From a virus: 64,000 nt of DNA. Numbering within the stretch: the stretch's first letter is position 1; every line of letters begins with the position of its first letter. The notes under the pieces were generated by a model. That model did not search any database, was not told the origin of the DNA, and worked only from the letters and a program-made list of their open reading frames with translations. Positions 1-64,000 of the stretch are shown one piece after another. A program made the position numbers and the translations under genes. Location of the stretch: positions 2,382 to 66,381 of IMG/VR virus record IMGVR_UViG_3300033149_004564, one strand, 5' to 3'.

Positions 1-3
1 ACC

Positions 4-91
4 GAAAACCGTGGCCTTTTTGGACTTTTTTGAGAATTAAAATTTAGAAAACAAAAATTTTTTTGAAAACCGTGGCCTTTTTGGACTTTTT
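4..91. repeat. 27-bp perfect direct repeat, 2 copies (4-30, 65-91)
   Basis: GAAAACCGTGGCCTTTTTGGACTTTTT occurs twice in AT-rich non-coding DNA at the window edge. Confidence 0.9.
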
Positions 92-503
92 AAAAAGATT
101 TTACATTTAATAAATATTTATTTTTTAAAAAACACAAAATAAATTAGCTTCTATTTAAAAATTCCCTAAGCGTTTTGTTCAAACTCTTTTTATCAAAGCC
201 TATTATCCAAGCCCCCTTTTGTATTAAGCAGTTATTTATAATTGTATCTTTCTTTAAAATGTAAGAATTTAATTTTTTCATAATTGATATAAATACCTTC
301 CTATTTTAGTGCGTTATAAAAATTGAAATTTATTTAAACCTTTAGTTTTAATTTTATCTATTAAATAATACAAATACCCCCGGGGGGTTAAAATCAGGAT
401 TTACTTTTTCTGAAAATACCCCCATACCCCTTTACGGTGGTGGGGGTAAAATTTAAAATTATAATTTTCCTAAAATATCCCCACACCCTTATTATTTAAT
501 TAT

Positions 504-821
504 TTAACTGTGCTTGGACATACCAAGCACAGTTAAATAATATCGTATCTCAGTTTTAATATTAATAGATTTTTCAAGTAAGTTATCTCTAATCATTCTT
601 TCAAGCACGGATTTTAAAGCATACTTAGAATTCTTCTTCTTACAATCTTTGTATGAGATTTTAAAATAAGCAGTAAATCTTTTTGATTCTTGTTCGTCAT
701 TTAATACAATAAAAGTTTTTCCCTTTTGTTTACGCCATACTTGTAACAACCAATCTATTTGTTTCTCATATACAGAACACTCTTTATTATACTTTTTATT
801 GTTGTACATATTATTTTTCAT
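504..821 (-). CDS. hypothetical basic protein, possible winged-helix
   Basis: 105-aa ORF on the coding strand; C-terminal 'RYYLTVLG' resembles a wHTH wing. Confidence 0.4.
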   Translation of the reverse strand: MKNNMYNNKKYNKECSVYEKQIDWLLQVWRKQKGKTFIVLNDEQESKRFTAYFKISYKDCKKKNSKYALKSVLERMIRDNLLEKSINIKTEIRYYLTVLGMSKHS

Positions 822-941
822 CTGTGCTTATCTCAATAGGTGGTTTTGTTTTAATCTCTGAAATATCAATGCTTCCATTTTGGTTTATCATAACAGACGC
901 TTCTGCTGTATAATCAATTCCATTTGAATAATCTATTACTA

Positions 942-1247
942 TTATTTTCTTTTAAAAAAATGAAAACCAAAACGCAATATTGCTATAAACATCCAATCAT
1001 CTTTTCTTAATATCTTAAATAAAAAATCTGTTTTTTCAACATAAATATCCCAATTTTTTGTTTTTATTTTTAAATTGCCCCTTATTTTAAATTTACTATC
1101 CCAATCTGATTCAACTACCATACAACAACAATTACATTTTATAATTTTTCCTTCGTGTTCTATATTCAATTCTATAAGATCACCAATTTTACAGAAGGGA
1201 CATTTTTTATTAAGATGGCGTTTTGATATAAGCTTATTTTTGTTCAT
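942..1247 (-). CDS. small Zn-ribbon protein
   Basis: CPFC...CNCC; SD AGGAG upstream. Confidence 0.55.
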   Translation of the reverse strand: MNKNKLISKRHLNKKCPFCKIGDLIELNIEHEGKIIKCNCCCMVVESDWDSKFKIRGNLKIKTKNWDIYVEKTDFLFKILRKDDWMFIAILRFGFHFFKRK

Positions 1248-1428
1248 TTTTATTCTCCTATCGTTTATTTTTTATTGCAGTAGAAATTGAAAATAAAGAA
1301 AAACAGATTGCAGCTACACAAACACAATTTGTGTAGCTTGGTGCTTGTTGTAAAGACAACCAAAGCGGTGGAGAATAAATTGAATACAACCCGAATAATA
1401 AAAGTATTACTGAAATTGCTTTCATTTG

Positions 1429-1743
1429 TTATTTCTCCTTTTTAATTTGTTCCATGGCTTTCTTTAAGTCTGATGGATAAATAATATTTAATACACAAAA
1501 AAGTACACATAAAATTAATACAAAACTGAGCACAGATAAAAATATCCAAGTGTACCACTCTAATGGTCCTGAGCACGAAAACGGATAATTAATAGCTCGA
1601 TTAGTTATTTCATCATATAAACATCCAATAAAAGCAACAATAAGACAAAGTCCAACAAAGCTACTAATTCTAACGCCCATATCCTGTGTATTCATCCGAT
1701 ACTCCAAATTAAGTTTGTTTGTTATTAGCCCTCTCAGAAGCAA
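1429..1743 (-). CDS. small membrane protein
   Basis: two hydrophobic segments. Confidence 0.5.
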   Translation of the reverse strand: MLLRGLITNKLNLEYRMNTQDMGVRISSFVGLCLIVAFIGCLYDEITNRAINYPFSCSGPLEWYTWIFLSVLSFVLILCVLFCVLNIIYPSDLKKAMEQIKKEK

Positions 1744-1855
1744 ACAGTTTGTTTAGACATGCTATCATCTCTTTTAGTTTTAAATCGCTCTGTAAGACTC
1801 TCAGCCGTTCCTATGCTGTGTTTTGTCTCTGAATTGTATTAGCTGAGTGTTGACA

Positions 1856-2074
1856 TTATTCACCCATTAAATTCGGTTCCCAAGATTTCATTGCACGTAA
1901 GCAGCCACCACAAAGTTCTGCACTTTTTCCATCTTTAATTAATAACAAAGCTTCTTGAAAAGTTATTGCAGCATTAAAAACAGGCAGACTTCGGGTACCA
2001 CAACAAAGGGAGCTTTCTGGAAATACTTTATTTTTCACATGAATTTTTTGTGTTTTATCTCTCAGTCTTGGCAT
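1856..2074 (-). CDS. hypothetical protein (Cys/His-rich)
   Basis: SD AAGGAG; H..LCC..CGGC. Confidence 0.5.
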   Translation of the reverse strand: MPRLRDKTQKIHVKNKVFPESSLCCGTRSLPVFNAAITFQEALLLIKDGKSAELCGGCLRAMKSWEPNLMGE

Positions 2075-2088
2075 TAAATTACTCCTTT

Positions 2089-2784
2089 CTAAAGTGGTGT
2101 GTCTGTTGATTCAAGTTGTTTCATTCGTTTTTTAATAAATTCTACCGCCTTGGGTAAAATTTGACACACCCTACTTTCAGAAACATTTAAAACAGCCCTG
2201 GCTTGTTTCATTGTAAATCCGTTTAAATAATAAAGTCTGAATGCTTTTCCTTGTTTAAAAGGTAGCTCATAAGAAACTTGTTTGATCAAATCAAGTCTCT
2301 CTTGTTTTATATATTCTTCTTCTATATCTACTTGTGGATCAATTAATGTATCAAGTAGGGTTCTTTTATTAAATGGATTATCTTCATAAAACTCCTTATC
2401 TATTGAATCAACCCGCCTAATATTTTGTTTGTGTCCTTTTCTACCAAGCTCTGCCCTAAAAAAATCTACTATAGCATAATTAGTTGCTTTCAACATTATA
2501 TATTTTGATAATTTATGTATTTTACCATTTTGAATACCAATAAATATTTTAAGAAAAGTATCATTTGCAATTTCCTCTGCTGATTCTCTTGCACAGATAT
2601 AGTAAGTTCTACTCATTGGTACAAATATATATTTAAAAATTAATCCCCAATATCTCCTCATAATTTCTTGTTGTGCTACATAATCTTTTTCAACAATATC
2701 AAGTAAAAGTGAATCAAGCCCTTTAAAGGTTAATCTATCCCAATTACTGGGCCAACCAAAACCCGCTGATGTTTTATATTTCAT
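2089..2784 (-). CDS. sigma-70 family RNA polymerase sigma factor (FliA/WhiG-like)
   Basis: region 2 'AEEIANDTFLK...AIVDFFR' and region 4 HTH 'TMKQARAVLNVSESRVCQI'. Confidence 0.85.
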   Translation of the reverse strand: MKYKTSAGFGWPSNWDRLTFKGLDSLLLDIVEKDYVAQQEIMRRYWGLIFKYIFVPMSRTYYICARESAEEIANDTFLKIFIGIQNGKIHKLSKYIMLKATNYAIVDFFRAELGRKGHKQNIRRVDSIDKEFYEDNPFNKRTLLDTLIDPQVDIEEEYIKQERLDLIKQVSYELPFKQGKAFRLYYLNGFTMKQARAVLNVSESRVCQILPKAVEFIKKRMKQLESTDTPL

Positions 2785-2981
2785 TGATCAATTCCTATTA
2801 TTTCTTTATCTACAACATAATAATTATTTAAAGCATCACTTTGAATAATATAAAAACCAGCAACAATTTCTTTTATTCTTCCAACACAAATACCTAATTC
2901 ATTTTTATTAGTGGCATTTGAAATATCAATTTTGAATTTAACTCTGCCTCCAATTTTATATTTATTCATATATTTCTCCAA
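2781..2981 (-). CDS. small SH3-like hypothetical protein
   Basis: 'YKIGGRVKF...GRIKEI'; overlaps the sigma start (coupled). Confidence 0.45.
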   Translation of the reverse strand: MEKYMNKYKIGGRVKFKIDISNATNKNELGICVGRIKEIVAGFYIIQSDALNNYYVVDKEIIGIDQ

Positions 2982-2982
2982 T

Positions 2983-3588
2983 TCATTTTAAAAAACCCCC
3001 ACTATTTTGTTTTTCTTCAATTTCACGCCAAAGTCCTTCGTTCATCAAACAATACACCCTTAAGTCATTCATTGTATCTCTAACGGTTTCAGAATCAATT
3101 TTTAATTCATTTGCTGTAAGAACCTGTATTGCTCGTTTTAATTTATCAAGTGAGCGCGTAAGAATACCAATTAAACCTAAATCTCTAAATGAATCTCTAT
3201 AATCTGTATTTTTTGCAATAAATATTTTTATGTCTGCTTTTTGAATTTCTTTTAATAGAGCAACAAAATCAGGATTGGTATTTTTCATTGCTACTGCATT
3301 AAACTTCTCAATTATATATAACATAAAAAGTTCTGCTGATTCTGTTCTTTTTCCTGTAAATTCTAATTCTCCTTTATTTGTAACTTCTAATCTACCAATT
3401 TCTTTATCATTTTCATCATTAAAAACAAGCAACGATGAAATATGCGGTTTGTTCTTTATAACTTTTATTTCATTTTTAATTTCGTTTATGCTTTGGCCTA
3501 CAGGTTTGCTTTTAGGACGAGGCACAGTTGGATAATTATTTGTACCGCCCTTAAAACATTTACCCTCTTGAATTTTACTTGTTTTCAT
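2983..3588 (-). CDS. protein with C-terminal DUF1599 (nucleotide-modification-associated, MazG-like fold) domain
   Basis: 'KNTDYRDSF..LGLIGILTRSLDKLKR...ETVRDTMNDLRVY'. Confidence 0.7.
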   Translation of the reverse strand: MKTSKIQEGKCFKGGTNNYPTVPRPKSKPVGQSINEIKNEIKVIKNKPHISSLLVFNDENDKEIGRLEVTNKGELEFTGKRTESAELFMLYIIEKFNAVAMKNTNPDFVALLKEIQKADIKIFIAKNTDYRDSFRDLGLIGILTRSLDKLKRAIQVLTANELKIDSETVRDTMNDLRVYCLMNEGLWREIEEKQNSGGFLK

Positions 3589-3592
3589 TCTT

Positions 3593-3952
3593 TTAATCCT
3601 CCAGGTTAGCCAGCTTGCAGATTGCTGAGATTATGGATACGCGAAGCTCCCGTGGAGCCGAAAAAAACCAGCTTGTCCACTCGTAGTGCGCCCGCTCTTG
3701 GGTTGTGTATTTCGCTGCCACCGCAAACCAGCCCCCTATCAGCACTTCAAGCCGGACTTCGTTCTCGTTGTGGGGGTCACACCAGTCAATCGCGCCGCCC
3801 TTGAACGCCGGTTCAAGATCACACCCCACATAGTAATCACCGACATATAGTCCGGGGTAGTAATCATCCTCCCGTGTTTCCTGTACTGCTTCCAGTGCCA
3901 GCCAGAACGCTGGTCGGTTAGCTTGTTTCATTGGCTGCCACCTTGTCTCCAC
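3593..3952 (-). CDS. hypothetical protein
   Basis: 119-aa ORF coupled to the upstream gene. Confidence 0.5.
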   Translation of the reverse strand: METRWQPMKQANRPAFWLALEAVQETREDDYYPGLYVGDYYVGCDLEPAFKGGAIDWCDPHNENEVRLEVLIGGWFAVAAKYTTQERAHYEWTSWFFSAPRELRVSIISAICKLANLED

Positions 3953-4452
3953 ATCAAAATATAGTGAAAAATTGTTTGTTCTATCCCAGATGCATTCATT
4001 CTCACCGGCTTTCTTTTAATTCGCAGCCGCTGTCCCGTTGCCGTCACTTCTATTAATCCACACTCCGGCGAAAGCCGGTTTATTTCGCTCTTACTAAGCA
4101 TTCCATTGGGAACGGCAAAATAAAACTGGTTGCAATACGGCCAGTAATCCGGGAATTTTCTGTCACCGTAGAAATCGGCCCGGCTGCATTTAATCTCATA
4201 GGCAATAGTATTTACCATGCCGTTCTTTTCGCGCCGCAATGCCCACACGTCTATCCTCCCAGGGTCAAAAGACACTAAAGCCGCCATCTGTTTCCTGTAA
4301 CTATTCATCGCCTTGTGGTCAAGAGGCAATGCAGCCACCTGCCTCTGCCGCTCAGTGTACCCCTTACAACCCACACCCGTTTTGCATTGGGGCAGACAAA
4401 AATCTCGGCGATGCCTCTTAATCAAGAGGGCCGTTATGTCGGCTTCTTTCAT
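3928..4452 (-). CDS. MmcB-like PD-(D/E)XK nuclease
   Basis: 'RIDVWAL...AYEIKCSRADFYGD.K..DYWPYCNQFYFAVP...CGLIEV'. Confidence 0.75.
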   Translation of the reverse strand: MKEADITALLIKRHRRDFCLPQCKTGVGCKGYTERQRQVAALPLDHKAMNSYRKQMAALVSFDPGRIDVWALRREKNGMVNTIAYEIKCSRADFYGDRKFPDYWPYCNQFYFAVPNGMLSKSEINRLSPECGLIEVTATGQRLRIKRKPVRMNASGIEQTIFHYILMWRQGGSQ

Positions 4453-4837
4453 TGTCGTTACCTCTATTCAATTCAATGGTCATCGTTCTATTCCGCTTGT
4501 TAGCCAAGCATTTCTGGTATTTCTCAACTTCTGCCACTTGATCCCTGTTTTTATCGCTTCCTTTCCACCATCGCTTAATTACGCGAAAGATAACGTATAC
4601 TACCAACAGTTGGACGGCAATTAAGGCTATAATAATACAAAAGTCAAAGTCGGTAGGATACATTCCGCCATCCAAGCCGTAAAAGATATTCCCGTCCTTA
4701 TCAACAACAACCCCTTCCGATGTCATTGTTAACTCCCCCACAGGATTAGACAAGCCCCACCAAGTGCCAGCAGGAAACCAATGCTTATTCCCGTGAGCAC
4801 ACCTCGCCAGTAATCTGGGCGCGAGCATTGTTGTCAT
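4418..4837 (-). CDS. membrane protein
   Basis: single TM segment; coupled to neighbours. Confidence 0.45.
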   Translation of the reverse strand: MTTMLAPRLLARCAHGNKHWFPAGTWWGLSNPVGELTMTSEGVVVDKDGNIFYGLDGGMYPTDFDFCIIIALIAVQLLVVYVIFRVIKRWWKGSDKNRDQVAEVEKYQKCLANKRNRTMTIELNRGNDNERSRHNGPLD

Positions 4838-5163
4838 TCATCGGTTGTTTCCTCATCAGTGGGCGGGTCTTTAGTATATGTTGCTTCAAAAACATCCCTC
4901 TTGCAAGGATATAGTTCACCCTTAATCCCACGGATCAAAACATCTTTGCCGGGGTCATACTTATGCGTCCCCTCAAGCGTGGTAATTTCGAGGGGTACTG
5001 GTGGGGCGGCAAATTCAACTTGCACAGGTCGTTTCCAGCACCTAAACCACTCAGCGGATTCCACAGCCTCACGAATCTCAACCTCTTTTGCAGCCATGCA
5101 ATCGGAATAGCCATCACTCATTATTCTCTCCTTCGACGGGCTGGCCCTTGAGGTAAGCGTCAA
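4834..5163 (-). CDS. PGDYG-like phage protein
   Basis: 'ITTLEG...PGKDVLIRGIKGELYPCKRDVFEATY'. Confidence 0.7.
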   Translation of the reverse strand: MTLTSRASPSKERIMSDGYSDCMAAKEVEIREAVESAEWFRCWKRPVQVEFAAPPVPLEITTLEGTHKYDPGKDVLIRGIKGELYPCKRDVFEATYTKDPPTDEETTDE

Positions 5164-5344
5164 GTCGGCAGCCGGGAGCGTGGCCGCTTAAATTGCCATG
5201 AAAGCAGATAGGGCATCCGTCCCTTGCGCTCCACTCCAACTCCCGCAGCAGGGCGTTGGCCTCATCCCGTTCTTTCTTTGCCTTGGCAAACTCAGTGTGG
5301 AGTTTCGCAATTTCATAGCCCGTTTGAGTCATTTCCCCCCCCAC
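5114..5344 (-). CDS. small Zn-finger protein
   Basis: CPIC...H..GC. Confidence 0.55.
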   Translation of the reverse strand: MGGEMTQTGYEIAKLHTEFAKAKKERDEANALLRELEWSARDGCPICFHGNLSGHAPGCRLDAYLKGQPVEGENNE

Positions 5345-5682
5345 GCAAGTCTCTCTGTAAGCTTCTCGTTAATATCTTGCAAGTGCGCTACGTCCAGCGT
5401 AGTATTACAGGCCGGACACCAATACTCTCCAGGCTCAGCCACGTAACCCTTGTCAGCCTTCATCCAAGTAAACTCACCTTGATAACCACAAGCAGGACAC
5501 TTGGCGGTGAGAAAGTGCTGTAGACGCTTCTTTGTTTCGGCAAGCTCCTCCTTCATCGCGTACCACTGTTCACGAGTGGCCTTGAGCGTTCCAAGTGCGT
5601 TGCCCAATTCTTGCCCAAGCCCTTTGATCCGTTCCAACGCCTCCACCAGTTCACCCTCTGTTTGTTTATGATCCTGTGGCAT
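5329..5682 (-). CDS. coiled-coil plus Zn-ribbon protein
   Basis: heptad pattern, then CPACG...CPAC. Confidence 0.6.
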   Translation of the reverse strand: MPQDHKQTEGELVEALERIKGLGQELGNALGTLKATREQWYAMKEELAETKKRLQHFLTAKCPACGYQGEFTWMKADKGYVAEPGEYWCPACNTTLDVAHLQDINEKLTERLAWGGK

Positions 5683-5685
5683 TAC

Positions 5686-6006
5686 TCACCCTCCGGCTCT
5701 GTATTTGAACACCAATACCAACCAAACTGTATTGACCACAACGATTAGCACCCCACCAGCAAAACTGAACCATTGGTCAAGTGACGGATAATAGTATAGG
5801 TTCCACATTCCCCACGCCGTGAAAAAACATACTGGCAACCAGCTTACCCCCGCGACTACTTTGTCAATTAGGAGCCGCCTGACATTCAGCGTTAGTAAAG
5901 CCGCACCAACCAATTCAAAGCAACCGTTGATCAAGTCATTGTGCTGCACTATTCCTCCAATGCTCTCGCAATCTTCCTGTTTATCTCTTCCTGTGTTCCC
6001 ATCCAT
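5686..6006 (-). CDS. PQ-loop/SemiSWEET-like 3-TM membrane protein (true start probably near 5949)
   Basis: 'RLLIDKVVAGVSWLP..FFTAWGMWNLYYY'; three hydrophobic helices. Confidence 0.6.
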   Translation of the reverse strand: MDGNTGRDKQEDCESIGGIVQHNDLINGCFELVGAALLTLNVRRLLIDKVVAGVSWLPVCFFTAWGMWNLYYYPSLDQWFSFAGGVLIVVVNTVWLVLVFKYRAGG

Positions 6007-6290
6007 TTAGCAATCACTGCAAGACCCCGGTTGATTCGTATGACGTACAGCGTTAGCGTTGCAATGGCTCCTGTAAGAACGCCAACTATAGCGAGTTCCA
6101 TTTATTCCTCCGGCTTAAAGGGTATTTCTTGCTCCTACGGAACATCATCCCAGTCTAATGAATCAGGGCGCTTGTCTTCTACCAGTAGATTCCCTAACAA
6201 CGCAAAGAGCATTGGGGGAATTACAGTAATAACCAAACAGCCGAGGACTATCCATTCCGCAACCATGCGCAACATCCGCAATAAGAACAT

Positions 6291-6815
6291 TTATTCCTCC
6301 GGCTCAAAGGATATTTTGTAGCGGGTGAAGGTTTCCCAACAGGTATCTACAACAGCCCCAATGTCCAGTGTGTCTACCCGTACCAGCCGCCGACTCCCTG
6401 CGTATGTTAGTGATAAGGGGCAGGGCACTACTTTATAATCAACCACAGCCACCACATGCGCCCGCGCCAGCTTCGCCTCAAGGCTGTCGATACGGGCCGC
6501 ATCAGACATTATGGGAGTGGTGCTCTTGACCACCCCAAAAGTATAAGCCGTGCCCTTTTCAAGAACCACACTTTTAGAGTGTGTGGCGAGGTCATCGCGG
6601 ATATCCTCGCGGACATCCTCCACTATTCGTATCAACTCAAAGTCTTTTTCCATGAGATTGCGCCACAGCCAGGGGAACCCTTTGCGAATCGAGCCGTCAG
6701 GATAGTGTACAATTACATCATCACAGGCCGTATCTCTTATCACTATGACGCTATCCATCCGCGCCATTCCCGGCAACGCACACAGGAGCAGGGCTGCCAC
6801 GAGTAGTCTAATCAT
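6291..6815 (-). CDS. signal-peptide protein, paralog A
   Basis: MIRLLVAALLLCALPGMA; shares N- and C-terminal blocks with 7755-8333. Confidence 0.7.
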   Translation of the reverse strand: MIRLLVAALLLCALPGMARMDSVIVIRDTACDDVIVHYPDGSIRKGFPWLWRNLMEKDFELIRIVEDVREDIRDDLATHSKSVVLEKGTAYTFGVVKSTTPIMSDAARIDSLEAKLARAHVVAVVDYKVVPCPLSLTYAGSRRLVRVDTLDIGAVVDTCWETFTRYKISFEPEE

Positions 6816-7338
6816 TGGTTGCCTTCCTTTCGGCCAACCAGAGCAGGATGGCGATGTAGGCTTCGGGTTCGGTGCTGGCGGTCTTCTCAAACGGCTTACC
6901 CTTCTTGCAATAAAGAGTAGGGATTAAACTCACTTTGTGTTCTTTTAACGTGCCCTGTGTCTCGCTAACCCACTCATCATACTCATAGCGTAGTTTATAT
7001 CTTAAACCACACATCTCTCGCACCTTATCGCTGATTTGTTTCTGCCAATAAGGATTCCGATAATTACAATGCCTTGCTTCCACAAGGTCCATACCAGAAG
7101 TGCCAGATTTGACAAGGCCGCTAAGAAACTCGCTTCTACTTCCCTCTATTTCCCCCAGCGCCCTTGCTATCTCCTCGCTGTCAGCGTACCCTTGCCGTGT
7201 CGGTATAATGTCACACTCGCAATCCTCAAAATGACGGTGACACTTATCGCAGGTACATTCAATGCCCCCTGTCTTGCTGTCAGTCATCAGCTGCCTCCAA
7301 TGTCTCACATAGAGCAGGAATCGGGCTATCGGCTTCAC
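6808..7338 (-). CDS. hypothetical protein
   Basis: 176-aa ORF ending 'STEPEAYIAILLWL', a common phage C-terminal motif. Confidence 0.5.
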   Translation of the reverse strand: MKPIARFLLYVRHWRQLMTDSKTGGIECTCDKCHRHFEDCECDIIPTRQGYADSEEIARALGEIEGSRSEFLSGLVKSGTSGMDLVEARHCNYRNPYWQKQISDKVREMCGLRYKLRYEYDEWVSETQGTLKEHKVSLIPTLYCKKGKPFEKTASTEPEAYIAILLWLAERKATND

Positions 7339-7754
7339 CTACCAAATAAGCCCGAATCGCGCTTGGTATCTCTTCCAGAATTGTTGTTTTAGTTCTGATC
7401 TCTGTCGTGGCCAAGTACCGCTCACGCGCCGCAACAATCAACCGAGGAAGCCAGAAGTAAGGATCGAGAGTTGCACTATTTTTTCTATCAAAGGCTTTTG
7501 GATTACAATAATGATTCCTTTTTAGCTTCAACACCCTTGTGCACCGTTCGGCCTCAGCCTGCATTAGCTGTTTCATCTCCACACTCCTATCCAGCCCGGA
7601 TTACCAAAGCAAACCTCGCGCTTATATGTTTGCTGATAGCCACACTTGGTGCAGGTTCGTACTTGCCCCAACTCAGGATCATGCAGTGTAGGATACTTCC
7701 ACTTATGGTCACACCGAGCAGATGTTCCGGTAGTCCAGCTATGCGTTAGCCGTT

Positions 7755-8333
7755 TCATCTCACCTCTGGCTCAAAGGAGATTTCGTAGCGAGTAAAATAG
7801 TGCATCTCTCTTGTTGTATATTCAGTGCCCTCAATCGGAATCGACTCCCGTCCTTGCTGCATATATGCTCTGCGTGTTATTATTGCCATGCCAGAATCGG
7901 GTATTGCCACCACATGCGCCCGCTTCAGCACGGCCTCAAGGCTGTCAACCCTGTTCATCGTTTCATCGGCGGCTGCGAGGCGGGACGACACGCCTATCAT
8001 CCATCTTTGGAACACAGCAAACTGTGGGTCGTTATACCTTGCCTCTGGCAGCAAAGTTAAAAGTCTTGCCATTTGATCCTCAAGGCTATCGGTGCGGGCC
8101 TCAAGCTTGATAATTGTACTATCTACAACAGACATTTGCATAGGGGGCAGTAGCAAATCCCACCGCAGTGGCGCAGAACCCTCCTCTAACGAGATTCTCC
8201 GAACACGGGTAGATATTATCGAACTTATGGTATCGGGCCGGAAGCGATACCAAACCTCATGGTCATCCTGCGCCATTCCCGGCAGCGCACACAACAGCAG
8301 GGCCAATGTGGTTAGTATAATTAGCTGTTTCAT
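7755..8333 (-). CDS. signal-peptide protein, paralog B
   Basis: MKQLIILTTLALLLCALPGMA; 'DSLEAVLKRAHVVA'; ends FTRYEISFEPE. Confidence 0.7.
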   Translation of the reverse strand: MKQLIILTTLALLLCALPGMAQDDHEVWYRFRPDTISSIISTRVRRISLEEGSAPLRWDLLLPPMQMSVVDSTIIKLEARTDSLEDQMARLLTLLPEARYNDPQFAVFQRWMIGVSSRLAAADETMNRVDSLEAVLKRAHVVAIPDSGMAIITRRAYMQQGRESIPIEGTEYTTREMHYFTRYEISFEPEVR

Positions 8334-8461
8334 TTGTTCTTCCCCTTCTTGTCTCTCAGTTTCAGCGCACTCATAACATCTTCGTAAGGCATGTCGATAT
8401 ATATCCATTTACCATACAGATATATCATAGAACTGGTGCCCTTCATTGTGCTTTTGGCGGC

Positions 8462-8695
8462 CTACACAAACGACGGTTTAACGAATAGCGTTATCGTTCT
8501 GCCCTTGAGTTCTACAGGTCTATATTCAGCCTCAATATCTCTCATAATTTGGGCGGTGTTCCTGTTTTTATCCACAGGGAAAGATGTGGCAGTGGTCCGA
8601 AGCGTAGGCTTTGGCAGATGAATATAAGGCGGTGGCTGTTCTGTGGCGCACCCAACTAACAGGACAAAAAGCAAAATCAGCATTAAGTATCTCAT
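8462..8695 (-). CDS. small lipoprotein
   Basis: signal peptide II with lipobox LVGC. Confidence 0.6.
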   Translation of the reverse strand: MRYLMLILLFVLLVGCATEQPPPYIHLPKPTLRTTATSFPVDKNRNTAQIMRDIEAEYRPVELKGRTITLFVKPSFV

Positions 8696-9115
8696 GTTTT
8701 CAACCCCAGATAAATGGCAAATAGTCTAATCATTTTTTCATTTCCATTTCTATTAAATATTTATTTGTTGTTCCCGTTTCATAATTGTTACAGGAATTGA
8801 ACAAGATATAAAAATCAATATTATAAAAAATAATACTTTATTCATAATTGATAAACCCTATCTAAAATTTTTTATTATAATGAACAGTCAATAAAACAAA
8901 TCAATATGCAAATAAATAAAGCAATAAAAAGTATAATTTCTTTGCCAGTTATTCTACCCATTTGATTCTCTCGCTGAGAAAAGGTTTTAGAAATAACAAG
9001 ATAAAACTTAACAAATAAAAATATTATAATTACTGGCATAACTATCTGCATTCTAACACCAATAAACTCTATAGTTGATTCTAACATTATTTATCCTAAA
9101 TTAAAAAAAGTAAAA

Positions 9116-9197
9116 AGAAGAGAAGCGGTATCACCTTGGGTTATCAATAGTCACGCCAGCTATTTTAGTACGACCCAAGCTCCCATGCTTCTCTTCT
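9116..9197 (-). ncRNA. stem-closed structured RNA or leader candidate
   Basis: 11-bp terminal inverted repeat AGAAGAGAAGC/GCTTCTCTTCT plus inner CTTGGGT/ACCCAAG; just downstream of a phage promoter motif. Confidence 0.45.
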
Positions 9198-9217
9198 CCG
9201 AATAAATATTTTTTACC

Positions 9218-9233
9218 CTCTATTATATTATAC
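9218..9233 (-). promoter_or_regulatory. conserved phage promoter motif copy (GTATAATATARTAGAG)
   Basis: near-identical to copies at 10993, 18003, 26723 and 35489. Confidence 0.7.
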
Positions 9234-9279
9234 TAAATTTTGGGAAAACTAAGATGTAAATTTATAAAGTTTTTTTATC

Positions 9280-10239
9280 CTATTCCTTTTTAAATATAAG
9301 TCCATATTCGTGGCGCTTTGGAATTGTCTTTGTCTCAATTATCTTTTGTGCAAATGTAGCACCAAATGGATATCCAAGATCAATGATCACAATATCTTTT
9401 ATTGTAAAACCAGCCTTTTTCATACAGGTTATAGTATCATTATGATAGGAATAAAAAACCCCGCCTTTTCTAAAATCATTCACAAACCAAGCACAATATG
9501 CACCATGCTTCAAGCATCTATAGTTCTCTTTCATAATTAGAAATAAATTTTTCATAAACTTTCTATACGTCACCTGTTTTCCAAGCTGTTCTGGTTCATC
9601 ACCATATTGTTCAATATCCCAATATGGTGGACTCGTAATAGTAAAATCACCATATTCATCAGAAGTAAATTTCATGTCTCTACTATCTTGTTCAAACAAT
9701 TCTATTTTACACTCAAATTGTTTTCTTAACTTTACTGCTATTTCTTTATTTATTTCCATAAAATTATGGCTAATATCATAACCATGATAATTACGTCCTT
9801 CTCGTACAGTCATTTCCATCCTACTATTATGTCCTGCGAAAGGGTCAACAAACACATCACCAGGATTTGTATAAAGTCTAATCAAAATATTACCAACATT
9901 GTCTGGAAACTTTGAAAGTGCGCCACGCCGACCACCTTGACTACTACGCCCTAATCCTGAAGCTAATTTTAAAATTGAATTTGAAGGAAAACCAGTTTTA
10001 TTCCTACCAAGTTTAATTCCTTTTACAGTTTTATCCATTGATTCAAGATAGCTATTTGCAGCATGTTTATCAGATATTTTTGAATTCTTAGTAGCTACCA
10101 TAATAGAAGTAGGAATCTCACCACCAAAAAGTTTAATGATCTCTTTTCTTCTTGATTTACTATATGCAAGTGCGTTGATTGTTTTTCCTTTTACTTTTTG
10201 TGGTTTGTCTGATACAAAAGATTTTAATTTCTCCGTCAC
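9280..10239 (-). CDS. DNA amino-methyltransferase (N4-C/N6-A)
   Basis: motif I 'VDPFAG' and motif IV 'TSPPYW'. Confidence 0.85.
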   Translation of the reverse strand: MTEKLKSFVSDKPQKVKGKTINALAYSKSRRKEIIKLFGGEIPTSIMVATKNSKISDKHAANSYLESMDKTVKGIKLGRNKTGFPSNSILKLASGLGRSSQGGRRGALSKFPDNVGNILIRLYTNPGDVFVDPFAGHNSRMEMTVREGRNYHGYDISHNFMEINKEIAVKLRKQFECKIELFEQDSRDMKFTSDEYGDFTITSPPYWDIEQYGDEPEQLGKQVTYRKFMKNLFLIMKENYRCLKHGAYCAWFVNDFRKGGVFYSYHNDTITCMKKAGFTIKDIVIIDLGYPFGATFAQKIIETKTIPKRHEYGLIFKKE

Positions 10240-10992
10240 TTTTTAATCCTATTCTAAGTTTTTTGGAAAACTAAGACTTAAATCTACTAATCTTAAATTT
10301 TGCCCTAACAACCTTTCCACCGCAAAGAGAAGCAAGTTTGTTTGCTGTATCTTTACACATAACTTCAGAAATTGAATTATCAGAAAACAATATTTGATGC
10401 TTGCCCCATCTTTTATTAAATTTTTTGTTTTTATGTCTACCAGAAGGACCAAAAATTAAAATCTTAATTAACCACAATAATCCAACTAATACTATAAGTA
10501 TTCCATAACACTGTAAAAATAAAATAAACACAATTTATCCTTTCTGTGCTTTGATCTCTGCTTTTGCTTCTTTAAGTAAAGTTTTTATTGCATTAAAAAA
10601 ATCTTCTGGGACAACCCACTCAGGGTGTCCGGTCATACCTGTAATTTTAACTAACTTTGTATCTGGCTTTTCTGATGGATATGCAGGATATTCAAAGAAA
10701 ATTGGAAAAGTCTGTAAAAAATTTCTTGTAGTATGTACCAGGACTTTAGCCATTATAGCTCCTGTCTGAGATTAGTAACAAATGCAGTACCATATATTTG
10801 TTTTAAGCAAGAGAAGCAAATTGTTTTCTTGTTCTTTACATGAAATAATTGCTTTTTTAAAATAGAATTAACTTTTTCTGTATTATCAATTGTCTTACCA
10901 CAATACATTATTGAACAATTATTGAACAAAGTGCAATGACGTATATGTGTTTTATTTTTACTCATTTTACATCCAATTTAGTTTATTTTACT

Positions 10993-11010
10993 CTCTACTA
11001 TATTATACAA
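10993..11010 (-). promoter_or_regulatory. conserved phage promoter motif copy
   Basis: TTGTATAATATAGTAGAG, intergenic, upstream of 10753-10965. Confidence 0.75.
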
Positions 11011-11014
11011 AAAA

Positions 11015-11521
11015 TCATTCACCACCAGCAGAACTATCTTTGTTCCAATCGCGCTTTAGCACTTTTTTACCTACATCATTAATTGCTGCTTCAAGACTAA
11101 TACCATATAAATTGCAATAATTCAGCAAATAAACAATAATGTCTCCAATAGCATCTATTCTATCATGCTGTGCTTTGTCTGGCTCTGATAGAAGCTTCTC
11201 ACGGGTATATTCTCTAATACACTGCTCTTCTTTCAAGTCAACATGTGAAAGCTCACCAAGCTCTTCTATTAAGCCGGTACGCTGTTGATTAGCAAGCATT
11301 CTGCGATAAAACTCTTCTGGTATGATAACAGTATGCTTATTTGAAGGACAAATATAATTTTCTGGCCTAGTAGCGGTCTTTATTAATTTTTCTTTACAAA
11401 TAGAACAACGTAAAGAAAAGTTTTCATTTAACCATACACCAAATCTTGCTTGTAATGAGCTTATATCAATCATTGGGTTTTCCGTCCTTTCGAGTGATGG
11501 GAACTGTAACTGATTCTGCAT
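11015..11521 (-). CDS. MazG-like NTP pyrophosphohydrolase with Zn-ribbon insert
   Basis: 'GLIEELGELSH...DAIGDIIVYL'; CSIC...CP..KH insert. Confidence 0.8.
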   Translation of the reverse strand: MQNQLQFPSLERTENPMIDISSLQARFGVWLNENFSLRCSICKEKLIKTATRPENYICPSNKHTVIIPEEFYRRMLANQQRTGLIEELGELSHVDLKEEQCIREYTREKLLSEPDKAQHDRIDAIGDIIVYLLNYCNLYGISLEAAINDVGKKVLKRDWNKDSSAGGE

Positions 11522-11724
11522 AAACAGGACAACTACAAATTGTCATCACAGGCTCTTTTGGTAAAGAACAACCGCTATTTTTAATATTTTCTCCGTTTTT
11601 CTTTTGTACTGTTGCTCTACATTTGATAATAATTTCCATAATATAAAATCCTTATGTATAAAATAAAGAATAGACTAAAATAAATGCAATCTACCCAAAA
11701 TAATTTTCTGAAATTTTATAAGAT

Positions 11725-12537
11725 TTAAGTATCAAGCAATAGTTTTGATTTTGTTGCTTCACTAATTTCTCCACCTAAATTACCATTTTCACCAACTTCA
11801 ACAAATTCTGCTTCTACTATTACCTGTTTTTTATCTGAACCATCATCGGACATAAGATATTTTTCAAATTCTTTTCTACTCTCACTCTCTGCTGGCAGTT
11901 TTAATAAATCTGCAAAGGTATTTGCTTTAGTCTCAGTAGACGTTTTTTGTAGGTTTGTCATTGTATTAAAAAGTAATTCTGTCAATTTATTTTGTGCTGG
12001 TGCTTTGTCATGCAACTTCACGCTGATTGAACCGTCTTTACGTTGAGATATTTCTTTTATTACTGTGGTATCACCCATTTTTCTTAATAATTTAAGAGAT
12101 TTATTTTTAATATAAACTTTATCTCTCATGTACCCAGTAATAGGATCGGGTATTTTCTTTACACCAACAAAATCTGTAATATCAGAATTAGCTATTTTTA
12201 TAAGCTCACTAACTATTTTATATGCTGTAATATCAAAATCAAGTAACATCGGAAGTAAAATTTGACGAACCCTACGCCTAACAAGCGGTTTCTTCCAGTA
12301 GTAATGTGCTGTTTTGTTTATTGAGGTTCTTGAAGCTTTTTTAGTAATCGAACCGGTAGCAATAGCAGCTTTTGTTAAACTACCGTATGCTGCATATGCA
12401 TGAGCAAATTTTTCTTCCCTAATTGGAAGATTAATCTCTTCAAGCATTAATTCTCTATCAGCAGCCTCAATACTTTTTGTCTGCTCGATTAGAGCAGAGA
12501 TATTGATATTTTTATTTGTATTCTGATTAGCACCCAC
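11725..12537 (-). CDS. terS: terminase small subunit
   Basis: 'EEKFAHAY...TKAAIATG', 'ELIKIANSDITDFV', 'IKEIS..KDG.ISVKLHDK'. Confidence 0.75.
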   Translation of the reverse strand: MGANQNTNKNINISALIEQTKSIEAADRELMLEEINLPIREEKFAHAYAAYGSLTKAAIATGSITKKASRTSINKTAHYYWKKPLVRRRVRQILLPMLLDFDITAYKIVSELIKIANSDITDFVGVKKIPDPITGYMRDKVYIKNKSLKLLRKMGDTTVIKEISQRKDGSISVKLHDKAPAQNKLTELLFNTMTNLQKTSTETKANTFADLLKLPAESESRKEFEKYLMSDDGSDKKQVIVEAEFVEVGENGNLGGEISEATKSKLLLDT

Positions 12538-12699
12538 CTATTTCTTCCTCCATTAGAAAAATTTAATTGGCTTTCTTTTTCCATTTAGGCTTAGGGATTA
12601 TTCTCATCACTGCACCACAGCCTAAACATTTAATTTCATTCTTACTAATTAGCTTTACAAGCACATCATGGCATTTACACATTATACACTCCATTCATT

Positions 12700-13203
12700 T
12701 TATTTCTCCTTTGACATTTTTATTTCTATAATTGGCTCTGAGCAATAAATATTATATTTACATGCTGTTTTAACGGCCTCTGCTGGAGAAAATCCCATAT
12801 CTAATGCCGCATACGCATATTCTCTGCCAGACCCGATTGCTATGTGTGTTTTTACTTCATCAACAAAAAAACCAACTGACCGAAAGGCTCTTCCAGCCAC
12901 CCCATAAATATATGAATTTTCTATTTTATGTTCTCCTTGTTTCTCTTTTTTCCAACTGGCAAACTCAACCAGTAATTCTAAAATTGAACCAACTTCACCA
13001 GACTTCGGGCAATGTGTCCTTAAAAATACACAAAACATTGCTGCCTCATCACATTTACCCACAGCACCCAGAACAATATCTTTTACTTGAATCAGCTTGA
13101 CAAATGTTGTTTCCTTCGTATTTTGCATATCACCGCTCGTTATTGCTGAGTCAGCAGCAAATTCTATTTTATCCCCCTTGATTCTGCAAGTCACGACACT
13201 CAT
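12700..13203 (-). CDS. HslV/proteasome-like Ntn-hydrolase peptidase
   Basis: N-terminal Ser after Met, 'AADS', 'AIGSG..YA.AAL...AEAVKTAC'. Confidence 0.8.
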   Translation of the reverse strand: MSVVTCRIKGDKIEFAADSAITSGDMQNTKETTFVKLIQVKDIVLGAVGKCDEAAMFCVFLRTHCPKSGEVGSILELLVEFASWKKEKQGEHKIENSYIYGVAGRAFRSVGFFVDEVKTHIAIGSGREYAYAALDMGFSPAEAVKTACKYNIYCSEPIIEIKMSKEK

Positions 13204-13270
13204 TTTAATCTTCCTTTTTGTTTAGTTTCCAATTGCTACAAGACATACGGCCTCAAAACTTATGAATATC

Positions 13271-13347
13271 TGGTCGGGACGGCCAGATTTGAACTGGCGA
13301 CCACTCGCTTCCAAGGCGAGTGCGCTACCTGACTGCGCTACGTCCCA
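13271..13347 (-). tRNA. tRNA-Pro(TGG) with encoded CCA
   Basis: cloverleaf: acceptor TGGGACG/CGTCCCG, D stem GCGC/GCGC, anticodon arm CTCGC-CTTGGAA-GCGAG, T arm GCCAG-TTCAAAT-CTGGC, ends ACCA. Confidence 0.93.
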
Positions 13348-13356
13348 AGAATCTAA

Positions 13357-13474
13357 TCCCGAAGTGGACCCCAACTATGATCGGCAATCTCTACCTGCGC
13401 GTCCACAGGCCGATAGCACGTTTACAAGAGATCGCGTTGGCACCGTGTGTCTGCATTCAGCAGCCACTTCGGAA
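13357..13474 (-). ncRNA. stem-closed small RNA candidate
   Basis: terminal stem CCGAAGTGG/CCACTTCGG; GC-rich; inner ATCGGC/GCCGAT helix; adjacent to the tRNA. Confidence 0.55.
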
Positions 13475-13478
13475 TATT

Positions 13479-13553
13479 TAACCTGCCGGGGCCGGATTTG
13501 AACCGGCTATCAACGTCCGATACGCTTACCGCACCACGCCGCCCGGTAGGTTA
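13479..13553 (-). ncRNA. tRNA-like RNA (acceptor-like stem plus T arm, no canonical D/anticodon arms)
   Basis: TAACCTACCGGG...GCCGG-TTCAAAT-CCGGC-CCCGGCAGGTTA. Confidence 0.6.
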
Positions 13554-13991
13554 TTCTTTATACCTAAAAAAATGATTTCTTATCTTAGCTCGTTCAATAG
13601 ATACATCTCGTTTTATTTTTACAAAAAAACCTGAATATTTTCTTTTTGCTTCATCTGCATTTCCACAAGTAAAAACTAAAAATTCATACAATAATTTTGA
13701 CCAACAAATATCAGATATTTTCCCAGCAAGATAAAAACCAAAACAAAAAGCTAATATAGCAGTTATAATTATAATTAGATAAATCATAATAAAATCGTCT
13801 TTTTTAGTTCTTCAACAGTTGTTATTGCAATTAGCTTCTCTCCAATTAAATAACTAACTTCAATGTTTGGCTCTGCTTCAAAGCACCAACCATGCACGGC
13901 GCCTTCTCCGTCATAAGCTACAGTACCGAGTGGTGAGATGGGAAGGAAGACAATTGCTTCCTTCCCATCATTTGTTAGAAATTTAAATGGC

Positions 13992-14417
13992 TTAACTCGC
14001 AATTATAACCTCTGGTTTAATCCCATCAAGAATAGCCTGAATTTCTTCCGGCGTATCAACTGCATCGGGCTTTAAAAACGTCAGTGCAGCTATAAGCAAT
14101 CTGTCAGCCTGCATATCATCAAGCTTGGCCTTTGCTCTAAATTCAGGCATAAGCAATAATTCTTTGAATGTAACAGCACTAACAGTTTTAACAATTGTGC
14201 CTTTACTCTCTTTTGTTATTGCAGGCACATCAATCCAATCGAGCCCATCATCACTAACTGAACCAGGAATAAACTTATCGCCAATAGTGTTGACCATGGC
14301 TACAATTATATCATCAATTGGAGTTTTTGTCTGTGCTGCCCGCATACCAAGAATGAAAGTAAGAAAATCAAGCCCCTTAGCAAAAAGAGACCACAAGAAA
14401 TTTCGTGGGTTGCTCAT
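13992..14417 (-). CDS. hypothetical protein with 'TKTPIDD' motif (holin/membrane-associated type)
   Basis: amphipathic N-terminus followed by T.T..DD. Confidence 0.4.
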   Translation of the reverse strand: MSNPRNFLWSLFAKGLDFLTFILGMRAAQTKTPIDDIIVAMVNTIGDKFIPGSVSDDGLDWIDVPAITKESKGTIVKTVSAVTFKELLLMPEFRAKAKLDDMQADRLLIAALTFLKPDAVDTPEEIQAILDGIKPEVIIAS

Positions 14418-15062
14418 AGTTTTAGACCCCTAACTATCGAGTAAATAATTGTATCTCTTTTCAAACAGTTTAAGCTTGCTTGTTATCTGTAAAATAACTG
14501 CTTTGTCTGCTTTAACTCCTTTTGCTTTCTTTAAATCTGTACGTAATTTTTCTCTATCTGCACACCGTCTTACTTGTACAAGTTCAAATAGCTTTCTCAT
14601 TGCATCATCACCGGTTTGGCAACGACCTACCTCAATTATTTTGTCTGTGGTTTCTCCTATTAATTCAAGTTTACCAAAAAATAAACCGATCTTTTCATCA
14701 CACGCACAAGTAACTGCCCCAAATTCTAACAACTTTGAAAAAGTATTCATCTACTTTTCTCCTCCATTTGATAAGTTGGTTTCTAACTTCTCTTTTTTAG
14801 CAAGATAAACATCGATGCTTTTAATCATTGCTCGTAATATCCACGCAACAAAAGTAAGTCGTAAAGTTACAATACATTTCTCTCGATGAGTTAATTTTTT
14901 ATACCTACTACTAAGTATTCTAAGCCTTTTCTCCATCAATTCTTTTACATTATCAAATTCAGCTTCATCAAACTTTGGTTTGTCTGGCTCATTCTCCTCT
15001 AAATATCTAAATAAATAATCCGAATTCTTATTAAACATTTTTATGGCCCCTTAGCATGAAAA

Positions 15063-15353
15063 TCACTTTGATTTATTCCACAACCAACCGCGTATTCTAC
15101 CCTCAAATTCATCAACAATAGGATAGACCGCTTCACCAAATTGTGCATACTCTTTTTCAGTTACAACATGGTCAGCAGAAATCTCTCTATACTTTATTAA
15201 AATAGCATTAAGACGCTTTGCAGTTTTCTTTAAAGCAAATTTCTTTGCAAGCATTGGAAACAAACCAACAAGCAAACTTGAAACACCTACAAGTATTTCT
15301 GGTAAATTATCAAATAACATAGTAAGAAGCATTCTGATTATTTCATTATCCAA
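15063..15353 (-). CDS. single-TM holin-like protein
   Basis: N-terminal TM, basic stretch, 'SADHVVTEKE'. Confidence 0.4.
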   Translation of the reverse strand: MDNEIIRMLLTMLFDNLPEILVGVSSLLVGLFPMLAKKFALKKTAKRLNAILIKYREISADHVVTEKEYAQFGEAVYPIVDEFEGRIRGWLWNKSK

Positions 15354-15355
15354 AA

Positions 15356-16045
15356 TTAACCTCCACGTTTAGCAGTTACAAGCAACTGCTGTAACTGAAG
15401 AAATTCAGAATAAATTCCATTGTCTGGTAATGACATAATTTCTACATCAAACTCCTCATTTTGAATATCAATTGGACGAACCTTTGAAAAAATAGTAGCA
15501 AGAAATCTATCAAACTGTGTATGATCTATAGTTGGACAACCTTTACTTAAAACTCTTGATGCATAATATCTATTTCCTTTATGTATCTCAACATCAAATT
15601 TTGAAAGCTTGTTGTTTCCTTGTTTAGTTAAAAGATCAATTTTTCCTCTTTGATCATGTATTTCAACAGAGACACCATTAATATTAAATATACAAGCTCT
15701 TTCAAGAAGAATAAAGTCATTATCTAAATCACAAAGAGAAATCGCAATATGATTGCCAGCACCACTATTTATTGGAGCAAACGGTGATTCAATATCTTTA
15801 AACGAAGTTGTAAAATGAACACCAAATTTTCCTTTATATCGTTGTTTCTGTATTGATTGAAATCTGCTATCTGTACTTGATACTCTACCATCAAATGTTG
15901 CTATTGTTTTATTGTTCATAATTAAATCAACATCGTGGTCATTTGCAATTGGCCAACCAGCACTATTTCTTAATTCACTAATCGGTAAACTATTTAACAA
16001 TTGTTGTATTTCATCATTGCTTTTTGGTGTAAATAATATTTTCAT
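15356..16045 (-). CDS. hypothetical protein
   Basis: 229-aa ORF coupled to hpt; no family recognised. Confidence 0.6.
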   Translation of the reverse strand: MKILFTPKSNDEIQQLLNSLPISELRNSAGWPIANDHDVDLIMNNKTIATFDGRVSSTDSRFQSIQKQRYKGKFGVHFTTSFKDIESPFAPINSGAGNHIAISLCDLDNDFILLERACIFNINGVSVEIHDQRGKIDLLTKQGNNKLSKFDVEIHKGNRYYASRVLSKGCPTIDHTQFDRFLATIFSKVRPIDIQNEEFDVEIMSLPDNGIYSEFLQLQQLLVTAKRGG

Positions 16046-16048
16046 TTG

Positions 16049-16597
16049 TTATTCTCCCATTTCTGATATTTGATGAATTGCCTGTAAATTTCTATATTTA
16101 TCATTTAGACCAATCCCGTAGCCAACAAGAAATTTATTATTTGCTATTAATCCATAAAAATCTGGATTAAATGTTGAAAAACTCTTTTTTATTAATACAC
16201 AGGAAAAAACCTCTTTCGGATTATACTGCTCATTTATTCTTCTTTTCAAAGCTTTTAATGTTGCACCAGAATCACAAACACTATCTAAAATTACAACAAC
16301 ATTATTATCAATATTTTCACCTTCTAAATTATAATATAAAAGTTCTGGAAGTCCAAGAGATGTTTTATATTTATCAATCTCCTGCTCTTTTGTATAAACA
16401 AAAGTATAACGAAATGGAAATAATAATTTATCAAACAAACTAAAAGCAAATTTACCGCCGCTTTTCAAAACAACAACAAATATTATTTCACGCTTTGCGC
16501 AATAAAATTCTAAACGCGCTGCTAACATAGATGATAACTTATTAGTAGCAATATCAATATCATTTGCTGTAAAAATTTTGGTGTGCTCATTAAACAT
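16049..16597 (-). CDS. hpt: hypoxanthine/purine phosphoribosyltransferase-like protein
   Basis: 'VVLKSG', PRPP loop 'VVILDSVCDSGATL', 'FLVGYGIG...YRNL'. Confidence 0.8.
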   Translation of the reverse strand: MFNEHTKIFTANDIDIATNKLSSMLAARLEFYCAKREIIFVVVLKSGGKFAFSLFDKLLFPFRYTFVYTKEQEIDKYKTSLGLPELLYYNLEGENIDNNVVVILDSVCDSGATLKALKRRINEQYNPKEVFSCVLIKKSFSTFNPDFYGLIANNKFLVGYGIGLNDKYRNLQAIHQISEMGE

Positions 16598-17232
16598 TAT
16601 TTATTAACCTTTCGGCATTTGCACCCCAACGCCTTCAACGGTAGGACATTGGCACAGTAACTACGCAAGTCGGCCATTTTGCCGGGATCGTTGATTGCAC
16701 CTTGGGCCTTACAACAAACTTCGTTGATGAGTGAAAAAAGAGCATCGTGGCTCTGATATATTCCTACGCGGTTCACTTGCAAATCTGCGATAGCCCGATC
16801 CTTCTTCATCAGCTGCCTCCGCAAGTGCTCGGCGTATTCATCAACACCCCTTAGCTGTTCCTGTAAATAGGCGGCCCGTTCCCTCGCCTCGTCCCGTTGA
16901 GATTGTAAATGACGAAGCTTTTCTTGAAGCTCATCTATCAGTTGCGCAAAACTGATTGCCCGCACTTTTTCGGGCGGTTTTGTTTCTCCGTTCTGTTCCA
17001 ACATCGGTGCTCCTTCCTTAGGTCCATTACACTTGCCTTTGTCCATTCCGCCGTAGATAACAAAACATTCCCGCCTTGTCGCAAACCATTCTATGCCACA
17101 ACCGCCCCGGAATTTTGGGTATTTTCCGCGCAACATAGGCACAGATTCATAGCCAATAAATACGGCCCTTTCTCCTGCGTGTGGGTGTGGCTCTCGAAAA
17201 ATTACGCAATCTCCGACCGATAAACTCATCAT
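16597..17232 (-). CDS. coiled-coil hypothetical protein
   Basis: GC-richer ORF with a long heptad region. Confidence 0.55.
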   Translation of the reverse strand: MMSLSVGDCVIFREPHPHAGERAVFIGYESVPMLRGKYPKFRGGCGIEWFATRRECFVIYGGMDKGKCNGPKEGAPMLEQNGETKPPEKVRAISFAQLIDELQEKLRHLQSQRDEARERAAYLQEQLRGVDEYAEHLRRQLMKKDRAIADLQVNRVGIYQSHDALFSLINEVCCKAQGAINDPGKMADLRSYCANVLPLKALGCKCRKVNK

Positions 17233-17345
17233 TCCCCCCTCCTCTGCTGTAATCAGAAGGATTTACCCGGCGCTACCACGCCGCCGCTTCGGAATATTTC
17301 ACTATCAAAACATTTTTGTCATGTTAAAGAATTAACCTGCCGTTG

Positions 17346-17594
17346 TTAAGTTATCCTAAACTCGCCGATGTCCTGCGGCGTGTTTATATCCAGTTCGTTG
17401 ATCGCGTTATGGTAGTAAACTGCTGTTCCTGATGCGTTGTTCCGCAAGTAGGTTAACACCCTAAAGAAGGTGTCCAACTCGTTCTGTGTTATCGTATCCA
17501 TTGTTGCTCCCGTTAAAGTGCCGGTGGGGCGGAAGACGTTTTTGCTTTGATCTCCGTCCTCCACCCGATATCGCAGAGTGGAACCTCTGTTCAT
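17346..17594 (-). CDS. hypothetical protein
   Basis: 82-aa ORF whose start abuts the stem-closed RNA at 17596-17708. Confidence 0.45.
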   Translation of the reverse strand: MNRGSTLRYRVEDGDQSKNVFRPTGTLTGATMDTITQNELDTFFRVLTYLRNNASGTAVYYHNAINELDINTPQDIGEFRIT

Positions 17595-17595
17595 T

Positions 17596-17708
17596 TAACC
17601 TGCCGGTGTCAGAACTACGTGCTATGCCGCTGTCCCAAGTATTATTCTGACATTCCTCAGCAACAACGAGCACTGGAGTCCGGTCGCTGTGCGCCGCCCG
17701 GCAGGTTA
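17596..17708 (-). ncRNA. stem-closed small RNA sharing ends with 13479-13553
   Basis: TAACCTGCCGG/CCGGCAGGTTA 11-bp stem; inner TGTCAGAA/TTCTGACA. Confidence 0.55.
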
Positions 17709-18002
17709 TTATTTACTTTTCCTGCTTCTTTTTCTCTCTTCTTTCTATTTCTTCTTTAATTGCCCTTACAACTTTATGTTTAATTTTAGGGTGTCTTGTT
17801 ATAGAAAGAAAAATCTGATCATTCTTTTTATTTTTGGCCAATAAAATTTTCTGTATTGTAGGATCAACCATATATTGTGCTACACGTTTTAAAAGTTCTG
17901 ATAATTTATCTTGTCGTTCTTTATTTTCTTTATATTCATTTGATGTGTTTTTATTTTTGTCTGCAACTTTTAAAATTTTCTTTTTTAACATTTCGCATCC
18001 CC

Positions 18003-18020
18003 CTCTATTATATTATACAA
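18003..18020 (-). promoter_or_regulatory. conserved phage promoter motif copy
   Basis: TTGTATAATATAATAGAG upstream of 17713-17991. Confidence 0.75.
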
Positions 18021-18044
18021 GATTTTTATTTTTAACCAACAAAA

Positions 18045-18662
18045 TTATTCCGTAATCTGTGCTACTTTGCTACCAATTGATTCTTTTTTCTCAGTTACTA
18101 TATATGCTTTATCAAGATAATCAATAAAATTCTGAGAATGTGTTGTTAAAATACATTGAATACCAAGCGATTTAAATGTTTCACGCATCATTTCTGCTGC
18201 TGTTCTCTCATTGCTCTCAGAAACAGATTTAAATGGTTCATCTAAACTAAAAGAGTGTGATTTTTCATCACTAATAGCCCAAATAGCAAGCCTAAAACCA
18301 AAACTCAGTATATCAACAACGCCCTCACCACATTCATCTTGAATACGTCTTGGTTTTCCATATTTATATAATATTGGATTGGCTTCTACTTGGTTTCTTT
18401 TTACTTCATAATTTAATTCAAAAGAATATTTATTACCAAAAACAGCTTTTAATGCCAAATTACTAATAACTTCAATTATTTCCCTGGCCTCTTGGCTACA
18501 ATCAATAAAAAGTTTTGTAATTACAGATTGGGCTTCAAGCAACTCTGATCTATCTTTTCTTCGTACAAATAGCTGTTGTTTTCTCTCTTTAAGCGCACCC
18601 TCGAAGAGGTCACGCTCATTTGTGAGTCTTGTTATATATAACACATGCTCATCTGTAGACAT
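18045..18662 (-). CDS. sbcC: SbcC/Rad50 ATPase, C-terminal half
   Basis: signature-like 'CGEGVVDILSFGFRLA', Walker B 'FSLDEPF', H-loop 'LTTHS'. Confidence 0.8.
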   Translation of the reverse strand: MSTDEHVLYITRLTNERDLFEGALKERKQQLFVRRKDRSELLEAQSVITKLFIDCSQEAREIIEVISNLALKAVFGNKYSFELNYEVKRNQVEANPILYKYGKPRRIQDECGEGVVDILSFGFRLAIWAISDEKSHSFSLDEPFKSVSESNERTAAEMMRETFKSLGIQCILTTHSQNFIDYLDKAYIVTEKKESIGSKVAQITE

Positions 18663-18925
18663 TAGCTTAAATCTCTTTCCATGAGTTTATTTAATTCACC
18701 AAGTGTGGTTTGCAATTTCTCTTCCTTCTTTCGCAACACAAGATAATTTTTCTCAATTAGTTCTTTGGCTGCTGTAATATTTAATACACCAAAATCTGCT
18801 TTTAACGCATTTAAAATTCTTTTCTTCTCCTCTTTTAGTTGCTCAAGCCTACCCTTATTTTTCTCACTTTTGCTTCGTAATCTATTTATTTTTTCAGAAA
18901 GTGCATCAAGAGATAGTGCCATCAT
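18662..18925 (-). CDS. coiled-coil protein, likely an SbcC-associated segment
   Basis: heptad-rich 87 aa between sbcD and sbcC-C. Confidence 0.6.
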   Translation of the reverse strand: MMALSLDALSEKINRLRSKSEKNKGRLEQLKEEKKRILNALKADFGVLNITAAKELIEKNYLVLRKKEEKLQTTLGELNKLMERDLS

Positions 18926-19848
18926 TCACCCTCCAAGTTAGTATAAATACCATCAAATATTTTTATAACGTGCGTGCCAATTTTATCAGCAATGCACTTC
19001 TTAACAAGTCTTTCTCTAAATGTTAATTGCTGGCTAATTGATACGTTTTTAATTTCTCTTGCAAGTAAGCCCCATTCCATTGCTGCTTTCTCCAATACCT
19101 TTGATTTTTTTGAAAGATCAAAGATATCTTTAGCTTGTTTGTGTGGAATTTCTATTTGTTTAATTTCCTTAGTTTCACAATTAAAAATATACATTGCCGG
19201 TTTGTGGTCTCTTACAACATCTATTACTGATTTTCTGCATAATATACCAGCATTTATAACAATGGTACTTTTAAATTTACGTATATATTTATAATGATAA
19301 TCTCCAGCTATAATTAAATCAAAACCTTTGTATTTCTTAACTACTCCTTTTGCTGTTAAAAAATCTACTCCTGGTCCAATAGCTTCTGCTGCCACTTGCG
19401 TATGCACTACAAGAATATTTGTTTTACATTTTTTATTAAAGGTGGGAGTTTCATTTGTTTCACCATAACTTAAACCAGAAATAAATGTATTATCATCTAA
19501 AAATCTACCAGTTTTATTTAATATCTGCAAAGTTTTTAATCGTTGTAAAAATACAATAGGAGATGTTCTTTTATTCAAATATCTAAAAGTTAAATCATGC
19601 TGCCCAACAATTACTTTTAATAATATATTATATTTTTTTATCAATCTATAAATATCAATTATAACACCAAGATTTACTACAGGTTTATCAAAAATATCTC
19701 CTGGCATAATTAAAAATTTTATATTCTTTTGTTCACAAGTTAAACAAACAAATTCCAATTTACCCAACAATGCTTCATAATAGTTATCCGTTCTATTCCC
19801 CGGCTGACTATCATCTATGTGTGGATCACCTATAAATGCTATTTCCAT
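18922..19848 (-). CDS. sbcD: SbcD/Mre11-like metallophosphoesterase nuclease
   Basis: GDPH, PGDIFD, GQHD, VVH, GDYH motifs. Confidence 0.88.
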   Translation of the reverse strand: MEIAFIGDPHIDDSQPGNRTDNYYEALLGKLEFVCLTCEQKNIKFLIMPGDIFDKPVVNLGVIIDIYRLIKKYNILLKVIVGQHDLTFRYLNKRTSPIVFLQRLKTLQILNKTGRFLDDNTFISGLSYGETNETPTFNKKCKTNILVVHTQVAAEAIGPGVDFLTAKGVVKKYKGFDLIIAGDYHYKYIRKFKSTIVINAGILCRKSVIDVVRDHKPAMYIFNCETKEIKQIEIPHKQAKDIFDLSKKSKVLEKAAMEWGLLAREIKNVSISQQLTFRERLVKKCIADKIGTHVIKIFDGIYTNLEGE

Positions 19849-19872
19849 TTTATTGCACCAACGATTTAAATT

Positions 19873-20097
19873 TTAGTAGAATTCCTGGGATCCACGGATA
19901 AAACAATCCCTTGCACTGATATTACACGCAGAGGCAACGGTGGCGATCATGTTTACAATATTCTCAATCATCTCGCAATTATAGCCCCACTTCAAAAGCG
20001 CCTTCACGCAAGGCTCAACCTCTCCCATGGAAAAAGGAAGCGCCAAGCACGGCCTCTCTGCAATCTGGAATGAGTTGTTCTTCATAGCGGCACCCAT
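19873..20097 (-). CDS. small GC-richer insert resembling a tape-measure repeat fragment
   Basis: 'LPFSMGEVEPCVKALLKWGY...IATVASA'. Confidence 0.35.
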   Translation of the reverse strand: MGAAMKNNSFQIAERPCLALPFSMGEVEPCVKALLKWGYNCEMIENIVNMIATVASACNISARDCFIRGSQEFY

Positions 20098-20124
20098 AAT
20101 ATTTTGTGTTTCTTCTGAAACAAT

Positions 20125-21246
20125 TTACTTTTTCCTAAGTACTGTATTACATAGTGGACACACATCAAGTTTATCAAATATAACTTTTAATTCACTTTCT
20201 GCTTGTATAATATCCTGCTCTATTATTTTCTCTGCTTTATGGTTAACTAAAAAGGTATTTAAATAATCCCCTAACTTTTTTGTTTCTTCTATTAATTTCA
20301 ACATACCAACAAAAAATAAATCATCAGCTTTTGATAAAACAATAATATCTTTCTCAGCAATAATGCAATTACCATACTCACTAATCTGTTCTTTAAGAAA
20401 ACACGTATCACTATCAAGCGAATCAATATTAGTATAAAGTTCATCAAGATTATTCAATTCTTTATCATCTATTACTTTATTTCCAATTAACTGCTCTCTG
20501 TCTTTTATATCTGCAAATTGTCTCATAAGTATTATAATATTTTCATTTTTATTTCTAATTTTTTTTATTTTGTCTAATATCATTAATTTAAGTCTTAATT
20601 TATTTTGAAATTTTTCTATATTTCTAAATCGTTTTTCATTTAACTTTTTTTTACTCTCAGTTATTTTATCTTCTATACTTTCAATAGTATCATCAACTTT
20701 ACCAATTTTAATTTTAACCTTACTAATAACTTTATCAACTCTACCAATTCCTTTTGTCATGTTAATTAACTGTGCAATCTTACCTGCTGTATCAAGAATA
20801 AAATATGCTGTTTCTCTTTGAGTCTGTAAATTTATTTCTCCAAAGTTACCAAATTTTGCTATTACTTCCTCGGGTACGTTTTTACCTATAACTTTGCGTT
20901 CTTCTTTAGTCCCATCTGGTTCTTTAATTACATATTTATTTGATCCTTTTCTATACATATGCATTATAACTTTAGACTTATCGCTAAACTCAACACCAAT
21001 TACTGCTTTCTTTTCTCCATCTCTTATATAACGAGTACCAGCACCAATTGGTCTATTAAATCTTAATAAAGTTAATACTCGTAAACTTAAAGCAGTTTTA
21101 CCTACATCATTTGTACCAACCAAACCGGTAATACCATCAGAAAGAATAATCTTACTCTTTTTATGGCTTTGAAAATTAATAGCCCAAATGGCTTTAATTC
21201 TATGTTTTATAACATTGTCGCAAGTGCTTGTACTGGAAGTAACCAT
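20125..21246 (-). CDS. sbcC: SbcC/Rad50 ATPase, N-terminal half ending at the Zn hook
   Basis: 'NFQSH', Walker A 'GTNDVGKT', Q-loop, coiled coil, terminal CPLC. Confidence 0.82.
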   Translation of the reverse strand: MVTSSTSTCDNVIKHRIKAIWAINFQSHKKSKIILSDGITGLVGTNDVGKTALSLRVLTLLRFNRPIGAGTRYIRDGEKKAVIGVEFSDKSKVIMHMYRKGSNKYVIKEPDGTKEERKVIGKNVPEEVIAKFGNFGEINLQTQRETAYFILDTAGKIAQLINMTKGIGRVDKVISKVKIKIGKVDDTIESIEDKITESKKKLNEKRFRNIEKFQNKLRLKLMILDKIKKIRNKNENIIILMRQFADIKDREQLIGNKVIDDKELNNLDELYTNIDSLDSDTCFLKEQISEYGNCIIAEKDIIVLSKADDLFFVGMLKLIEETKKLGDYLNTFLVNHKAEKIIEQDIIQAESELKVIFDKLDVCPLCNTVLRKK

Positions 21247-21477
21247 CGTTTTTCCTGATTCTCCCTGATAGATTTATGGGTAGGTAAAAATGAATAATGA
21301 TCAAGATATAAATACAAATCTGGATAAAAATAAGGTAAATCTTTACTATTTTGAAATTCGATGTAAAAATCCTGTACTGTAAAATCTATATATTTAGAAG
21401 TAAAAAAATCTATTTTAATTTGCTCAACCCAAAATCTATAAATATCTCGTAAGATCGGATCAAAATATTTATGTCCT

Positions 21478-22212
21478 CTACTCATCAAATTCTCCTATAA
21501 AATTATACCCAAGATAATTCACTTTTCTTTTTGGTGTAGTGTTAAGTAAAAGTTTTCTTCTCTTATCTGTTAAATCATTTTTTAGATTCATATCACCAGT
21601 ACGCAATAAAATTTCTGTTCTAAGCATATGAGCAAGCCAATAAGCATCTGCAAGATCAGAAGCAGGACACTCTACACGATCTTTACCACTTTTTGTTTCT
21701 ATTACAGATAATAAACGATCATTAGCAAGCGCATCAAAATTACCATCAACAATTGCATTTTGTATCATAGCTACTTTATGATTCACATTACCAACACCAG
21801 CCCATGACTGAATAGTTTTTGGGGAATAAGTACGCATTAAAATTTTTCTATTATATAATATACTTTTAACACCCTCAACTAAACCACCAATTTGATACAT
21901 TGATCTACTTGTACTTGCAAAAGAAAAACCCTCGATAGCTGCATGGGTAATTATCATATTTCTTTTCTTCATATCTTTTACAACACCTAAAATCCACTGT
22001 CTTACTAATCTACTTCTAACAACCTCTCTTGTTTCTGTATTATTTGTATTCAATTTTAATCTTTTATTAAAACAAACACAAACTTGTTTGCTTAATACAA
22101 ATTTCTGTTTATCTGTTATATAAGCATAAAAACAAACTTCACCAGTTTTTATATTGAGTGCAGTAAATCCAGTATGATTTAAACTTATATCAAGTCCAAT
22201 TACAACATTCAT
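21478..22212 (-). CDS. ruvC: RuvC-like Holliday junction resolvase
   Basis: 'IGLDISLNHTG', 'AAIEG', 'DLADAY'. Confidence 0.8.
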   Translation of the reverse strand: MNVVIGLDISLNHTGFTALNIKTGEVCFYAYITDKQKFVLSKQVCVCFNKRLKLNTNNTETREVVRSRLVRQWILGVVKDMKKRNMIITHAAIEGFSFASTSRSMYQIGGLVEGVKSILYNRKILMRTYSPKTIQSWAGVGNVNHKVAMIQNAIVDGNFDALANDRLLSVIETKSGKDRVECPASDLADAYWLAHMLRTEILLRTGDMNLKNDLTDKRRKLLLNTTPKRKVNYLGYNFIGEFDE

Positions 22213-22230
22213 TTTACTTGCCCCAATTTA

Positions 22231-23433
22231 TCAAGTTGCTTTAATATTATGTAGTGGAATAAGTCGATCAATGATTTCTGCCGTTGGGCTTATAGTTGAT
22301 TCAATTAACGCCGTATCCTTATAAGCCATAGGAGCTTCATCAAGCGTGCTCTCGACCACCGACTGGCTGTAGATGCCCTCCATCGATGCGGTAAAATCCT
22401 CCATCGGTATCTTTGCCTTCGCCGCAGTGCGAGACAGCACCCTTCCAGCCCCATGTGGTGCACTATAGTTCCAGTCTGGATTACCTTTGCCCTCAACAAT
22501 AAATGTCCCATCACGCATATTCAGAGGAACGATTGCAAGCTGGCCTTTGTTGCATTGAATAGCACCTTTACGAATAATATTGTCATCAAAGTTAATATAG
22601 TTATGCACAGATTCAATTTCATCAGACGGCACACATCCTGGAAGCAGTTCAATAATCAATCTCGCTATCGTATGACGATTAAGTTCTGCATATTCTTGGG
22701 CGGCTTTCATATCACGTAAATAACCAACTAACTCAGCACCCTCTAAGTATTCCAACCCTCTATCCATTTGAGTACAATTGGCTTTTAACGCATTGACCCT
22801 CTGCCCTATTTCTTCATTGGTTGAGGTTGTTTCTTTAAGTGCTTTAACCTTCTCTGCAAAATCCTTTTTTTGTGATACCCTATTCTTAGCTTGCTTCTGC
22901 CAGTAATCACAAATACACTTGCCAAAATTTCTTGATCCAGTATGAACAATAAGCCATATATCTCCATTTCTAAATGATCTTGAAAACTCAATAAAATGAT
23001 TACCACCACCAAGAGTTCCTATACTTTTAAATGCTCTTTTTTCAGCTGCTCCTACTCTATAACATATCTCAAACCATGTTGGTTTACCGTCTATTGCCAT
23101 AGAGCGAACAGCAAACCCCATTGGTACTACTTTTCTAATATCATCATCAAAGTCTTTTGTGCCAATACGCTCCAGCAATTCTGAATTATTCCCTAAGTTC
23201 ACAGCTAATACTCCACAGCCAATATCTACCCCCACAATATTAGGGGCCAGCTTATTGCCGAGCTTCATAGTAAAACCAATAACAGAACCGTATCCTGCAT
23301 GGCAGTCCGGCATAATAGCAATAGGATTAGTAAATTGCTCATTATTAACCATTTGACTAATTTGCTCTAAACAAGATTGTTCAACATTATCAACATAGAT
23401 AAGTGCTGAAGTATATTTACCATTTATCATCAT
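22231..23433 (-). CDS. rtcB: RNA ligase RtcB
   Basis: 'MPDCHAG', 'VGVDIGCG', 'GTLGGGNHFIE', 'HTGSR', 'HNY', 'SAPHGAGR', 'DEAPMAYK'. Confidence 0.96.
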   Translation of the reverse strand: MMINGKYTSALIYVDNVEQSCLEQISQMVNNEQFTNPIAIMPDCHAGYGSVIGFTMKLGNKLAPNIVGVDIGCGVLAVNLGNNSELLERIGTKDFDDDIRKVVPMGFAVRSMAIDGKPTWFEICYRVGAAEKRAFKSIGTLGGGNHFIEFSRSFRNGDIWLIVHTGSRNFGKCICDYWQKQAKNRVSQKKDFAEKVKALKETTSTNEEIGQRVNALKANCTQMDRGLEYLEGAELVGYLRDMKAAQEYAELNRHTIARLIIELLPGCVPSDEIESVHNYINFDDNIIRKGAIQCNKGQLAIVPLNMRDGTFIVEGKGNPDWNYSAPHGAGRVLSRTAAKAKIPMEDFTASMEGIYSQSVVESTLDEAPMAYKDTALIESTISPTAEIIDRLIPLHNIKAT

Positions 23434-23434
23434 C

Positions 23435-24667
23435 TTAGAATCTCACTTTCTCCTTTATTCTCTCTTCAACCTTATAGATTTCTTGCCAAGTTTTATAAAC
23501 AAGTTTTCTCAATCGTAATTCAAGATTCTTTCTGCTAATAAACTCAACCATATCAGAAAGCTTTTGCTTTTTTACACCACAAAATTCATACCAGCCACGA
23601 CCACAAATTGCTTTAATTTTCTTTTTTAATTCAAGTTCAACTTGTCGCTTTACCTTTTTCGGTGTGTTATAATCAGGATGCTCTGTAATTTCATCTTCTA
23701 ATTCTTGTCTCATTTTTTCAAGCTGCTCTTTCTCTATAGGCTTGTTTTCTTTTAACCACTGTAATGAAGTACCAATATCATCAATACCATCTGCAAACAT
23801 GAAACGAAATTTTCCATCACGAAATGGTGGAGAAACTTTATTTTTCTTAATTAAAAAACCAACCTCAATACCAATAACAACACCACGTTCATTCTTGATT
23901 TTTTCACCGGTTAAATCAAGTAAAATTTGTACATCAGAATAAAACTTTATTGCACGACCACCAGAATAAACTTTTCCAGCACCCATTTTAAAACTATCAC
24001 GCAATTGATCAATTACTATAATAGCAAGCCCAGCTTTCGTTATATCTCTAAGCAATTTGCGGTAGGCTTTACCAAATTGTTTTGCTCTATCTCCACCATA
24101 AGTTGCTTCACCAAGATCCATTGTTAAATCTACAGCAGCACTTAAAGCAGTTAAAGAATCAATTGAGACTGCACATTTGCTTTCAAGTTTTTCGTCTTTC
24201 ATCATTTTTAGAATTCTTGGAATTATCTTACCAAAGGTTTCTTCGATAGTTCGTGGATTATAAATTTCAAAATCGGTTCTTAACTTCTGCTTTCCATTCT
24301 TATCTGTATCAAGTATTTTAACTCCGTTTGTTTCAGCCCAATCAAAATCAAGTGAGCATTCAACATCAACTAAAAATGCTTTACCACCCTTTCTCTGAGC
24401 AGCACCAAGCGGTTCTAATGCTAAAACTGACTTAGTAGTACTTGGATCCCCAAAAATGTGTGTGATACGGCCGCCGGGGAACCCACCGGGGAGTTTATTA
24501 GCTACAGCTAAATCAAGTATTGTACAACCAGAACTAAACCAACTTTTTACTGGTGGTGTTTTTAATCGAGTAATACTATTACTCTGTACCAAAGACTCCG
24601 CTTTCTTCTTTGTCATCTTCTCTATCCTCATTCTTTTTATTGCGTTGGATGGCTTTCTTAGCAGCAA
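23435..24667 (-). CDS. recA: RecA/UvsX recombinase (true start probably the internal MTKKK)
   Basis: 'GGFPGGRITHIFGDPSTTKS', 'IDSLTAL', 'SGGRAIKFYSDV', 'KNKVSPPFR'. Confidence 0.92.
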   Translation of the reverse strand: MLLRKPSNAIKRMRIEKMTKKKAESLVQSNSITRLKTPPVKSWFSSGCTILDLAVANKLPGGFPGGRITHIFGDPSTTKSVLALEPLGAAQRKGGKAFLVDVECSLDFDWAETNGVKILDTDKNGKQKLRTDFEIYNPRTIEETFGKIIPRILKMMKDEKLESKCAVSIDSLTALSAAVDLTMDLGEATYGGDRAKQFGKAYRKLLRDITKAGLAIIVIDQLRDSFKMGAGKVYSGGRAIKFYSDVQILLDLTGEKIKNERGVVIGIEVGFLIKKNKVSPPFRDGKFRFMFADGIDDIGTSLQWLKENKPIEKEQLEKMRQELEDEITEHPDYNTPKKVKRQVELELKKKIKAICGRGWYEFCGVKKQKLSDMVEFISRKNLELRLRKLVYKTWQEIYKVEERIKEKVRF

Positions 24668-25229
24668 CTACTTGTTCACGCTTATTATCCATAGTTTTCT
24701 CTTTAATTGCACGAGAAAGATATACTGGTTGATCAACCTGGAAATATTCACCATTATATAAACGCTCTTCAATTCTAAGAGATGAACGGCGGTGCTCAAG
24801 TGTAAGCATTGCATTTTTAACCTTTTCTACTACACGAGAAATCAAATTTGAAAATGTTTGTGACTTAAAATACTCAGCAGATTGAACATAAACTTCATCA
24901 ATAGCTTTTTCTGTCACTTTCCCAAGTCCAAATCTTTCTGGATTACTTCTAATCAAAAAACGAAGTGTACCATCAATTGTCTCTTGCAATAGCCCCGCTT
25001 CTTTCTCAATATAGTGTATATCTGCAAACAAATTTCCAATATCTGATACTAATTCTGGCTGCTCTGCACACTGCTTTTCAAGCTGTAGTGTGTTTATTTT
25101 ACTTGAAGATTCTTGTAGTGTTTTTATCTGAGAGAGAGAATCTTCTGCCTGAGAAACCAGCTTTTTAAGGTCGATAAGAAGGGGCCTTATCTCAGGTAAG
25201 AACCCCTTCTTATCTTGCTTACTACTCAT
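24579..25229 (-). CDS. UvsY-like recombination mediator (tentative)
   Basis: helical protein with 'KVTEKAID' between SSB and RecA. Confidence 0.45.
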   Translation of the reverse strand: MSSKQDKKGFLPEIRPLLIDLKKLVSQAEDSLSQIKTLQESSSKINTLQLEKQCAEQPELVSDIGNLFADIHYIEKEAGLLQETIDGTLRFLIRSNPERFGLGKVTEKAIDEVYVQSAEYFKSQTFSNLISRVVEKVKNAMLTLEHRRSSLRIEERLYNGEYFQVDQPVYLSRAIKEKTMDNKREQVVAAKKAIQRNKKNEDREDDKEESGVFGTE

Positions 25230-26412
25230 TATTTCTCCTTTTCTTAGATTTATTAGCAGCTTGCTTTTTTTCTGCTGCTTTTTTCTGCAATCTTTGTTTA
25301 GCTGTTAACTGCTTTTCGTCCTCTTCATCATCTTCATCCTCGTTTTCCTCTTCATCCTCATTTTCACTAAAAGGGAGATCATCATCTTCATCCTCCTCTT
25401 CATCTTCATCTAATTCAAGTTCCTCCTCATCAAAATCTTCATCTTCAACCGCCTTCTTTTTCTTTTTATCAGTTGAAGATTTCTTACTCTTTTTCTTTGT
25501 TGCTACTTCTTCACCATCAAATTCAAAATCATCATCCTCATCGTCCTCAGATTCTTCAACTGCTTTCTTTTCGCTCTTTTTCTTACTACCCTTCTTACTA
25601 ACCTCTAATTCATCATCATCTTCATCATCAAAATCATCTTCACTATCATCAAAATCATCTTCATCATCTTCCATTCCTTCATTATCTTCATTTTCAACTT
25701 CTGGTTCTTCAACTTCATCAACAAGGTTTGAAAGAAACTCATCATTTGAATTAACAAGCAACTCATCAAGCATTGGCAAATTCTTTAGATACTTACTCGG
25801 TAAAGCATTTTTCATTTGTCGAACTTTTAAACCCTTATAATCAGGATAACCACCAGAACCCTTAACAATATATCTAAATGTAATCAAACATGGATGCTCA
25901 GGATCAGCGATATAAACAATTTCTCCATCCTGATCATCGCTTTGTTCAAAAATTAGTTCTTCAACAGTCTTAGCAGCAGGATAAACCTGCACACCAAAAG
26001 ATTTTGTTTCTGCATCTGTCATATCAAGAATAAAAAACATAGAACGAAAAGTATAAGAGGAAAGCTGACGTAGGGTTTCTTCATCGGCACCCTGCTTTTT
26101 AAGCTTTGTTCTTAATTGACAAATTGGACAAGTACGTCCTTTCTCATGATATGTTGGACACAGCACATCTATATAACTTGCACCCATACCACGATGAAGA
26201 TGAATCTTTTTTGACCAATGATCGTCACTATCAACATGATCAATAATGATAAACTTATTCAACTCTTTTGGAGTATAAACCATCATCCCATGTTTTTCAA
26301 GCATCTCGTGATTCAAATACTTATATCGTGTAAGCTCAGAATCAAAATCACGACCCGTTTCTACTTCCTTTTGACGGCGCCTCATAGCTTCGATTTTCGC
26401 TCTTGAAACCAT
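25222..26412 (-). CDS. ssDNA-binding protein (gp32-like) with long acidic tail
   Basis: H..C....CPIC Zn site; D/E-rich C-terminal half. Confidence 0.7.
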   Translation of the reverse strand: MVSRAKIEAMRRRQKEVETGRDFDSELTRYKYLNHEMLEKHGMMVYTPKELNKFIIIDHVDSDDHWSKKIHLHRGMGASYIDVLCPTYHEKGRTCPICQLRTKLKKQGADEETLRQLSSYTFRSMFFILDMTDAETKSFGVQVYPAAKTVEELIFEQSDDQDGEIVYIADPEHPCLITFRYIVKGSGGYPDYKGLKVRQMKNALPSKYLKNLPMLDELLVNSNDEFLSNLVDEVEEPEVENEDNEGMEDDEDDFDDSEDDFDDEDDDELEVSKKGSKKKSEKKAVEESEDDEDDDFEFDGEEVATKKKSKKSSTDKKKKKAVEDEDFDEEELELDEDEEEDEDDDLPFSENEDEEENEDEDDEEDEKQLTAKQRLQKKAAEKKQAANKSKKRRNNE

Positions 26413-26603
26413 ACGTCAATCTCCTGATGAATGAATTTCTTGAAATAAGAAAAGCAGTAGTTATTGCTCGTGTAATAATAGATGCAAAATAAAATAACAC
26501 CAACCCAATAAGCATTAATACACATTCAATATATAAAAATTGATACCCCCAAGTTAAACTAAAAAATATATCTAACATTTTTATTCCTTAATTAATTATT
26601 TAC

Positions 26604-26677
26604 TGGGAGTTGGCTCAAGGGTTGCTCCTTTCGAGAGTTCTTGATTTGTGTTAACTATAACTAAATACCAACTCCCA
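26604..26677 (-). ncRNA. stem-closed structured RNA or leader candidate
   Basis: 10-bp TGGGAGTTGG/CCAACTCCCA stem downstream of the promoter motif. Confidence 0.45.
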
Positions 26678-26722
26678 AATATGCACCAATTTTAAATTTA
26701 AGAAAAGACATTTATTTTTGTC

Positions 26723-26740
26723 CTCTACTATATTATACAA
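26723..26740 (-). promoter_or_regulatory. conserved phage promoter motif copy
   Basis: TTGTATAATATAGTAGAG. Confidence 0.75.
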
Positions 26741-26802
26741 AACCCAGCTCTAAAATATGTAAAAAAGTTATTATTACTTAAAGCATGAATAAAACTTCTT
26801 CA

Positions 26803-27792
26803 CTATTCAACAACCGCTTCTATACATTGTGCAGAAAAACCAGCAAACCCAGTATTAAAAGTAGATTCAGAGAATATAGCTGATAGTAACAAACAATATT
26901 GGATTTTTTTAATATCAGATTTTGGATTAAGCAAAACAGCATTAATATATCCAAGCACTCCACGCCGTGCAGCTTCGGCATTTATATTTTCAGAGCGAAG
27001 TTTAAATAATATATTTTGAACCCTTCTTAATCTTGCCTGTTTATTTATAGAACTAAATAACAATTTTGATATTTCAAACACCTCTGGAGAATCGTCTATA
27101 AACACTATTGAATCTATTATTTCAAGGCAACTTGTTGTTTTCTTATCCTCTAAAAGTTTTGTGTTTGCTATTACAAAACTTATTTGATCTAACATTTTTA
27201 ATATGTTTCTTGGTATTCCTGCACCCTTTTCTATCAAAGCATCAAATACATCATCAGATATTAAATCAATGTCTATCTCTGCCTTTTCACAAATAGATAA
27301 AAGATAGCTTTCTGACTCTTTTGAACTAAGTGGTTTTATCTGATAAATTGAACACCTATTTCTGAGGGTTGGTAAAAAACTCGCTGGGTCTGTTGTACAA
27401 AAAATAAAATATACTCCTGCTGGTGGTTCTTCAGTATCTTTTAATAAACACTCTTGAGCATTTTTTGTTAGCATATGACATTCATCATAGATAAGTGTCT
27501 TACTTCTACCCCCACCGACCATTTTAAGACGTAGTGAGCGTATATCAGCACGAACAGTATCAATACCATTGGTATTTGCTGCATTGCGCTCTATGATGCT
27601 TATATCAGTACAGCCAACCTTATGGGCAAATATTCTTGCAAGGGTTGTTTTTCCGGTTCCACTTTGGCCGGTAAATAAAATACTTCTCGGCGGTCGTTTC
27701 GCTTTTAGCTTTTTAACTAAATCATATACTACAATTTTATTTCCATAAAAATCTTTAAATGTTTTTGGTCTTAAATCAGTTATTAATGACAT
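26803..27792 (-). CDS. dnaX: clamp loader AAA+ ATPase (DnaX gamma/tau-like)
   Basis: 'LRPKTFKDFYG', 'GQSGTGKTT', 'DECHMLT..AQ..LLK..EEPP', 'NRC'. Confidence 0.92.
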   Translation of the reverse strand: MSLITDLRPKTFKDFYGNKIVVYDLVKKLKAKRPPRSILFTGQSGTGKTTLARIFAHKVGCTDISIIERNAANTNGIDTVRADIRSLRLKMVGGGRSKTLIYDECHMLTKNAQECLLKDTEEPPAGVYFIFCTTDPASFLPTLRNRCSIYQIKPLSSKESESYLLSICEKAEIDIDLISDDVFDALIEKGAGIPRNILKMLDQISFVIANTKLLEDKKTTSCLEIIDSIVFIDDSPEVFEISKLLFSSINKQARLRRVQNILFKLRSENINAEAARRGVLGYINAVLLNPKSDIKKIQYCLLLSAIFSESTFNTGFAGFSAQCIEAVVE

Positions 27793-27817
27793 TTTTAAAT
27801 TTTCTCCACTATTTTAT

Positions 27818-28267
27818 CTATTTAGGTACAGCATAAATACAAAAAGAACTAAGAGCCATACCATCTGTTATTAAAATCATATCTGAATTACCAAGAAACA
27901 AACGAAGCAAACCGCTTACTGGTAAACAATCAATATTCCAATCTATGGGTCTAATCTTATTTGGCACACCCAATCCATCTTCACTCCACTTATACCCAAA
28001 ACCCCCAATGCCATTTATATGCAATACATCACTACATCCAGATAATCTACATATAGCAGTATCTTTCTTACAAGCAACAAAATCAATACACCTATACCCA
28101 CTATCATGTCTATGCCGTTGTGGTAATATTACAATAGAATCAAAATTTATGTTTGCCCTATCCAAACTATCAATATATGATACAGCATCAAAATCTTTTC
28201 GTGTCATTTTAGTTATGCTTTTCATCATTCCCCCTATATTTTTTAAATTTTCTCCATCGATAGCCAA
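27818..28267 (-). CDS. hypothetical phage protein
   Basis: 'HDSGYRC...SGCSDVLH'. Confidence 0.55.
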   Translation of the reverse strand: MAIDGENLKNIGGMMKSITKMTRKDFDAVSYIDSLDRANINFDSIVILPQRHRHDSGYRCIDFVACKKDTAICRLSGCSDVLHINGIGGFGYKWSEDGLGVPNKIRPIDWNIDCLPVSGLLRLFLGNSDMILITDGMALSSFCIYAVPK

Positions 28268-30801
28268 TTAGTTCCAAAAGTCCAGGAAACGGTAATTGGA
28301 ACATCACGCATCCACGGCCACCGATTTCTTCTAAACTCTCTATCTACTATATCAAATACATCATCAAGTTCATCACTCACTGTATCAACTGTTACTGCAT
28401 CATGCACCTCAATATTCATACCACTTTTAAATCTTTCTCCTATCATAATCTTATCAATTTCAACCATACCGCCAAACATAATCCAAGTAGCAAGGTGTTG
28501 AATTGGTGTATTAATAACCTGCTTTTCATCAAGTGGACCACGCCGTCTAAAACCTGTGGGCATTTCTACATAACCGGTCCGTTTATAATCTTGTTTAGTC
28601 TGCTCTTGCCATTCAAATAAATCTTTATATTCATTCTCAAGCATTCTAATACAATGAATAATATGCTTTTTCGGTAAATTATATCCAGCTTGCATAAAAT
28701 GCCCACAAATTGAATCATCTTGACTACCATAAAATTTTGGAAACACAAAATTACTTTTTGTAAAATCTCTATTTTTCTCAGCCACCCTATCAGTAGCAAC
28801 ATCAAATAATTTTGCTGCCCATTTTGAGTGTATATCAACCCTGTCTTTTATTTGTTTTGTTAAAATTTTATCTTCAGAAACCATAGCCATTACCGCAACT
28901 TCCATTGCTTTACCATCACCCTCAAGAAAATAATCAAACTTTGGTATTATACATTTACGAACAACTTTTTGCTCTTCATCTCTTTTTGGTACATTCTGCA
29001 AATTTGGATCGTGTGAATTACTTCTAATTGTATCAGTCATTAAATCAAAAGATGGATGAATTAAATTATCTTCATCAACCAGGGTGCGCCAAGAGTGTAA
29101 ATATGTTTTCAAAAACTTAGTTGTTTTTTTACAATCAATAACCTTTGTAATAAAAATTTTTATTTCTTTACTTTTTACTCTATCTTTTAATTCAATCAAA
29201 CTTGCTGCATCAACTTTATATTTACCGGTTGCTGTTTTTCTTCCATCATAATCTATACCAAGAATTGAATAAAACAGTGTTGCAAGCTGATCTGGGCTGT
29301 TTATATTTAATCGTTTTCCTTCTTTGCTATAAAATTTTTTACCAAACAAATCGGCACACTCTCGTTTTAATCTATCAATTTTTTTCTGTCCTGCTTTGTA
29401 TTGTTTATCAAGTTCTTCTAAATCTATTTTTATTCCACGCTGTTCCATTCTTGCAAACACATGTAAAACTTTCTCTTGTATCTTATGCCCTTTTAATAAA
29501 TGTTTATCCATTATTTTTAGTTGCCACTGCTGAATCATCTTTGTATATCTTGCATCAAGAATACCATACATTACAGCTTTCTGTAATGGATACATTTCTA
29601 ATCGTTTAACATCTATATCTGAATCATATGTTGAACCAGCCAAACAAAATACTTGTGTTTTTAGTCCAGATAATCCTTTCCTTTCATCAAGTAAATGAGC
29701 AGTATGTTGAGTACAAAATGAAACATTTGTAGGCCAAACACCTAAATGTTTAATAACCCAACGCATGTCAAATTTTCTGTTCTGGGCTATTTTAAGCGTC
29801 TTATGCTGCAATAATTGTTGCAGCAAAATAACTATATCTTTTCTCTCAGTTTCAGTCCAACCGGGCCAGTATGAACCTTGAGAAGGAAAATCAATCGGAA
29901 CCCCATAACCAATTTTACTTGAAAATGCTATTGAAAATATTAAAATTTTTGCATCAGCAACATAGGGATTTAATCCTCTTGTTTCAAGATCAAAAGAAAA
30001 CGGTTTAAGGTTTTCGTCTGCTATCCAAGAGCTTAATAATTCTTTAATCTCTTTATATTTAATCAATATTTTGTTGCCAGTATTCTCATCAAGCTTTGGA
30101 AAATCATGCGAACCAATCTCAAGTAAATGTTTCAATTCAGCATTAAACAAATGCCTAACAGAATCATCATCATTGTTGTAAACAACATGAGCAGGATGAT
30201 ATGAAAATCCTATTTTACAATTATATTTATTTGACCAAAAAACAGTTTTTCTTGCAAGCTGCCAAGTCATATCTACGCGCCTTGAATCTGATGCTTCCAA
30301 CATATAATTATAAACATTCTCACCAAAACAAAGGATCAAATCTGGTTTATACTCAGCAAGTTGTAAATCAAGCCTTTGTTGCATACAGCTAACAACAATA
30401 TTTTTAGCTGGAAATTTATTTGCTTTATCAACAGCGGGTGGAAGCGGCCTACACTGCACAAGATTAAATTGTCTTAAATCTTTATCAAGTGAAATATTAA
30501 GTTTTGAAAATGCTCTTTTTAATACCTTACCAGATTTTCCACGAAACGGTTTATTTTTATTATCCTCTTCTCTACCAGGAGATTCACCAACAACAGCAAT
30601 TGAAAGCTCTCCGCCGCCGTATGGTTCCATTTGTGGAGAAAGCGGAGCATTAAATAGTGGGCACTGTTTACCACACTCAATTAATTTTGTGCTTTCCCTT
30701 CCCTTACCCTTTCTTTTTGTACTCACTTTAGAATAATATGATTCATCAATGTGGCGGCCCAACAGATAACTAACATCAAGGTCAAAATTTTTATCTGCCA
30801 T
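28243..30801 (-). CDS. polA: family A DNA polymerase fused to an N-terminal family-4-like uracil-DNA glycosylase domain and a 3'-5' exonuclease
   Basis: UDG 'VGESPG.EED...PF.G.SG', 'CRP', 'HPA'; Exo 'FDLET', 'KFD', 'YGILDA'; Pol 'PNLQNVP', 'DGKAME', 'K..FVFP.FYG', 'VHDA'. Confidence 0.92.
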   Translation of the reverse strand: MADKNFDLDVSYLLGRHIDESYYSKVSTKRKGKGRESTKLIECGKQCPLFNAPLSPQMEPYGGGELSIAVVGESPGREEDNKNKPFRGKSGKVLKRAFSKLNISLDKDLRQFNLVQCRPLPPAVDKANKFPAKNIVVSCMQQRLDLQLAEYKPDLILCFGENVYNYMLEASDSRRVDMTWQLARKTVFWSNKYNCKIGFSYHPAHVVYNNDDDSVRHLFNAELKHLLEIGSHDFPKLDENTGNKILIKYKEIKELLSSWIADENLKPFSFDLETRGLNPYVADAKILIFSIAFSSKIGYGVPIDFPSQGSYWPGWTETERKDIVILLQQLLQHKTLKIAQNRKFDMRWVIKHLGVWPTNVSFCTQHTAHLLDERKGLSGLKTQVFCLAGSTYDSDIDVKRLEMYPLQKAVMYGILDARYTKMIQQWQLKIMDKHLLKGHKIQEKVLHVFARMEQRGIKIDLEELDKQYKAGQKKIDRLKRECADLFGKKFYSKEGKRLNINSPDQLATLFYSILGIDYDGRKTATGKYKVDAASLIELKDRVKSKEIKIFITKVIDCKKTTKFLKTYLHSWRTLVDEDNLIHPSFDLMTDTIRSNSHDPNLQNVPKRDEEQKVVRKCIIPKFDYFLEGDGKAMEVAVMAMVSEDKILTKQIKDRVDIHSKWAAKLFDVATDRVAEKNRDFTKSNFVFPKFYGSQDDSICGHFMQAGYNLPKKHIIHCIRMLENEYKDLFEWQEQTKQDYKRTGYVEMPTGFRRRGPLDEKQVINTPIQHLATWIMFGGMVEIDKIMIGERFKSGMNIEVHDAVTVDTVSDELDDVFDIVDREFRRNRWPWMRDVPITVSWTFGTNWLSMEKI

Positions 30802-30804
30802 TTA

Positions 30805-31206
30805 TTACTCCGAGTTTTCCCAGTTCCGTAGTTGTTCGTCTGTTACACCGTTTCTAAATTGGGGTAACTTTTTTATCATTTTCTTTTCGCGCAACTCAAG
30901 CACCTTGCATTCCATCCAAAAGAGCATTGCATAATTGGCTAAATCTGCTGCTTCAATTTGCATACAAGCTGGGTGTCTTGTTACACCAGATATTATTTTA
31001 CGTTCTTCAAGCTGCATTGAAATCTGATTTAGCTTTTTTACAAGCTTATGATAAAGCTCCTCTGTTTGATAACTTGTATAGTGCTTTTCTCCATATTTAC
31101 AATCGCCGTACGACATACGCTTCTTACACTGATCAAAGAACTTATCCATAATTTGATCTTGAGTAAGTTTTAACTTTGGTTTCTTTTTATTTTTCTTTTT
31201 CATCAA
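30805..31206 (-). CDS. MazG-like/all-alpha dNTP pyrophosphatase-type protein
   Basis: 'RMSYG..KYG' and 'EAADLANYAM'. Confidence 0.5.
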   Translation of the reverse strand: MMKKKNKKKPKLKLTQDQIMDKFFDQCKKRMSYGDCKYGEKHYTSYQTEELYHKLVKKLNQISMQLEERKIISGVTRHPACMQIEAADLANYAMLFWMECKVLELREKKMIKKLPQFRNGVTDEQLRNWENSE

Positions 31207-31226
31207 TTACCACCCCATACCTAAAC

Positions 31227-31469
31227 TTATACACATTTTTCGTAAACCCCATTTTCTTGATTCCAACTATACACAGCATTAAAAACATCTAACTTAACAT
31301 CTGAAACCGCTTCTGCTTTCCTAATGGAAAAGTTAGATGCAACTGGAGTTTCTTTTGTAAACTTCTGACGTTCTAATGCTGCTAAAGCTTCCTGAGCTTC
31401 ATCATATAAACCATCAACTAAATCGTAACCCCCAACAAGTTTATAAAACACCCCATATTGAATTTTCAT
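31227..31469 (-). CDS. hypothetical protein (start MKIQ at 31469)
   Basis: ATG overlaps the stop of the upstream HNH remnant. Confidence 0.5.
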   Translation of the reverse strand: MKIQYGVFYKLVGGYDLVDGLYDEAQEALAALERQKFTKETPVASNFSIRKAEAVSDVKLDVFNAVYSWNQENGVYEKCV

Positions 31470-31618
31470 TCTGACCCACCCAGCGGCTTCAATACCCGCT
31501 CCCGCCCACACCCACACCGGCAGAGCCAGGTGATATTTTTGCGCTTGTCACGCCCGGCTATTCTCAGCACCACCCAGCGCCCATATCGTTGCCCTATTAT
31601 ATCAATAAACTTACCCAT
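31466..31618 (-). pseudogene. truncated HNH homing endonuclease N-terminus (50 aa, not in the ORF track)
   Basis: MGKFIDIIGQRYGRWVVLRIAGRDKRKNITWLCRCGCGRE matches the start of 44607-45215. Confidence 0.75.
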
Positions 31619-31620
31619 AT

Positions 31621-31815
31621 TTAATTCTCGTCATTAAAAATGTCCCCAGTCGTACATCCTAAAGTCTTTGCCCAGGTTTTCTTTTCTGCGTCCGAAAGCG
31701 TCTGTCGCCCACAGACAACCCTTGAGATTGTTTGTTCTTGCGTCCTAACGGCTCGCGCAAAGCTGAATTGGGTTTTGAATTGTTCAATGATCTTAATTTT
31801 CAACACAGTATTCAT
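31621..31815 (-). CDS. XRE/Cro-type HTH protein
   Basis: 'TQFSFARAVRTQEQTISRVVCGR...WAKTLGC...DIF'. Confidence 0.8.
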   Translation of the reverse strand: MNTVLKIKIIEQFKTQFSFARAVRTQEQTISRVVCGRQTLSDAEKKTWAKTLGCTTGDIFNDEN

Positions 31816-31849
31816 GCTTGTTCCTATTTTAAGTGTACGCTATAATAAC

Positions 31850-31878
31850 ATTATAATACAAGAACTCCACGTTGTCAA
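31850..31878 (-). promoter_or_regulatory. perfect sigma70 promoter
   Basis: TTGACA-N17-TATAAT upstream of the HTH gene. Confidence 0.85.
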
Positions 31879-31904
31879 GCCCATCTTTGTGAATCTTCTA
31901 TTTG

Positions 31905-32957
31905 CTACTCATCGTCCGACTCTCCCATCACAAAGTAGTTGAAGTTTTGCTCAACAAATTCTATCATAACAGGATTTTGATAAATAATAACTTTTGGGTT
32001 ATACTTCAAAATGTCTTTCAGCAGTAATGGATTAATCTGAAAAGCAATCTTTGTTTTGCCTAAATCATTCTCAAGTTTTATCTTCTCAATTATCTTGCCA
32101 CGACTTGAGATTGATCTGATAGTTACAACATTTGATGAAAATTCAAGTTTAATTCTTTTCTCTAATTCTGGTAAATCACCAAGCATAATTTCATGTCTGC
32201 TTAAAGCATCTTTCATTGATTCAGGAAAAACCCCAATCTCAATAAATTCTTTGCTTCTAAATTTTTTAATTGTTGCAAGTGGTGAAACAGTAAGATCAAA
32301 CTTCAACAAACTACCAAATAATCTTGTATCACCAGCAGAAAAAACAATTTCATCTCCATCATCATTCTCTTTAATACAATATGAATCCAAATCATGGTCA
32401 ATTAATTTAGATGCAAAATCTGGTGTCATTACATAAATATCATCAATCTTTGTTCCTAAATTTACCATCATTAAATTATATCTATCAATTGCAAAAGCGT
32501 ATTTTTTATAAAAAATTATCCCAGTTCTGCAACCAAGAGATATATCAGTTGAAACAGCAAACCTACAAACTTGCAATGCCTCTTTATAATTCTTAGGAAT
32601 TTTCCGTACATCTACAAGATTAAAATCTAATTCTGGAAATGCTATATCATCTAAACATTTTATACTACCAATCAATGACTTTGTCCTAACACTAATTGTA
32701 TCTGCTTTACACCCAAGATTAATCTCTTTCGTTTTAATAGATGAAATTAATTTATAAAAAATATCACCAGGAATTAACCCATTAATATCAGCAAGACTAA
32801 AAGAAACTTGTATACCATTATATCCATCGTATGCTTGCAATAGTTTACCGGTAGAGTTAATTACAGAAAATTCTTGCATTTCTCCACCAGCCTGTAAAAA
32901 AGGCATTAACTTTCCAACTGTGGTAACAACATCTGCTCTATCCATGGTTTTCCTCAA
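31905..32957 (-). CDS. dnaN: sliding clamp (DnaN beta-like)
   Basis: 350 aa; 'FPEL', 'CRFAVSTD', 'AIDRYNL', 'INPLLLKDIL'. Confidence 0.75.
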   Translation of the reverse strand: MRKTMDRADVVTTVGKLMPFLQAGGEMQEFSVINSTGKLLQAYDGYNGIQVSFSLADINGLIPGDIFYKLISSIKTKEINLGCKADTISVRTKSLIGSIKCLDDIAFPELDFNLVDVRKIPKNYKEALQVCRFAVSTDISLGCRTGIIFYKKYAFAIDRYNLMMVNLGTKIDDIYVMTPDFASKLIDHDLDSYCIKENDDGDEIVFSAGDTRLFGSLLKFDLTVSPLATIKKFRSKEFIEIGVFPESMKDALSRHEIMLGDLPELEKRIKLEFSSNVVTIRSISSRGKIIEKIKLENDLGKTKIAFQINPLLLKDILKYNPKVIIYQNPVMIEFVEQNFNYFVMGESDDE

Positions 32958-32966
32958 TTATAACTA

Positions 32967-33665
32967 TCAAAGATTAAGATATCGAGAAACAGCAGTAATT
33001 ATATTTTTTCTTTTCTTCTCATCTATAATCAATAATTTAGATTGTGCTTTTTGATACATTTCTAAAAATAGCTTTTTATTATCAAACCTAAGTTCAACAC
33101 CATTCAGATAAAGAGCAAGCCATTTATCAAAACAACCGTGACAAGCACCACAATAGCTGTCTACACTATTTGTATCACAACAGGTGGTTGTGTTTAATAA
33201 ATGTGCTATTTTCTGTTCAGCAATACCAAATCCATTTGAAAAATACCACTCAACAACTTCAACTTTTGAAAGATGCCAAAATGGACTGAGTACTGTTATT
33301 TTTCTATGATTTAATTCTGATAAAAATTTTGAAAATGATTTAAATATTTGTGGTGTTAGCCTTGTTTCTCCTTGCACTTCTACAAGATAAATTGTATCAG
33401 AATATTGTGTAGCAAAAAAAGCAAAAAACAATTCTCTATACACCGCAAAATCATAAGCAGGAGAAAAAATTTTATTTAAAATATCTTTATACCTATAAAA
33501 AGAATCATCAATTATTGTAGCTGGCAATAATTTATTGATAGCATTAAATTCTTTTTTATTATCTGTTTTAAAAAATAAGGTAGGAACATTACCAAGATAT
33601 GACTGAGCTATAAACGAGCTTAATCCACCAGATACTAATAATATTGTAGGAAATTTATCTGACAT
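32967..33665 (-). CDS. queC: QueC-like PP-loop protein with degenerate motif
   Basis: 'LLVSGGLSS' (canonical SGGLDS), 'SPFWHLSKVEVV', 'TTCC....CGACHGC'. Confidence 0.65.
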   Translation of the reverse strand: MSDKFPTILLVSGGLSSFIAQSYLGNVPTLFFKTDNKKEFNAINKLLPATIIDDSFYRYKDILNKIFSPAYDFAVYRELFFAFFATQYSDTIYLVEVQGETRLTPQIFKSFSKFLSELNHRKITVLSPFWHLSKVEVVEWYFSNGFGIAEQKIAHLLNTTTCCDTNSVDSYCGACHGCFDKWLALYLNGVELRFDNKKLFLEMYQKAQSKLLIIDEKKRKNIITAVSRYLNL

Positions 33666-33674
33666 TATATTTTA

Positions 33675-33785
33675 AAAATAGTCTGACTGCTCTATTTTAC
33701 CTGCAACCTGCTCTTTTTTACCTGCAACCACACGAGTGGCAGAAGCATTTAGGGTAAAATTCCCAGGAAACAGTCAGACTATTTT
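33675..33785. repeat. 15-bp perfect inverted repeat enclosing a 21-nt tandem repeat (structured RNA candidate)
   Basis: AAAATAGTCTGACTG/CAGTCAGACTATTTT; CTGCTCT(A/T)TTTTACCTGCAAC x2 at 33687-33728. Confidence 0.8.
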
Positions 33786-33814
33786 GCCCCATTCAAATGT
33801 GAAAGAGAATAAAA

Positions 33815-34525
33815 TTATCCGATGCTAAGAATACCCTTCTTACTCACTTTCACAACCCAACCATAGGCAATACCCCAACGATATAGGCGCCACCACATAT
33901 CATATTTAGCCCGTGTATGTCCCTTTTTCTTCTCATTCATCAACCGATCAATAATATCATCCTCTGTACACTTCTTTGACAAAATTGCAGAAAGAATAAT
34001 TCCATGATCTGAGCCTTTACGAAAACCAATAAACTCATTTGTAGTCTTTGACTTAAGCACACCAGCACCAACTCTGGGTTCTCTGGCCTTTGCTGGTTTA
34101 TCAGCCTTCTTACTACTCTTCTTACTGCTCTTCTTACCAGTAGCTTTCTTCTTTACTGACTTTACTTCTTCAGGCTTCTCACTCTCAAGCTCAAGTTCAT
34201 CTTCCACACCATCATCTTCTTCCTCAGTTTCCTCTTCTTCAAAACCATCTTCGGCGGCAACCGCCGTCTCGATTTCCTCTTTCTCGATTTCCTCTTTCTC
34301 GGTTTCCTCTTCCTCAAGTTCATCATCATCTACTTCTTCAGGCTCCTCTTCATCTAACTCTTCCTCAGATTCCTCTTCAGAATCATCATCAGAAAATTCA
34401 AGATCATCTTCATCTACATCAACTTCTTCAAGCTCCTCTTCATCATCAATTTCATCAACAAGAGCTTTTTCATTCTTACTCTTATTCTTAATCTTTTCAG
34501 ACTTTTTATTCTTCTTCTTCGACAT
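33815..34525 (-). CDS. highly acidic protein with basic linker and small C-terminal domain
   Basis: ~100-aa D/E tract, then KKSSKK, then a folded-looking domain. Confidence 0.75.
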   Translation of the reverse strand: MSKKKNKKSEKIKNKSKNEKALVDEIDDEEELEEVDVDEDDLEFSDDDSEEESEEELDEEEPEEVDDDELEEEETEKEEIEKEEIETAVAAEDGFEEEETEEEDDGVEDELELESEKPEEVKSVKKKATGKKSSKKSSKKADKPAKAREPRVGAGVLKSKTTNEFIGFRKGSDHGIILSAILSKKCTEDDIIDRLMNEKKKGHTRAKYDMWWRLYRWGIAYGWVVKVSKKGILSIG

Positions 34526-34580
34526 TTTACAGCCCCTTAAATAAATAATAAAAAGAAAACAAACAAGTGAAAAATTTATT

Positions 34581-35036
34581 TCAGCAACAGTTATTTATAA
34601 ATATCAAAAAGTTTTCCCCCCTAAAATAAAGTACTATTGGTTTTTCTTTATCGTGTTTGAATCGACCATCAAAAGGAATTTGAAGTTTAAGCTTTGCAGA
34701 AGGAAATATTTTCTTTATAGATTCAAAAGTGCCACCTCGGTTTATTTCAAAATTATTACCATAACCTTTATCAATGTGCACAATCCCAGTAGTCTGTACA
34801 TTAAGTTGATTCCCTTTACTATCAATCGCAGCAAAATCAGTGCAATCTATAATAATAACTGTATCACGGTGATTTGTTATTTCAATATGTAAATACCCCG
34901 CAAATCTAAGAAGCTTTGTGATTCGATACTCAATGCCATCAACCGTTCTCGGTGCGTCTTTTGTCTTTTTACCATCAATTTTAATAGCAAAAACCAATGA
35001 CGGAAAAAGTAGCATAAGAAGAACCAAAGATTTCAT
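34581..35036 (-). CDS. exported protein
   Basis: signal peptide MKSLVLLMLLFPSLVFA. Confidence 0.6.
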   Translation of the reverse strand: MKSLVLLMLLFPSLVFAIKIDGKKTKDAPRTVDGIEYRITKLLRFAGYLHIEITNHRDTVIIIDCTDFAAIDSKGNQLNVQTTGIVHIDKGYGNNFEINRGGTFESIKKIFPSAKLKLQIPFDGRFKHDKEKPIVLYFRGENFLIFINNCC

Positions 35037-35124
35037 TTCTCCCCCATATATATTGAACTTTTAGAATTAATGAATAAAAACAGAAAGATAAAACAAAACG
35101 CAACAACTAAATTAAATATTGACA

Positions 35125-35433
35125 TGGAAAGCATTCGGGATTTGAACCCGTAAATTGCGCAATTGAAATTAACGTCTCTATAACGTTAGAGCAACGAATC
35201 GGTATTTTCCCAGCATCATCAAAGTTTTCGTTAATTCCTGGGAGTTGCGTCGTCCCTTCAAAGTTTTCAGTACAGGTTACCTAACTCTATTCTGCAATTC
35301 AAGAGGAGTTGTCTGCAATTTCCGATTAACTCACAGACTACCGGTTTGTCCGTCTCTTCCTCTAACTCTGGAAAATAGAGGTTTGATCCACAGTACCTAA
35401 GCCGTAATCCGACTATCGGCTGCCATACTTCCC
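35125..35433 (-). ncRNA. ~310-nt tRNA-ended structured RNA, tmRNA-like
   Basis: 5' GGGAAGTAT pairs with 3' ATGCTTTCC-A (G3.U70, A73); T arm CGGG-TTCAAAT-CCCG; several internal helices and possible pseudoknots; promoter motif upstream. Confidence 0.6.
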
Positions 35434-35488
35434 ATGTCAAAGAACAAACACAACAAAAAACCTTAAAATTATACTTGTTGATTTTACC

Positions 35489-35506
35489 CTCTATTATATT
35501 ATACAA
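35489..35506 (-). promoter_or_regulatory. conserved phage promoter motif copy
   Basis: TTGTATAATATAATAGAG. Confidence 0.75.
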
Positions 35507-35522
35507 AATTTTCTTGGAATTA

Positions 35523-36467
35523 TTAAATTTTTTCCGCGCTCTCCATTAACCCAAACATTTTTTCTCTACCAAGGCTGTCTGGATCTTCGCCGGCAGGCAA
35601 AATTAAAACCCTAACACACTTAAAAAGTGGAGATATTGTCTCTGCAACTTTGATGCTTTTTATTGTTGCATCAGCATCCCAACCAATATATACAGTACGA
35701 ATATCGTGTTGTAATAATAAAAGCAATTGGGCTTGTGTCAAATTATTTCTAAATGAAGCAACAGTGTTTGAACCCATACGCCATCGATCAAAAATTCCTT
35801 CAACGATTAATATCCAATTTTTCTTTTGCTTATGCAGCCAGTAAAGGTGTTCACCAAAAGAAAACCCAGGATTTAAATATGATAATATTCTTTTACTCTT
35901 TTTTCTTTGTAGATTTCTTGCTTGAAAAGAAACACGTTGTCCAATACTATTATAAATTGGTAAAATTATTCTATTTTTATATTTTCCTACACCACAAAAA
36001 TACGCTTTATAATATTCAGCTTTCTTTTTTGAAAACCCCCTAAATTTTAAAAAAGACTCCATTGCTTTTATATCTTTTGTTCTTGGTGGTAATGCTATGC
36101 TACTTTTATATTTATTATTTATCACTTCTTTTTTTGGAAAAAACCTCTCTCTTAATTTAATGCTTGTTGGAGTTGGATCATTTATATAAGAATTTTTTAC
36201 AAGCGAAAAAAATTCTGGATACTTTATACCAGTTAATTTAGCAAGCAAGTCAAAAAGACTACCATTTGCACCACAACGGAAACAAGAGAAATTAAACGTT
36301 TCATTAAATATCCCACAATGAAAACCACTATCAATAGAAGTGCAGAAAGGGCAACAAACACCAACAAAACAAGCTGTTCCAACGTTCTTGTGACCCGGCA
36401 ATCGCCACTCAATTGAATATTCATCGAGGTGGCCTTTCAAATCAAAGTTTTTTAAATTAAGTGGCAT
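35523..36467 (-). CDS. DNA primase (Zn finger plus TOPRIM)
   Basis: CPFC...H...CFRC; 'RIILPI', 'IVEGIFD', 'WDAD', 'EDPD'. Confidence 0.9.
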   Translation of the reverse strand: MPLNLKNFDLKGHLDEYSIEWRLPGHKNVGTACFVGVCCPFCTSIDSGFHCGIFNETFNFSCFRCGANGSLFDLLAKLTGIKYPEFFSLVKNSYINDPTPTSIKLRERFFPKKEVINNKYKSSIALPPRTKDIKAMESFLKFRGFSKKKAEYYKAYFCGVGKYKNRIILPIYNSIGQRVSFQARNLQRKKSKRILSYLNPGFSFGEHLYWLHKQKKNWILIVEGIFDRWRMGSNTVASFRNNLTQAQLLLLLQHDIRTVYIGWDADATIKSIKVAETISPLFKCVRVLILPAGEDPDSLGREKMFGLMESAEKI

Positions 36468-37983
36468 CTATCATCCCACCCTTTTTCTGCATCCATTTTA
36501 ATTTTCTACGTGCAATTTTTCTTTCGTCATAACCACCTTTAATCAACTCTTCATCTACTGTGTCAATAACTACAAGATCAATAAACGTGCAGGTTTCTTT
36601 CTGCCCACCTCTAAATATTCTACCCTCGCATTGCTCTCTTGGCTTCGCTCCTTTACCTGAATTAGAATAAAAAATCATTGTACTACAAACCCTTTGAAAA
36701 CCATCCATAGCTTCACCACCACTTTGTATATTCAATACCATAACCTTTATCTTTTTGTTTCTTAAAAATGAATCGACTTGTTGTCGTTTATCTTTTATTT
36801 CACCACGCAAGGATGCAAAAAGAATTTTCTTCTTTCTTAAAAATTGTTCAATCATTCTGCCTTCTTGAACAAAGTGATGAAATACCATCGCTTTGCCTTC
36901 TATCTCTTGTAAAACTTCATCAAATAATAAAAGCTTTGCAGTTGGAAATGTTGTCTTTACTTCACCAGCTTCAAGAAAGAAGCCGCTTACAATCTGTCTT
37001 AATTTATTAACCATACCAGCAGCATCAGCAATAGTTAATTCTTTACCACCAACTTTTGCAAAACCCTTTTTCAATAGTTTCTTGTAAATAGTGCTTTGCT
37101 TTGGTAATAAATTACTACCCCTTTCCTCTCTAATAATTTTTGGTAAATCAAAACATTCTGATTTATTAAACCGTAAAGTCACAGGAGAGACAAGTTTTAA
37201 TATTTTCTTTGCCTTTTCTTTATTTTTTATCTCCCAACCTTTCCAATAATTCTGTTTAAAATAATTTAATTTAAATCTCCAAAATGAATTACCAAGAGTC
37301 TTACCAAGATCAAGTACATAATACTCTGACCATAAACTAAGTTCACCAACAGGCATTGGACTACCCGTCATTAAAACAACTTTATCCATTTGCTTTGAGA
37401 TTCGATAAGCTATTTTTGTTTGTATTGCAGTTTCATTTTGTAGTTTGTGTGCTTCATCTGCAATAAAACCAGTAAACCCAATTTTTTGTATCTCTTCAAG
37501 CCAACAATCATCAATCATAAATTTATTAATACTAACATACTCAGAACCCTGTTTACGAACAAGGTTTCTTTTAGCACCAAACAAAAATTTTAATCCCTCA
37601 TAATTAATACAACAAACTAATTTTTTGTGTTTATCCAAAGCAGAACTTGTAAATAACTTTCTGCGTTCATTTGTAGTACCAATTAAATCAACGTAATTAT
37701 AATCTGTGTATTTTTTTACTTGTTTTTTCCAAGTCTCACTTACTATACAAGAATTAGGACAAATAACAAACACCCTTTTAATTCCCCAAATATTCATCAT
37801 ATATAATGAAGTAATTGTTTTACCAGTACCTATATCGTGCCAAAACATCACTCTATTTTTTTCAAGCCCAAAAGCAAATGTTACATATTGATGCCATCTT
37901 GGAGACAGTTTAAATTTATAATCACCAAATATTTCTTGTAGCTCAGGTAGCTCAAACTCTTTAAATGTTAATTTTCTATTCAC
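36457..37983 (-). CDS. SNF2-family helicase
   Basis: 'DIGTGKT', 'DEAH', 'MTGSP', 'QCEGRIFRGGQ'. Confidence 0.9.
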   Translation of the reverse strand: MNRKLTFKEFELPELQEIFGDYKFKLSPRWHQYVTFAFGLEKNRVMFWHDIGTGKTITSLYMMNIWGIKRVFVICPNSCIVSETWKKQVKKYTDYNYVDLIGTTNERRKLFTSSALDKHKKLVCCINYEGLKFLFGAKRNLVRKQGSEYVSINKFMIDDCWLEEIQKIGFTGFIADEAHKLQNETAIQTKIAYRISKQMDKVVLMTGSPMPVGELSLWSEYYVLDLGKTLGNSFWRFKLNYFKQNYWKGWEIKNKEKAKKILKLVSPVTLRFNKSECFDLPKIIREERGSNLLPKQSTIYKKLLKKGFAKVGGKELTIADAAGMVNKLRQIVSGFFLEAGEVKTTFPTAKLLLFDEVLQEIEGKAMVFHHFVQEGRMIEQFLRKKKILFASLRGEIKDKRQQVDSFLRNKKIKVMVLNIQSGGEAMDGFQRVCSTMIFYSNSGKGAKPREQCEGRIFRGGQKETCTFIDLVVIDTVDEELIKGGYDERKIARRKLKWMQKKGGMIDAT

Positions 37984-38036
37984 TCTTTATTTCCCTTTCG
38001 GATACCTCGCAGCTTTACTGCGGAGAGGAGAAAAAG

Positions 38037-38065
38037 TTGACAGCAAAGAGATAATGCGTTATTAT
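38037..38065 (+). promoter_or_regulatory. tnpB promoter
   Basis: TTGACA-N17-TATTAT, implying a start at ATG 38072. Confidence 0.65.
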
Positions 38066-39187
38066 ACATATATGAAACGAACCATTTCCATAAAGTTAGA
38101 GACTACACAAGAGCAATCTCAAGCTCTTTCTAACTTGCAAGCCGAATATAACCGGACATGTAATCTGATTGTCCCGTTTGTCTGTGAAACTCGCTGCTGG
38201 AACCGCGTGGCCCTGCATCACATTGTTTATTATAAAATCAGAGCACAATCGAAACTTGGTTCTCAAATGGTTTGCATTGCAATAAAGGCCGTTGCAGATG
38301 CTTATAAAACATTGAAACCCAAAAGAACAGAAGATGTTCCTCCCATTTCTTTTAAAACAACTTCCAGTGTTCATTTTGATGCCCGCACGTTTTCCATTCA
38401 AGATGAAGCTCTTTCCCTTTATACGTTGTCCAGTCGCATTCGTGTTAAAATGATACTCGGAGATTTTCAGAGAAAATATTTTGATAATGGAACAGTAAAA
38501 GAAGCTGATCTTGTTTGTAAGCACAAAATTTGGTATTTTAATCTCGTTCTGGATTTGCCTGATACTCCTCTTAAAACCGGAAATGGCAGTGCTGTCGGAG
38601 TTGATCTTGGAGAGAACAACTTGGCCGCCATATCCACCGGAAAGCTTTTTGGTGGTGGTCAACTTCGACACGAACGTGATAAGCATCTTGCCCTTCGCCG
38701 CAGGCTTCAACGCAACGGCTCTCAAAGCGCAAAACAACTGCTTTGCAAAGTCTCTGGTCGAGAAGCCCGCCATGTTTCCCATGTTAACCACGAAGTAAGT
38801 AAAGCCATTATCACAGAAACTCTGCAATCGGGAAGCAACACGATTATACTGGAGAACCTGACCAATATCCGCAAACGCATTAAAGGAAGTAAAAGGATTC
38901 GTTCCCGCCTGCATCGCTGGGCATGGGCAGAACTTCAACGCTTTATTGAGTATAAAGCACAAGCTGCTGGTATTTGTGTTGAATATGTTAATCCTGCATA
39001 TACCAGTCAGACTTGTAGCATTTGTGGTTCTCTCGGTTCTCGTGTTAAACATCATTTTTCCTGCTCCTGTGGAAGCCTCGCGCACAGCGACTTGAACGCC
39101 AGTCGAAATATTGCGAAGCTTGCATCATTCTTTAATGGTGCAACGGGCGCTGTGGGCCGTCCGAATGTGGCAACCGTTTCTGGTTGA
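38054..39187 (+). CDS. tnpB: RNA-guided endonuclease TnpB
   Basis: RuvC 'GVDLG', 'ILENL', 'SDLNASRNI'; Zn finger CSIC...CSC. Confidence 0.95.
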   Translation: MRYYTYMKRTISIKLETTQEQSQALSNLQAEYNRTCNLIVPFVCETRCWNRVALHHIVYYKIRAQSKLGSQMVCIAIKAVADAYKTLKPKRTEDVPPISFKTTSSVHFDARTFSIQDEALSLYTLSSRIRVKMILGDFQRKYFDNGTVKEADLVCKHKIWYFNLVLDLPDTPLKTGNGSAVGVDLGENNLAAISTGKLFGGGQLRHERDKHLALRRRLQRNGSQSAKQLLCKVSGREARHVSHVNHEVSKAIITETLQSGSNTIILENLTNIRKRIKGSKRIRSRLHRWAWAELQRFIEYKAQAAGICVEYVNPAYTSQTCSICGSLGSRVKHHFSCSCGSLAHSDLNASRNIAKLASFFNGATGAVGRPNVATVSG

Positions 39188-39220
39188 CCATAATGCCTCG
39201 CCGCAGAACGGCGGGGTAGT

Positions 39221-40627
39221 TTACCCATAATCCTCATCATCTCCATCAATATCAAAAAGTTCCCCAGACGCTGAATATGGTATTGAATATTTTCTAAATT
39301 GTCCTGTTGCAAAATTAGTTCCTACTATACACTTTGCCCCAACAATTGCACTGTTTCTTGCTTTAATTATTTGAATACAAAGTTGATCATGTTCAAACAT
39401 TTCATCAGTCTGTGAAAGAGTAATAATTGAATCTGCGTGTCCGGCTTTTTGTTTATTTATAGATAAATGCCTTAAACCTATTCTACAAGTTTTAGATGCG
39501 ATCTCATCATTTATTTGGCTTGGAATAATTATAGCAACACCACGCTCATCTGCAATTCGTTTATGCCGCTTATAATTCTCATTTACCATTTCATAATCAC
39601 CACCATCTGCCATTATATCAGGATAATCATTCAAAATTAAATCAGGCATAAAATTATCAAAACTTTCAAGCTGATCAAGCAGGTTTCTAATATCTATCAT
39701 CGTAGCAGAACTCATTGGAAACTTTTTTATTCTTAATTTACCTGGCATTTTAGCTGTCATTTTTCGTATTCTTTGTACTACTTTATAATTTGTAATTGCA
39801 GGACGCTTTATATTTTTTTTATATAATTTTCCTTCTCGTTTATTATAATACCAAACTAAAATCTCTTTCTCTTTCTTTTGTGTAAGCGCACCAAAACTTT
39901 GATCATATCTAATTTTTAATTCTGTCTCACTCATTTCATGGCTAATATGCAATACATTTAAACCTCGCTTCATTGCTTGTTTTGCAAGATGTATTAACCA
40001 CCAACTTTTACCAATACCATAATACCCTGCTATTGTCAACAATCTCCCACGATAAATACCACCAGTAATTTTATCTAACTGCGGAATACCAAACGGCATA
40101 AGCCAATCAACGTCAGTCTGTTCAAGTCTCGTTTCTAAGTCTTGTTGATCATGATAGTATTGCCCTTTATTTACAGTCTCTATTCCTGATTTCAATGCTG
40201 TGTAAAGTGTTTCCTTTGCTTCAGCTAATTTCCCATCTTCAAGTAATTCAGCAGACAATAATGTACCAATTTCAAGCTCTTTTGTAACAATAAATTCATT
40301 TAATCTTGTTTTGATGTAAGATGCTGTAGGTGGATGTAAATTTTGTAGTTTTTTTGCGTACTCAATAAAAATCTTTTTCTCTGTATTCTGCATTCGTTTC
40401 TGACTATCAAAAAATCTTTTCAACTCATCTGAAAAATGATTCTTTGGTGACTCATTATGAAAATCAAAAAAATTAATACAAAGTTTAAATAAACTCCTTG
40501 AATACTTTGAAGTAAAATATTCTTCTTTAATAATTGCTCTTATCACTTTTACAAAACTTGTATCTGTAATCATTAATTGAATAATACTATCTTGAAAATT
40601 CTGAGATAATATATCTCTGTCGTTCAT
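39221..40627 (-). CDS. dnaB: replicative DnaB-like helicase
   Basis: 'GYYGIGKS', 'HISHEMS', 'NDYPDIM', 'PSQ', 'KARN'. Confidence 0.9.
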   Translation of the reverse strand: MNDRDILSQNFQDSIIQLMITDTSFVKVIRAIIKEEYFTSKYSRSLFKLCINFFDFHNESPKNHFSDELKRFFDSQKRMQNTEKKIFIEYAKKLQNLHPPTASYIKTRLNEFIVTKELEIGTLLSAELLEDGKLAEAKETLYTALKSGIETVNKGQYYHDQQDLETRLEQTDVDWLMPFGIPQLDKITGGIYRGRLLTIAGYYGIGKSWWLIHLAKQAMKRGLNVLHISHEMSETELKIRYDQSFGALTQKKEKEILVWYYNKREGKLYKKNIKRPAITNYKVVQRIRKMTAKMPGKLRIKKFPMSSATMIDIRNLLDQLESFDNFMPDLILNDYPDIMADGGDYEMVNENYKRHKRIADERGVAIIIPSQINDEIASKTCRIGLRHLSINKQKAGHADSIITLSQTDEMFEHDQLCIQIIKARNSAIVGAKCIVGTNFATGQFRKYSIPYSASGELFDIDGDDEDYG

Positions 40628-40646
40628 ATTTATATATCTCCAGCAC

Positions 40647-41477
40647 TTAAGATAATTTTTTAAGGTACTGCGGAATTATAATAGTCCATGTATTTCGTGA
40701 ACAAAGCTGTTTTGGTTGAATAACAGTAAACTGCTCATGCAAAGCAGTAAACACTAAATCAGCAGCGGCTTTAATATTATTATTTTTCTTCATTCTCTTT
40801 TTTAGAATTTTTCTAAACTTAATAAAATATGTATGCTCTTTACTATTTGTTTCATATGTATATGTATTTTTACCCAAAAACTTTACTGCATACAAATCTG
40901 CCAGCATTTGTGTTACTCTTGGATCATCATCATCTATTATAATGACTGGCCTCTCCCACCAAGCTGAACCACCAGTTTTATGAAGTGCTAACAATTTTGT
41001 TAAAAACCCAACAACATTTTTAAATCCATGGTTTGTTGTGTCCCAAATGTGCTCCCCTTTTTCACAGGCAATAAAATAATTATTCATTTCTTCTTTTATT
41101 TTATCCGCCCCAATAGAAATGATTGCTCTTTTTATAATCTTGGCAAAATCAATTCCAATCTTATCACAAGAAATTGAAAAATTGCGTCTTTCAAGTTCCC
41201 GATGTTTTTTAGCGTATGTAATAAACTTTGAGTTGTTCCAATATTCAATTATATCAAAAACTTCTGGTGGTAAATTTCTTTTATGCTGCAAGTACCTTCT
41301 TGTGTTCCCTTGCTTCATAACTTCTTTTTTCTTCTTTTTTAATACCTCATGTTTTATTGCTGCAATATCCTGTAGTCTAAATTTTAAATCAATTGTACTT
41401 TCTTCACTCTGTAATTTCAATAGTAAATCCTGAACAATGTTTTCTGGCACCGAAACAATCAAACGTATATTTTTCAT
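40647..41477 (-). CDS. putative replication initiator or helicase loader
   Basis: first gene of the replication operon, upstream of dnaB; 'DIIEYWN' motif. Confidence 0.4.
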   Translation of the reverse strand: MKNIRLIVSVPENIVQDLLLKLQSEESTIDLKFRLQDIAAIKHEVLKKKKKEVMKQGNTRRYLQHKRNLPPEVFDIIEYWNNSKFITYAKKHRELERRNFSISCDKIGIDFAKIIKRAIISIGADKIKEEMNNYFIACEKGEHIWDTTNHGFKNVVGFLTKLLALHKTGGSAWWERPVIIIDDDDPRVTQMLADLYAVKFLGKNTYTYETNSKEHTYFIKFRKILKKRMKKNNNIKAAADLVFTALHEQFTVIQPKQLCSRNTWTIIIPQYLKKLS

Positions 41478-41479
41478 TT

Positions 41480-42360
41480 TTCCTCACAAAATTGCAAATA
41501 AGTGTGCAGACTAACTTCAAATTATAACAAATAACGAGCATAGAGTGTGTGCCATTTAATTTTAACAAGTCAACTCATATCTCTTTATGTCTGAACAATA
41601 AAAGTTGTTTAGAACGGCTTATCTGCGTTCCCAATAAATTTTTTGATTTAATAACCTTTTCAATAATTAGTAGGATAAAAATAAAGTATTTTTTATCAAG
41701 AAAAATTTTCAGTCTTTTCAAAAAATTTTTCTATGTTTTTCGGTTTTTTGAAAAACATTTTTCTTTTGTTTATTTTCTTTTATTTATTTTCTTTCTTTAT
41801 GTTACTTTCTTTCTTTTCTTTTAATTTTTGCACTTTTTATCAAGAAAAACCGCGTAAGTGTTTACTTGACAGAGCTTTAGCAAATGCTGCGCAAATGCTG
41901 CAATAATATTATGTCAAATGTTGCATAAATGCTGCAATAGTATTTACGTTTTTCTACTCTATAAAATATGCTATAATTTGTGTGTTTGCAATAGCTTACT
42001 TAAATATTTGAAAATTATCTACACACTGAAAAAATATTATTGCAGCATTTACAAGACATTTAGAAACAGAAAAAAATTAAGCACACTTTTGGTAAGGCTG
42101 CTTAAATTAAACGTTCATTATTCAAAAAAACCCGCAAACTACTCTTTTATTTTTAACAAACAACTTAAACTTTTCAAATAAAAATGTTGTAAATTTTAGG
42201 TCGCTTTTGACAATTTATAGCTAAGTTGTTATTTGATATTGTTTTCCTTTCTACTATATAATACAAAATTTATTAAGAAAAGGCTTGACTAATCTTTAAT
42301 CACATGTTAGATTGTGTGCAGAATAAAAAAACAAACATTAATTTATTTTGAAACCGGGGA
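41480..42360. other. divergent AT-rich intergenic region with iteron-like repeats (origin candidate)
   Basis: AAATG(C/T)TGC at 41882, 41893, 41916, 41927 and inverted at 42042; T-rich tract 41690-41840; strand switch. Confidence 0.55.
42285..42313 (+). promoter_or_regulatory. sigma70-type promoter for the plus-strand block
   Basis: TTGACT-N17-TAGATT with TG extension. Confidence 0.6.
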
Positions 42361-42368
42361 TTTAGGAG

Positions 42369-42533
42369 ATGAAGAAACTAAGATTTTTATTGTGGGAAGA
42401 TTGTAATAAGCAGTGTTCTGGTTGTTGTAACAAGCAGTTTGATTTGGATAATTTATTAAAAGTGTCAAGCACAGAGTTTCAATCCTATGATGAGATTGAA
42501 TTGACTGGCGGTGGGTTTTTTAAGAGATTGTAA
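42369..42533 (+). pseudogene. truncated radical-SAM protein (54 aa, not in the ORF track)
   Basis: SD AGGAG; MKKLRFLLWEDCNKQCSGCCN (CxxxCxxC) ...YDEIELTGG, then stop. Confidence 0.65.
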
Positions 42534-42568
42534 TATAAGGGGTTTAACTTACATTACAAGGATGAAAA

Positions 42569-42790
42569 ATGAAACAGTGTCCGGAATGTGGTGGCACAGA
42601 GTTCATTAGCCGCTACGAAAAACGAGAGACGGTTCGTGTTAAAACAGGTGCCGATGGAAGCCCTGAAATCATCATAGGTTCTGGCATTGATCTTACATAT
42701 GGTTGGCGTTCTCTTTTCTATTGTGCTAATTTAGACTGCAATGAGAATTTCTTATTCTGGGACAGTATTCCTGAAAAAGAAAAGAAATAA
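42569..42790 (+). CDS. Zn-ribbon protein
   Basis: CPECG...CANLDC. Confidence 0.6.
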   Translation: MKQCPECGGTEFISRYEKRETVRVKTGADGSPEIIIGSGIDLTYGWRSLFYCANLDCNENFLFWDSIPEKEKK

Positions 42791-42826
42791 TACTTTTTCT
42801 CAGTATGATTAAACGGTGGAGGAAAA

Positions 42827-43189
42827 ATGACAAAGCATGAAGTCAAAGCCGCCCCGATAGGGATGCGGGTTGTAGTTGCCGACTGGTTGGTGCGTTACAG
42901 AGGCAACGATATTACCGGCGATAGCCGACATGTCTGGATGACAATATTTGAACGGCACTCTGGGGCCAAATGGGCCAAGGGAACACCACGCAACGGCTAT
43001 CTTACTGGGTACGCTACCCTGCAAAACGGTACGCCTGAGTATGAGGACTTCGATCACGGCTGGCAATGCATGGGCCTGAGTAACATCGAGTACGTTTTCG
43101 CGGCCCGTATTAAGTTCTCAGCCCGTGGCCGCGAGCATTACGCCCGGCCAGAGGATATCAAGCCAATCAAAAGGGGTAGCCGTCCTTGA
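42827..43189 (+). CDS. hypothetical protein (GC-richer)
   Basis: SD GGAGG; 120 aa. Confidence 0.6.
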   Translation: MTKHEVKAAPIGMRVVVADWLVRYRGNDITGDSRHVWMTIFERHSGAKWAKGTPRNGYLTGYATLQNGTPEYEDFDHGWQCMGLSNIEYVFAARIKFSARGREHYARPEDIKPIKRGSRP

Positions 43190-43869
43190 TAGGGGCGCTG
43201 TTGTGTGTTATTATAATAAAGAAAGGAGGATGATTATCGATATGACCGGACAACAAATTAGTCGCTTGGCGGTGTGAAAAATCTTTGTTAACTCTACCAG
43301 TTGAATGAGAAAACCAAAATGATACTTACAAAGGAATTTGCAGAACAACTTAAAAACAAAACAAAAATAAAATATAACTACGTAACCGATACAGAATTAA
43401 AATATAAAGAACCGGAAATAAAACGCATTTATGAAAATGGTAAAGTTAAAAAAATTACTCTTTATCATTGTGAAAAACGAGCAGTCTTTCTTTCAAGAAT
43501 TGGGGATGTTTTATCTTTTCAGTGTGTAGTTTGTTACAAACAATTTAACATAATTTTCAAACCGGAAGGTTAATAGGGAGGAGCATACAATGACTTACGA
43601 CCCAAAAGAAAAAATTCTAAATTGTGATGGTGATCAAGCTTTAAAACACTGTCATCAAGAGTTTACTCTAAATTTACCAAAGTATCATTTAAACCTCAAG
43701 TTTTTATGTAGTCGAGCATATGATTGGACACACTTTAAAATAGGAAGAAAAACTTATAGCCTTTGTCCAAGATGTACGATTGATTGCAAATCTCTTGCAC
43801 TAACACCAACTCAGTATATAGAACATTTGAGTAGGCAAATAAATAACAATAACTTGGAGGGTTAGTACG

Positions 43870-44268
43870 ATGGTACAAAACAATGATAAGAAGCTTCCGA
43901 AAATTGGACAGAGGATTATTAGAATTCTCACTCTTAAACAAGATAGAAAAATAGCCGTTGTTACAAATGTTAATTATCAAAAAACACAGAGAAATAATTT
44001 TACCTTTCGAGCAGTAAATTCAAAAGCACTTCCTTTCCTACGAGTAAAAGACAGCGAACTTTGGTTCTCTATGCCAAATGATAATGCTGGTATCGTTTGT
44101 TTTTGTCGAGAGGAGCCACAAAAAAACACAATTGCTTTTGAAATTCTTGGTTATACAAAACAGAATAATGCCGTGTTTGTAAAACCAATTACTGGGAAAT
44201 TTTCTGACCTATTGCAGCACTACAATTTTAACATTGATAACTCAGAAATTGCCATTATAGAAGAATAA
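43870..44268 (+). CDS. hypothetical protein
   Basis: SD GGAGG; 132 aa. Confidence 0.55.
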   Translation: MVQNNDKKLPKIGQRIIRILTLKQDRKIAVVTNVNYQKTQRNNFTFRAVNSKALPFLRVKDSELWFSMPNDNAGIVCFCREEPQKNTIAFEILGYTKQNNAVFVKPITGKFSDLLQHYNFNIDNSEIAIIEE

Positions 44269-44283
44269 TTCAGGGGCGTATCT

Positions 44284-44610
44284 ATGAAGAAAAAAGCAAA
44301 ACCGTGGCTTGGAAAAACTCTTCCAGAGGAAATGAAAGGAAAGATTGCTGCTGGTAGAACCAGATTTGCTGCTGGAAACGAACCAAAAGCTCTCAGAGCA
44401 GAGATAAACTCACTTGTCATTAAGAAAGACCTATACAAGTGTAGACGTTGTGGTCAATCTGGATTACTTGGACAGTCACTATCTGTTGAAGTACTTGATA
44501 AGAACAAATCAGTTTTAGATTTGAATAATCTTGCCACAGTCTGCAAAAACTGTTTAAGTGACTGTTCCCTTACTACTTACTGTGATATTTCCGGGAAGAT
44601 GGAAAAATGA
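44284..44610 (+). CDS. HNH-like protein lacking catalytic His
   Basis: 'KDLYKCRRCG...LSVEVLD...NNLATVCKNC'. Confidence 0.55.
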   Translation: MKKKAKPWLGKTLPEEMKGKIAAGRTRFAAGNEPKALRAEINSLVIKKDLYKCRRCGQSGLLGQSLSVEVLDKNKSVLDLNNLATVCKNCLSDCSLTTYCDISGKMEK

Positions 44611-45215
44611 GACAGTTAGTTGATATGGCGGGAAAGAAGATAGGCAAGTGGACAGTACTTGAAGAGGCTGGATACAATAAGTATGGAAACATCACTTGGC
44701 TCTGTCAGTGTGAATGTGGTAGGGAAGTGGTTGTTGTGGGCAACAGCCTTCGTAGGGACAAGAGTAAGAAATGTAGAAGTTGTGTAAGGCTAACCCACGG
44801 AGAGTCCAGAACAAGACTTCACTGTGTCTGGCAGGATATGCGCTATCGTTGTAACAACAAAAACCACCACGACTTTAAATACTATGGTGGTCGTGGAATT
44901 AAAGTCTGTAAGGAGTGGAACGGGAGCTTTGAAACCTTCCGCGATTGGGCACTGGCGAATGGATATCGGCAAGGGCTTTCCATTGATCGGATCAACAATT
45001 ATGGGAATTATGCTCCTAAGAACTGTTGGTGGGCCACTATGAAACAGCAGAATCGGAATCGTAGAAATACTATTCATATTATGATTAATGGAGTAGAACG
45101 AACAATTGCAGAATGGGCTAAGGTTGCAGGAATTAGGTATATAACATTATATGCCAGATACCACAAAGGACAGCACGGAGAAGCTTTATTAGCTCCACCC
45201 AGAAAACATGGATGA
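44607..45215 (+). CDS. HNH homing endonuclease
   Basis: 'WLCQCECG', 'YYGGRGIKVCKEW', 'LSIDRINNYGNYAPKNCWWAT..QQNRN'. Confidence 0.88.
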   Translation: MRQLVDMAGKKIGKWTVLEEAGYNKYGNITWLCQCECGREVVVVGNSLRRDKSKKCRSCVRLTHGESRTRLHCVWQDMRYRCNNKNHHDFKYYGGRGIKVCKEWNGSFETFRDWALANGYRQGLSIDRINNYGNYAPKNCWWATMKQQNRNRRNTIHIMINGVERTIAEWAKVAGIRYITLYARYHKGQHGEALLAPPRKHG

Positions 45216-45308
45216 AAAAATAATTCTTATTGAAATAACTTCTATCAGTAGCTTGCAAAATGTTAACTTTCTATTGTCTCTTAATCTTATCTCAGGGAGA
45301 TTAATGCA

Positions 45309-45962
45309 ATGGCACAGAAACAAAATAATTTAACCAGAGTAGTTGATAAACTTTTTAAAGATTCAGAAGGCATTATTTGGAAACTTGCAAAACAATATAT
45401 AAAATATTTACCGGCGGAATCTGTAATGTGTGATGAAGATTTATTTATGGAGGGTATGGCAATCTATTGCTCATTACTTAATACATTTGATAAATCAAAG
45501 AAAGTAAAATTTACAACCTATTTATATTCTTGTGTTGCAAATAGATTTAAAACGATTATTGCACGAGAGACAACAAAATATAGTTTTTCATATAATGCGG
45601 TTCCAATCTCTGTGTTTGATAAACCAACTAATAACAAATTTCTATATAATGCACCAGAAGAGTCGGTACAAATTACACTTTGCCATATCATAAGTGACGA
45701 ACTTAGCTTTGAATCAAAAATGTTGTTAGCTAAAATATTGGAATTGAAAATCCCAGAAAGATTAGATAAATGCTGGGATGGTATTGAAACTATAGTTGAT
45801 GCACAGACAAAGAGAGTTCCTATTGCAGAGTGGATAAAAATTCTTTCCGTTTTAACTAATTCAAAAAATTCACAGATTTTAAAACTGAGACAAGAATTAA
45901 TTGCTATCACGAAAGGAAAGCCCATAAATAAAATACAAGTGAATGCTCCCTTGTTGCATTAG
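45309..45962 (+). CDS. sigma-factor-like protein (region 2)
   Basis: 'IWKLAKQY...EDLFMEG...FDKSKKVKFTTYLY..VANR'. Confidence 0.7.
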   Translation: MAQKQNNLTRVVDKLFKDSEGIIWKLAKQYIKYLPAESVMCDEDLFMEGMAIYCSLLNTFDKSKKVKFTTYLYSCVANRFKTIIARETTKYSFSYNAVPISVFDKPTNNKFLYNAPEESVQITLCHIISDELSFESKMLLAKILELKIPERLDKCWDGIETIVDAQTKRVPIAEWIKILSVLTNSKNSQILKLRQELIAITKGKPINKIQVNAPLLH

Positions 45963-47157
45963 GCTTCTAAGGATTAGAACCTAAACTCTGCATTCCCAGA
46001 GTTAGAATATTAATTGAGGCATTATGATCTCTATCAAGGATAAAATTACAAAATGGACAAGTAAAGACACGCTCAGAAAGTTTAAGCTTGTGTCTTTGTC
46101 CACACTTGGAGCATGTTTGGCTTGTGTATGCAGGATTGACTTTAATTACTTTTCTACCAGCCTCTTCCGCTTTGTAGGAAAGCAAGTCAACAAACATTCG
46201 CCAAGCAGCATCTCCAATACTTTTGTTGATGCCCCTAAAATTACCATTTTGCATTTGATTAATATTAATATCTTCAACAACTATTATTCCAAAATGATTA
46301 ACAATCTTTCTTGCTATCTTGTGAGTGAAATTATGCCGTCTATTGGAAATTCTTTCATGAATATATGCAATCACTTTTCTGGCTTTGTTTCTTTCCTTAT
46401 TTTGTTTTTTAAGTTTAGAAAATTTTCTTTGTACCTTAGCAAGTTGTTTTTCCTCCTGTCTAAAAAATCGTGGGTTTTTAATTCTAACCCCGTTGGAAAG
46501 TGCAGCAAATGTTTTAAGACCAACATCTATACCTATTGCTTTGTTTGATTTGCTTATTAATTTTGGACTAACAACACAGGAAAAAGTTATGAACCATTTT
46601 CCTGTAGCAGTTTTACGAATGGTGCATGTTTTAATTTTACCTTCTATTTGTCTATATAATTTAATTTTAACTCTACCAATTTTAGAAAGTTGAATAACTT
46701 GTTTATCAATTAATAATTTAAATCCTTTTTGTGGATAAGTAAAAGAGTTATACCTAAATTTATTTTTAAATCTGGGGAATCCGGGCTTTTCTCCAGATTT
46801 AATTCTACGAAAGAAAGATTTAAAAGCAAAATCTAATCGAGCAGCGGTATTTTGTAATATCTGACTATATATAGTAGAAAGAGCTTGATGATCTTGTTTT
46901 AGTTGTTTAAAAGAATTGCACTGATCAAAATAGGAAATAGATTTTTGTTCTTGTTTCCAAACATTTTTACGTTGTTCAAGTAGGTAGTTATACAACCAAC
47001 AACATCTACTCAGAGTTTTATTAAGTAGGGTGGTTTGTCTTTTGCTTGGGTAGATTCGATATTTAAAAGTTTTGTTCATAGTTTAAGTAATAATAACCTT
47101 TTGCTTAAAAGTCAAGAAAATGCTTCAATTCATCTTTTGGGCTTGTCCCCTTTTTGT
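45939..47157 (-). mobile_element. IS200/IS605-family element with TnpB only; end hairpins eroded (left boundary approximate)
   Basis: right end AAGCC...GGGAGCATTCAC; left end AAGGGGACAAGCCC...GATGAATTG; TTGACT promoter; no tnpA. Confidence 0.7.
45967..47079 (-). CDS. tnpB: RNA-guided endonuclease TnpB (IS605 OrfB)
   Basis: 'KTFKYRIYP', 'PGFPRFK', 'GIDVG', 'VVEDI', 'TSQTCSKCG', 'DRDHNASINI'. Confidence 0.96.
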   Translation of the reverse strand: MNKTFKYRIYPSKRQTTLLNKTLSRCCWLYNYLLEQRKNVWKQEQKSISYFDQCNSFKQLKQDHQALSTIYSQILQNTAARLDFAFKSFFRRIKSGEKPGFPRFKNKFRYNSFTYPQKGFKLLIDKQVIQLSKIGRVKIKLYRQIEGKIKTCTIRKTATGKWFITFSCVVSPKLISKSNKAIGIDVGLKTFAALSNGVRIKNPRFFRQEEKQLAKVQRKFSKLKKQNKERNKARKVIAYIHERISNRRHNFTHKIARKIVNHFGIIVVEDININQMQNGNFRGINKSIGDAAWRMFVDLLSYKAEEAGRKVIKVNPAYTSQTCSKCGQRHKLKLSERVFTCPFCNFILDRDHNASINILTLGMQSLGSNP

Positions 47158-47160
47158 TAT

Positions 47161-49905
47161 TTAGTTTTCCACTACAGTAATATCAACACCACCACCAGAA
47201 CGAAGCGTCTTTTCAACTATTTCCCAACGCTTTGTTGTATAAGTAGCAGAAAACAGTTTTGCCAACATACTGTGTCTAACATTAATAATATCTCCTATGT
47301 CATATTCAAACGCTGACCACCATGTTCTAAATGTAAAAGTCCACCAGCGTTTATACAGCCTTTCTAAATAGCGTTCAAGGATTGTTCCTGCTGTAACTTG
47401 ATCACGCACAAAATCTAATTCTAATTTTAAAGTTGCATCAGCATCAGCAGGAGAAGCAGCTATTAAAGTTTGCAAATCTGTTACAGCATGATTTTCTAAA
47501 TCACCATCTACAAGATTAGTAGTACCATCAGAATATATATAAAGCATTGAATCAAATTTATTAGCACCATAATTATAATTATAGTTGACTATAAAATTAG
47601 AATAACAATCATTCGTAGGTGTCAACTTTATATCATTTATATTTAATATAGGGTGTTTTGTAAATTTACCAGTGCCAGTAGACCAAGCACCAGTTTGATC
47701 AAAAATATCAAGATCATTTGGGGTATTTGTCCTACTAACTTTAAATGTTTTTGTACTATCATATTTAACATTTGACCAAACACCAGCCTTGTTAACTATA
47801 ATTTTAGATGCTGTCTGTTTAGCAACAGTTTCAAGAAAGTCAATCGTATCCATTTGATCTATTAAAGTAAACGCAAATTTTGTACTGTCTGCAAAAGAAA
47901 AATTTAATTCAGTTGTAGTAAATCCATTTTCTGCTATCAATGCATGAGCAACACAAAAGAATGGATGATCTTGATAAGTACCAGCAGAAATTAAAGCATC
48001 AGAAGCAAAATCTTTTCTACCTTTTATGTTTCCATAAAATTCCTTGGCATCTGCAAGTGATATCTGCCGTTCAAAAACAACACCAACAGAATAAATATCA
48101 ATAATATCTATATGAGTCCTATCACCAGTCGTTCCACCACCGCGAAGAATGAGAGCAGCATGTTTATTAATTAAACCTTTTGGGTCTGTAATTCCTTCTA
48201 ATTCCACTCTGTTATCTCTATAAACATCATCATCACCATCTATTGCATCAATAAATGCTGGTAAAGCATAAATAGTACCATCATCAGAAGTTGCACCAGT
48301 AAGAAATTTCCCTAAAATAAATCTCTTTTGTAGAATGTGTGCAGCTTGTGGTGGTGTGTTTGATCCTTCAGATGCGGTTTCATCATAACTAAGAAAACGC
48401 AATTCAAGGCTCCAAAGACAGGGACCACTGACAGCCGCTAAATCCCAAGCAAGCTTTATTGTTAAATATGCTTTTGAAAAATCAAGTTGTTCTCTGTTTG
48501 TTGTCTGTAAATATTTATAAAGCTGCATTAAGTCCCAATGTATTTCTTTATAATGAGCATTAAAATCATATACATTAAGTCTATTAGTTATACCACCAGT
48601 ATTTAAAGTTGATTTAGTGGTTAAATCATTATTAATAGAATAATTTTCATTTGTATATTCGTGCCCAACATAAATACCAGCATCAAATTGTTGTATTGAA
48701 GGAGCAGCACCAGCAGTATTAATAACTCTATCAAGTTCAACATAATCAAGAATCAAATTAAGTTTATCTCGTCCTATTAAATAACTCACATTGAAATCAA
48801 TAATATGTAGAGTATGCCCACCAACACTTGAAATTGTCTTTTCATATTGAGTAGAATCGAGTTGTAAGAATTTTTTTAGACCATCATCAAAAATGAAAGT
48901 TGGCTCTGCCACACCCGCCTCAGTTTGGAATCCTCCAACGGCAAAATTATCTCCAGCAAGTATTCTCCAAGCAGAATATTCTATATCAGCATCAAGAATT
49001 TCAAACACACAACCATTTGGTGAATTAACCCAATCTCTCATCTCTTCTGGAAAATCTGTATCTACTACTAAAGTTCCAGTGTTCGTACCGTGACTTACAG
49101 TAGAATTTGATGTTATTTTTTTTATTACACCAACAAGTGAATTATCATTATCTTCATCAGTTAAGGTCGAATGCTTGTCTGTTCCATAAATTATTTTTAA
49201 ATATTTATTTGCAAGTGAATTTAAAGTTGGGTATGTAGAACTTAACCACGTTACGTCAATCGTTTTTGTTGCTGCTGTATATGCAGTGCAAATTCCAATA
49301 TGAATAACTTTATCTCTTCTATCTTTTGTCATAATTACAGGACTTCTATTTACTTCACCATAAACAATTGGAAAAACTTTACCAACTGCATCATCAGGTA
49401 CATAAGTTCCTTCTTCTATCAATCTATCATTACACGGTATTTTTTTATTTTCAATTGCGCTTAAAGAATCATCCCTACAACTAAGCTTTAAACTGCTCTC
49501 ATCAAATGAAAAGTCATCAATATAGCCACGCCATACCTCATAAGTTGAAATTAAAGCCCCTGGCGTGTTTTCTGCAAAAAAGATATATAGAACTACCTCT
49601 TTACCGATTAATGTCTGTGGTGCTGCTTCTACGAGCGCAGAATACACACTATCTACATCATTCAATTGTACTTCAAATCCAGAAGCGGCTTGTAGACCAC
49701 TAAACCAATCGCATTCTTGTACTATATCAGAAATTGAGCCTATATTTCCTGGGACACTAAAACCAGAACTGTCTCCTGCTATTGCAGTAAATGTTTCTGA
49801 AGTTGTACCAGCAGCAAAATAAACTGTAGTAGGTGCAGACAACACAGTAAACACCCAGCGAGGTGATAAGCCAACCCTTAAATAATCTGTATTTGGATAT
49901 GTCAT
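47161..49905 (-). CDS. tail tip/hub (central tail) protein
   Basis: 914 aa after TMP and Dit-like gene; 'VWRGYID', 'FPIVYG', 'YDIGDIINV'. Confidence 0.7.
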   Translation of the reverse strand: MTYPNTDYLRVGLSPRWVFTVLSAPTTVYFAAGTTSETFTAIAGDSSGFSVPGNIGSISDIVQECDWFSGLQAASGFEVQLNDVDSVYSALVEAAPQTLIGKEVVLYIFFAENTPGALISTYEVWRGYIDDFSFDESSLKLSCRDDSLSAIENKKIPCNDRLIEEGTYVPDDAVGKVFPIVYGEVNRSPVIMTKDRRDKVIHIGICTAYTAATKTIDVTWLSSTYPTLNSLANKYLKIIYGTDKHSTLTDEDNDNSLVGVIKKITSNSTVSHGTNTGTLVVDTDFPEEMRDWVNSPNGCVFEILDADIEYSAWRILAGDNFAVGGFQTEAGVAEPTFIFDDGLKKFLQLDSTQYEKTISSVGGHTLHIIDFNVSYLIGRDKLNLILDYVELDRVINTAGAAPSIQQFDAGIYVGHEYTNENYSINNDLTTKSTLNTGGITNRLNVYDFNAHYKEIHWDLMQLYKYLQTTNREQLDFSKAYLTIKLAWDLAAVSGPCLWSLELRFLSYDETASEGSNTPPQAAHILQKRFILGKFLTGATSDDGTIYALPAFIDAIDGDDDVYRDNRVELEGITDPKGLINKHAALILRGGGTTGDRTHIDIIDIYSVGVVFERQISLADAKEFYGNIKGRKDFASDALISAGTYQDHPFFCVAHALIAENGFTTTELNFSFADSTKFAFTLIDQMDTIDFLETVAKQTASKIIVNKAGVWSNVKYDSTKTFKVSRTNTPNDLDIFDQTGAWSTGTGKFTKHPILNINDIKLTPTNDCYSNFIVNYNYNYGANKFDSMLYIYSDGTTNLVDGDLENHAVTDLQTLIAASPADADATLKLELDFVRDQVTAGTILERYLERLYKRWWTFTFRTWWSAFEYDIGDIINVRHSMLAKLFSATYTTKRWEIVEKTLRSGGGVDITVVEN

Positions 49906-49906
49906 A

Positions 49907-50278
49907 TTAAGTTATCAATTCTTCAAGAGTTAATTTTGCAATCCAATAATTTGGGCCATCAACTATGTAGTGTATTTTATCTTCAACTAATCTTACAGTA
50001 TGAGCAATGCTATCTCTATCAGTATATGTAAAAGATTCTACTCTCCCCTTTAAATCATTATTAACAAAAGATATCAAAAGGTCTCTGTCACCAAGACTCA
50101 TTTTACCTGTAGTAAACTCATAAATAGTTTTTATGCCTCCCCAACTTTCAACCATTGCAATACCACCAAGAGAATAATATGTACTGTCATTAAACACTTG
50201 CTCAACTCCATCAGAAGTTTGTAGTCCTTCATCAAAAGTTCGTGTTGTCGGGTCTTTATAAAAAGTTGGAGAAGCCAT
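49907..50278 (-). CDS. distal tail/minor tail protein
   Basis: 123 aa immediately after TMP; 'FTYTD...VRL...KLTLEE'. Confidence 0.65.
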   Translation of the reverse strand: MASPTFYKDPTTRTFDEGLQTSDGVEQVFNDSTYYSLGGIAMVESWGGIKTIYEFTTGKMSLGDRDLLISFVNNDLKGRVESFTYTDRDSIAHTVRLVEDKIHYIVDGPNYWIAKLTLEELIT

Positions 50279-50283
50279 TTCAG

Positions 50284-52488
50284 TTACCTCGTAGTTCTAA
50301 GAGAAGATGTACCTTGTCTTGAACGAACAAAATTACGATGTGTTCTAAATACTGTAAATGGATCAGTCCCAGTTTTATTAAAATTATAATAAACATCACC
50401 AACATAATTTTCAACCCTTGAACTGGGTATTCCACCTTTAGCATAACTGGGTAATTCACCGCTTCTATTAATATAATTGATACGATCAGCACCAAGATTT
50501 CTTACAGCACGGGCGTTTAAAATAGCTTCACCAGTACTTATTTGTGCAAGAATAGAATCACTTGTGCCATGACCGGGGCCAGAAACCATTCCACCACTTG
50601 AGATTCTACCATTAAACGCTTCTGATGCAATACCACCTTGAGCAAATGACGCTATCGCACCTTTAGCAGCTTCAAATGCAGCTGTAGCACCAAGAACTAC
50701 TGCCAACGTATGCCACTTTCCCCAAGCTGAATCAAATGCAGCTTTTGCAATTGAGGCAAGTGCAAGTTTTTCAAGAAAGTCAACCAGCACCATTAATATA
50801 CCCCTTAATCCTTCTTTCCAAGCCTTACCCTCTTTATCAAATATAGATGCACCCAATGCAAACCCAAGTTCGGCAGCCACATCTTTCATTAACTCCATTT
50901 TTTCTTTCCACTTGTCCCAATCTTTAATTAAAGCCCTTGTATTTATACTCATTCTTTCTAATTCTGCATTTGTTAACTCAGCGGCACTTTTTATATTTTT
51001 TAATCCTTCAGCCATACCAGCTTCAATAAGTTCTTCAATAGATTTTTCTTCAATTTTAGGTAACTTTTGTAATCTTCCAGATAATGGTCCTAATAATCCA
51101 CGTGCTTCCTCCTTAGCTTTTCGTGCCGCTTCTGCCGCTGCCGCTGCTCTTGCTGCTGCTTCTGATGCTGCTTCTGCTGCTGCAAATTCTTTCTCGGCTT
51201 TTTTTGCTCTTTGTATCATTAAATCTGCATAGTTAATTTTTTTCTTTATAAGATTAATTTCATCATCATACCTTCCAGTTTTTTCATGTATTCCGAAAGG
51301 ACCACGAGCAACTACTAATTCTTCCTCTAATTCTGCTAACACTACTTTCCATGCTTCTAATACTGTCAGTTTTTCCTTCTTAGGAAAGAGCGCACTTAAC
51401 CATTTATCCGTCCATCTTATAACTTTTGTAAGCAGCACAATTGCTCCCCCATCACCAGCTAATGCATTAAAAATTGAAATTTGCAATGATTCAAAAGCAC
51501 TACTTAATTCTCTAATCTTTCCTTCCCAACCACCCATTTTAATTTCAGCCATTTCTTTTGCGGCACCACCAGAGGCTATTACTTGTTTTGTAAACCCCTC
51601 TAATGCAGGCCCACCAATATTCATCAATATAGCTGCTGCTGAAGCAGAACGAAGTCCGAATAATTCTTGTGCCTCTGCTGCACCAATTCCCATTTCATGT
51701 AATCTATCAAAAATTTCTGTTAGTGTATGTGTTTGTAAATTCATTCCACCCAATTTTTTTGATGCATCAGAACTTGCACCAGCTAATCTTAACATTACAT
51801 TTCTTAGAGCAGTACCAGCAAGAGAACCATGAATACCACGATTAGCAAGTTCTCCCATAATAGCTGTTGTTTCTTCAAGAGACACACCGAGACTTGCTGC
51901 AACTGGAGCAGCATATTTCATTGATTCTGCAAAACGTGTAATATTTAATGCACTGCTGGTAAAACTCATTGCCATAACATCTGAGACTCGCATTGCATCT
52001 TTTGCATCAATATTGAAACCGCGCAATACATTACCAGCTATTTCTGCCGCTTGTGCAAGATCAGAGCCTGTTGCTTGAGCCATGTATAAAACACCTTCAG
52101 CAGCAGCATTAATTTGTTTTGCAGTGAAACCAAGTTTTGACAGCTCATGTTCAAGCTCACCAACTTGGGAAGCGGTATAAGTAGTAGTTTTACCAAAATG
52201 TCTTGCGGTCTTAGTTAGTGTCTGCATTTCTTTTTCAGTAGCTTTTGAAACAGCCTTAACCTTACGCATTGTAGTATCAAAATCAACGCCAACCTTTGCT
52301 ATATCTTTTAATACCCTAAAACCGGCATAAGCCACTGCAAACCCAGTAAAAGCCCGTGTTAACTTTTTTAGACCACCAGCAGCGGTTTTCTTACCAGCTT
52401 TATCTAAACCCTTTATGCCTTTTTCTGCTTGTTTAAGCTTTCCAACTACATTTCCATCTTCAATTTTCAGTTCCATTATAATAGACAT
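50284..52488 (-). CDS. tail tape measure protein (TP901-type)
   Basis: 'DFDTTMRKVKAVS', 'ESMKYAAPVA..LGVSLEET', 'GSLAGTALR', 'GPGHGTSDSI'. Confidence 0.93.
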   Translation of the reverse strand: MSIIMELKIEDGNVVGKLKQAEKGIKGLDKAGKKTAAGGLKKLTRAFTGFAVAYAGFRVLKDIAKVGVDFDTTMRKVKAVSKATEKEMQTLTKTARHFGKTTTYTASQVGELEHELSKLGFTAKQINAAAEGVLYMAQATGSDLAQAAEIAGNVLRGFNIDAKDAMRVSDVMAMSFTSSALNITRFAESMKYAAPVAASLGVSLEETTAIMGELANRGIHGSLAGTALRNVMLRLAGASSDASKKLGGMNLQTHTLTEIFDRLHEMGIGAAEAQELFGLRSASAAAILMNIGGPALEGFTKQVIASGGAAKEMAEIKMGGWEGKIRELSSAFESLQISIFNALAGDGGAIVLLTKVIRWTDKWLSALFPKKEKLTVLEAWKVVLAELEEELVVARGPFGIHEKTGRYDDEINLIKKKINYADLMIQRAKKAEKEFAAAEAASEAAARAAAAAEAARKAKEEARGLLGPLSGRLQKLPKIEEKSIEELIEAGMAEGLKNIKSAAELTNAELERMSINTRALIKDWDKWKEKMELMKDVAAELGFALGASIFDKEGKAWKEGLRGILMVLVDFLEKLALASIAKAAFDSAWGKWHTLAVVLGATAAFEAAKGAIASFAQGGIASEAFNGRISSGGMVSGPGHGTSDSILAQISTGEAILNARAVRNLGADRINYINRSGELPSYAKGGIPSSRVENYVGDVYYNFNKTGTDPFTVFRTHRNFVRSRQGTSSLRTTR

Positions 52489-52502
52489 AAAACCTCCTAA
52501 AC

Positions 52503-53260
52503 CTATCTATGCTTACTTCTCATTTTTTGTGCAATATGATTTACAGTTTTCAAATGTATAATCTCAAGTACTTCCCAAAAGAAAACAGGATCATCAAGCT
52601 CAATCGGTATGTTATTCAACAAATCAAAATTGATAGTAATAGAACCAAAATCTGATACACTTGAAAACGACAACAATTTCTGATACACTTCCCACGCTAC
52701 TGCAATATCACCAGTAAATTTAATTTGCTCTCCATATAGTTTACAGCAATATGGCATACCACTTTCAGTTACTACTTCTTCACATGTTTTTTCTTTGCAC
52801 CTTTTGCAATCACTGGTTGGGTCGTATTCGTAGCTGAGACAGGTTTCAACCCATCCTGGGCGGGAGCGTCCAAGTCGGTCGATCCCGCCAGCAAGTTTTT
52901 TAACTTTTCTTCTCTCTCACTTACTGCATTCCAAACAGCCATTAAAATAAATACAACCCGCTCTTGTGAAATAATTTCAAATGTTTTTAAAATCTGAAGT
53001 GCTTTCTCTTTAGAAAATGGAATAGCAAGATTTCTATTTGAATCAACAATGCCTTCCCATTTAACCATTATACGAATAAGAAATTCATACTGTTCTGTAA
53101 ATGTTAGAGCAAATTTACCGTCCGTATGTTTGCTTGCAAAATCCCAAAGCCAATCACGCTCACCACGAAAATATATCTTCGCCGGTACATCATTCTCATC
53201 AACAGCAGGAATTTCTTCAATATGATCAAAATGTTCTAATTGCTTCATGTCCAATTTCAT
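52503..53260 (-). CDS. tail assembly chaperones G (52772-53260) and GT via programmed -1 frameshift
   Basis: slippery A AAA AAC at 52901-52895; -1 frame open into 52503-52757; GGCGGGA/TCCCGCC hairpin just downstream. Confidence 0.85.
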
Positions 53261-53293
53261 GGTACGGCCCCTTCTATAAAAAGTTAAAAAGAA

Positions 53294-53635
53294 TTAAAGC
53301 TCATCAATATCATCATCAATTTCAACTGTTGCTTTAACTGCTTTAGCTGCATCAATCTTGTTTCTAATAACTGAGAACTTTTCCATGTGTTCCCAAAGAG
53401 CTTGATCTTGGTTTGATTTAAAATAATGAAGCATTGCAGAACGAATTATATTCATTTCAATGCCGGTTAAATTAGAAATTACATACTCTCTTGAAGGACT
53501 TAAATATCTCTCAGTATGATAAAAAGGCACTCCCTGTTGGGTGCTTTGATTCTGTTGCTGTTTTGCTACAGCTTTTCTACTACGATCTTCAAGCAACTTT
53601 TTTTTCTTCTTACTAATTTTCTTTTTATCTGACAT
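53294..53635 (-). CDS. hypothetical protein
   Basis: 113-aa ORF with AAGGGGCC SD-like motif. Confidence 0.55.
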   Translation of the reverse strand: MSDKKKISKKKKKLLEDRSRKAVAKQQQNQSTQQGVPFYHTERYLSPSREYVISNLTGIEMNIIRSAMLHYFKSNQDQALWEHMEKFSVIRNKIDAAKAVKATVEIDDDIDEL

Positions 53636-53779
53636 TGTGTGTGGCCCCTTTCTTAAATTTGAAACAGAGAGATAAAAACTGGGGCCTTAGTTTCTACCCC
53701 CCTGTCTCGTTCTCCGCACACTGGCAGCGTGGCGGAAAGAAATAAAATCAATTGATTCTTAAATACTATCTCACTTCTT

Positions 53780-53980
53780 CTACTTTACTTCTACCGGGTA
53801 AGTACGTTTATAATATCCATCACCCTCAAACAAAGCAATGTGAAGTCCACGCTTGCGGGCAATTACGTCAAGGGTAGACACAACCTCAACTAAATCTGAA
53901 TCCTCAATAAGTCCTTGTAAAATCTGCTCAATTGTCAACTTGTCAATTGCTTCTAATAGTAATTCAGATATTCCAGACAT
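53780..53980 (-). CDS. small hypothetical protein
   Basis: SD GGAGG. Confidence 0.55.
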   Translation of the reverse strand: MSGISELLLEAIDKLTIEQILQGLIEDSDLVEVVSTLDVIARKRGLHIALFEGDGYYKRTYPVEVK

Positions 53981-54008
53981 TGTTTACCTCCGTGTTTTAT
54001 TGCGTCTT

Positions 54009-54069
54009 GTGGTGCATAAAACACTCGTTCATGCACCACAACAGGGCTTGTTGTGTTTTCATGCACCAC
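54009..54069. repeat. three GTGGTGCAT boxes (one inverted pair plus one direct copy)
   Basis: 54009-54017, 54031-54039, 54061-54069. Confidence 0.75.
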
Positions 54070-54512
54070 TACCTTTCAATCAGGCCGTGCTCCCTGAGAG
54101 CAGCCAGAAGTTGATTGAACCTAATTACAACATCTTCCGGGTTTACCACGTCTGATATTGCTGATTGGCGTTTATTAAGAACCCTTTGATAATTAATAAA
54201 CACACCACCCCCAAAAGCAAGAGACAGATTGCCCTTATTGTCTAAGCTTGTCTTGGGTTTAAGATTTTCATATAAAGCCAAGCCGTTAGGGGCGTACAGG
54301 GCGTTGATATTGCCAGCCCCATTATAAACGGAGAGAATACCATCCCCCTCTTTATTTTGGCTCAAATATGTTCTTGGTCCACTCTCATGACGAAAAACAA
54401 GTCCGTTTTGTACAACAGTCATCCCCGTATCTGGCACAATCTCTGTCGGCACGGCTTTTTCGCAACTAATCAAAAACAACAAACTAAAAAATAACACAAA
54501 TAAGATTTTCAT
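54069..54512 (-). CDS. lipoprotein with tail-fibre-type C-terminal motif
   Basis: lipobox LISC; C-terminus 'FNQLLAALREHGLI' resembles the fibre's 'LNDLLARLRTHGLI'. Confidence 0.7.
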   Translation of the reverse strand: MKILFVLFFSLLFLISCEKAVPTEIVPDTGMTVVQNGLVFRHESGPRTYLSQNKEGDGILSVYNGAGNINALYAPNGLALYENLKPKTSLDNKGNLSLAFGGGVFINYQRVLNKRQSAISDVVNPEDVVIRFNQLLAALREHGLIER

Positions 54513-54529
54513 TAAAAGCCCCCTTGTTA

Positions 54530-56608
54530 TTAAGTATCAATTAATCCGTGCGTCCTGAGCCTTGCAAGTAGATCATTCAGTCGCGCCATTGTACTCGCTG
54601 GATCCGTAGCATCGGCAACCGCCGCACCCCGGGTTCCGAGAACCTTATCAGTATTTGTATCATAAAGACCAGTAGTATATTTAAGGGCTATCGCAGTTAC
54701 CGAAGTAAGATTTGACATTTCACGAGTACTATCACAAATTTCTGTTCCACCTATTCGTAAAGTGCCAGTCACTATATCGAAATGGCCCGTGGGCACTTTT
54801 ACAACATCTGATGATCCTAAAACCTTGAGAATCAAATCATTATTTGCTTGAATTCTAAGATCATAATTGCCAGCGGTATATGTACTATCAGGAACAATAA
54901 CACCACAACCCTCATAAGCGGCTGTAGTATGGATATAACGACCTATTGCTATTCCACTCCCATTTAAATCCATACGTCCACTAATAGATGAAGTCGGAAG
55001 ACCCAACACTGTTACCCCCGGATGAACGCTATAGCCAACATCCCCGGTTCCCGAAGTAATGGTGAGTGCTGCAAAGTGGGTCGTAACCGCCGTATTCCAC
55101 GCCTCAATGCCTGCATATCCGTAACTATCTTCTCCGATTGTTACCTTACGGGCCGCATCCCCAACCTGAATAATCAGCTTATCCGCATCTTTATCCCATT
55201 GCATATACTTGGTGGATGAACCAATTACTACATCCCCAACATCAGCACCACCAACCATCACTTTGAAAACATCCGCCCCCACATTGTCGATTACTTGTAT
55301 TCCCGTATTGACATCCGGGAATATCCGCACCCTGGCCCCGCTGGCTGCGCTGTTGTACGCCCCGCCGGTAGCGGTCAGTTTTGTATTAGCCACAGTATTA
55401 TCAGTAGCGCCAGCATTGGCAGGGGCGTTATTAGTGTTCAAAACATTTATATCACTTTCAGCATTACTTGCTGCTGCCCAACCAGAAGAAAAAGTACAAG
55501 AACCACTAATCGCTATTTTATTAGCTGCAATGTTTAATGTTCCACCATCCTCGTTGCTGGCGTTAATTGAAGCAATAACATTAGTATCTTGAACTGGAAT
55601 AAAAGCAAGGGCAGAAAGAATTACTGTACCAGTATAAATACTTCCACCATCAATTTGTGTTGTATCAGAACCGTGCGCCCAACCAGCAACAGAGGTTCCT
55701 AACAAACCATTTACATATGTTGTATCATTTGCTGTATTGCTTCCAGTAACATCTGCTCCACTTTCAGCAGGAGCGTGGGTTGTGTTCAAAACATCTATAT
55801 CAGATTCAGCATTAGATGCTGCTGCCCAACCAGAGCTAAAGGTTGTAGTACCAGCAATAGCAATTCTGTCAGCGGTAATATTAAGCCCCTCAGAACTTGC
55901 GTTAATCGTAGCAACTACATCATTTACTCCAGTTGCAGAATACAGTGGAGTAAAATTAAGAGTGCCAACATCAAGACTTCCAACTTGAATGTGTGCAGCA
56001 GTAAGTGTATTGGCTAAAACTTCATTTCCTGTTACTACATTTGCTGCTAATATATCTGTTGTAATTATAGTTTTAACGCCACCAGCGACACCACCAAAAG
56101 CTTGATATTCTGCACTCTTTCCTGTATCTCCGTTTGGAGCTACAACAGCTATAAGAACTTTACCGACACCATTAGCATTAGCACTATTCGTAGTTGTCTG
56201 TAGTGTGGTTGTGCTGACAGAATAGTCAAAATATACATATGTTACTGTTGCAATATCTCCAGTATTACCAGAAAGTATAGAATGCGTTGTGCCTTTGCTA
56301 AATCTTATAATACCACCTGTCCAAGCAACTGTATTATAATCTACAGAGCTAAACGTAGCATCAAAGCTCCACCCTTGTAAATCAAGCGGAACACCACCAC
56401 CACCGCCTCCGAACGTGTCAACGTACTTTTTATTCACCAGAGCATAATCTTCAACGGGATACGCAGATGGGCCGATAGGAAATTCATCAAAAGTTTTAAC
56501 ACCTTCAATAGTTTGTGCTATATTTGCAGTCAAAACGCATTTTGCGTTTAGATTGACCGTGGATATTTCATCTGAATTATGCCATTGGCTCATTATAAAG
56601 CCCCACAA
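54530..56608 (-). CDS. tail fibre or fibre-like virion protein
   Basis: G/T/A/S-rich; 'QTIEGVKTF', 'VNKKYVD'; internal duplicated 'FSSGWAAASNAESDI.VLNT..APA' unit. Confidence 0.78.
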   Translation of the reverse strand: MWGFIMSQWHNSDEISTVNLNAKCVLTANIAQTIEGVKTFDEFPIGPSAYPVEDYALVNKKYVDTFGGGGGGVPLDLQGWSFDATFSSVDYNTVAWTGGIIRFSKGTTHSILSGNTGDIATVTYVYFDYSVSTTTLQTTTNSANANGVGKVLIAVVAPNGDTGKSAEYQAFGGVAGGVKTIITTDILAANVVTGNEVLANTLTAAHIQVGSLDVGTLNFTPLYSATGVNDVVATINASSEGLNITADRIAIAGTTTFSSGWAAASNAESDIDVLNTTHAPAESGADVTGSNTANDTTYVNGLLGTSVAGWAHGSDTTQIDGGSIYTGTVILSALAFIPVQDTNVIASINASNEDGGTLNIAANKIAISGSCTFSSGWAAASNAESDINVLNTNNAPANAGATDNTVANTKLTATGGAYNSAASGARVRIFPDVNTGIQVIDNVGADVFKVMVGGADVGDVVIGSSTKYMQWDKDADKLIIQVGDAARKVTIGEDSYGYAGIEAWNTAVTTHFAALTITSGTGDVGYSVHPGVTVLGLPTSSISGRMDLNGSGIAIGRYIHTTAAYEGCGVIVPDSTYTAGNYDLRIQANNDLILKVLGSSDVVKVPTGHFDIVTGTLRIGGTEICDSTREMSNLTSVTAIALKYTTGLYDTNTDKVLGTRGAAVADATDPASTMARLNDLLARLRTHGLIDT

Positions 56609-56653
56609 AAGAGATAATTTTTATTTACTATTCAATACTATAAAGTCCCAATT

Positions 56654-57829
56654 TTAGTACTCAGAATACAGGTTTCCTGAACGCGAATTTTGAAACATTG
56701 CCAAGACTGGGCCGTCCTTAATCGGCGTAACATCTTTCAACTGCGTTGCAGAATCAGTCCAGCCAGAAGGAATACTTGCAACAGGACAGCGAAAAGCTTT
56801 GCCTTCTATCATATGATTAGCCAATCCTGGACCGCCCACGTTGGGTGTCGGCACATCAAAATAGTCTATCTTGGGCAGAAACAATCCAAATTGATAATAT
56901 TTACCTGTAGAACCTATCTGTGGGCCTATGTATTCAATTGAGACATACTCTGCATTACCTGAGTCTTTTTTGTCGAGCCACGTGTCTGCCTCGTAGCGAG
57001 GAAGCTCAAAACTAAACGTACACTGTATAAAATCATTTCTCATCGGTTCAAGAATGAGCTGACTATCAGCAGTTCTACTATCAACAGCAAGTAAGTTTTG
57101 AATAACAAGCTCCCAACGAGTAACATAAATAACAGTTGTTTCTACTGTTACTGCTAATTGCGCTGGTTTAATAATCAAATCATCATAGCTGTTTTGTAGG
57201 TTTGTTTTAAGTGTCCACGCAGCAGAATTATAATCATTACGAGCCTCAGTTTGTGCAACTATATCTAAAGAGGCTTGTATTGACTCTGTATCACCAGTAA
57301 GAGTAAGCTGATTTATCATAGCATCTGTGAGCCTATAATCTGAAACTTGCCTTGAAAGCCCAAGAGTGAAAGCACGAACTTTCTTGTCAGCGGCAGACCA
57401 TGTGCCACCACCCGCACCTGAAGTCATTCTGTCCTCACCAGCAGTCCAGCCGTATCGTTCTGCTGTATCATCACACTCATAGACATGCTTGTAAACACCA
57501 GTAGCATAATTATGGGGAGAACCACCCTGATCATCATCGTTTGGGTTCTCATACCCAAGAGCAAGAGCGATTAAATCTTCTATACCACCCTCATAAAACA
57601 GTGGTAACACAATATTACCTGAAACTGTATGCCCAGTTTGATATGAGACTTGTCTACCATACGAACCATCAATAATATCTGGTATATTTACTGCACGTTC
57701 TCCGCTAATCTCAGCAGATATAAAAGGAACCTGATCGTTTGCACCAAGCGTTTCTGCATCACCAAAAGTTGATTGCGTCTCGCCCTTTTGGAATGACATT
57801 TTGGACAGGGCACCATTAAAATCAGCCAT
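56654..57829 (-). CDS. major tail tube protein, paralog 2
   Basis: MADFNG..K...GE...FG; 'PNVGGPG'; similar to 57845-58789. Confidence 0.72.
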   Translation of the reverse strand: MADFNGALSKMSFQKGETQSTFGDAETLGANDQVPFISAEISGERAVNIPDIIDGSYGRQVSYQTGHTVSGNIVLPLFYEGGIEDLIALALGYENPNDDDQGGSPHNYATGVYKHVYECDDTAERYGWTAGEDRMTSGAGGGTWSAADKKVRAFTLGLSRQVSDYRLTDAMINQLTLTGDTESIQASLDIVAQTEARNDYNSAAWTLKTNLQNSYDDLIIKPAQLAVTVETTVIYVTRWELVIQNLLAVDSRTADSQLILEPMRNDFIQCTFSFELPRYEADTWLDKKDSGNAEYVSIEYIGPQIGSTGKYYQFGLFLPKIDYFDVPTPNVGGPGLANHMIEGKAFRCPVASIPSGWTDSATQLKDVTPIKDGPVLAMFQNSRSGNLYSEY

Positions 57830-57844
57830 AATAACCCCAAAGTT

Positions 57845-58789
57845 TTATGTTTCGATTGTAAGTCGAACTTCTTTAGTAATTGCCGATAAATTAGTATTAC
57901 GAGCAGCATTTAGATATGCAGTAAGCTCTATCGGCACTCCAGCAGGACCGGGCCCGCTGATAGGAACATTTGGTATCTGGGTTATTTTAAGAACTGGCAA
58001 TTGAATTAAAGCATTATTACTACCAGTACCGGGGATAGTAAAATCCATTTGCAATAGAGTTTCAGCAGCTTCCCACGTTGCATACTGATCTGTATCATAT
58101 CTTGCAATTTCACCAGTTACTTTTATTTCCCTAAAACCAGACTTCAAATGCTCTAATGGCAAATCAGAATTTGAACGATAAGCACCATCATCAAGATTAT
58201 GGTTAATCTCGATTGAAGCGTTTGTCATATAAATTTGATCATCATCATCAAGTGCTGCATCTTGTATAGCCAATCTTATCTTTGTTGAATCAAATGCCCA
58301 CGGCTCAGAACTGGTCAATGAAATACCAGCAAAAGCTGTAGCAACACGATCTGAATCTTTAGACTTGAAATTAAAAGTACCTATCCAGTTTTCACCGGCA
58401 GAACCAGCAAGGGTGAAACTATTTATTTTTGCTCCAAGTGCTTGAAAACGACTAACCGTTTTTTCAATCCAAAGAGTCAGTGAAAGGTGTTCGGTCTCTA
58501 CAAGATCGTAAACACCACTTGATTCAGAACCAAACGCAGCCTCAAAAAGCAAATCATTGTTATCATAGTCCATTTCAATTTCTAAATCACCAGCAACAGT
58601 TTTGTTACCTCTTCTATCTTCTCTCTGTGCAGCAGTACCATCAAGGATTGGAGATGCTACCCTTGCAATCTCTGGACTAATACCTTCAGATAGCAAGCGT
58701 AACATTTCAGTTGCAGTAGCAACAGTACCATAAGCAGAAGTCTCTTCACCAATCCCAAGTTTTCCTAATACACCGTTAAACGTGCTCAC
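57845..58789 (-). CDS. major tail tube protein, paralog 1
   Basis: 'GIGEETSAYGT', 'GAKINSFTL', 'PISGPG'; follows the tail terminator. Confidence 0.78.
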   Translation of the reverse strand: MSTFNGVLGKLGIGEETSAYGTVATATEMLRLLSEGISPEIARVASPILDGTAAQREDRRGNKTVAGDLEIEMDYDNNDLLFEAAFGSESSGVYDLVETEHLSLTLWIEKTVSRFQALGAKINSFTLAGSAGENWIGTFNFKSKDSDRVATAFAGISLTSSEPWAFDSTKIRLAIQDAALDDDDQIYMTNASIEINHNLDDGAYRSNSDLPLEHLKSGFREIKVTGEIARYDTDQYATWEAAETLLQMDFTIPGTGSNNALIQLPVLKITQIPNVPISGPGPAGVPIELTAYLNAARNTNLSAITKEVRLTIET

Positions 58790-58823
58790 AATAACACTCC
58801 TTTTTAATTAACAATTTGTTTTC

Positions 58824-59291
58824 TTACCACGCATTGTAAAGGTGTTTGAACGAAAGTGTGATAGCTATCCCACCTTGTATTTTTTCTGCACCTTCAATAA
58901 TAGCAATGTCCTCTTTTGTTGGTTCAAAATGGTGTATTATACTAAATTCTTGGTCTATAAGGGCTGTAGATAATCTATTTAAAACGTCTTGTTTCATTTT
59001 TTCAACAATATCCTCTTTATCTTCATCAGCTACCTCTGATGATGTGTCTTTTGTAATTACAATATAAATATTCAATTCTCTTTCAAAAGTTCTGTTAGCA
59101 AGTATTTTATCATCTACATTAAGTTGTCTAATTTCAATTGTTGGATAAATATCTACTGCTAATGCTGAATGATCAAGTTGTCCACGCGCAACCTTACCAT
59201 AAGTATAATTATATGTGTCTCCAGATTCAATAGAAGATAGAGCAGTTTTAATTTCTTCTAAAGCAGTTGTTATTTTAGATTCAGTAACCAT
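58824..59291 (-). CDS. tail terminator-like protein
   Basis: size, position and 'YPTIEI' motif. Confidence 0.6.
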   Translation of the reverse strand: MVTESKITTALEEIKTALSSIESGDTYNYTYGKVARGQLDHSALAVDIYPTIEIRQLNVDDKILANRTFERELNIYIVITKDTSSEVADEDKEDIVEKMKQDVLNRLSTALIDQEFSIIHHFEPTKEDIAIIEGAEKIQGGIAITLSFKHLYNAW

Positions 59292-59294
59292 AAA

Positions 59295-59855
59295 TTATAT
59301 CCTCTTTTTCATATGCTTTTTAAAATAACCACCAAATTTTTTATACAATTTATTCAGCTTTGCAGTATCACCAACAATTGGTTCTAAAAATGGTCTACGA
59401 GTCATACCAGCAACAGAACTTTTAAATGACAAACTTTGAGTAAATTCTTTTCCATATATTTCTTCTTTTATTGTACCGCGTCCAGAAGCTCCTCTACGAC
59501 CTGTGCCAAATTCAAGATATTTATCATATGGCCCATCTTCTAATTCTTTTCTAAAACTACCAAGCAACCCTACAACTTTACCAGCTATTCTAACTACACG
59601 ACCAATTATATTACCTTTCAAATTGCCTGCTACAACAGAAGGAAAACCAAAGGGTTTAGAACCACCAGCAGTAATTTTTCCTTTACTATCTTTTCTGACT
59701 GGTACTTTAGACATTTCACGCTTAATTGTATTAGCAGAAGAAAGTACAAGTTGGTTCATTGCTCTTGCTTCTGCTGTTTTCAAGTTTTTGCCATAAAGAA
59801 GTTTAAATTTTCTTCTAACTTCAGCAAGATTTTTTATGTGTAACATAGTAGCCAT
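59295..59855 (-). CDS. HK97 gp10-like neck/tail completion protein
   Basis: 'GNLKGNI', 'Y.KYLEFGT', 'M..RPFLEP'. Confidence 0.8.
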   Translation of the reverse strand: MATMLHIKNLAEVRRKFKLLYGKNLKTAEARAMNQLVLSSANTIKREMSKVPVRKDSKGKITAGGSKPFGFPSVVAGNLKGNIIGRVVRIAGKVVGLLGSFRKELEDGPYDKYLEFGTGRRGASGRGTIKEEIYGKEFTQSLSFKSSVAGMTRRPFLEPIVGDTAKLNKLYKKFGGYFKKHMKKRI

Positions 59856-60778
59856 TAAACTACCACAATTCTTTTATATCTCTGGAGAACCGCTTTTGTA
59901 TCAGCAGGTAAATCTTTAACAACATAAGTTGTAGTTGCAGAATCAACTTGGGTTGATCGTCTTGTTTCTTGTATAATACCAATACGCTTACCGCCAATAA
60001 ACGATCTTAAATATTCAATTGCAGTAAGTTTGATTCCTTCTAATCGTATATCCTCCGGTATATCAGTCCACCCATAAGTATATGTTATTTTAATACTTCG
60101 TCTGCCCGACCGCCAAGAGCCTGAATTATAAAGTACAATCCCACTATCTGGCTCAAATGTATAGTTATCACTATCTACAAGAGAAACAGCATCCCAATCC
60201 CAATTTATATCATAGTAAATACTATCTATTTCAGATATAGGATAATTCTTTAGAAGTAATTCACTATCACTTGGCCCATCATAATACTCGGTAATCTCTT
60301 GCACATCTAATTTTCTTTTCATATACCTTTCAAATGAAACTGTAACAGCCTCAAGAATTAATTGAAGTTGGTCATTTAAACGGTTGGTTTTAAACTGATT
60401 GTTAGTAGTGCCAACAAAGAATAATTTACTTACTCCAAGAACATCGGTAGCAGGAACATCAGTAAGGGTTAAAACAACACCATCTGTAGCTGCATAAAGA
60501 TATGTAAACCACCCACTAAGTGCATCAATATAATCTGCCATCTCACCAAATGTGTCCCATGCTGTTCTACCCGCATTACTTGGATCATAATCAATAGTAT
60601 AAACAGCAGCATCAACTCCACCAACTATTGTCAAAACTACTTTATTTCCACCTATTTGTACTGTTGCTGATGTTGCATCAGTAGAAGTACAATAGATAGA
60701 GAAAGCAACAGTAGCTGGTTCAATATTTAAATAGTTTCTTAAATCCTCAAAAGAAGCAACAAGCCGATTAACTGACAT
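59855..60778 (-). CDS. head-tail adaptor (gp6-like) with inserted domain
   Basis: 'FEDLRNYLNI'...'LEAVTVSFERYMKR', 'ITYTYGW..IPEDI', 'VLQRYKR'. Confidence 0.75.
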   Translation of the reverse strand: MSVNRLVASFEDLRNYLNIEPATVAFSIYCTSTDATSATVQIGGNKVVLTIVGGVDAAVYTIDYDPSNAGRTAWDTFGEMADYIDALSGWFTYLYAATDGVVLTLTDVPATDVLGVSKLFFVGTTNNQFKTNRLNDQLQLILEAVTVSFERYMKRKLDVQEITEYYDGPSDSELLLKNYPISEIDSIYYDINWDWDAVSLVDSDNYTFEPDSGIVLYNSGSWRSGRRSIKITYTYGWTDIPEDIRLEGIKLTAIEYLRSFIGGKRIGIIQETRRSTQVDSATTTYVVKDLPADTKAVLQRYKRIVVV

Positions 60779-60783
60779 AATTA

Positions 60784-61098
60784 TTAACCCCCAGTATCAC
60801 TTGCTAATTTTGTGATTAAAATTGATGTTAAAGTATCAAGTTGCTCTTTTATACTTTTCAGTTGTTCTTTCCCCTCACTTGCTTTTTCTTCTAATCGAAC
60901 AACCTTAGAATCAATTCCTACTTGCATTAATTCAAAATTTGCTGTGTATCGTAAATTATAAATAGTTAGTGTTAAAAAAATCATAATTAATCCATAAAGC
61001 ACTTGCATAGATCGTTGTGAACAAAATTTAGGATAATATTCACGATCAAGATACAATTTAAATTTCGCTTGGTTTGGACTTAAATCAGAATCTTTCAT
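60784..61098 (-). CDS. TM plus coiled-coil protein (holin/spanin-like)
   Basis: one TM followed by heptads. Confidence 0.45.
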   Translation of the reverse strand: MKDSDLSPNQAKFKLYLDREYYPKFCSQRSMQVLYGLIMIFLTLTIYNLRYTANFELMQVGIDSKVVRLEEKASEGKEQLKSIKEQLDTLTSILITKLASDTGG

Positions 61099-61427
61099 TA
61101 TATATCTCCACCTAATAAAATAGGAATCAATGTAGTATCACTTTTTGTGTTTGAATTATTTAAATCTTCTTTTATATTTATAATATCTAAGCTGTCCAAT
61201 AAAACAATTATTTTATTAATTTCTTTTTGTATATCTTCAATAGCTTGTTCATTTTGATCGTATTTAATAATTAAACTATTAACACTATGTAAGGTTTTTG
61301 TAGCGTTTAATTTTGTAGTATCTAAAACAAGTTTAGTAACTATCTCTTTATTAGTTTTCATTGTATCTGGAGCAGCAAATATTACAACTGCAACAAATAT
61401 ACAAGATATCAATAATAACTTATACAT
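61098..61427 (-). CDS. signal-peptide coiled-coil protein
   Basis: MYKLLLISCIFVAVVIFA; four D-S/T-x sequons. Confidence 0.6.
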   Translation of the reverse strand: MYKLLLISCIFVAVVIFAAPDTMKTNKEIVTKLVLDTTKLNATKTLHSVNSLIIKYDQNEQAIEDIQKEINKIIVLLDSLDIINIKEDLNNSNTKSDTTLIPILLGGDI

Positions 61428-61466
61428 TTATAAATCTCCTATTTTAATTTAATACTCTGAGTCTCT

Positions 61467-63048
61467 TCACTTTCTTGTGTTTACTGTTCGCCCATCAACT
61501 ATCAATGCGCCACCAACGGCAGGGGTCTCTATTGTTTTCCACGCGCCGAAGCTCTTACCTCCGCAGCGTGGCTCCCTGTTTCCGTGATAGTGGTCGTATC
61601 GGCATCATTCCCCAGTGTCATATACTCAAAACCCCAACTGGTCATATTCGCACCGCCAACGGAATCAGCATTGGCGTGGAGAATCACCGTTACCATATCG
61701 AGATTGAGCGAATCAGCGGTCGTTATTCCCGGCTGATATTTTTCTTCGTAATAAACTACAATATAAGGTGCCTCACCTGCGCCCAATGACCAAATTGATC
61801 TCCAGTCCAGTCCTGACGGCTCTACATTCTTATGATCTTGCCGATCCATCATAAAAAGCTTCAAACTATCACCGAGAGCATTCTGTATCCCCGTCTTGCC
61901 ATCAGCCGTAAAAAGACGGCTATAAAACACTCCCTCAGAAGAACCAGAATTAACTATAAAAGGCTCGGTATATTTTACTACATTGGGGTACGCAACATCC
62001 CCCGCCGCATGGCCCGTAAACTCTGTCAACCAGACCGAATCAATAGAACCGCCCGTAAGCGTGGCCTCAAGTATATCCACTGTATCATTTCCTACGGGGT
62101 TGGTTGTTAGCCACACATTCAAATATGCAGAATCAACCACCCCTCCCTGTATCGCTGACAAATCAAAAACTAAACCGGCGCGTGCCATATAAAAATAACC
62201 CACAGCTTCATACGTACCTATATTGGCGGAAGTCGTACTAAACGCATACCCCATCGTATCAGCCCTTGTGGTTGCATACGTTGGGGTTTCATGCGCTCTA
62301 AATGCACCAGCGGTTGTTAAAGAGGTATCATTAATAACTGAGGGATCAAACCAAACAGAGTCACCCGCTACAATGGTGCCCAGCATTACGATCAGGCTAT
62401 CGGCGGTAAACTGCGCTGTAAAGTCAACGGCCTCCTTCTTCTTATTCCACGCCTTTAGCTTACCGAGCCGCATTCGTTCAACGCCTTCAATGCTCTTGAT
62501 AACCGCTCCATCTGACAGCACAGTCTTTGCCAGCGCACCGATAAGGTTGTACTTCCACGCCAACCGGGTAGGAGATTTGCTTGTTAGAATCAGGGTCTCT
62601 TTCACCCCGCTCGAAGTAATGTCAAACTCAACATCAATCCCAGCAGTGGAAGAATCGGGAATGAACTCAACGGACGTTCCCAGCCTTTCATATTTATACT
62701 TGCCCGGCCGAGTCTTGCTGTAAGTAACCTCGAACCGTCCGGCGTTGACTTTCGTGTCGTAGTCGCCTGCTTTTGAGGCTCCCAGAATTGAAGTCTCAGT
62801 GAACCGATAAGGAACCATCGTACCCGCAGAATCCCAGTTGATCGGGGGGGAACCAGATAAGCCATAATGAATCGCCCGCTGCCAATAGAATCGACCTCAT
62901 ACGTCACGCTGTTTATCGTACCTTTGCTGACCCGCCGGATAGTGTTAATCGGCTGAACCGGCTCTTTGCTCTTGGTTACTTTCAGATCCCCAGCCAGCAA
63001 CAGGGAAGGCAATAGCAAGGCCAGCAATGTCAATATGCTTTTCCGCAT
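61467..63048 (-). pseudogene. exported DNRLRE-like plus FN3-like protein broken by two apparent frameshifts (ORFs 62602-63069 and 61529-62818)
   Basis: signal peptide MRKSILTLLALLLPSLLLA; frame change at the G7 tract 62844-62850; 'RAGLVFDLSAI...VDSAYL'; FN3-type end 'GKSFGAWKTIETP' in a shifted frame. Confidence 0.65.
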
Positions 63049-63050
63049 GG

Positions 63051-64000
63051 TCAATCCTCCCATAGCCACGGGTGCGGGTCAATTTCAATATCAATCGTGG
63101 TTGAATCCTCTGTCGTCCATCCGTAGTTCTGCATCTTCTTTGTATTGCTTCGCAGCGAATCCGTGAGGCTCACCCCGCCAGCGGTAACTGAATCGCTCAC
63201 TATCTTGAGACCCGCCGTTGGAAAGTTGTACCACGATATCGTTAACAGCCCTGTTTTCTGGAAGCGGCCTGTCGCGCCCTTATTCACAGAATCAACGGCA
63301 AAGCCTCGCGCCACAATCGAGGTTGAAGTATCGGCCCGATACCACCTGTCATCCGATTTCAGGTAGTAGGCCCGGCCCGGACTTAAAGTATCCCCGGCCT
63401 CGCCGTAATGGTATTTCAGGCTGTCAACCTCAGTTTCAAGATTAGCTATTAGGCCCTGATTCACAACCACAGAATCCATAGTACTATCTATACCAGATTC
63501 TAAGTCAGCTATTAATCCCTGATTCACCACTACAGTATCTACAATAGAATCTAATCCAGTTTGCAAGCTATCAATACCTGCCTCAGCAATATTTAATCAG
63601 CTATGTTTAATGCGGTATTAATAGAATCAGTTGCAGATTGTAAACTATCTATACCAGATTCAGCTATATTTACATCTTCTAATACAGAATCAAGTCCAGT
63701 TTGTAATGAATCAATATCAGCTTCTGCTGCGTTCAAGTCCGTGCCTATAGAATCTGTAGCAGATTGTAAACTATCTATACCAGCTTCTGCTATATTTACA
63801 TCAGTTTGTAAAGTAGAAATTAGGCCCTGATTCACAACCACAGTATCCATAGTAGAATCAAGTCCAGTTTGAAGCTTTGTTATATTACTTGTAAGTGTAC
63901 CAGTTAAACTCCATACCTCATCTAAAGAATCCTCAATTTCAATATAAACATCAGCAAATGTTGGTAATGCCGCAATGTCAGAAACATTATCTGACACATT
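63051..64000 (-). CDS. coiled-coil repeat fibre with capsid-decoration-like C-terminal domain; starts beyond the window; frameshift near 63595
   Basis: repeats NIAEAGIDSLQ / LDS..D.VVVNQGLI in both ORF pieces; C-terminal 'GEAGDTL..G.AYYLKSD..WY.AD'. Confidence 0.7.

Follow-up and report, generated by a model that had tools for sequence, protein, structure and literature searches.

Several described systems come close to the element reported here. Species 1 and 2 of phage T4, the CI RNA of P4 and the C4 RNAs of P1 and P7 are small, stable, tRNA-like RNAs of 77-140 nt; they are non-coding, carry tRNA-like acceptor/T modules, and arise from longer transcripts through processing by RNase P, an enzyme that measures the usual 12-layer acceptor/T stack. 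tmRNA (SsrA) is not known to have stem-loops resembling the D and anticodon arms before the T arm, and its tags usually end in a hydrophobic C terminus. A further system, YrlA, is linked to the RNA ligase RtcB in some bacteria. This bacterial Y-RNA-like molecule is described in PMC4201824 as a modular RNA in which one domain mimics tRNA and the two ends form a stem.

Here we set beside these systems a structured element from an environmental phage. The window, by which we mean the whole stretch of 64,000 nucleotides that was analysed, makes up most of a 66-kb IMG/VR virus record with an estimated completeness of 49%. The only public sequencing runs that share words with positions 34900-35700 are labelled marine sediment metagenome, and no RNA run is listed among them; contigs from two marine-sediment DNA runs do not cover the element, and they have no bearing on expression. 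The minus strand of the element reads GGGAAGUAU...CGGG-UUCAAAU-CCCG-A-AUGCUUUCC-A. An earlier, sequence-only reading of the DNA had proposed a tRNA-ended RNA that starts with GGGAAGUAU and ends with AUGCUUUCC-A, and both of these ends are indeed present on the minus strand. The features discussed in this paper are collected in Table 1.

Table 1. Features of the element, of its surroundings in the window, and of the corresponding slot in related loci (window coordinates unless stated otherwise).
Feature	Position	Strand	Remarks
Whole element, closed by an inverted repeat	35119-35440	-	322 nt
Candidate RNA core	35125-35433	-	309 nt
5' arm of closing stem	35425-35440	-	UUGACAU-GGGAAGUAU; carries a TTGACA hexamer
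5' hairpin	35400-35421	-	RNA nt 13-34; loop with AGUCGG; D-arm-like by eye, no tool score
Proposed 'tag' frame, ADNSS	35299-35316	-	RNA nt 118-135; overlaps helices nt 96-103/116-123 and 71-76/127-132
Internal hairpin UCCCAG...CUGGGA	35208-35243	-	RNA nt 191-226; P 0.93
Sub-threshold tRNA-like cloverleaf	35126-35200	-	anticodon loop AUUUCAA (UUC, Glu)
Perfect 12-nt palindrome	35153-35164	-	AAUUGCGCAAUU / AATTGCGCAATT; just before the T arm
T-arm-like hairpin CGGG-UUCAAAU-CCCG	35136-35150	-	RNA nt 284-298; P 0.97
3' arm of closing stem	35119-35134	-	AUGCUUUCC-AUGUCAA
Promoter-like motif TTTGTATAATATAATA	35492-35507	-	extended -10; conserved in L007
Promoter family T(T)TGTATAATATA(A/G)TA	9221-9236, 10996-11011, 18006-18021, 26726-26741, 35492-35507	-	
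DnaB-like helicase gene	39221-40627	-	
IS605-family TnpB gene	38054-39187	+	OrfB_IS605 and Cas12f1-like TNB domain
Second helicase gene	36457-37983	-	
DNA primase gene	35523-36467	-	upstream of the element
P0001	34581-35036	-	downstream ORF; 151 aa; hydrophobic N terminus
Very acidic, repeat-rich protein gene	33815-34525	-	next after P0001; kept in L007
DNA polymerase gene	28243-30801	-	
RtcB RNA ligase gene	22231-23433	-	adjoins RecA-like gene; Pfam 213 bits
tRNA Met-His-Leu, locus L014	from 2 nt past primase stop		
tRNA Cys-Ser-Ser, locus L020	at primase stop		
tRNA Met-His-Gly, locus L016	519 nt past primase stop		

The genes near the element form a minus-strand replication module, which contains, besides the replication genes of Table 1, a sliding-clamp-like protein, a clamp-loader-like ATPase and a RecA-like protein. 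Compared with those of SPO1-like and SP-10-like Bacillus phages, the primase shows 25-29% identity. The element lies within the 485-nt gap that separates the primase stop (35523) from the start of P0001 (35036), an ORF for which we sought a family match and found none. P0001 is served by a separate, strong ribosome-binding site located 80 nt past the element, and no plausible protein frame runs across the element itself. The presence of RtcB in the phage suggests RNA or tRNA repair during infection; a search of the 66-kb record, about 49% of the genome, gave no match to the Ro/TROVE, splicing endonuclease, CCA-adding enzyme or archease families. The TnpB gene lies antisense between the DnaB and helicase genes, and its element has a GC-rich hairpin at each end, near 37990 and 39220. 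Elsewhere in the window, positions 4001-8000 and 62001-64000 have 46-50% GC, compared with a genome mean of 36%, and these stretches may be foreign or differently constrained.

The closing stem of the element had been said to extend to 16 bp and does so: positions 35425-35440 pair with 35119-35134 through 14 Watson-Crick and 2 G.U pairs, of which 7 bp lie beyond the tRNA-like end. Read on the minus strand, the two positions that are not Watson-Crick pair as G.U; read on the plus strand, they would be A/C mismatches. Considered as DNA, the same arms constitute 16-nt terminal inverted repeats with 14/16 complementary positions. We assessed the stem by a randomization procedure that holds the T arm and the tail fixed and shuffles the upstream 520 nt (n=3000). 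A 16-bp stem arose in 0/3000 shuffles and a stem of at least 12 bp in 1%, whereas a 9-bp partner arose in 17%. Thus, the 9-bp 'acceptor' is unremarkable alone, and it is the full 16-bp stem that is remarkable. We conclude that the combination of the 16-bp stem and the T arm is not the product of chance.

In base composition, too, the element stands apart from its surroundings: its GC content is 43%, compared with 22% and 23% in the flanking spacers and a window mean of 36%. It is single-copy, in that the window contains no second copy of the element and nothing else there matches its interior. No target-site duplication is visible by eye at its ends. Similar G/T-rich repeat units stand ahead of the element, of P0001 and of the acidic protein gene in the window, as might be expected if cassettes had been exchanged at a leader sequence that recurs. 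Two direct copies of AATTGCAGA lie inside the element, 21 nt apart, at 35299 and 35320 on the minus strand. A third site resembling TTGACATGG, at 38772-38787, is within chance expectation and was rejected.

The claim that a phage promoter motif lies upstream is borne out. The motif TTTGTATAATATAATA has a -10 hexamer that ends 64 nt before G1, and its predicted start is near 35491, approximately 58 nt before G1. Allowing up to three mismatches, the motif has 19 matches where 4.4 are expected, and 0/100 shuffles reach 19; the five copies with at most one mismatch are all on the minus strand. The same extended -10 motif occurs three times in L007, the nearest relative of the phage (see below). 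Since our scan of 34400-36000 found no terminator-like site, the element would share a transcript with P0001 and the acidic protein gene. The promoter scan also reports TTGACA-17-GATAGT, starting in the 5' arm of the closing stem, with 10/12 matches.

The 309-nt minus-strand RNA has a predicted minimum free energy of -86.9 kcal/mol (z -2.05, with 4/100 shuffles as good), compared with -66.2 kcal/mol (z -0.17) for the plus strand, and so the predicted fold is strand-specific. When the comparison is corrected for GC, using 411 genome windows of the same length, z becomes -1.36 and 9% of windows fold equally well. The predicted overall folding is thus only modestly better than chance. In the predicted ensemble, the pairing probabilities are 0.98 for the 9-bp end stem, 0.97 for the T arm, 0.95 for nt 96-103/116-123, 0.93 for nt 191-196/221-226 and for nt 20-24/30-34, and 0.88 for nt 246-252/258-264 and for nt 71-76/127-132. 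Three long-range helices had been proposed for the interior, and one of them, UCCCAG/CUGGGA, is recovered (P 0.93); the other two, CUCUAUUUU/AGAAUAGAG and GCAAC/GUUGC, are suboptimal, at 1.6-4.4 kcal/mol above the minimum.

We now turn to the likeness to tRNA. The T arm CGGG-UUCAAAU-CCCG is present as proposed, one base before the 3' strand of the stem. When both strands of the 64-kb window are searched for its consensus, GGTTCRANTCC, only two sites appear. The 3' 75 nt of the element score 17.5 bits against the Rfam tRNA model (RF00005), for which the gathering threshold is 29, with an E-value of 1.1; similarly, ARAGORN calls a tRNA-Glu(UUC) only at thresholds of 90% or below, and nothing at the default or at 95%. 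This Glu(UUC)-like cloverleaf has a D stem of 3-4 bp, a D loop without GG, and a poor local acceptor. Indeed, the distant 5' strand, some 290 nt away, pairs with the 3' acceptor strand far better than the local one does. The acceptor and T-stem geometry (9+4 or 9+5), described earlier as non-canonical, is so in every register that we tried by hand, and the stack has 11, 13 or 14 layers and never 12.

With anticodon-loop introns allowed, ARAGORN found no tRNA that uses the GGGAAG 5' end; the element interior has no match to the Rfam tRNA model at E<=10; and a comparison of the element with 15 tRNAs, taken from relatives and from the window, revealed no specific similarity past the T arm. ARAGORN placed no intact tRNA gene beside the element, and the window contains no spare direct copy of its tail. 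At a low threshold ARAGORN reports a 'tRNA-Asn' at the 5' end of the element, which we found unconvincing.

The second GGTTCRANTCC site belongs to another odd tRNA-like stretch. Directly upstream of a tRNA-Pro gene, on the minus strand at 13348-13560, lies a GC-rich, strongly folding stretch of approximately 210 nt (MFE -85.4, z -3.57, 0/200 shuffles as good). Its first 75 nt form a unit the size of a tRNA, which contains a canonical T arm, GCCGG-UUCAAAU-CCGGC, and is closed by an 11-bp end stem in which one pair is mismatched. ARAGORN makes no call for this unit, and in Rfam it receives only an 11.4-bit local match to the T arm of tmRNA.

The sequence-only reading had gone further, and suggested that the element might be a divergent RNA of the tmRNA kind. 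The more general part of that suggestion, a tRNA-ended structured RNA on the minus strand, agrees with the strand-specific fold, the GC island, the T arm and the promoter, but the tmRNA part is not borne out. ARAGORN calls no tmRNA here at the default, 95%, 70% or 50% thresholds; at the two lowest it yields spurious permuted tmRNA calls with other ends. At gathering thresholds Rfam gives no match of any kind here, and a search of 801 nt around the element at E<=10 gives no tmRNA match; over the whole record RF00023 has a single match, of 6.9 bits, which is not at the element. In the same 801-nt search at E<=10, neither a group I intron (Intron_gpI) nor a ribozyme, a Y RNA, C4 or any further family of relevance was matched. 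SmpB was not found in the 66-kb record, which is about 49% complete, although the host's SmpB could serve. No helix joining both sides next to the T arm, as P2 would, appears in the ensemble, and ahead of its T arm the element has hairpins that look like D and anticodon arms.

The proposed resume frame, GCA GAC AAC UCC UCU UGA, does exist, but it is predicted to lie inside helices with probabilities of 0.95 and 0.88. Its product, ADNSS, lacks a hydrophobic end, and no frame of the element ends in a typical tag tail. Of the proposed alanine identity set, the G.U as third pair and the A that follows the stem are present if the 5' end is assumed to be 35433. This assumed end falls within a continuous 16-bp stem, and the G3.U70 reading depends on it; if RNase P used a 12-layer stack, the 5' end would lie at another position and the G.U would no longer be the third pair. 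We conclude that the element is not a tmRNA.

We also asked what relatives of the phage have at the same place. By blastn, we found no homologue of the element among GenBank phages or in the records behind loci L002-L004. Pattern searches were equally negative: the T arm with the tail found no homologue in IMG/VR or in species-representative genomes, the 5' hairpin found none in IMG/VR, and a pattern of both ends gave 33 chance matches in IMG/VR, none of them similar beyond the pattern. Single-protein searches of IMG/VR with the primase, the helicase, the DNA polymerase and P0001 found no close relative, nor did searches with the primase in metagenomes and with P0003, the primase, in genomes. 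A protein search did show a primase 69% identical to that of the window, and a primase alignment then recovered the contig that carries it, L007, together with 79 more distant loci. Among 85 related loci, blastn and nhmmer matched the promoter alone, in L007, and when the loci were scanned for T arms closed by a distant partner strand, the element in the window had the only stem longer than 9 bp. The locus matches in that scan were ordinary tRNA acceptors of 8-9 bp, apart from an 8-bp pairing at 447 nt in L013 that we take to be chance. A literature search returned no report of such an RNA; a catalogue of structured-RNA candidates from IMG/VR (PMC10690425) could still list it in its supplementary tables.

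L007 is the nearest relative: its primase is 69% identical to that of the window, its helicase 78%, its DnaB 79%, and a fourth protein 61%. In L007 the acidic protein gene comes after the primase stop, behind the same promoter and an AT-rich spacer of approximately 110-170 nt in which a GTTGTTTAC-type repeat occurs three times; the element and P0001 are both missing there. The promoter is the sole part of the gap between primase and P0001 that is conserved in L007. The absence of the element from L007 shows it to be accessory, either gained in the lineage of the window or lost in that of L007. The TnpB element is apparently absent from L007 as well, where the DnaB and helicase genes apparently adjoin. 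In the DnaB homologue of L007 there is an in-frame TAG (L007 3139-3141) where the window has TAT, and homologous coding continues past it; a sequencing error, disruption of the gene or read-through of the codon could each account for this. We also considered, and dropped, an origin-of-replication reading: the L007 repeat GTTGTTTACTATCC is not at the locus in the window, where its 13 loose matches (7.2 expected) are all away from the element, and Tandem Repeats Finder detects no array in 35037-35522.

Most of the 33 loci that we examined for gaps have another gene after the primase. ARAGORN finds tRNA genes in 8 of the 85 loci, and in three of these (L014, L016 and L020) the tRNA genes come just after the primase, so the slot sometimes holds tRNA genes in the wider group. 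The three clusters are 275-360 nt in total, similar in length to the element. Within two of them (L014 6033-6159 and L016 1903-2024), a non-tRNA spacer of approximately 125 nt separates the tRNA-His from the next tRNA of the cluster, and the spacer in L016 contains a T-arm-like hairpin, GCTGGGTTCACGACCAGC.

Given these observations, we tentatively regard as most likely, on the sequence evidence, that the element, in the replication module of a large phage, is an accessory, transcribed, tRNA-derived structured RNA that would be processed like a tRNA and might act as a tRNA mimic. The RNA would be made as the leader of the operon that contains P0001 and the acidic protein gene. Host enzymes (RNase III, RNase P and those of 3' trimming) would then excise a stable RNA, acting on long duplexes and acceptor/T-arm stacks as they do for phage tRNAs and tRNA-like phage RNAs. 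Its tRNA-like end could, more speculatively, mimic tRNA or act as a decoy, for instance towards an enzyme that binds tRNA or a tRNA-directed nuclease. Consistent with this reading are the 16-bp stem that no shuffle reproduces and whose G.U pairs form on the minus strand only; the strand-specific fold, in a GC island; a canonical T arm, whose motif has just one other occurrence in the window; a recurring promoter kept in L007, with no terminator-like site; and tRNA genes 0-520 nt downstream of the primase in three related loci. The RtcB match points to an investment in tRNA or RNA repair. On the other hand, the element has no homologue and hence no evidence from covariation, the closest relative does without it, so that it is dispensable there, the thermodynamic signal is modest, and the geometry of the acceptor and T stem is non-canonical.

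The alternative that survives best is that the element is the decaying remnant of a rearranged or interrupted tRNA gene, or of a small tRNA cluster, that once followed the primase and of which the T arm, the acceptor pairing and the hairpins remain. We consider this somewhat unlikely. In its favour, the 3' 75 nt are a near-miss tRNA, the D-arm-like hairpin with AGUCGG is near the 5' end, tRNA clusters of similar length occupy the same slot in other loci, the nearest relative lacks the element, and the overall folding signal is weak. Decay does not explain, however, an intact 16-bp stem that runs past the tRNA-like end, nor a GC content that has lasted amid such AT-rich spacers, and the interior has neither a tRNA match at E<=10 nor, past the T arm, specific similarity to the 15 tRNAs.

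The terminal inverted repeats raise another alternative, selfish or recombining DNA: a small gene-less insertion resembling a MITE, or a palindromic cassette whose likeness to tRNA would be a by-product of its insertion site. MITE-like elements share with our element both the inverted repeats and a pattern of presence and absence, here between relatives whose flanking proteins are 69-79% identical. Moreover, relative to L007 the module has apparently also gained the TnpB element and P0001, and G/T-rich repeat units flank the element. But the element is single-copy, with no further similarity in the 33 two-end matches from IMG/VR, and it lacks a target-site duplication, an adjoining intact tRNA gene and a spare copy of its tail. 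A strand-specific fold with G.U pairs, furthermore, is needless for a DNA palindrome. We judge this reading unlikely.

It is decidedly unlikely, in our view, that the element is instead a cis-acting leader, involved in mRNA processing, in stability or in the regulation of P0001 or the acidic protein gene, from which no free RNA is released. As a leader would, it follows a conserved promoter and precedes the next gene without an intervening terminator-like site, and in L007 the same promoter directly drives the acidic protein gene. However, no Rfam cis-regulatory family matches, a T arm stacked on a long end-to-end stem would be unusual for a leader, and P0001 has a ribosome-binding site of its own past the element.

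We think it improbable that the element represents a new class of large, tagless phage RNA with the topology of tmRNA, in which an acceptor/T cap would be carried on a body of approximately 250 nt and would serve as a decoy. In that reading the cap might be chargeable with alanine, the 12-nt palindrome could pair two copies, and a promoter that would be early and strong would supply a sponge for host tRNA-binding factors or for tRNA-cleaving defence nucleases, in a phage equipped with the RtcB repair ligase as well.

Two readings are weaker still. An interrupted tRNA gene, from which an insert of approximately 225 nt would be removed and the ends rejoined by the RtcB of the phage, is very improbable, for although the 3' acceptor strand has a perfect partner in the distant 5' strand and only a poor one in the local 5' strand, and although the phage encodes RtcB, there is no group I intron or ribozyme match at E<=10, no splicing endonuclease family in the 66 kb, no ARAGORN tRNA with this 5' end even when introns are allowed, and no GG in the D loop of the cloverleaf. 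Equally far-fetched is a divergent tmRNA or other RNA for ribosome rescue that would accept alanine via G3.U70 and encode the tag ADNSS: an acceptor-like end stem, a T arm at the 3' strand, a GG loop after the 5' strand, a large interior and, for a start at 35433, the G3.U and the following A all recall tmRNA, but both detectors, the missing SmpB in what is about half a genome, the missing P2-like helix, the base-paired tag frame and the D-like and anticodon-like stem-loops speak against it.

What has been gained, then, is that the tmRNA reading can be set aside, that the stem and T arm are known to be non-random, and that the element is recognized as accessory. Since it is a single copy with no relatives, no general claim can be made yet, but the preferred reading, a tRNA-derived structured RNA, can be placed among the known systems. 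The element resembles tmRNA (RF00023 and its clan) in that its ends pair, its T arm directly precedes the 3' strand, and a large interior with structure of its own lies in between. It differs from tmRNA in having no model match, no ARAGORN call, no P2 helix and no usual tag, in an end stem of 9-16 bp rather than the usual 7 bp, in its extra D-like and anticodon-like hairpins, and in the absence of SmpB from the 66 kb of the genome covered. With phage tRNA genes and clusters it shares a T arm, a cloverleaf (a near-miss, with a UUC loop) and the slot after the primase in L014, L016 and L020; unlike them, it falls below the thresholds of both detectors, its acceptor 5' strand is approximately 290 nt away, and its stem runs 7 bp past the tRNA-like end.

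The resemblance to YrlA consists of a tRNA-like domain together with an end stem, in a phage that encodes RtcB. Unlike YrlA, the element has no accompanying Ro/TROVE protein in the 66 kb (about 49% of the genome) and no Rfam match, and its T arm lies directly against the stem formed by the two ends, just as in a genuine tRNA, an arrangement that is not known from YrlA. With the tRNA-like RNAs of T4, P4, P1 and P7, finally, the element has in common that it is phage-encoded and non-coding and that it carries a tRNA-like acceptor/T module, while it differs from them in its larger size and in the lack of an Rfam match to C4 or any other family. If it is a working RNA, it would join the few known phage RNAs that borrow the end of a tRNA, as a much larger member, and together with RtcB it would hint at a contest between phage and host over tRNA.

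Follow-up and report, generated by a model that had tools for sequence, protein, structure and literature searches.

A viral contig raises the question of why the predicted proteins encoded at its very end are so rich in the tripeptide D-(S/T)-(A/I/L/V/M/T). In the available portions of two papers this tripeptide is described as the sequon of the general protein O-glycosylation of Bacteroidota (PMC8550257; PMC12871550), and its enrichment in non-cytoplasmic proteins as occurring mainly in that phylum (PMC12871550). The DNA studied (the window) was a 64,000-nt stretch of the IMG/VR record IMGVR_UViG_3300033149_004564 (record positions 2,382–66,381), read as one strand; all coordinates are those of the window. 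The relevant features, including four genes designated A to D, are as follows.

63593–64000, minus strand: upstream piece of gene A, coiled-coil and fibre-like, with 9 sequons; its 5′ end is lost at the contig end
63583–63611, minus strand: imperfect tandem duplication of 14 nt (2.1 copies, 86% matches), which throws gene A out of frame
63051–63596, minus strand: downstream piece of gene A, with the last repeats and a 120-aa non-repeat, beta-rich C-terminal domain; 10 sequons
62851–63048, minus strand: signal peptide and N-terminal region of gene B, with a GGAGG ribosome-binding site upstream
62844–62850, minus strand: C7 homopolymer, at which the frame of gene B changes
61529–62843 (listed ORF 61529–62818), minus strand: body of gene B, with predicted beta-sandwich domains and 10 sequons
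61470–61580, minus strand: out-of-frame remnant of the gene B C-terminus (56% identity to residues 529–560 of the relative P0003, E 2e-7)
61501–63500: GC-rich island spanning gene B plus the part of gene A that encodes its C-terminal domain (GC 0.43–0.52, versus 0.24–0.35 in the flanks)
61098–61427, minus strand: gene C, 109 aa, with a signal or anchor at its N-terminus and a coiled coil after it
60784–61098, minus strand: gene D, 104 aa, with a transmembrane segment in its middle part and a coiled coil after it
7755–8333, minus strand: exported protein in a second GC-rich island, with a signal peptide ending in ..MA/Q and 4 sequons (0.68 expected)
6291–6815, minus strand: paralogue of the 7755–8333 protein; its signal peptide is nearly identical, and it has 4 sequons (0.92 expected)

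Sequons were scored as D-[ST]-[AILMTV] and compared with 1000 composition-preserving shuffles. The hand counts of a first-pass annotation, which had noted an excess of sequons in four ORFs over four controls, were all reproduced exactly, and the four ORFs lay above the shuffles (p 0.001–0.007): 4 sequons in 109 aa for ORF 61098–61427 (0.69 expected, p 0.007), 10 in 429 aa for 61529–62818 (2.29 expected, p 0.001), 10 in 171 aa for 63051–63566 (1.38 expected, p 0.001) and 9 in 135 aa for 63593–64000 (2.02 expected, p 0.001). The control ORFs contained 4 sequons in 852 aa (PolA), 4 in 692 aa (tail fibre), 7 in 914 aa (tail hub) and 2 in 391 aa (tail tube), and the remaining 94 of the 98 non-overlapping ORFs all had at most 2.01 sequons per 100 aa.

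Only D[ST]h is enriched; variants of the motif are not. The z values in the four ORFs were 4.2–8.1 for D[ST]h, compared with −1.8 to +1.6 for D[ST]-non-h, E/N/G[ST]h, the reversed motif and D[AG]h. When seven exported pieces (1276 aa) were pooled, the third residue of D[ST]X was A, I, L, M, T or V in 42 of 48 cases, versus 48 of 103 in the 12,924 aa of 42 ORFs that lack an export signal (Fisher p 1e-6). At the sequons of the exported pieces the leading third residues are L, V, T and I, and Ser:Thr is 2:1; the residue preferences described for the sequon in the available part of PMC12871550 are similar. Both TCN and AGY codons are used for the sequon serines, which points to selection at the protein level and rules out a DNA-level motif as the cause of the bias. 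Pure composition is ruled out by the shuffles and the motif-variant controls.

Signal peptides and anchors were called by a crude hydrophobicity heuristic, which also predicts the Sec-type signal peptides reported earlier at 63048 and 61427. The 8 window ORFs with an N-terminal signal or anchor by this heuristic contain 13 sequons (3.1 expected). The other 90 contain 85 (53.6 expected), of which 29 fall in the pieces of genes A and B; the tail and neck proteins proper have counts at expectation. All four sequons of gene C lie downstream of its hydrophobic segment. Gene D (1 sequon) is not enriched, nor is the signal/anchor ORF 34581–35036 (1 sequon, 0.38 expected), and the signal/anchor ORFs 54069–54512, 8462–8695, 1429–1743 and 8875–9087 contain no sequons at all.

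The explanation that we favour, with moderate confidence, is that the contig end is a host-glycosylated, exported, mobile accessory cassette that acts at the host envelope and is partly decayed in this phage. The last 3 kb would comprise four phage genes for proteins that are moved out of the cytoplasm. Gene A would encode a fibre of 21-residue coiled-coil repeats with a small beta-rich end domain, and gene B a Sec signal peptide followed by beta-sandwich domains, CBM96-like and Fn3-like ones included, while genes C and D would encode small membrane-anchored coiled-coil proteins. Genes A, B and C appear to have been selected at the protein level for many D-(S/T)-(A/I/L/V/M/T) tripeptides, and after Sec export a host periplasmic system of the Bacteroidota general O-glycosylation type would add glycans at these sequons. 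Since the host system would glycosylate them, a phage glycosyltransferase would not be needed. None had been recognized in the first-pass annotation, and indeed no GT2, GT1/GT4 or Wzy_C-type genes were found in the 66-kb record (estimated to be ~49% complete). The glycans might confer stability on the proteins or act as a disguise at the envelope; the role of the cassette could be, for example, glycan binding or receptor masking, rather than the supply of parts assembled into virions in the cytoplasm.

The phage proteins resemble the substrates of Bacteroidota O-glycosylation in having the same motif with the same exclusions (no E in place of D; third residue hydrophobic or Thr), in the restriction of the bias to proteins with predicted export signals, in the preference for Ser over Thr and in the lead of L, V, I and T at position 3. 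They differ in that they are phage-encoded, in a density far above the phage background (about 3.3 sequons per 100 aa in the exported pieces, versus 0.37 in phage proteins without an export signal), in the Shine-Dalgarno (SD)-type ribosome-binding sites of this phage, and in the labels of two named MAGs from which enriched relatives come (Latescibacterota, Dehalococcoidia).

If the sequons are used, phages exploit host general O-glycosylation for their own exported proteins. A literature search yielded no report of this, and the available text of the review PMC12871550 does not contain the word “phage”. Were the proposal true, it would provide a simple sequence signature for predicting the hosts of uncultured phages, define a large uncharacterised phage carbohydrate-binding family, suggest a possible route to glycan-coated phage components, and place a D-S/T-h system or a look-alike in SD-using hosts, thus widening its known range.

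The relation between export and sequons was examined in the gene B family (1123 matches at E ≤ 1e-3), using the best 151 of the 1123. The 113 members with a hydrophobic N-terminus had a median z of 4.9 (1499 pooled sequons, 482 expected), and the 38 without one a median z of 0.2. In the signal-peptide clade to which gene B itself belongs, all 33 of 33 proteins were enriched (z at least 3.4), and relatives with hydrophilic N-termini were not. The bias is therefore common to exported relatives (gene B clade 33/33; gene A 3/3), a comparison that the first-pass annotation had proposed. Values of z<1 were obtained for 24 of the 113 N-terminally hydrophobic members, some of them with textbook signal peptides. 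Export and enrichment are associated at the level of differences between clades: among 12 phylogenetically independent pairs, 2.7 changed the same way, 1.0 the opposite way and 8.3 showed no difference (p ~0.6). Sequons occupied 94 alignment columns, of which 52 were singletons, indicating sequon turnover between relatives. At the ten most conserved sequon columns the cytoplasmic-type relatives carried a sequon in only 0–2 of 13 cases; the fold thus does not need the motif, and a fold requirement as the cause of the sequons is ruled out. In a 61-kb IMG/VR phage contig (L003), only the N-anchored gene B family member is enriched (30 sequons, 8.9 expected); the tail proteins encoded beside it (718, 971 and 617 aa) have z ≤ 0.3. 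A signal-peptide lipoprotein in L003 contains 0 sequons (0.9 expected). In a signal-peptide clade of ~430-aa proteins, 20 sequons over 16 proteins give the appearance of a depletion, which we do not put forward as a finding.

These data also bear on the possibility, which we regard as unlikely, that the tripeptide bias is real but reflects another modification, a periplasmic folding or turn preference, or coiled-coil repeat structure. Most sequons of gene A sit inside its 63-nt (21-aa) repeats, so their counts are not independent, and D-S-hydrophobic fits a heptad pattern. Furthermore, ~6 of the 14 sequons per gene B clade protein lie at conserved columns, where they may be structural features passed down by descent, the independent-pairs test was not significant, and the two MAGs named as sources of enriched members carry the labels Latescibacterota and Dehalococcoidia, both outside Bacteroidota. 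On the other hand, the specificity at three positions is that of the published sequon, with E for D and non-hydrophobic third residues excluded, and same-fold relatives lack the motif at homologous columns. Non-repeat domains are enriched too: the 120-aa non-repeat C-terminal domain of gene A has 5 sequons (0.85 expected, p 0.0015), and in gene A an excess thus remains when the repeats are set aside. Finally, the sequons in rare columns alone (4.1 per protein) exceed the whole chance expectation (~2.0–5.1) in most members.

Two of the four genes are frame-disrupted, which the first-pass annotation had missed, and its gene models are revised here. ORFs 63593–64000 and 63051–63566 are one coiled-coil fibre gene, split by the 14-nt duplication; with a single copy of the unit both ORFs read through in frame. 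Similarly, the 429-aa ORF is, as judged from sequence comparison, the body of the signal-peptide gene at 63048, the two being fused in relatives. One additional C at the C7 run would join the signal-peptide and body frames (a 1-nt frame change), and in P0002 and P0003 the corresponding junction (..P-I/V-x-W-D-S-A-G..) is in frame. N-terminal residues 31–60 of gene B share 70% identity with residues 33–62 of P0003 (E 2e-11), and at its 3′ end, relative to these homologs, an internal stretch is lost and the frame changes. Genes A and B thus contain three frame lesions within 2.1 kb, and the frames of the long core genes (852, 914, 734 and 692 aa) are unbroken. Either the cassette is in decay in this genome or its assembly is locally wrong; relatives have intact versions.

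Such lesions, together with the base composition, would also fit a GC-rich cassette recently acquired from a phage that infects a glycosylating host, non-functional here and uninformative on the host and biology of the present phage. The island has a GC content of ~0.50, compared with 0.25–0.35 in the flanks, the three lesions fall within 2.1 kb while the long core genes are intact, the other two enriched signal-peptide proteins sit in the second GC-rich island, and low-GC signal-peptide ORFs elsewhere are not enriched. We nevertheless consider this fossil origin improbable, because enrichment is also seen in low-GC DNA, namely gene C (GC 0.24–0.26; 4 sequons, 0.7 expected) and the repeat part of gene A (GC 0.34–0.35; 9 sequons, 2.0 expected), and because the island genes have SD sites, as do genes elsewhere in the phage; the lesions could moreover be assembly errors or population variants.

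The first-pass annotation had described the products of this region as exported virion-type proteins. They are indeed predicted to be exported or membrane-anchored, but the “virion-type” label comes from sub-threshold or coiled-coil matches and from gene position. The contig does not reach the N-terminus of gene A, whose export signal is deduced from the relatives P0285, P0286 and P0287, all three of which start with a signal peptide and contain 12, 15 and 10 sequons, respectively. Distant relatives of gene A (L006–L008) showed no sequon enrichment, including the N-anchored one in L006 (1 sequon, 1.9 expected). The upstream piece of gene A matched DUF6468 (26.2 bits, cut-off 26.9), and a gene A piece matched phrog_19577 “minor head protein” (E 1.4e-5), both being coiled-coil type matches. 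The end domain of P0287, homologous to that of gene A, matched Phage_cement_2 (PF09956; 22.5 bits, cut-off 24) and P0285 matched BppL_N (22.3 bits); in the record itself PF09956 gave no match at E ≤ 1. The AlphaFold model of gene A was unusable (pLDDT 35.8).

For gene B, a structure model of the relative P0003 (not of the window protein; pLDDT 82.1) matched the chondroitin-sulfate-binding CBM 8wab_A (prob 1.00, TM by target 0.55, rmsd 5.7 over 203 columns) as well as phage CBM96/Fn3 proteins (BFVD neighbours), and the atlas neighbours of the family are CBM96/DNRLRE clusters. The gene B body is therefore predicted to include a jelly roll resembling CBM96 and a C-terminal domain resembling Fn3. 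CBM96 is described as an alginate-binding module in the available part of PMC9971899. The likeness to CBM96/DNRLRE (PF24517, NF033679) lies in the predicted jelly roll of P0003, which is like 8wab_A and the phage CBM96 proteins; the sequence models, by contrast, stay below cut-off, since NF033679 scored 22.5 bits on P0003 (cut-off 34) with no match on the window gene B protein, and PF24517 had no match anywhere in the record. A PDB sequence search with the gene B family profile returned 0 matches, and no gene B relatives were found in the viral-contig and genome-contig collections.

Could A and B nonetheless be virion fibre or decoration proteins, as the first-pass annotation read them, matured in the periplasm, glycosylated by the host and joining the particle only when lysis mixes the compartments? 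The cassette lies between off-contig head genes and the head-tail adaptor, and gene A, with its coiled-coil stalk and beta-rich end domain between head and neck genes, resembles the decoration (cement) proteins of phage heads (PF09956) and head fibres such as the one of the phi29 type. The phrog_19577, Phage_cement_2 and BppL_N matches and the Fn3 and CBM96 phage proteins among the BFVD neighbours point in the same direction. In L003 the gene B relative lies at the end of the tail module, adjoining the integrase region, past the tape measure and a pair of large tail proteins, which is the usual spot of receptor-binding proteins. The N-terminal region of cytoplasmic-type members also weakly matches Bacillus phage Wes44 gp41 (E 1e-3), a “virion structural protein” encoded directly 3′ of the tape measure. 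However, every virion-type match is below its curated cut-off or of coiled-coil type, PF09956 is without a match in the record, and the family sits at different places in different phages, the present copy being in a GC-rich island. Gene A relatives also have signal peptides, unlike decoration proteins assembled in the cytoplasm. No tailed phage is known to assemble exported proteins onto its virions, and a literature search found no report of one. We therefore doubt that A and B are virion parts. Very unlikely is the broader form, in which a phage fibre/CBM family of >1,000 members is matured in the periplasm, densely O-glycosylated by hosts and added to capsids or tails at lysis; virions would then wear a host-made glycan coat without a phage glycosyltransferase, and sequon density in exported proteins would mark hosts with the system, including SD-using non-Bacteroidia.

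The GC-rich island and the different placement of the gene B relative in L003 fit the mobile accessory cassette, our preferred reading, as well as they fit a virion part. Genes C and D were also considered as a two-component spanin, which was rejected, as profile searches detected no adjoining lipoprotein, holin or endolysin family; gene D matched XhlA weakly (E 0.024).

As to the host, the first-pass annotation had pointed to SD sequences and TTGACA/TATAAT promoters as signs of a non-Bacteroidota bacterium. Classical Bacteroidia rarely use SD sequences. SD-like sites were present at 25 of 52 starts (12% background), which, given this rarity, argues against a host from this group. The promoters did not bear out: sigma-70-like (TTGACA/TATAAT) sites in the window numbered 70, not above chance (64.7 ± 8.7 expected), and TAnnTTTG, the Bacteroidota-type promoter element, was not above chance either. 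The 391-aa and 314-aa Phage_tube_2 (tail-tube-family) proteins had no relatives among cultured phages, PolA reached a best identity of only ~23% in the cultured phage collection, and an Rfam scan detected tRNA only. The best named relatives of TnpB (~62% identity) are from MAGs labelled Curtissbacteria and Omnitrophota, and are not decisive for the host.

Phages of P. gingivalis are described as encoding signal-peptide proteins that follow the Q-rule of their host (available parts of PMC10367356 and PMC5837995). Like the genes studied here, these are function-unassigned phage genes with export signals, which in their case are fitted to a phylum-specific Sec feature, and they can be taken as an earlier case of phage proteins that follow the export rules of their host. 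They differ in that the available text of PMC10367356 does not mention glycosylation, and in that the signal peptides of the gene B clade are mostly without Q after the cleavage site. As judged by eye, A/G-Q occurs in ~6 of 33 clade members, the residue after ..AG being mostly G, D, E or T. In the window, the likely cleavage sites of gene B (..AG/D) and gene C (..AA/P) do not fit the Q-rule, while that of the 7755–8333 protein (..MA/Q) does. A Q after the likely cleavage site is also present in the gene A relatives P0286 and P0287.

Sequons of the form D-[ST]-[AILMTV] were counted in 98 non-overlapping ORFs of at least 60 aa in the window, and each count was compared with 1000 shuffles of the protein concerned. 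The hand counts of the first-pass annotation were exact, both for the four minus-strand ORFs described there as sequon-packed (4, 10, 10 and 9 sequons in 61098–61427, 61529–62818, 63051–63566 and 63593–64000, respectively) and for its four controls (4, 4, 7 and 2 in PolA, tail fibre, tail hub and tail tube). The shuffles predicted 0.69, 2.29, 1.38 and 2.02 sequons for the four ORFs (p 0.007 to 0.001), and every other ORF contained at most 2.01 sequons per 100 aa. The observation of sequon-packed exported proteins is confirmed and strengthened.

The record is a 66,381-base linear virus (the window covers bases 2382–66381), whose completeness was estimated by CheckV at approximately 49%. Since nearly all genes lie on the minus strand and the contig ends at window position 64000, the sequon-rich genes are the first of a late operon, as follows:

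63051–64000, minus strand: gene A, coiled-coil fibre-like protein
61470–63048, minus strand: gene B, signal-peptide beta-sandwich protein
61098–61427, minus strand: gene C, small protein
60784–61098: gene D, small protein
59855–60778: head-tail adaptor (phrog_442), following the sequon-rich genes
Rest of the late operon: Neck1-like protein, two Phage_tube_2 proteins, tape measure (PhageMin_Tail) and large tail proteins

The Phage_tube_2 proteins are encoded by adjacent minus-strand genes (56654–57829 and 57845–58789; E 1e-9 and 1e-33), which are tail-tube paralogues arranged in tandem; the “tail tube” control is the first of them. The “tail fibre” control (54530–56608, minus strand, 692 aa) matches phrog_20838, “head fiber protein”, over its final 33 residues (E 4e-5).

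The GC content is 0.43–0.52 across 61501–63500, compared with 0.24–0.35 on either flank, which sets gene B, together with gene A's end domain, apart as an island. A second GC-rich island (~0.49, in a phage otherwise of ~0.33) is located at ~3600–8400. Many of its ORFs are short and overlap one another. It also encodes a pair of paralogues, both sequon-enriched, with near-identical signal peptides and genes sharing DNA segments that are 85–91% identical.

Analysis of motif variants in the four ORFs revealed that D-[ST]-[AILMTV] is the only enriched tripeptide: z values lay between −1.8 and +1.6 for D[ST] followed by another residue, for motifs with D replaced by E, N or G or with S/T replaced by A or G, and for the motif in reverse. 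In seven exported pieces encoded in the window (1276 aa), the third residue was A, I, L, M, T or V in 42 of 48 D[ST]X tripeptides, these residues constituting 45% of the composition; the corresponding figure for 42 ORFs without an export signal (12,924 aa) was 48 of 103 (Fisher p 1e-6). Sequon density was 3.29 per 100 aa in the former and 0.37 in the latter. The serine codons used at sequons (TCT, TCA, TCG, TCC, AGT and AGC) vary, so the signal resides at the protein level, and a DNA-level motif as the source of the sequons is ruled out. Gene A contains 63-nt repeat units, each carrying sequons, but enrichment persisted when the repeats were set aside: the 120-aa non-repeat end domain has 5 sequons against 0.85 expected (p 0.0015). 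Five further ORFs of the window with signal peptides or anchors, which are small and each expected to contain fewer than 0.4 sequons, were not enriched. The predicted sigma-like protein (assigned by eye) of 2089–2784 (minus strand) has 3 sequons against 0.45 expected, although it lacks an export signal.

When 1.84 billion representatives were searched with a profile, 1123 members of the gene B family were identified (E≤1e-3), of which the top 151 were scored for sequons. In the clade of the window's own gene B, which has a conserved signal peptide, all 33 members are enriched (z 3.4–11.8), and several lack D[ST] followed by any non-sequon residue (sequon to non-sequon ratios of, e.g., 18:0 and 16:0). 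A long-form clade (600–1600 aa, N-terminal anchors) is also mostly enriched (z 3–9). In contrast, the clade with a hydrophilic N-terminus is not enriched (z ≤2 with one exception; several members have no sequons), nor, for the most part, is a clade of ~430-aa proteins with clear signal peptides. Export is therefore nearly necessary, but not sufficient, for enrichment, which fits a lineage-specific periplasmic process.

The sequons turn over in position: 29 aligned clade members contain 405 of them in 94 columns, 52 of which are singletons. At the ten most conserved columns, a sequon occurs in 0–2 of 13 cytoplasmic-type relatives, which often retain D-x-L with I where S would be. Three of three longer relatives of gene A start with a signal peptide and carry 12, 15 and 10 sequons (2.1–2.9 expected). 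An N-anchored family member encoded by the final gene of the tail module of L003, a 61-kb IMG/VR contig of a temperate siphovirus, has 30 sequons (8.9 expected), while the tape measure and two large tail proteins preceding it are at expectation. No enrichment was found in a signal-peptide lipoprotein of L003 or in a distant N-anchored gene A relative on another contig, L006.

Across the 151 family members, export and sequon enrichment are associated (Mann-Whitney p 9e-7, a statistic that ignores relatedness). An independent-pairs test on a FastTree phylogeny of these proteins was not significant: it gave 12 pairs, with 2.7 changing the same way, 1.0 the opposite way and 8.3 unchanged (p ~0.6). 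These statistics depend on a crude N-terminal export classifier and on gene starts that are in some cases wrongly called, which hides export signals; for example, the stored protein of L003 11564–15292 (P0082) begins 20 codons downstream of its likely true start, and the longer ORF opens with a membrane anchor.

Family and profile searches with gene B gave no match above threshold. An AlphaFold model of its relative P0003, based on an alignment of 29 relatives, is confident (pLDDT 82.1), all-beta and multi-domain. The jelly roll at its centre resembles a CBM that binds chondroitin sulfate (8wab_A; prob 1.00, TM by target 0.55). The best viral structural neighbours of the model are phage proteins with CBM96 or Fn3 annotations, and the Atlas neighbours of the family are CBM96/DNRLRE clusters. 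The gene A product is predicted to consist of a coiled-coil stalk and a small beta-rich domain; those of genes C and D (~105 aa each) have a single hydrophobic segment plus a tail that resembles a coiled coil.

The sequon D-(S/T)-(A/I/L/V/M/T) is stated in PMC8550257. According to the review PMC12871550, the motif is essentially required for O-glycosylation, E in place of D is not tolerated in B. fragilis, the residue following D-S/T is, in order, L, I, V, T, A, S and M, modification is limited to non-cytoplasmic proteins, and motif enrichment among such proteins occurs mainly in Bacteroidota; the review does not mention phages. Signal peptides that follow the Bacteroidetes Q-rule have been reported for proteins of P. 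gingivalis phages (PMC10367356), in an article that does not refer to glycosylation. In a full-text literature search, no phage protein was described as a substrate of Bacteroidota-type O-glycosylation.

Searches for relatives among genome contigs, viral contigs and cultured phages found no host. For two of the enriched family members the source is a MAG, labelled Latescibacterota (an FCB-group phylum) in one case and Dehalococcoidia in the other; the binning of phage contigs is unreliable. SD sequences are rarely used by classical Bacteroidia. The earlier argument for a non-Bacteroidota host holds with respect to SD-like motifs, which precede 25 of 52 starts (12% of random sites), but fails with respect to TTGACA/TATAAT promoters, because neither sigma-70-like nor TAnnTTTG motifs exceeded chance in the window. 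At many further starts the ribosome-binding site is not GGAGG but a G-run (GGGG or GGGGG) such as AGGGGGAC; the same motif lies 3–4 bases upstream of four starts (3207, 3636, 4598 and 4819) in L002, a related metagenome contig. An anti-SD of an unusual kind in the host lineage may account for these G-runs.

The interpretation proposed in the first-pass annotation is supported in part: there is good support for export and for selection of the sequon, while membership of the virion is not supported. No GT2, GT1/GT4 or Wzy_C-type genes were found in the 66-kb record. We infer that the cassette proteins are glycosylated by the host. The cassette is best read as a mobile one that encodes exported fibre and carbohydrate-binding proteins, probably host-glycosylated, and that is damaged in the present genome.

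The damage comprises three frame lesions within ~2.1 kb across genes A and B, while the long core genes of the phage are intact. In gene A, ORF 63593–64000 terminates with LNIAD and a stop codon, and the following frame starts with LNIAEAGIDSLQ; an imperfect 14-nt tandem duplication is present at 63583–63611, and a single copy of the unit would merge ORFs 63593–64000 and 63051–63566. The signal-peptide ORF of gene B (start at 63048, GGAGG nine bases upstream) overlaps the 429-aa ORF in a different frame. The two meet at a C7 run (62844–62850), where one added C would join them; P0002 (557 aa) and P0003 (562 aa), the relatives nearest to gene B, read through this junction in a single frame from signal peptide to body. 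The N-terminal ORF aligns with P0003 residues 33–62 (70% identity). At the 3′ end, where an internal stretch has been lost, the final ~30 residues of the relatives are found in a third frame (61470–61580; 56% identity to P0003 residues 529–560). The lesions represent either decay or a local assembly error.

The only RNA gene detected with ARAGORN and Rfam is a tRNA-Pro(TGG) (13271–13347, minus strand). A sigma-factor-like protein is encoded at 45309–45962 (plus strand; phrog_351, E 1e-9). Two TnpB-type genes (OrfB_IS605 and a Cas12f1-like TNB domain) are located at 38054–39187 (plus strand) and 45967–47079 (minus strand); the latter has thousands of metagenome relatives (~60–72% identity), those named being from Curtissbacteria and Omnitrophota MAGs and a viral metagenome.
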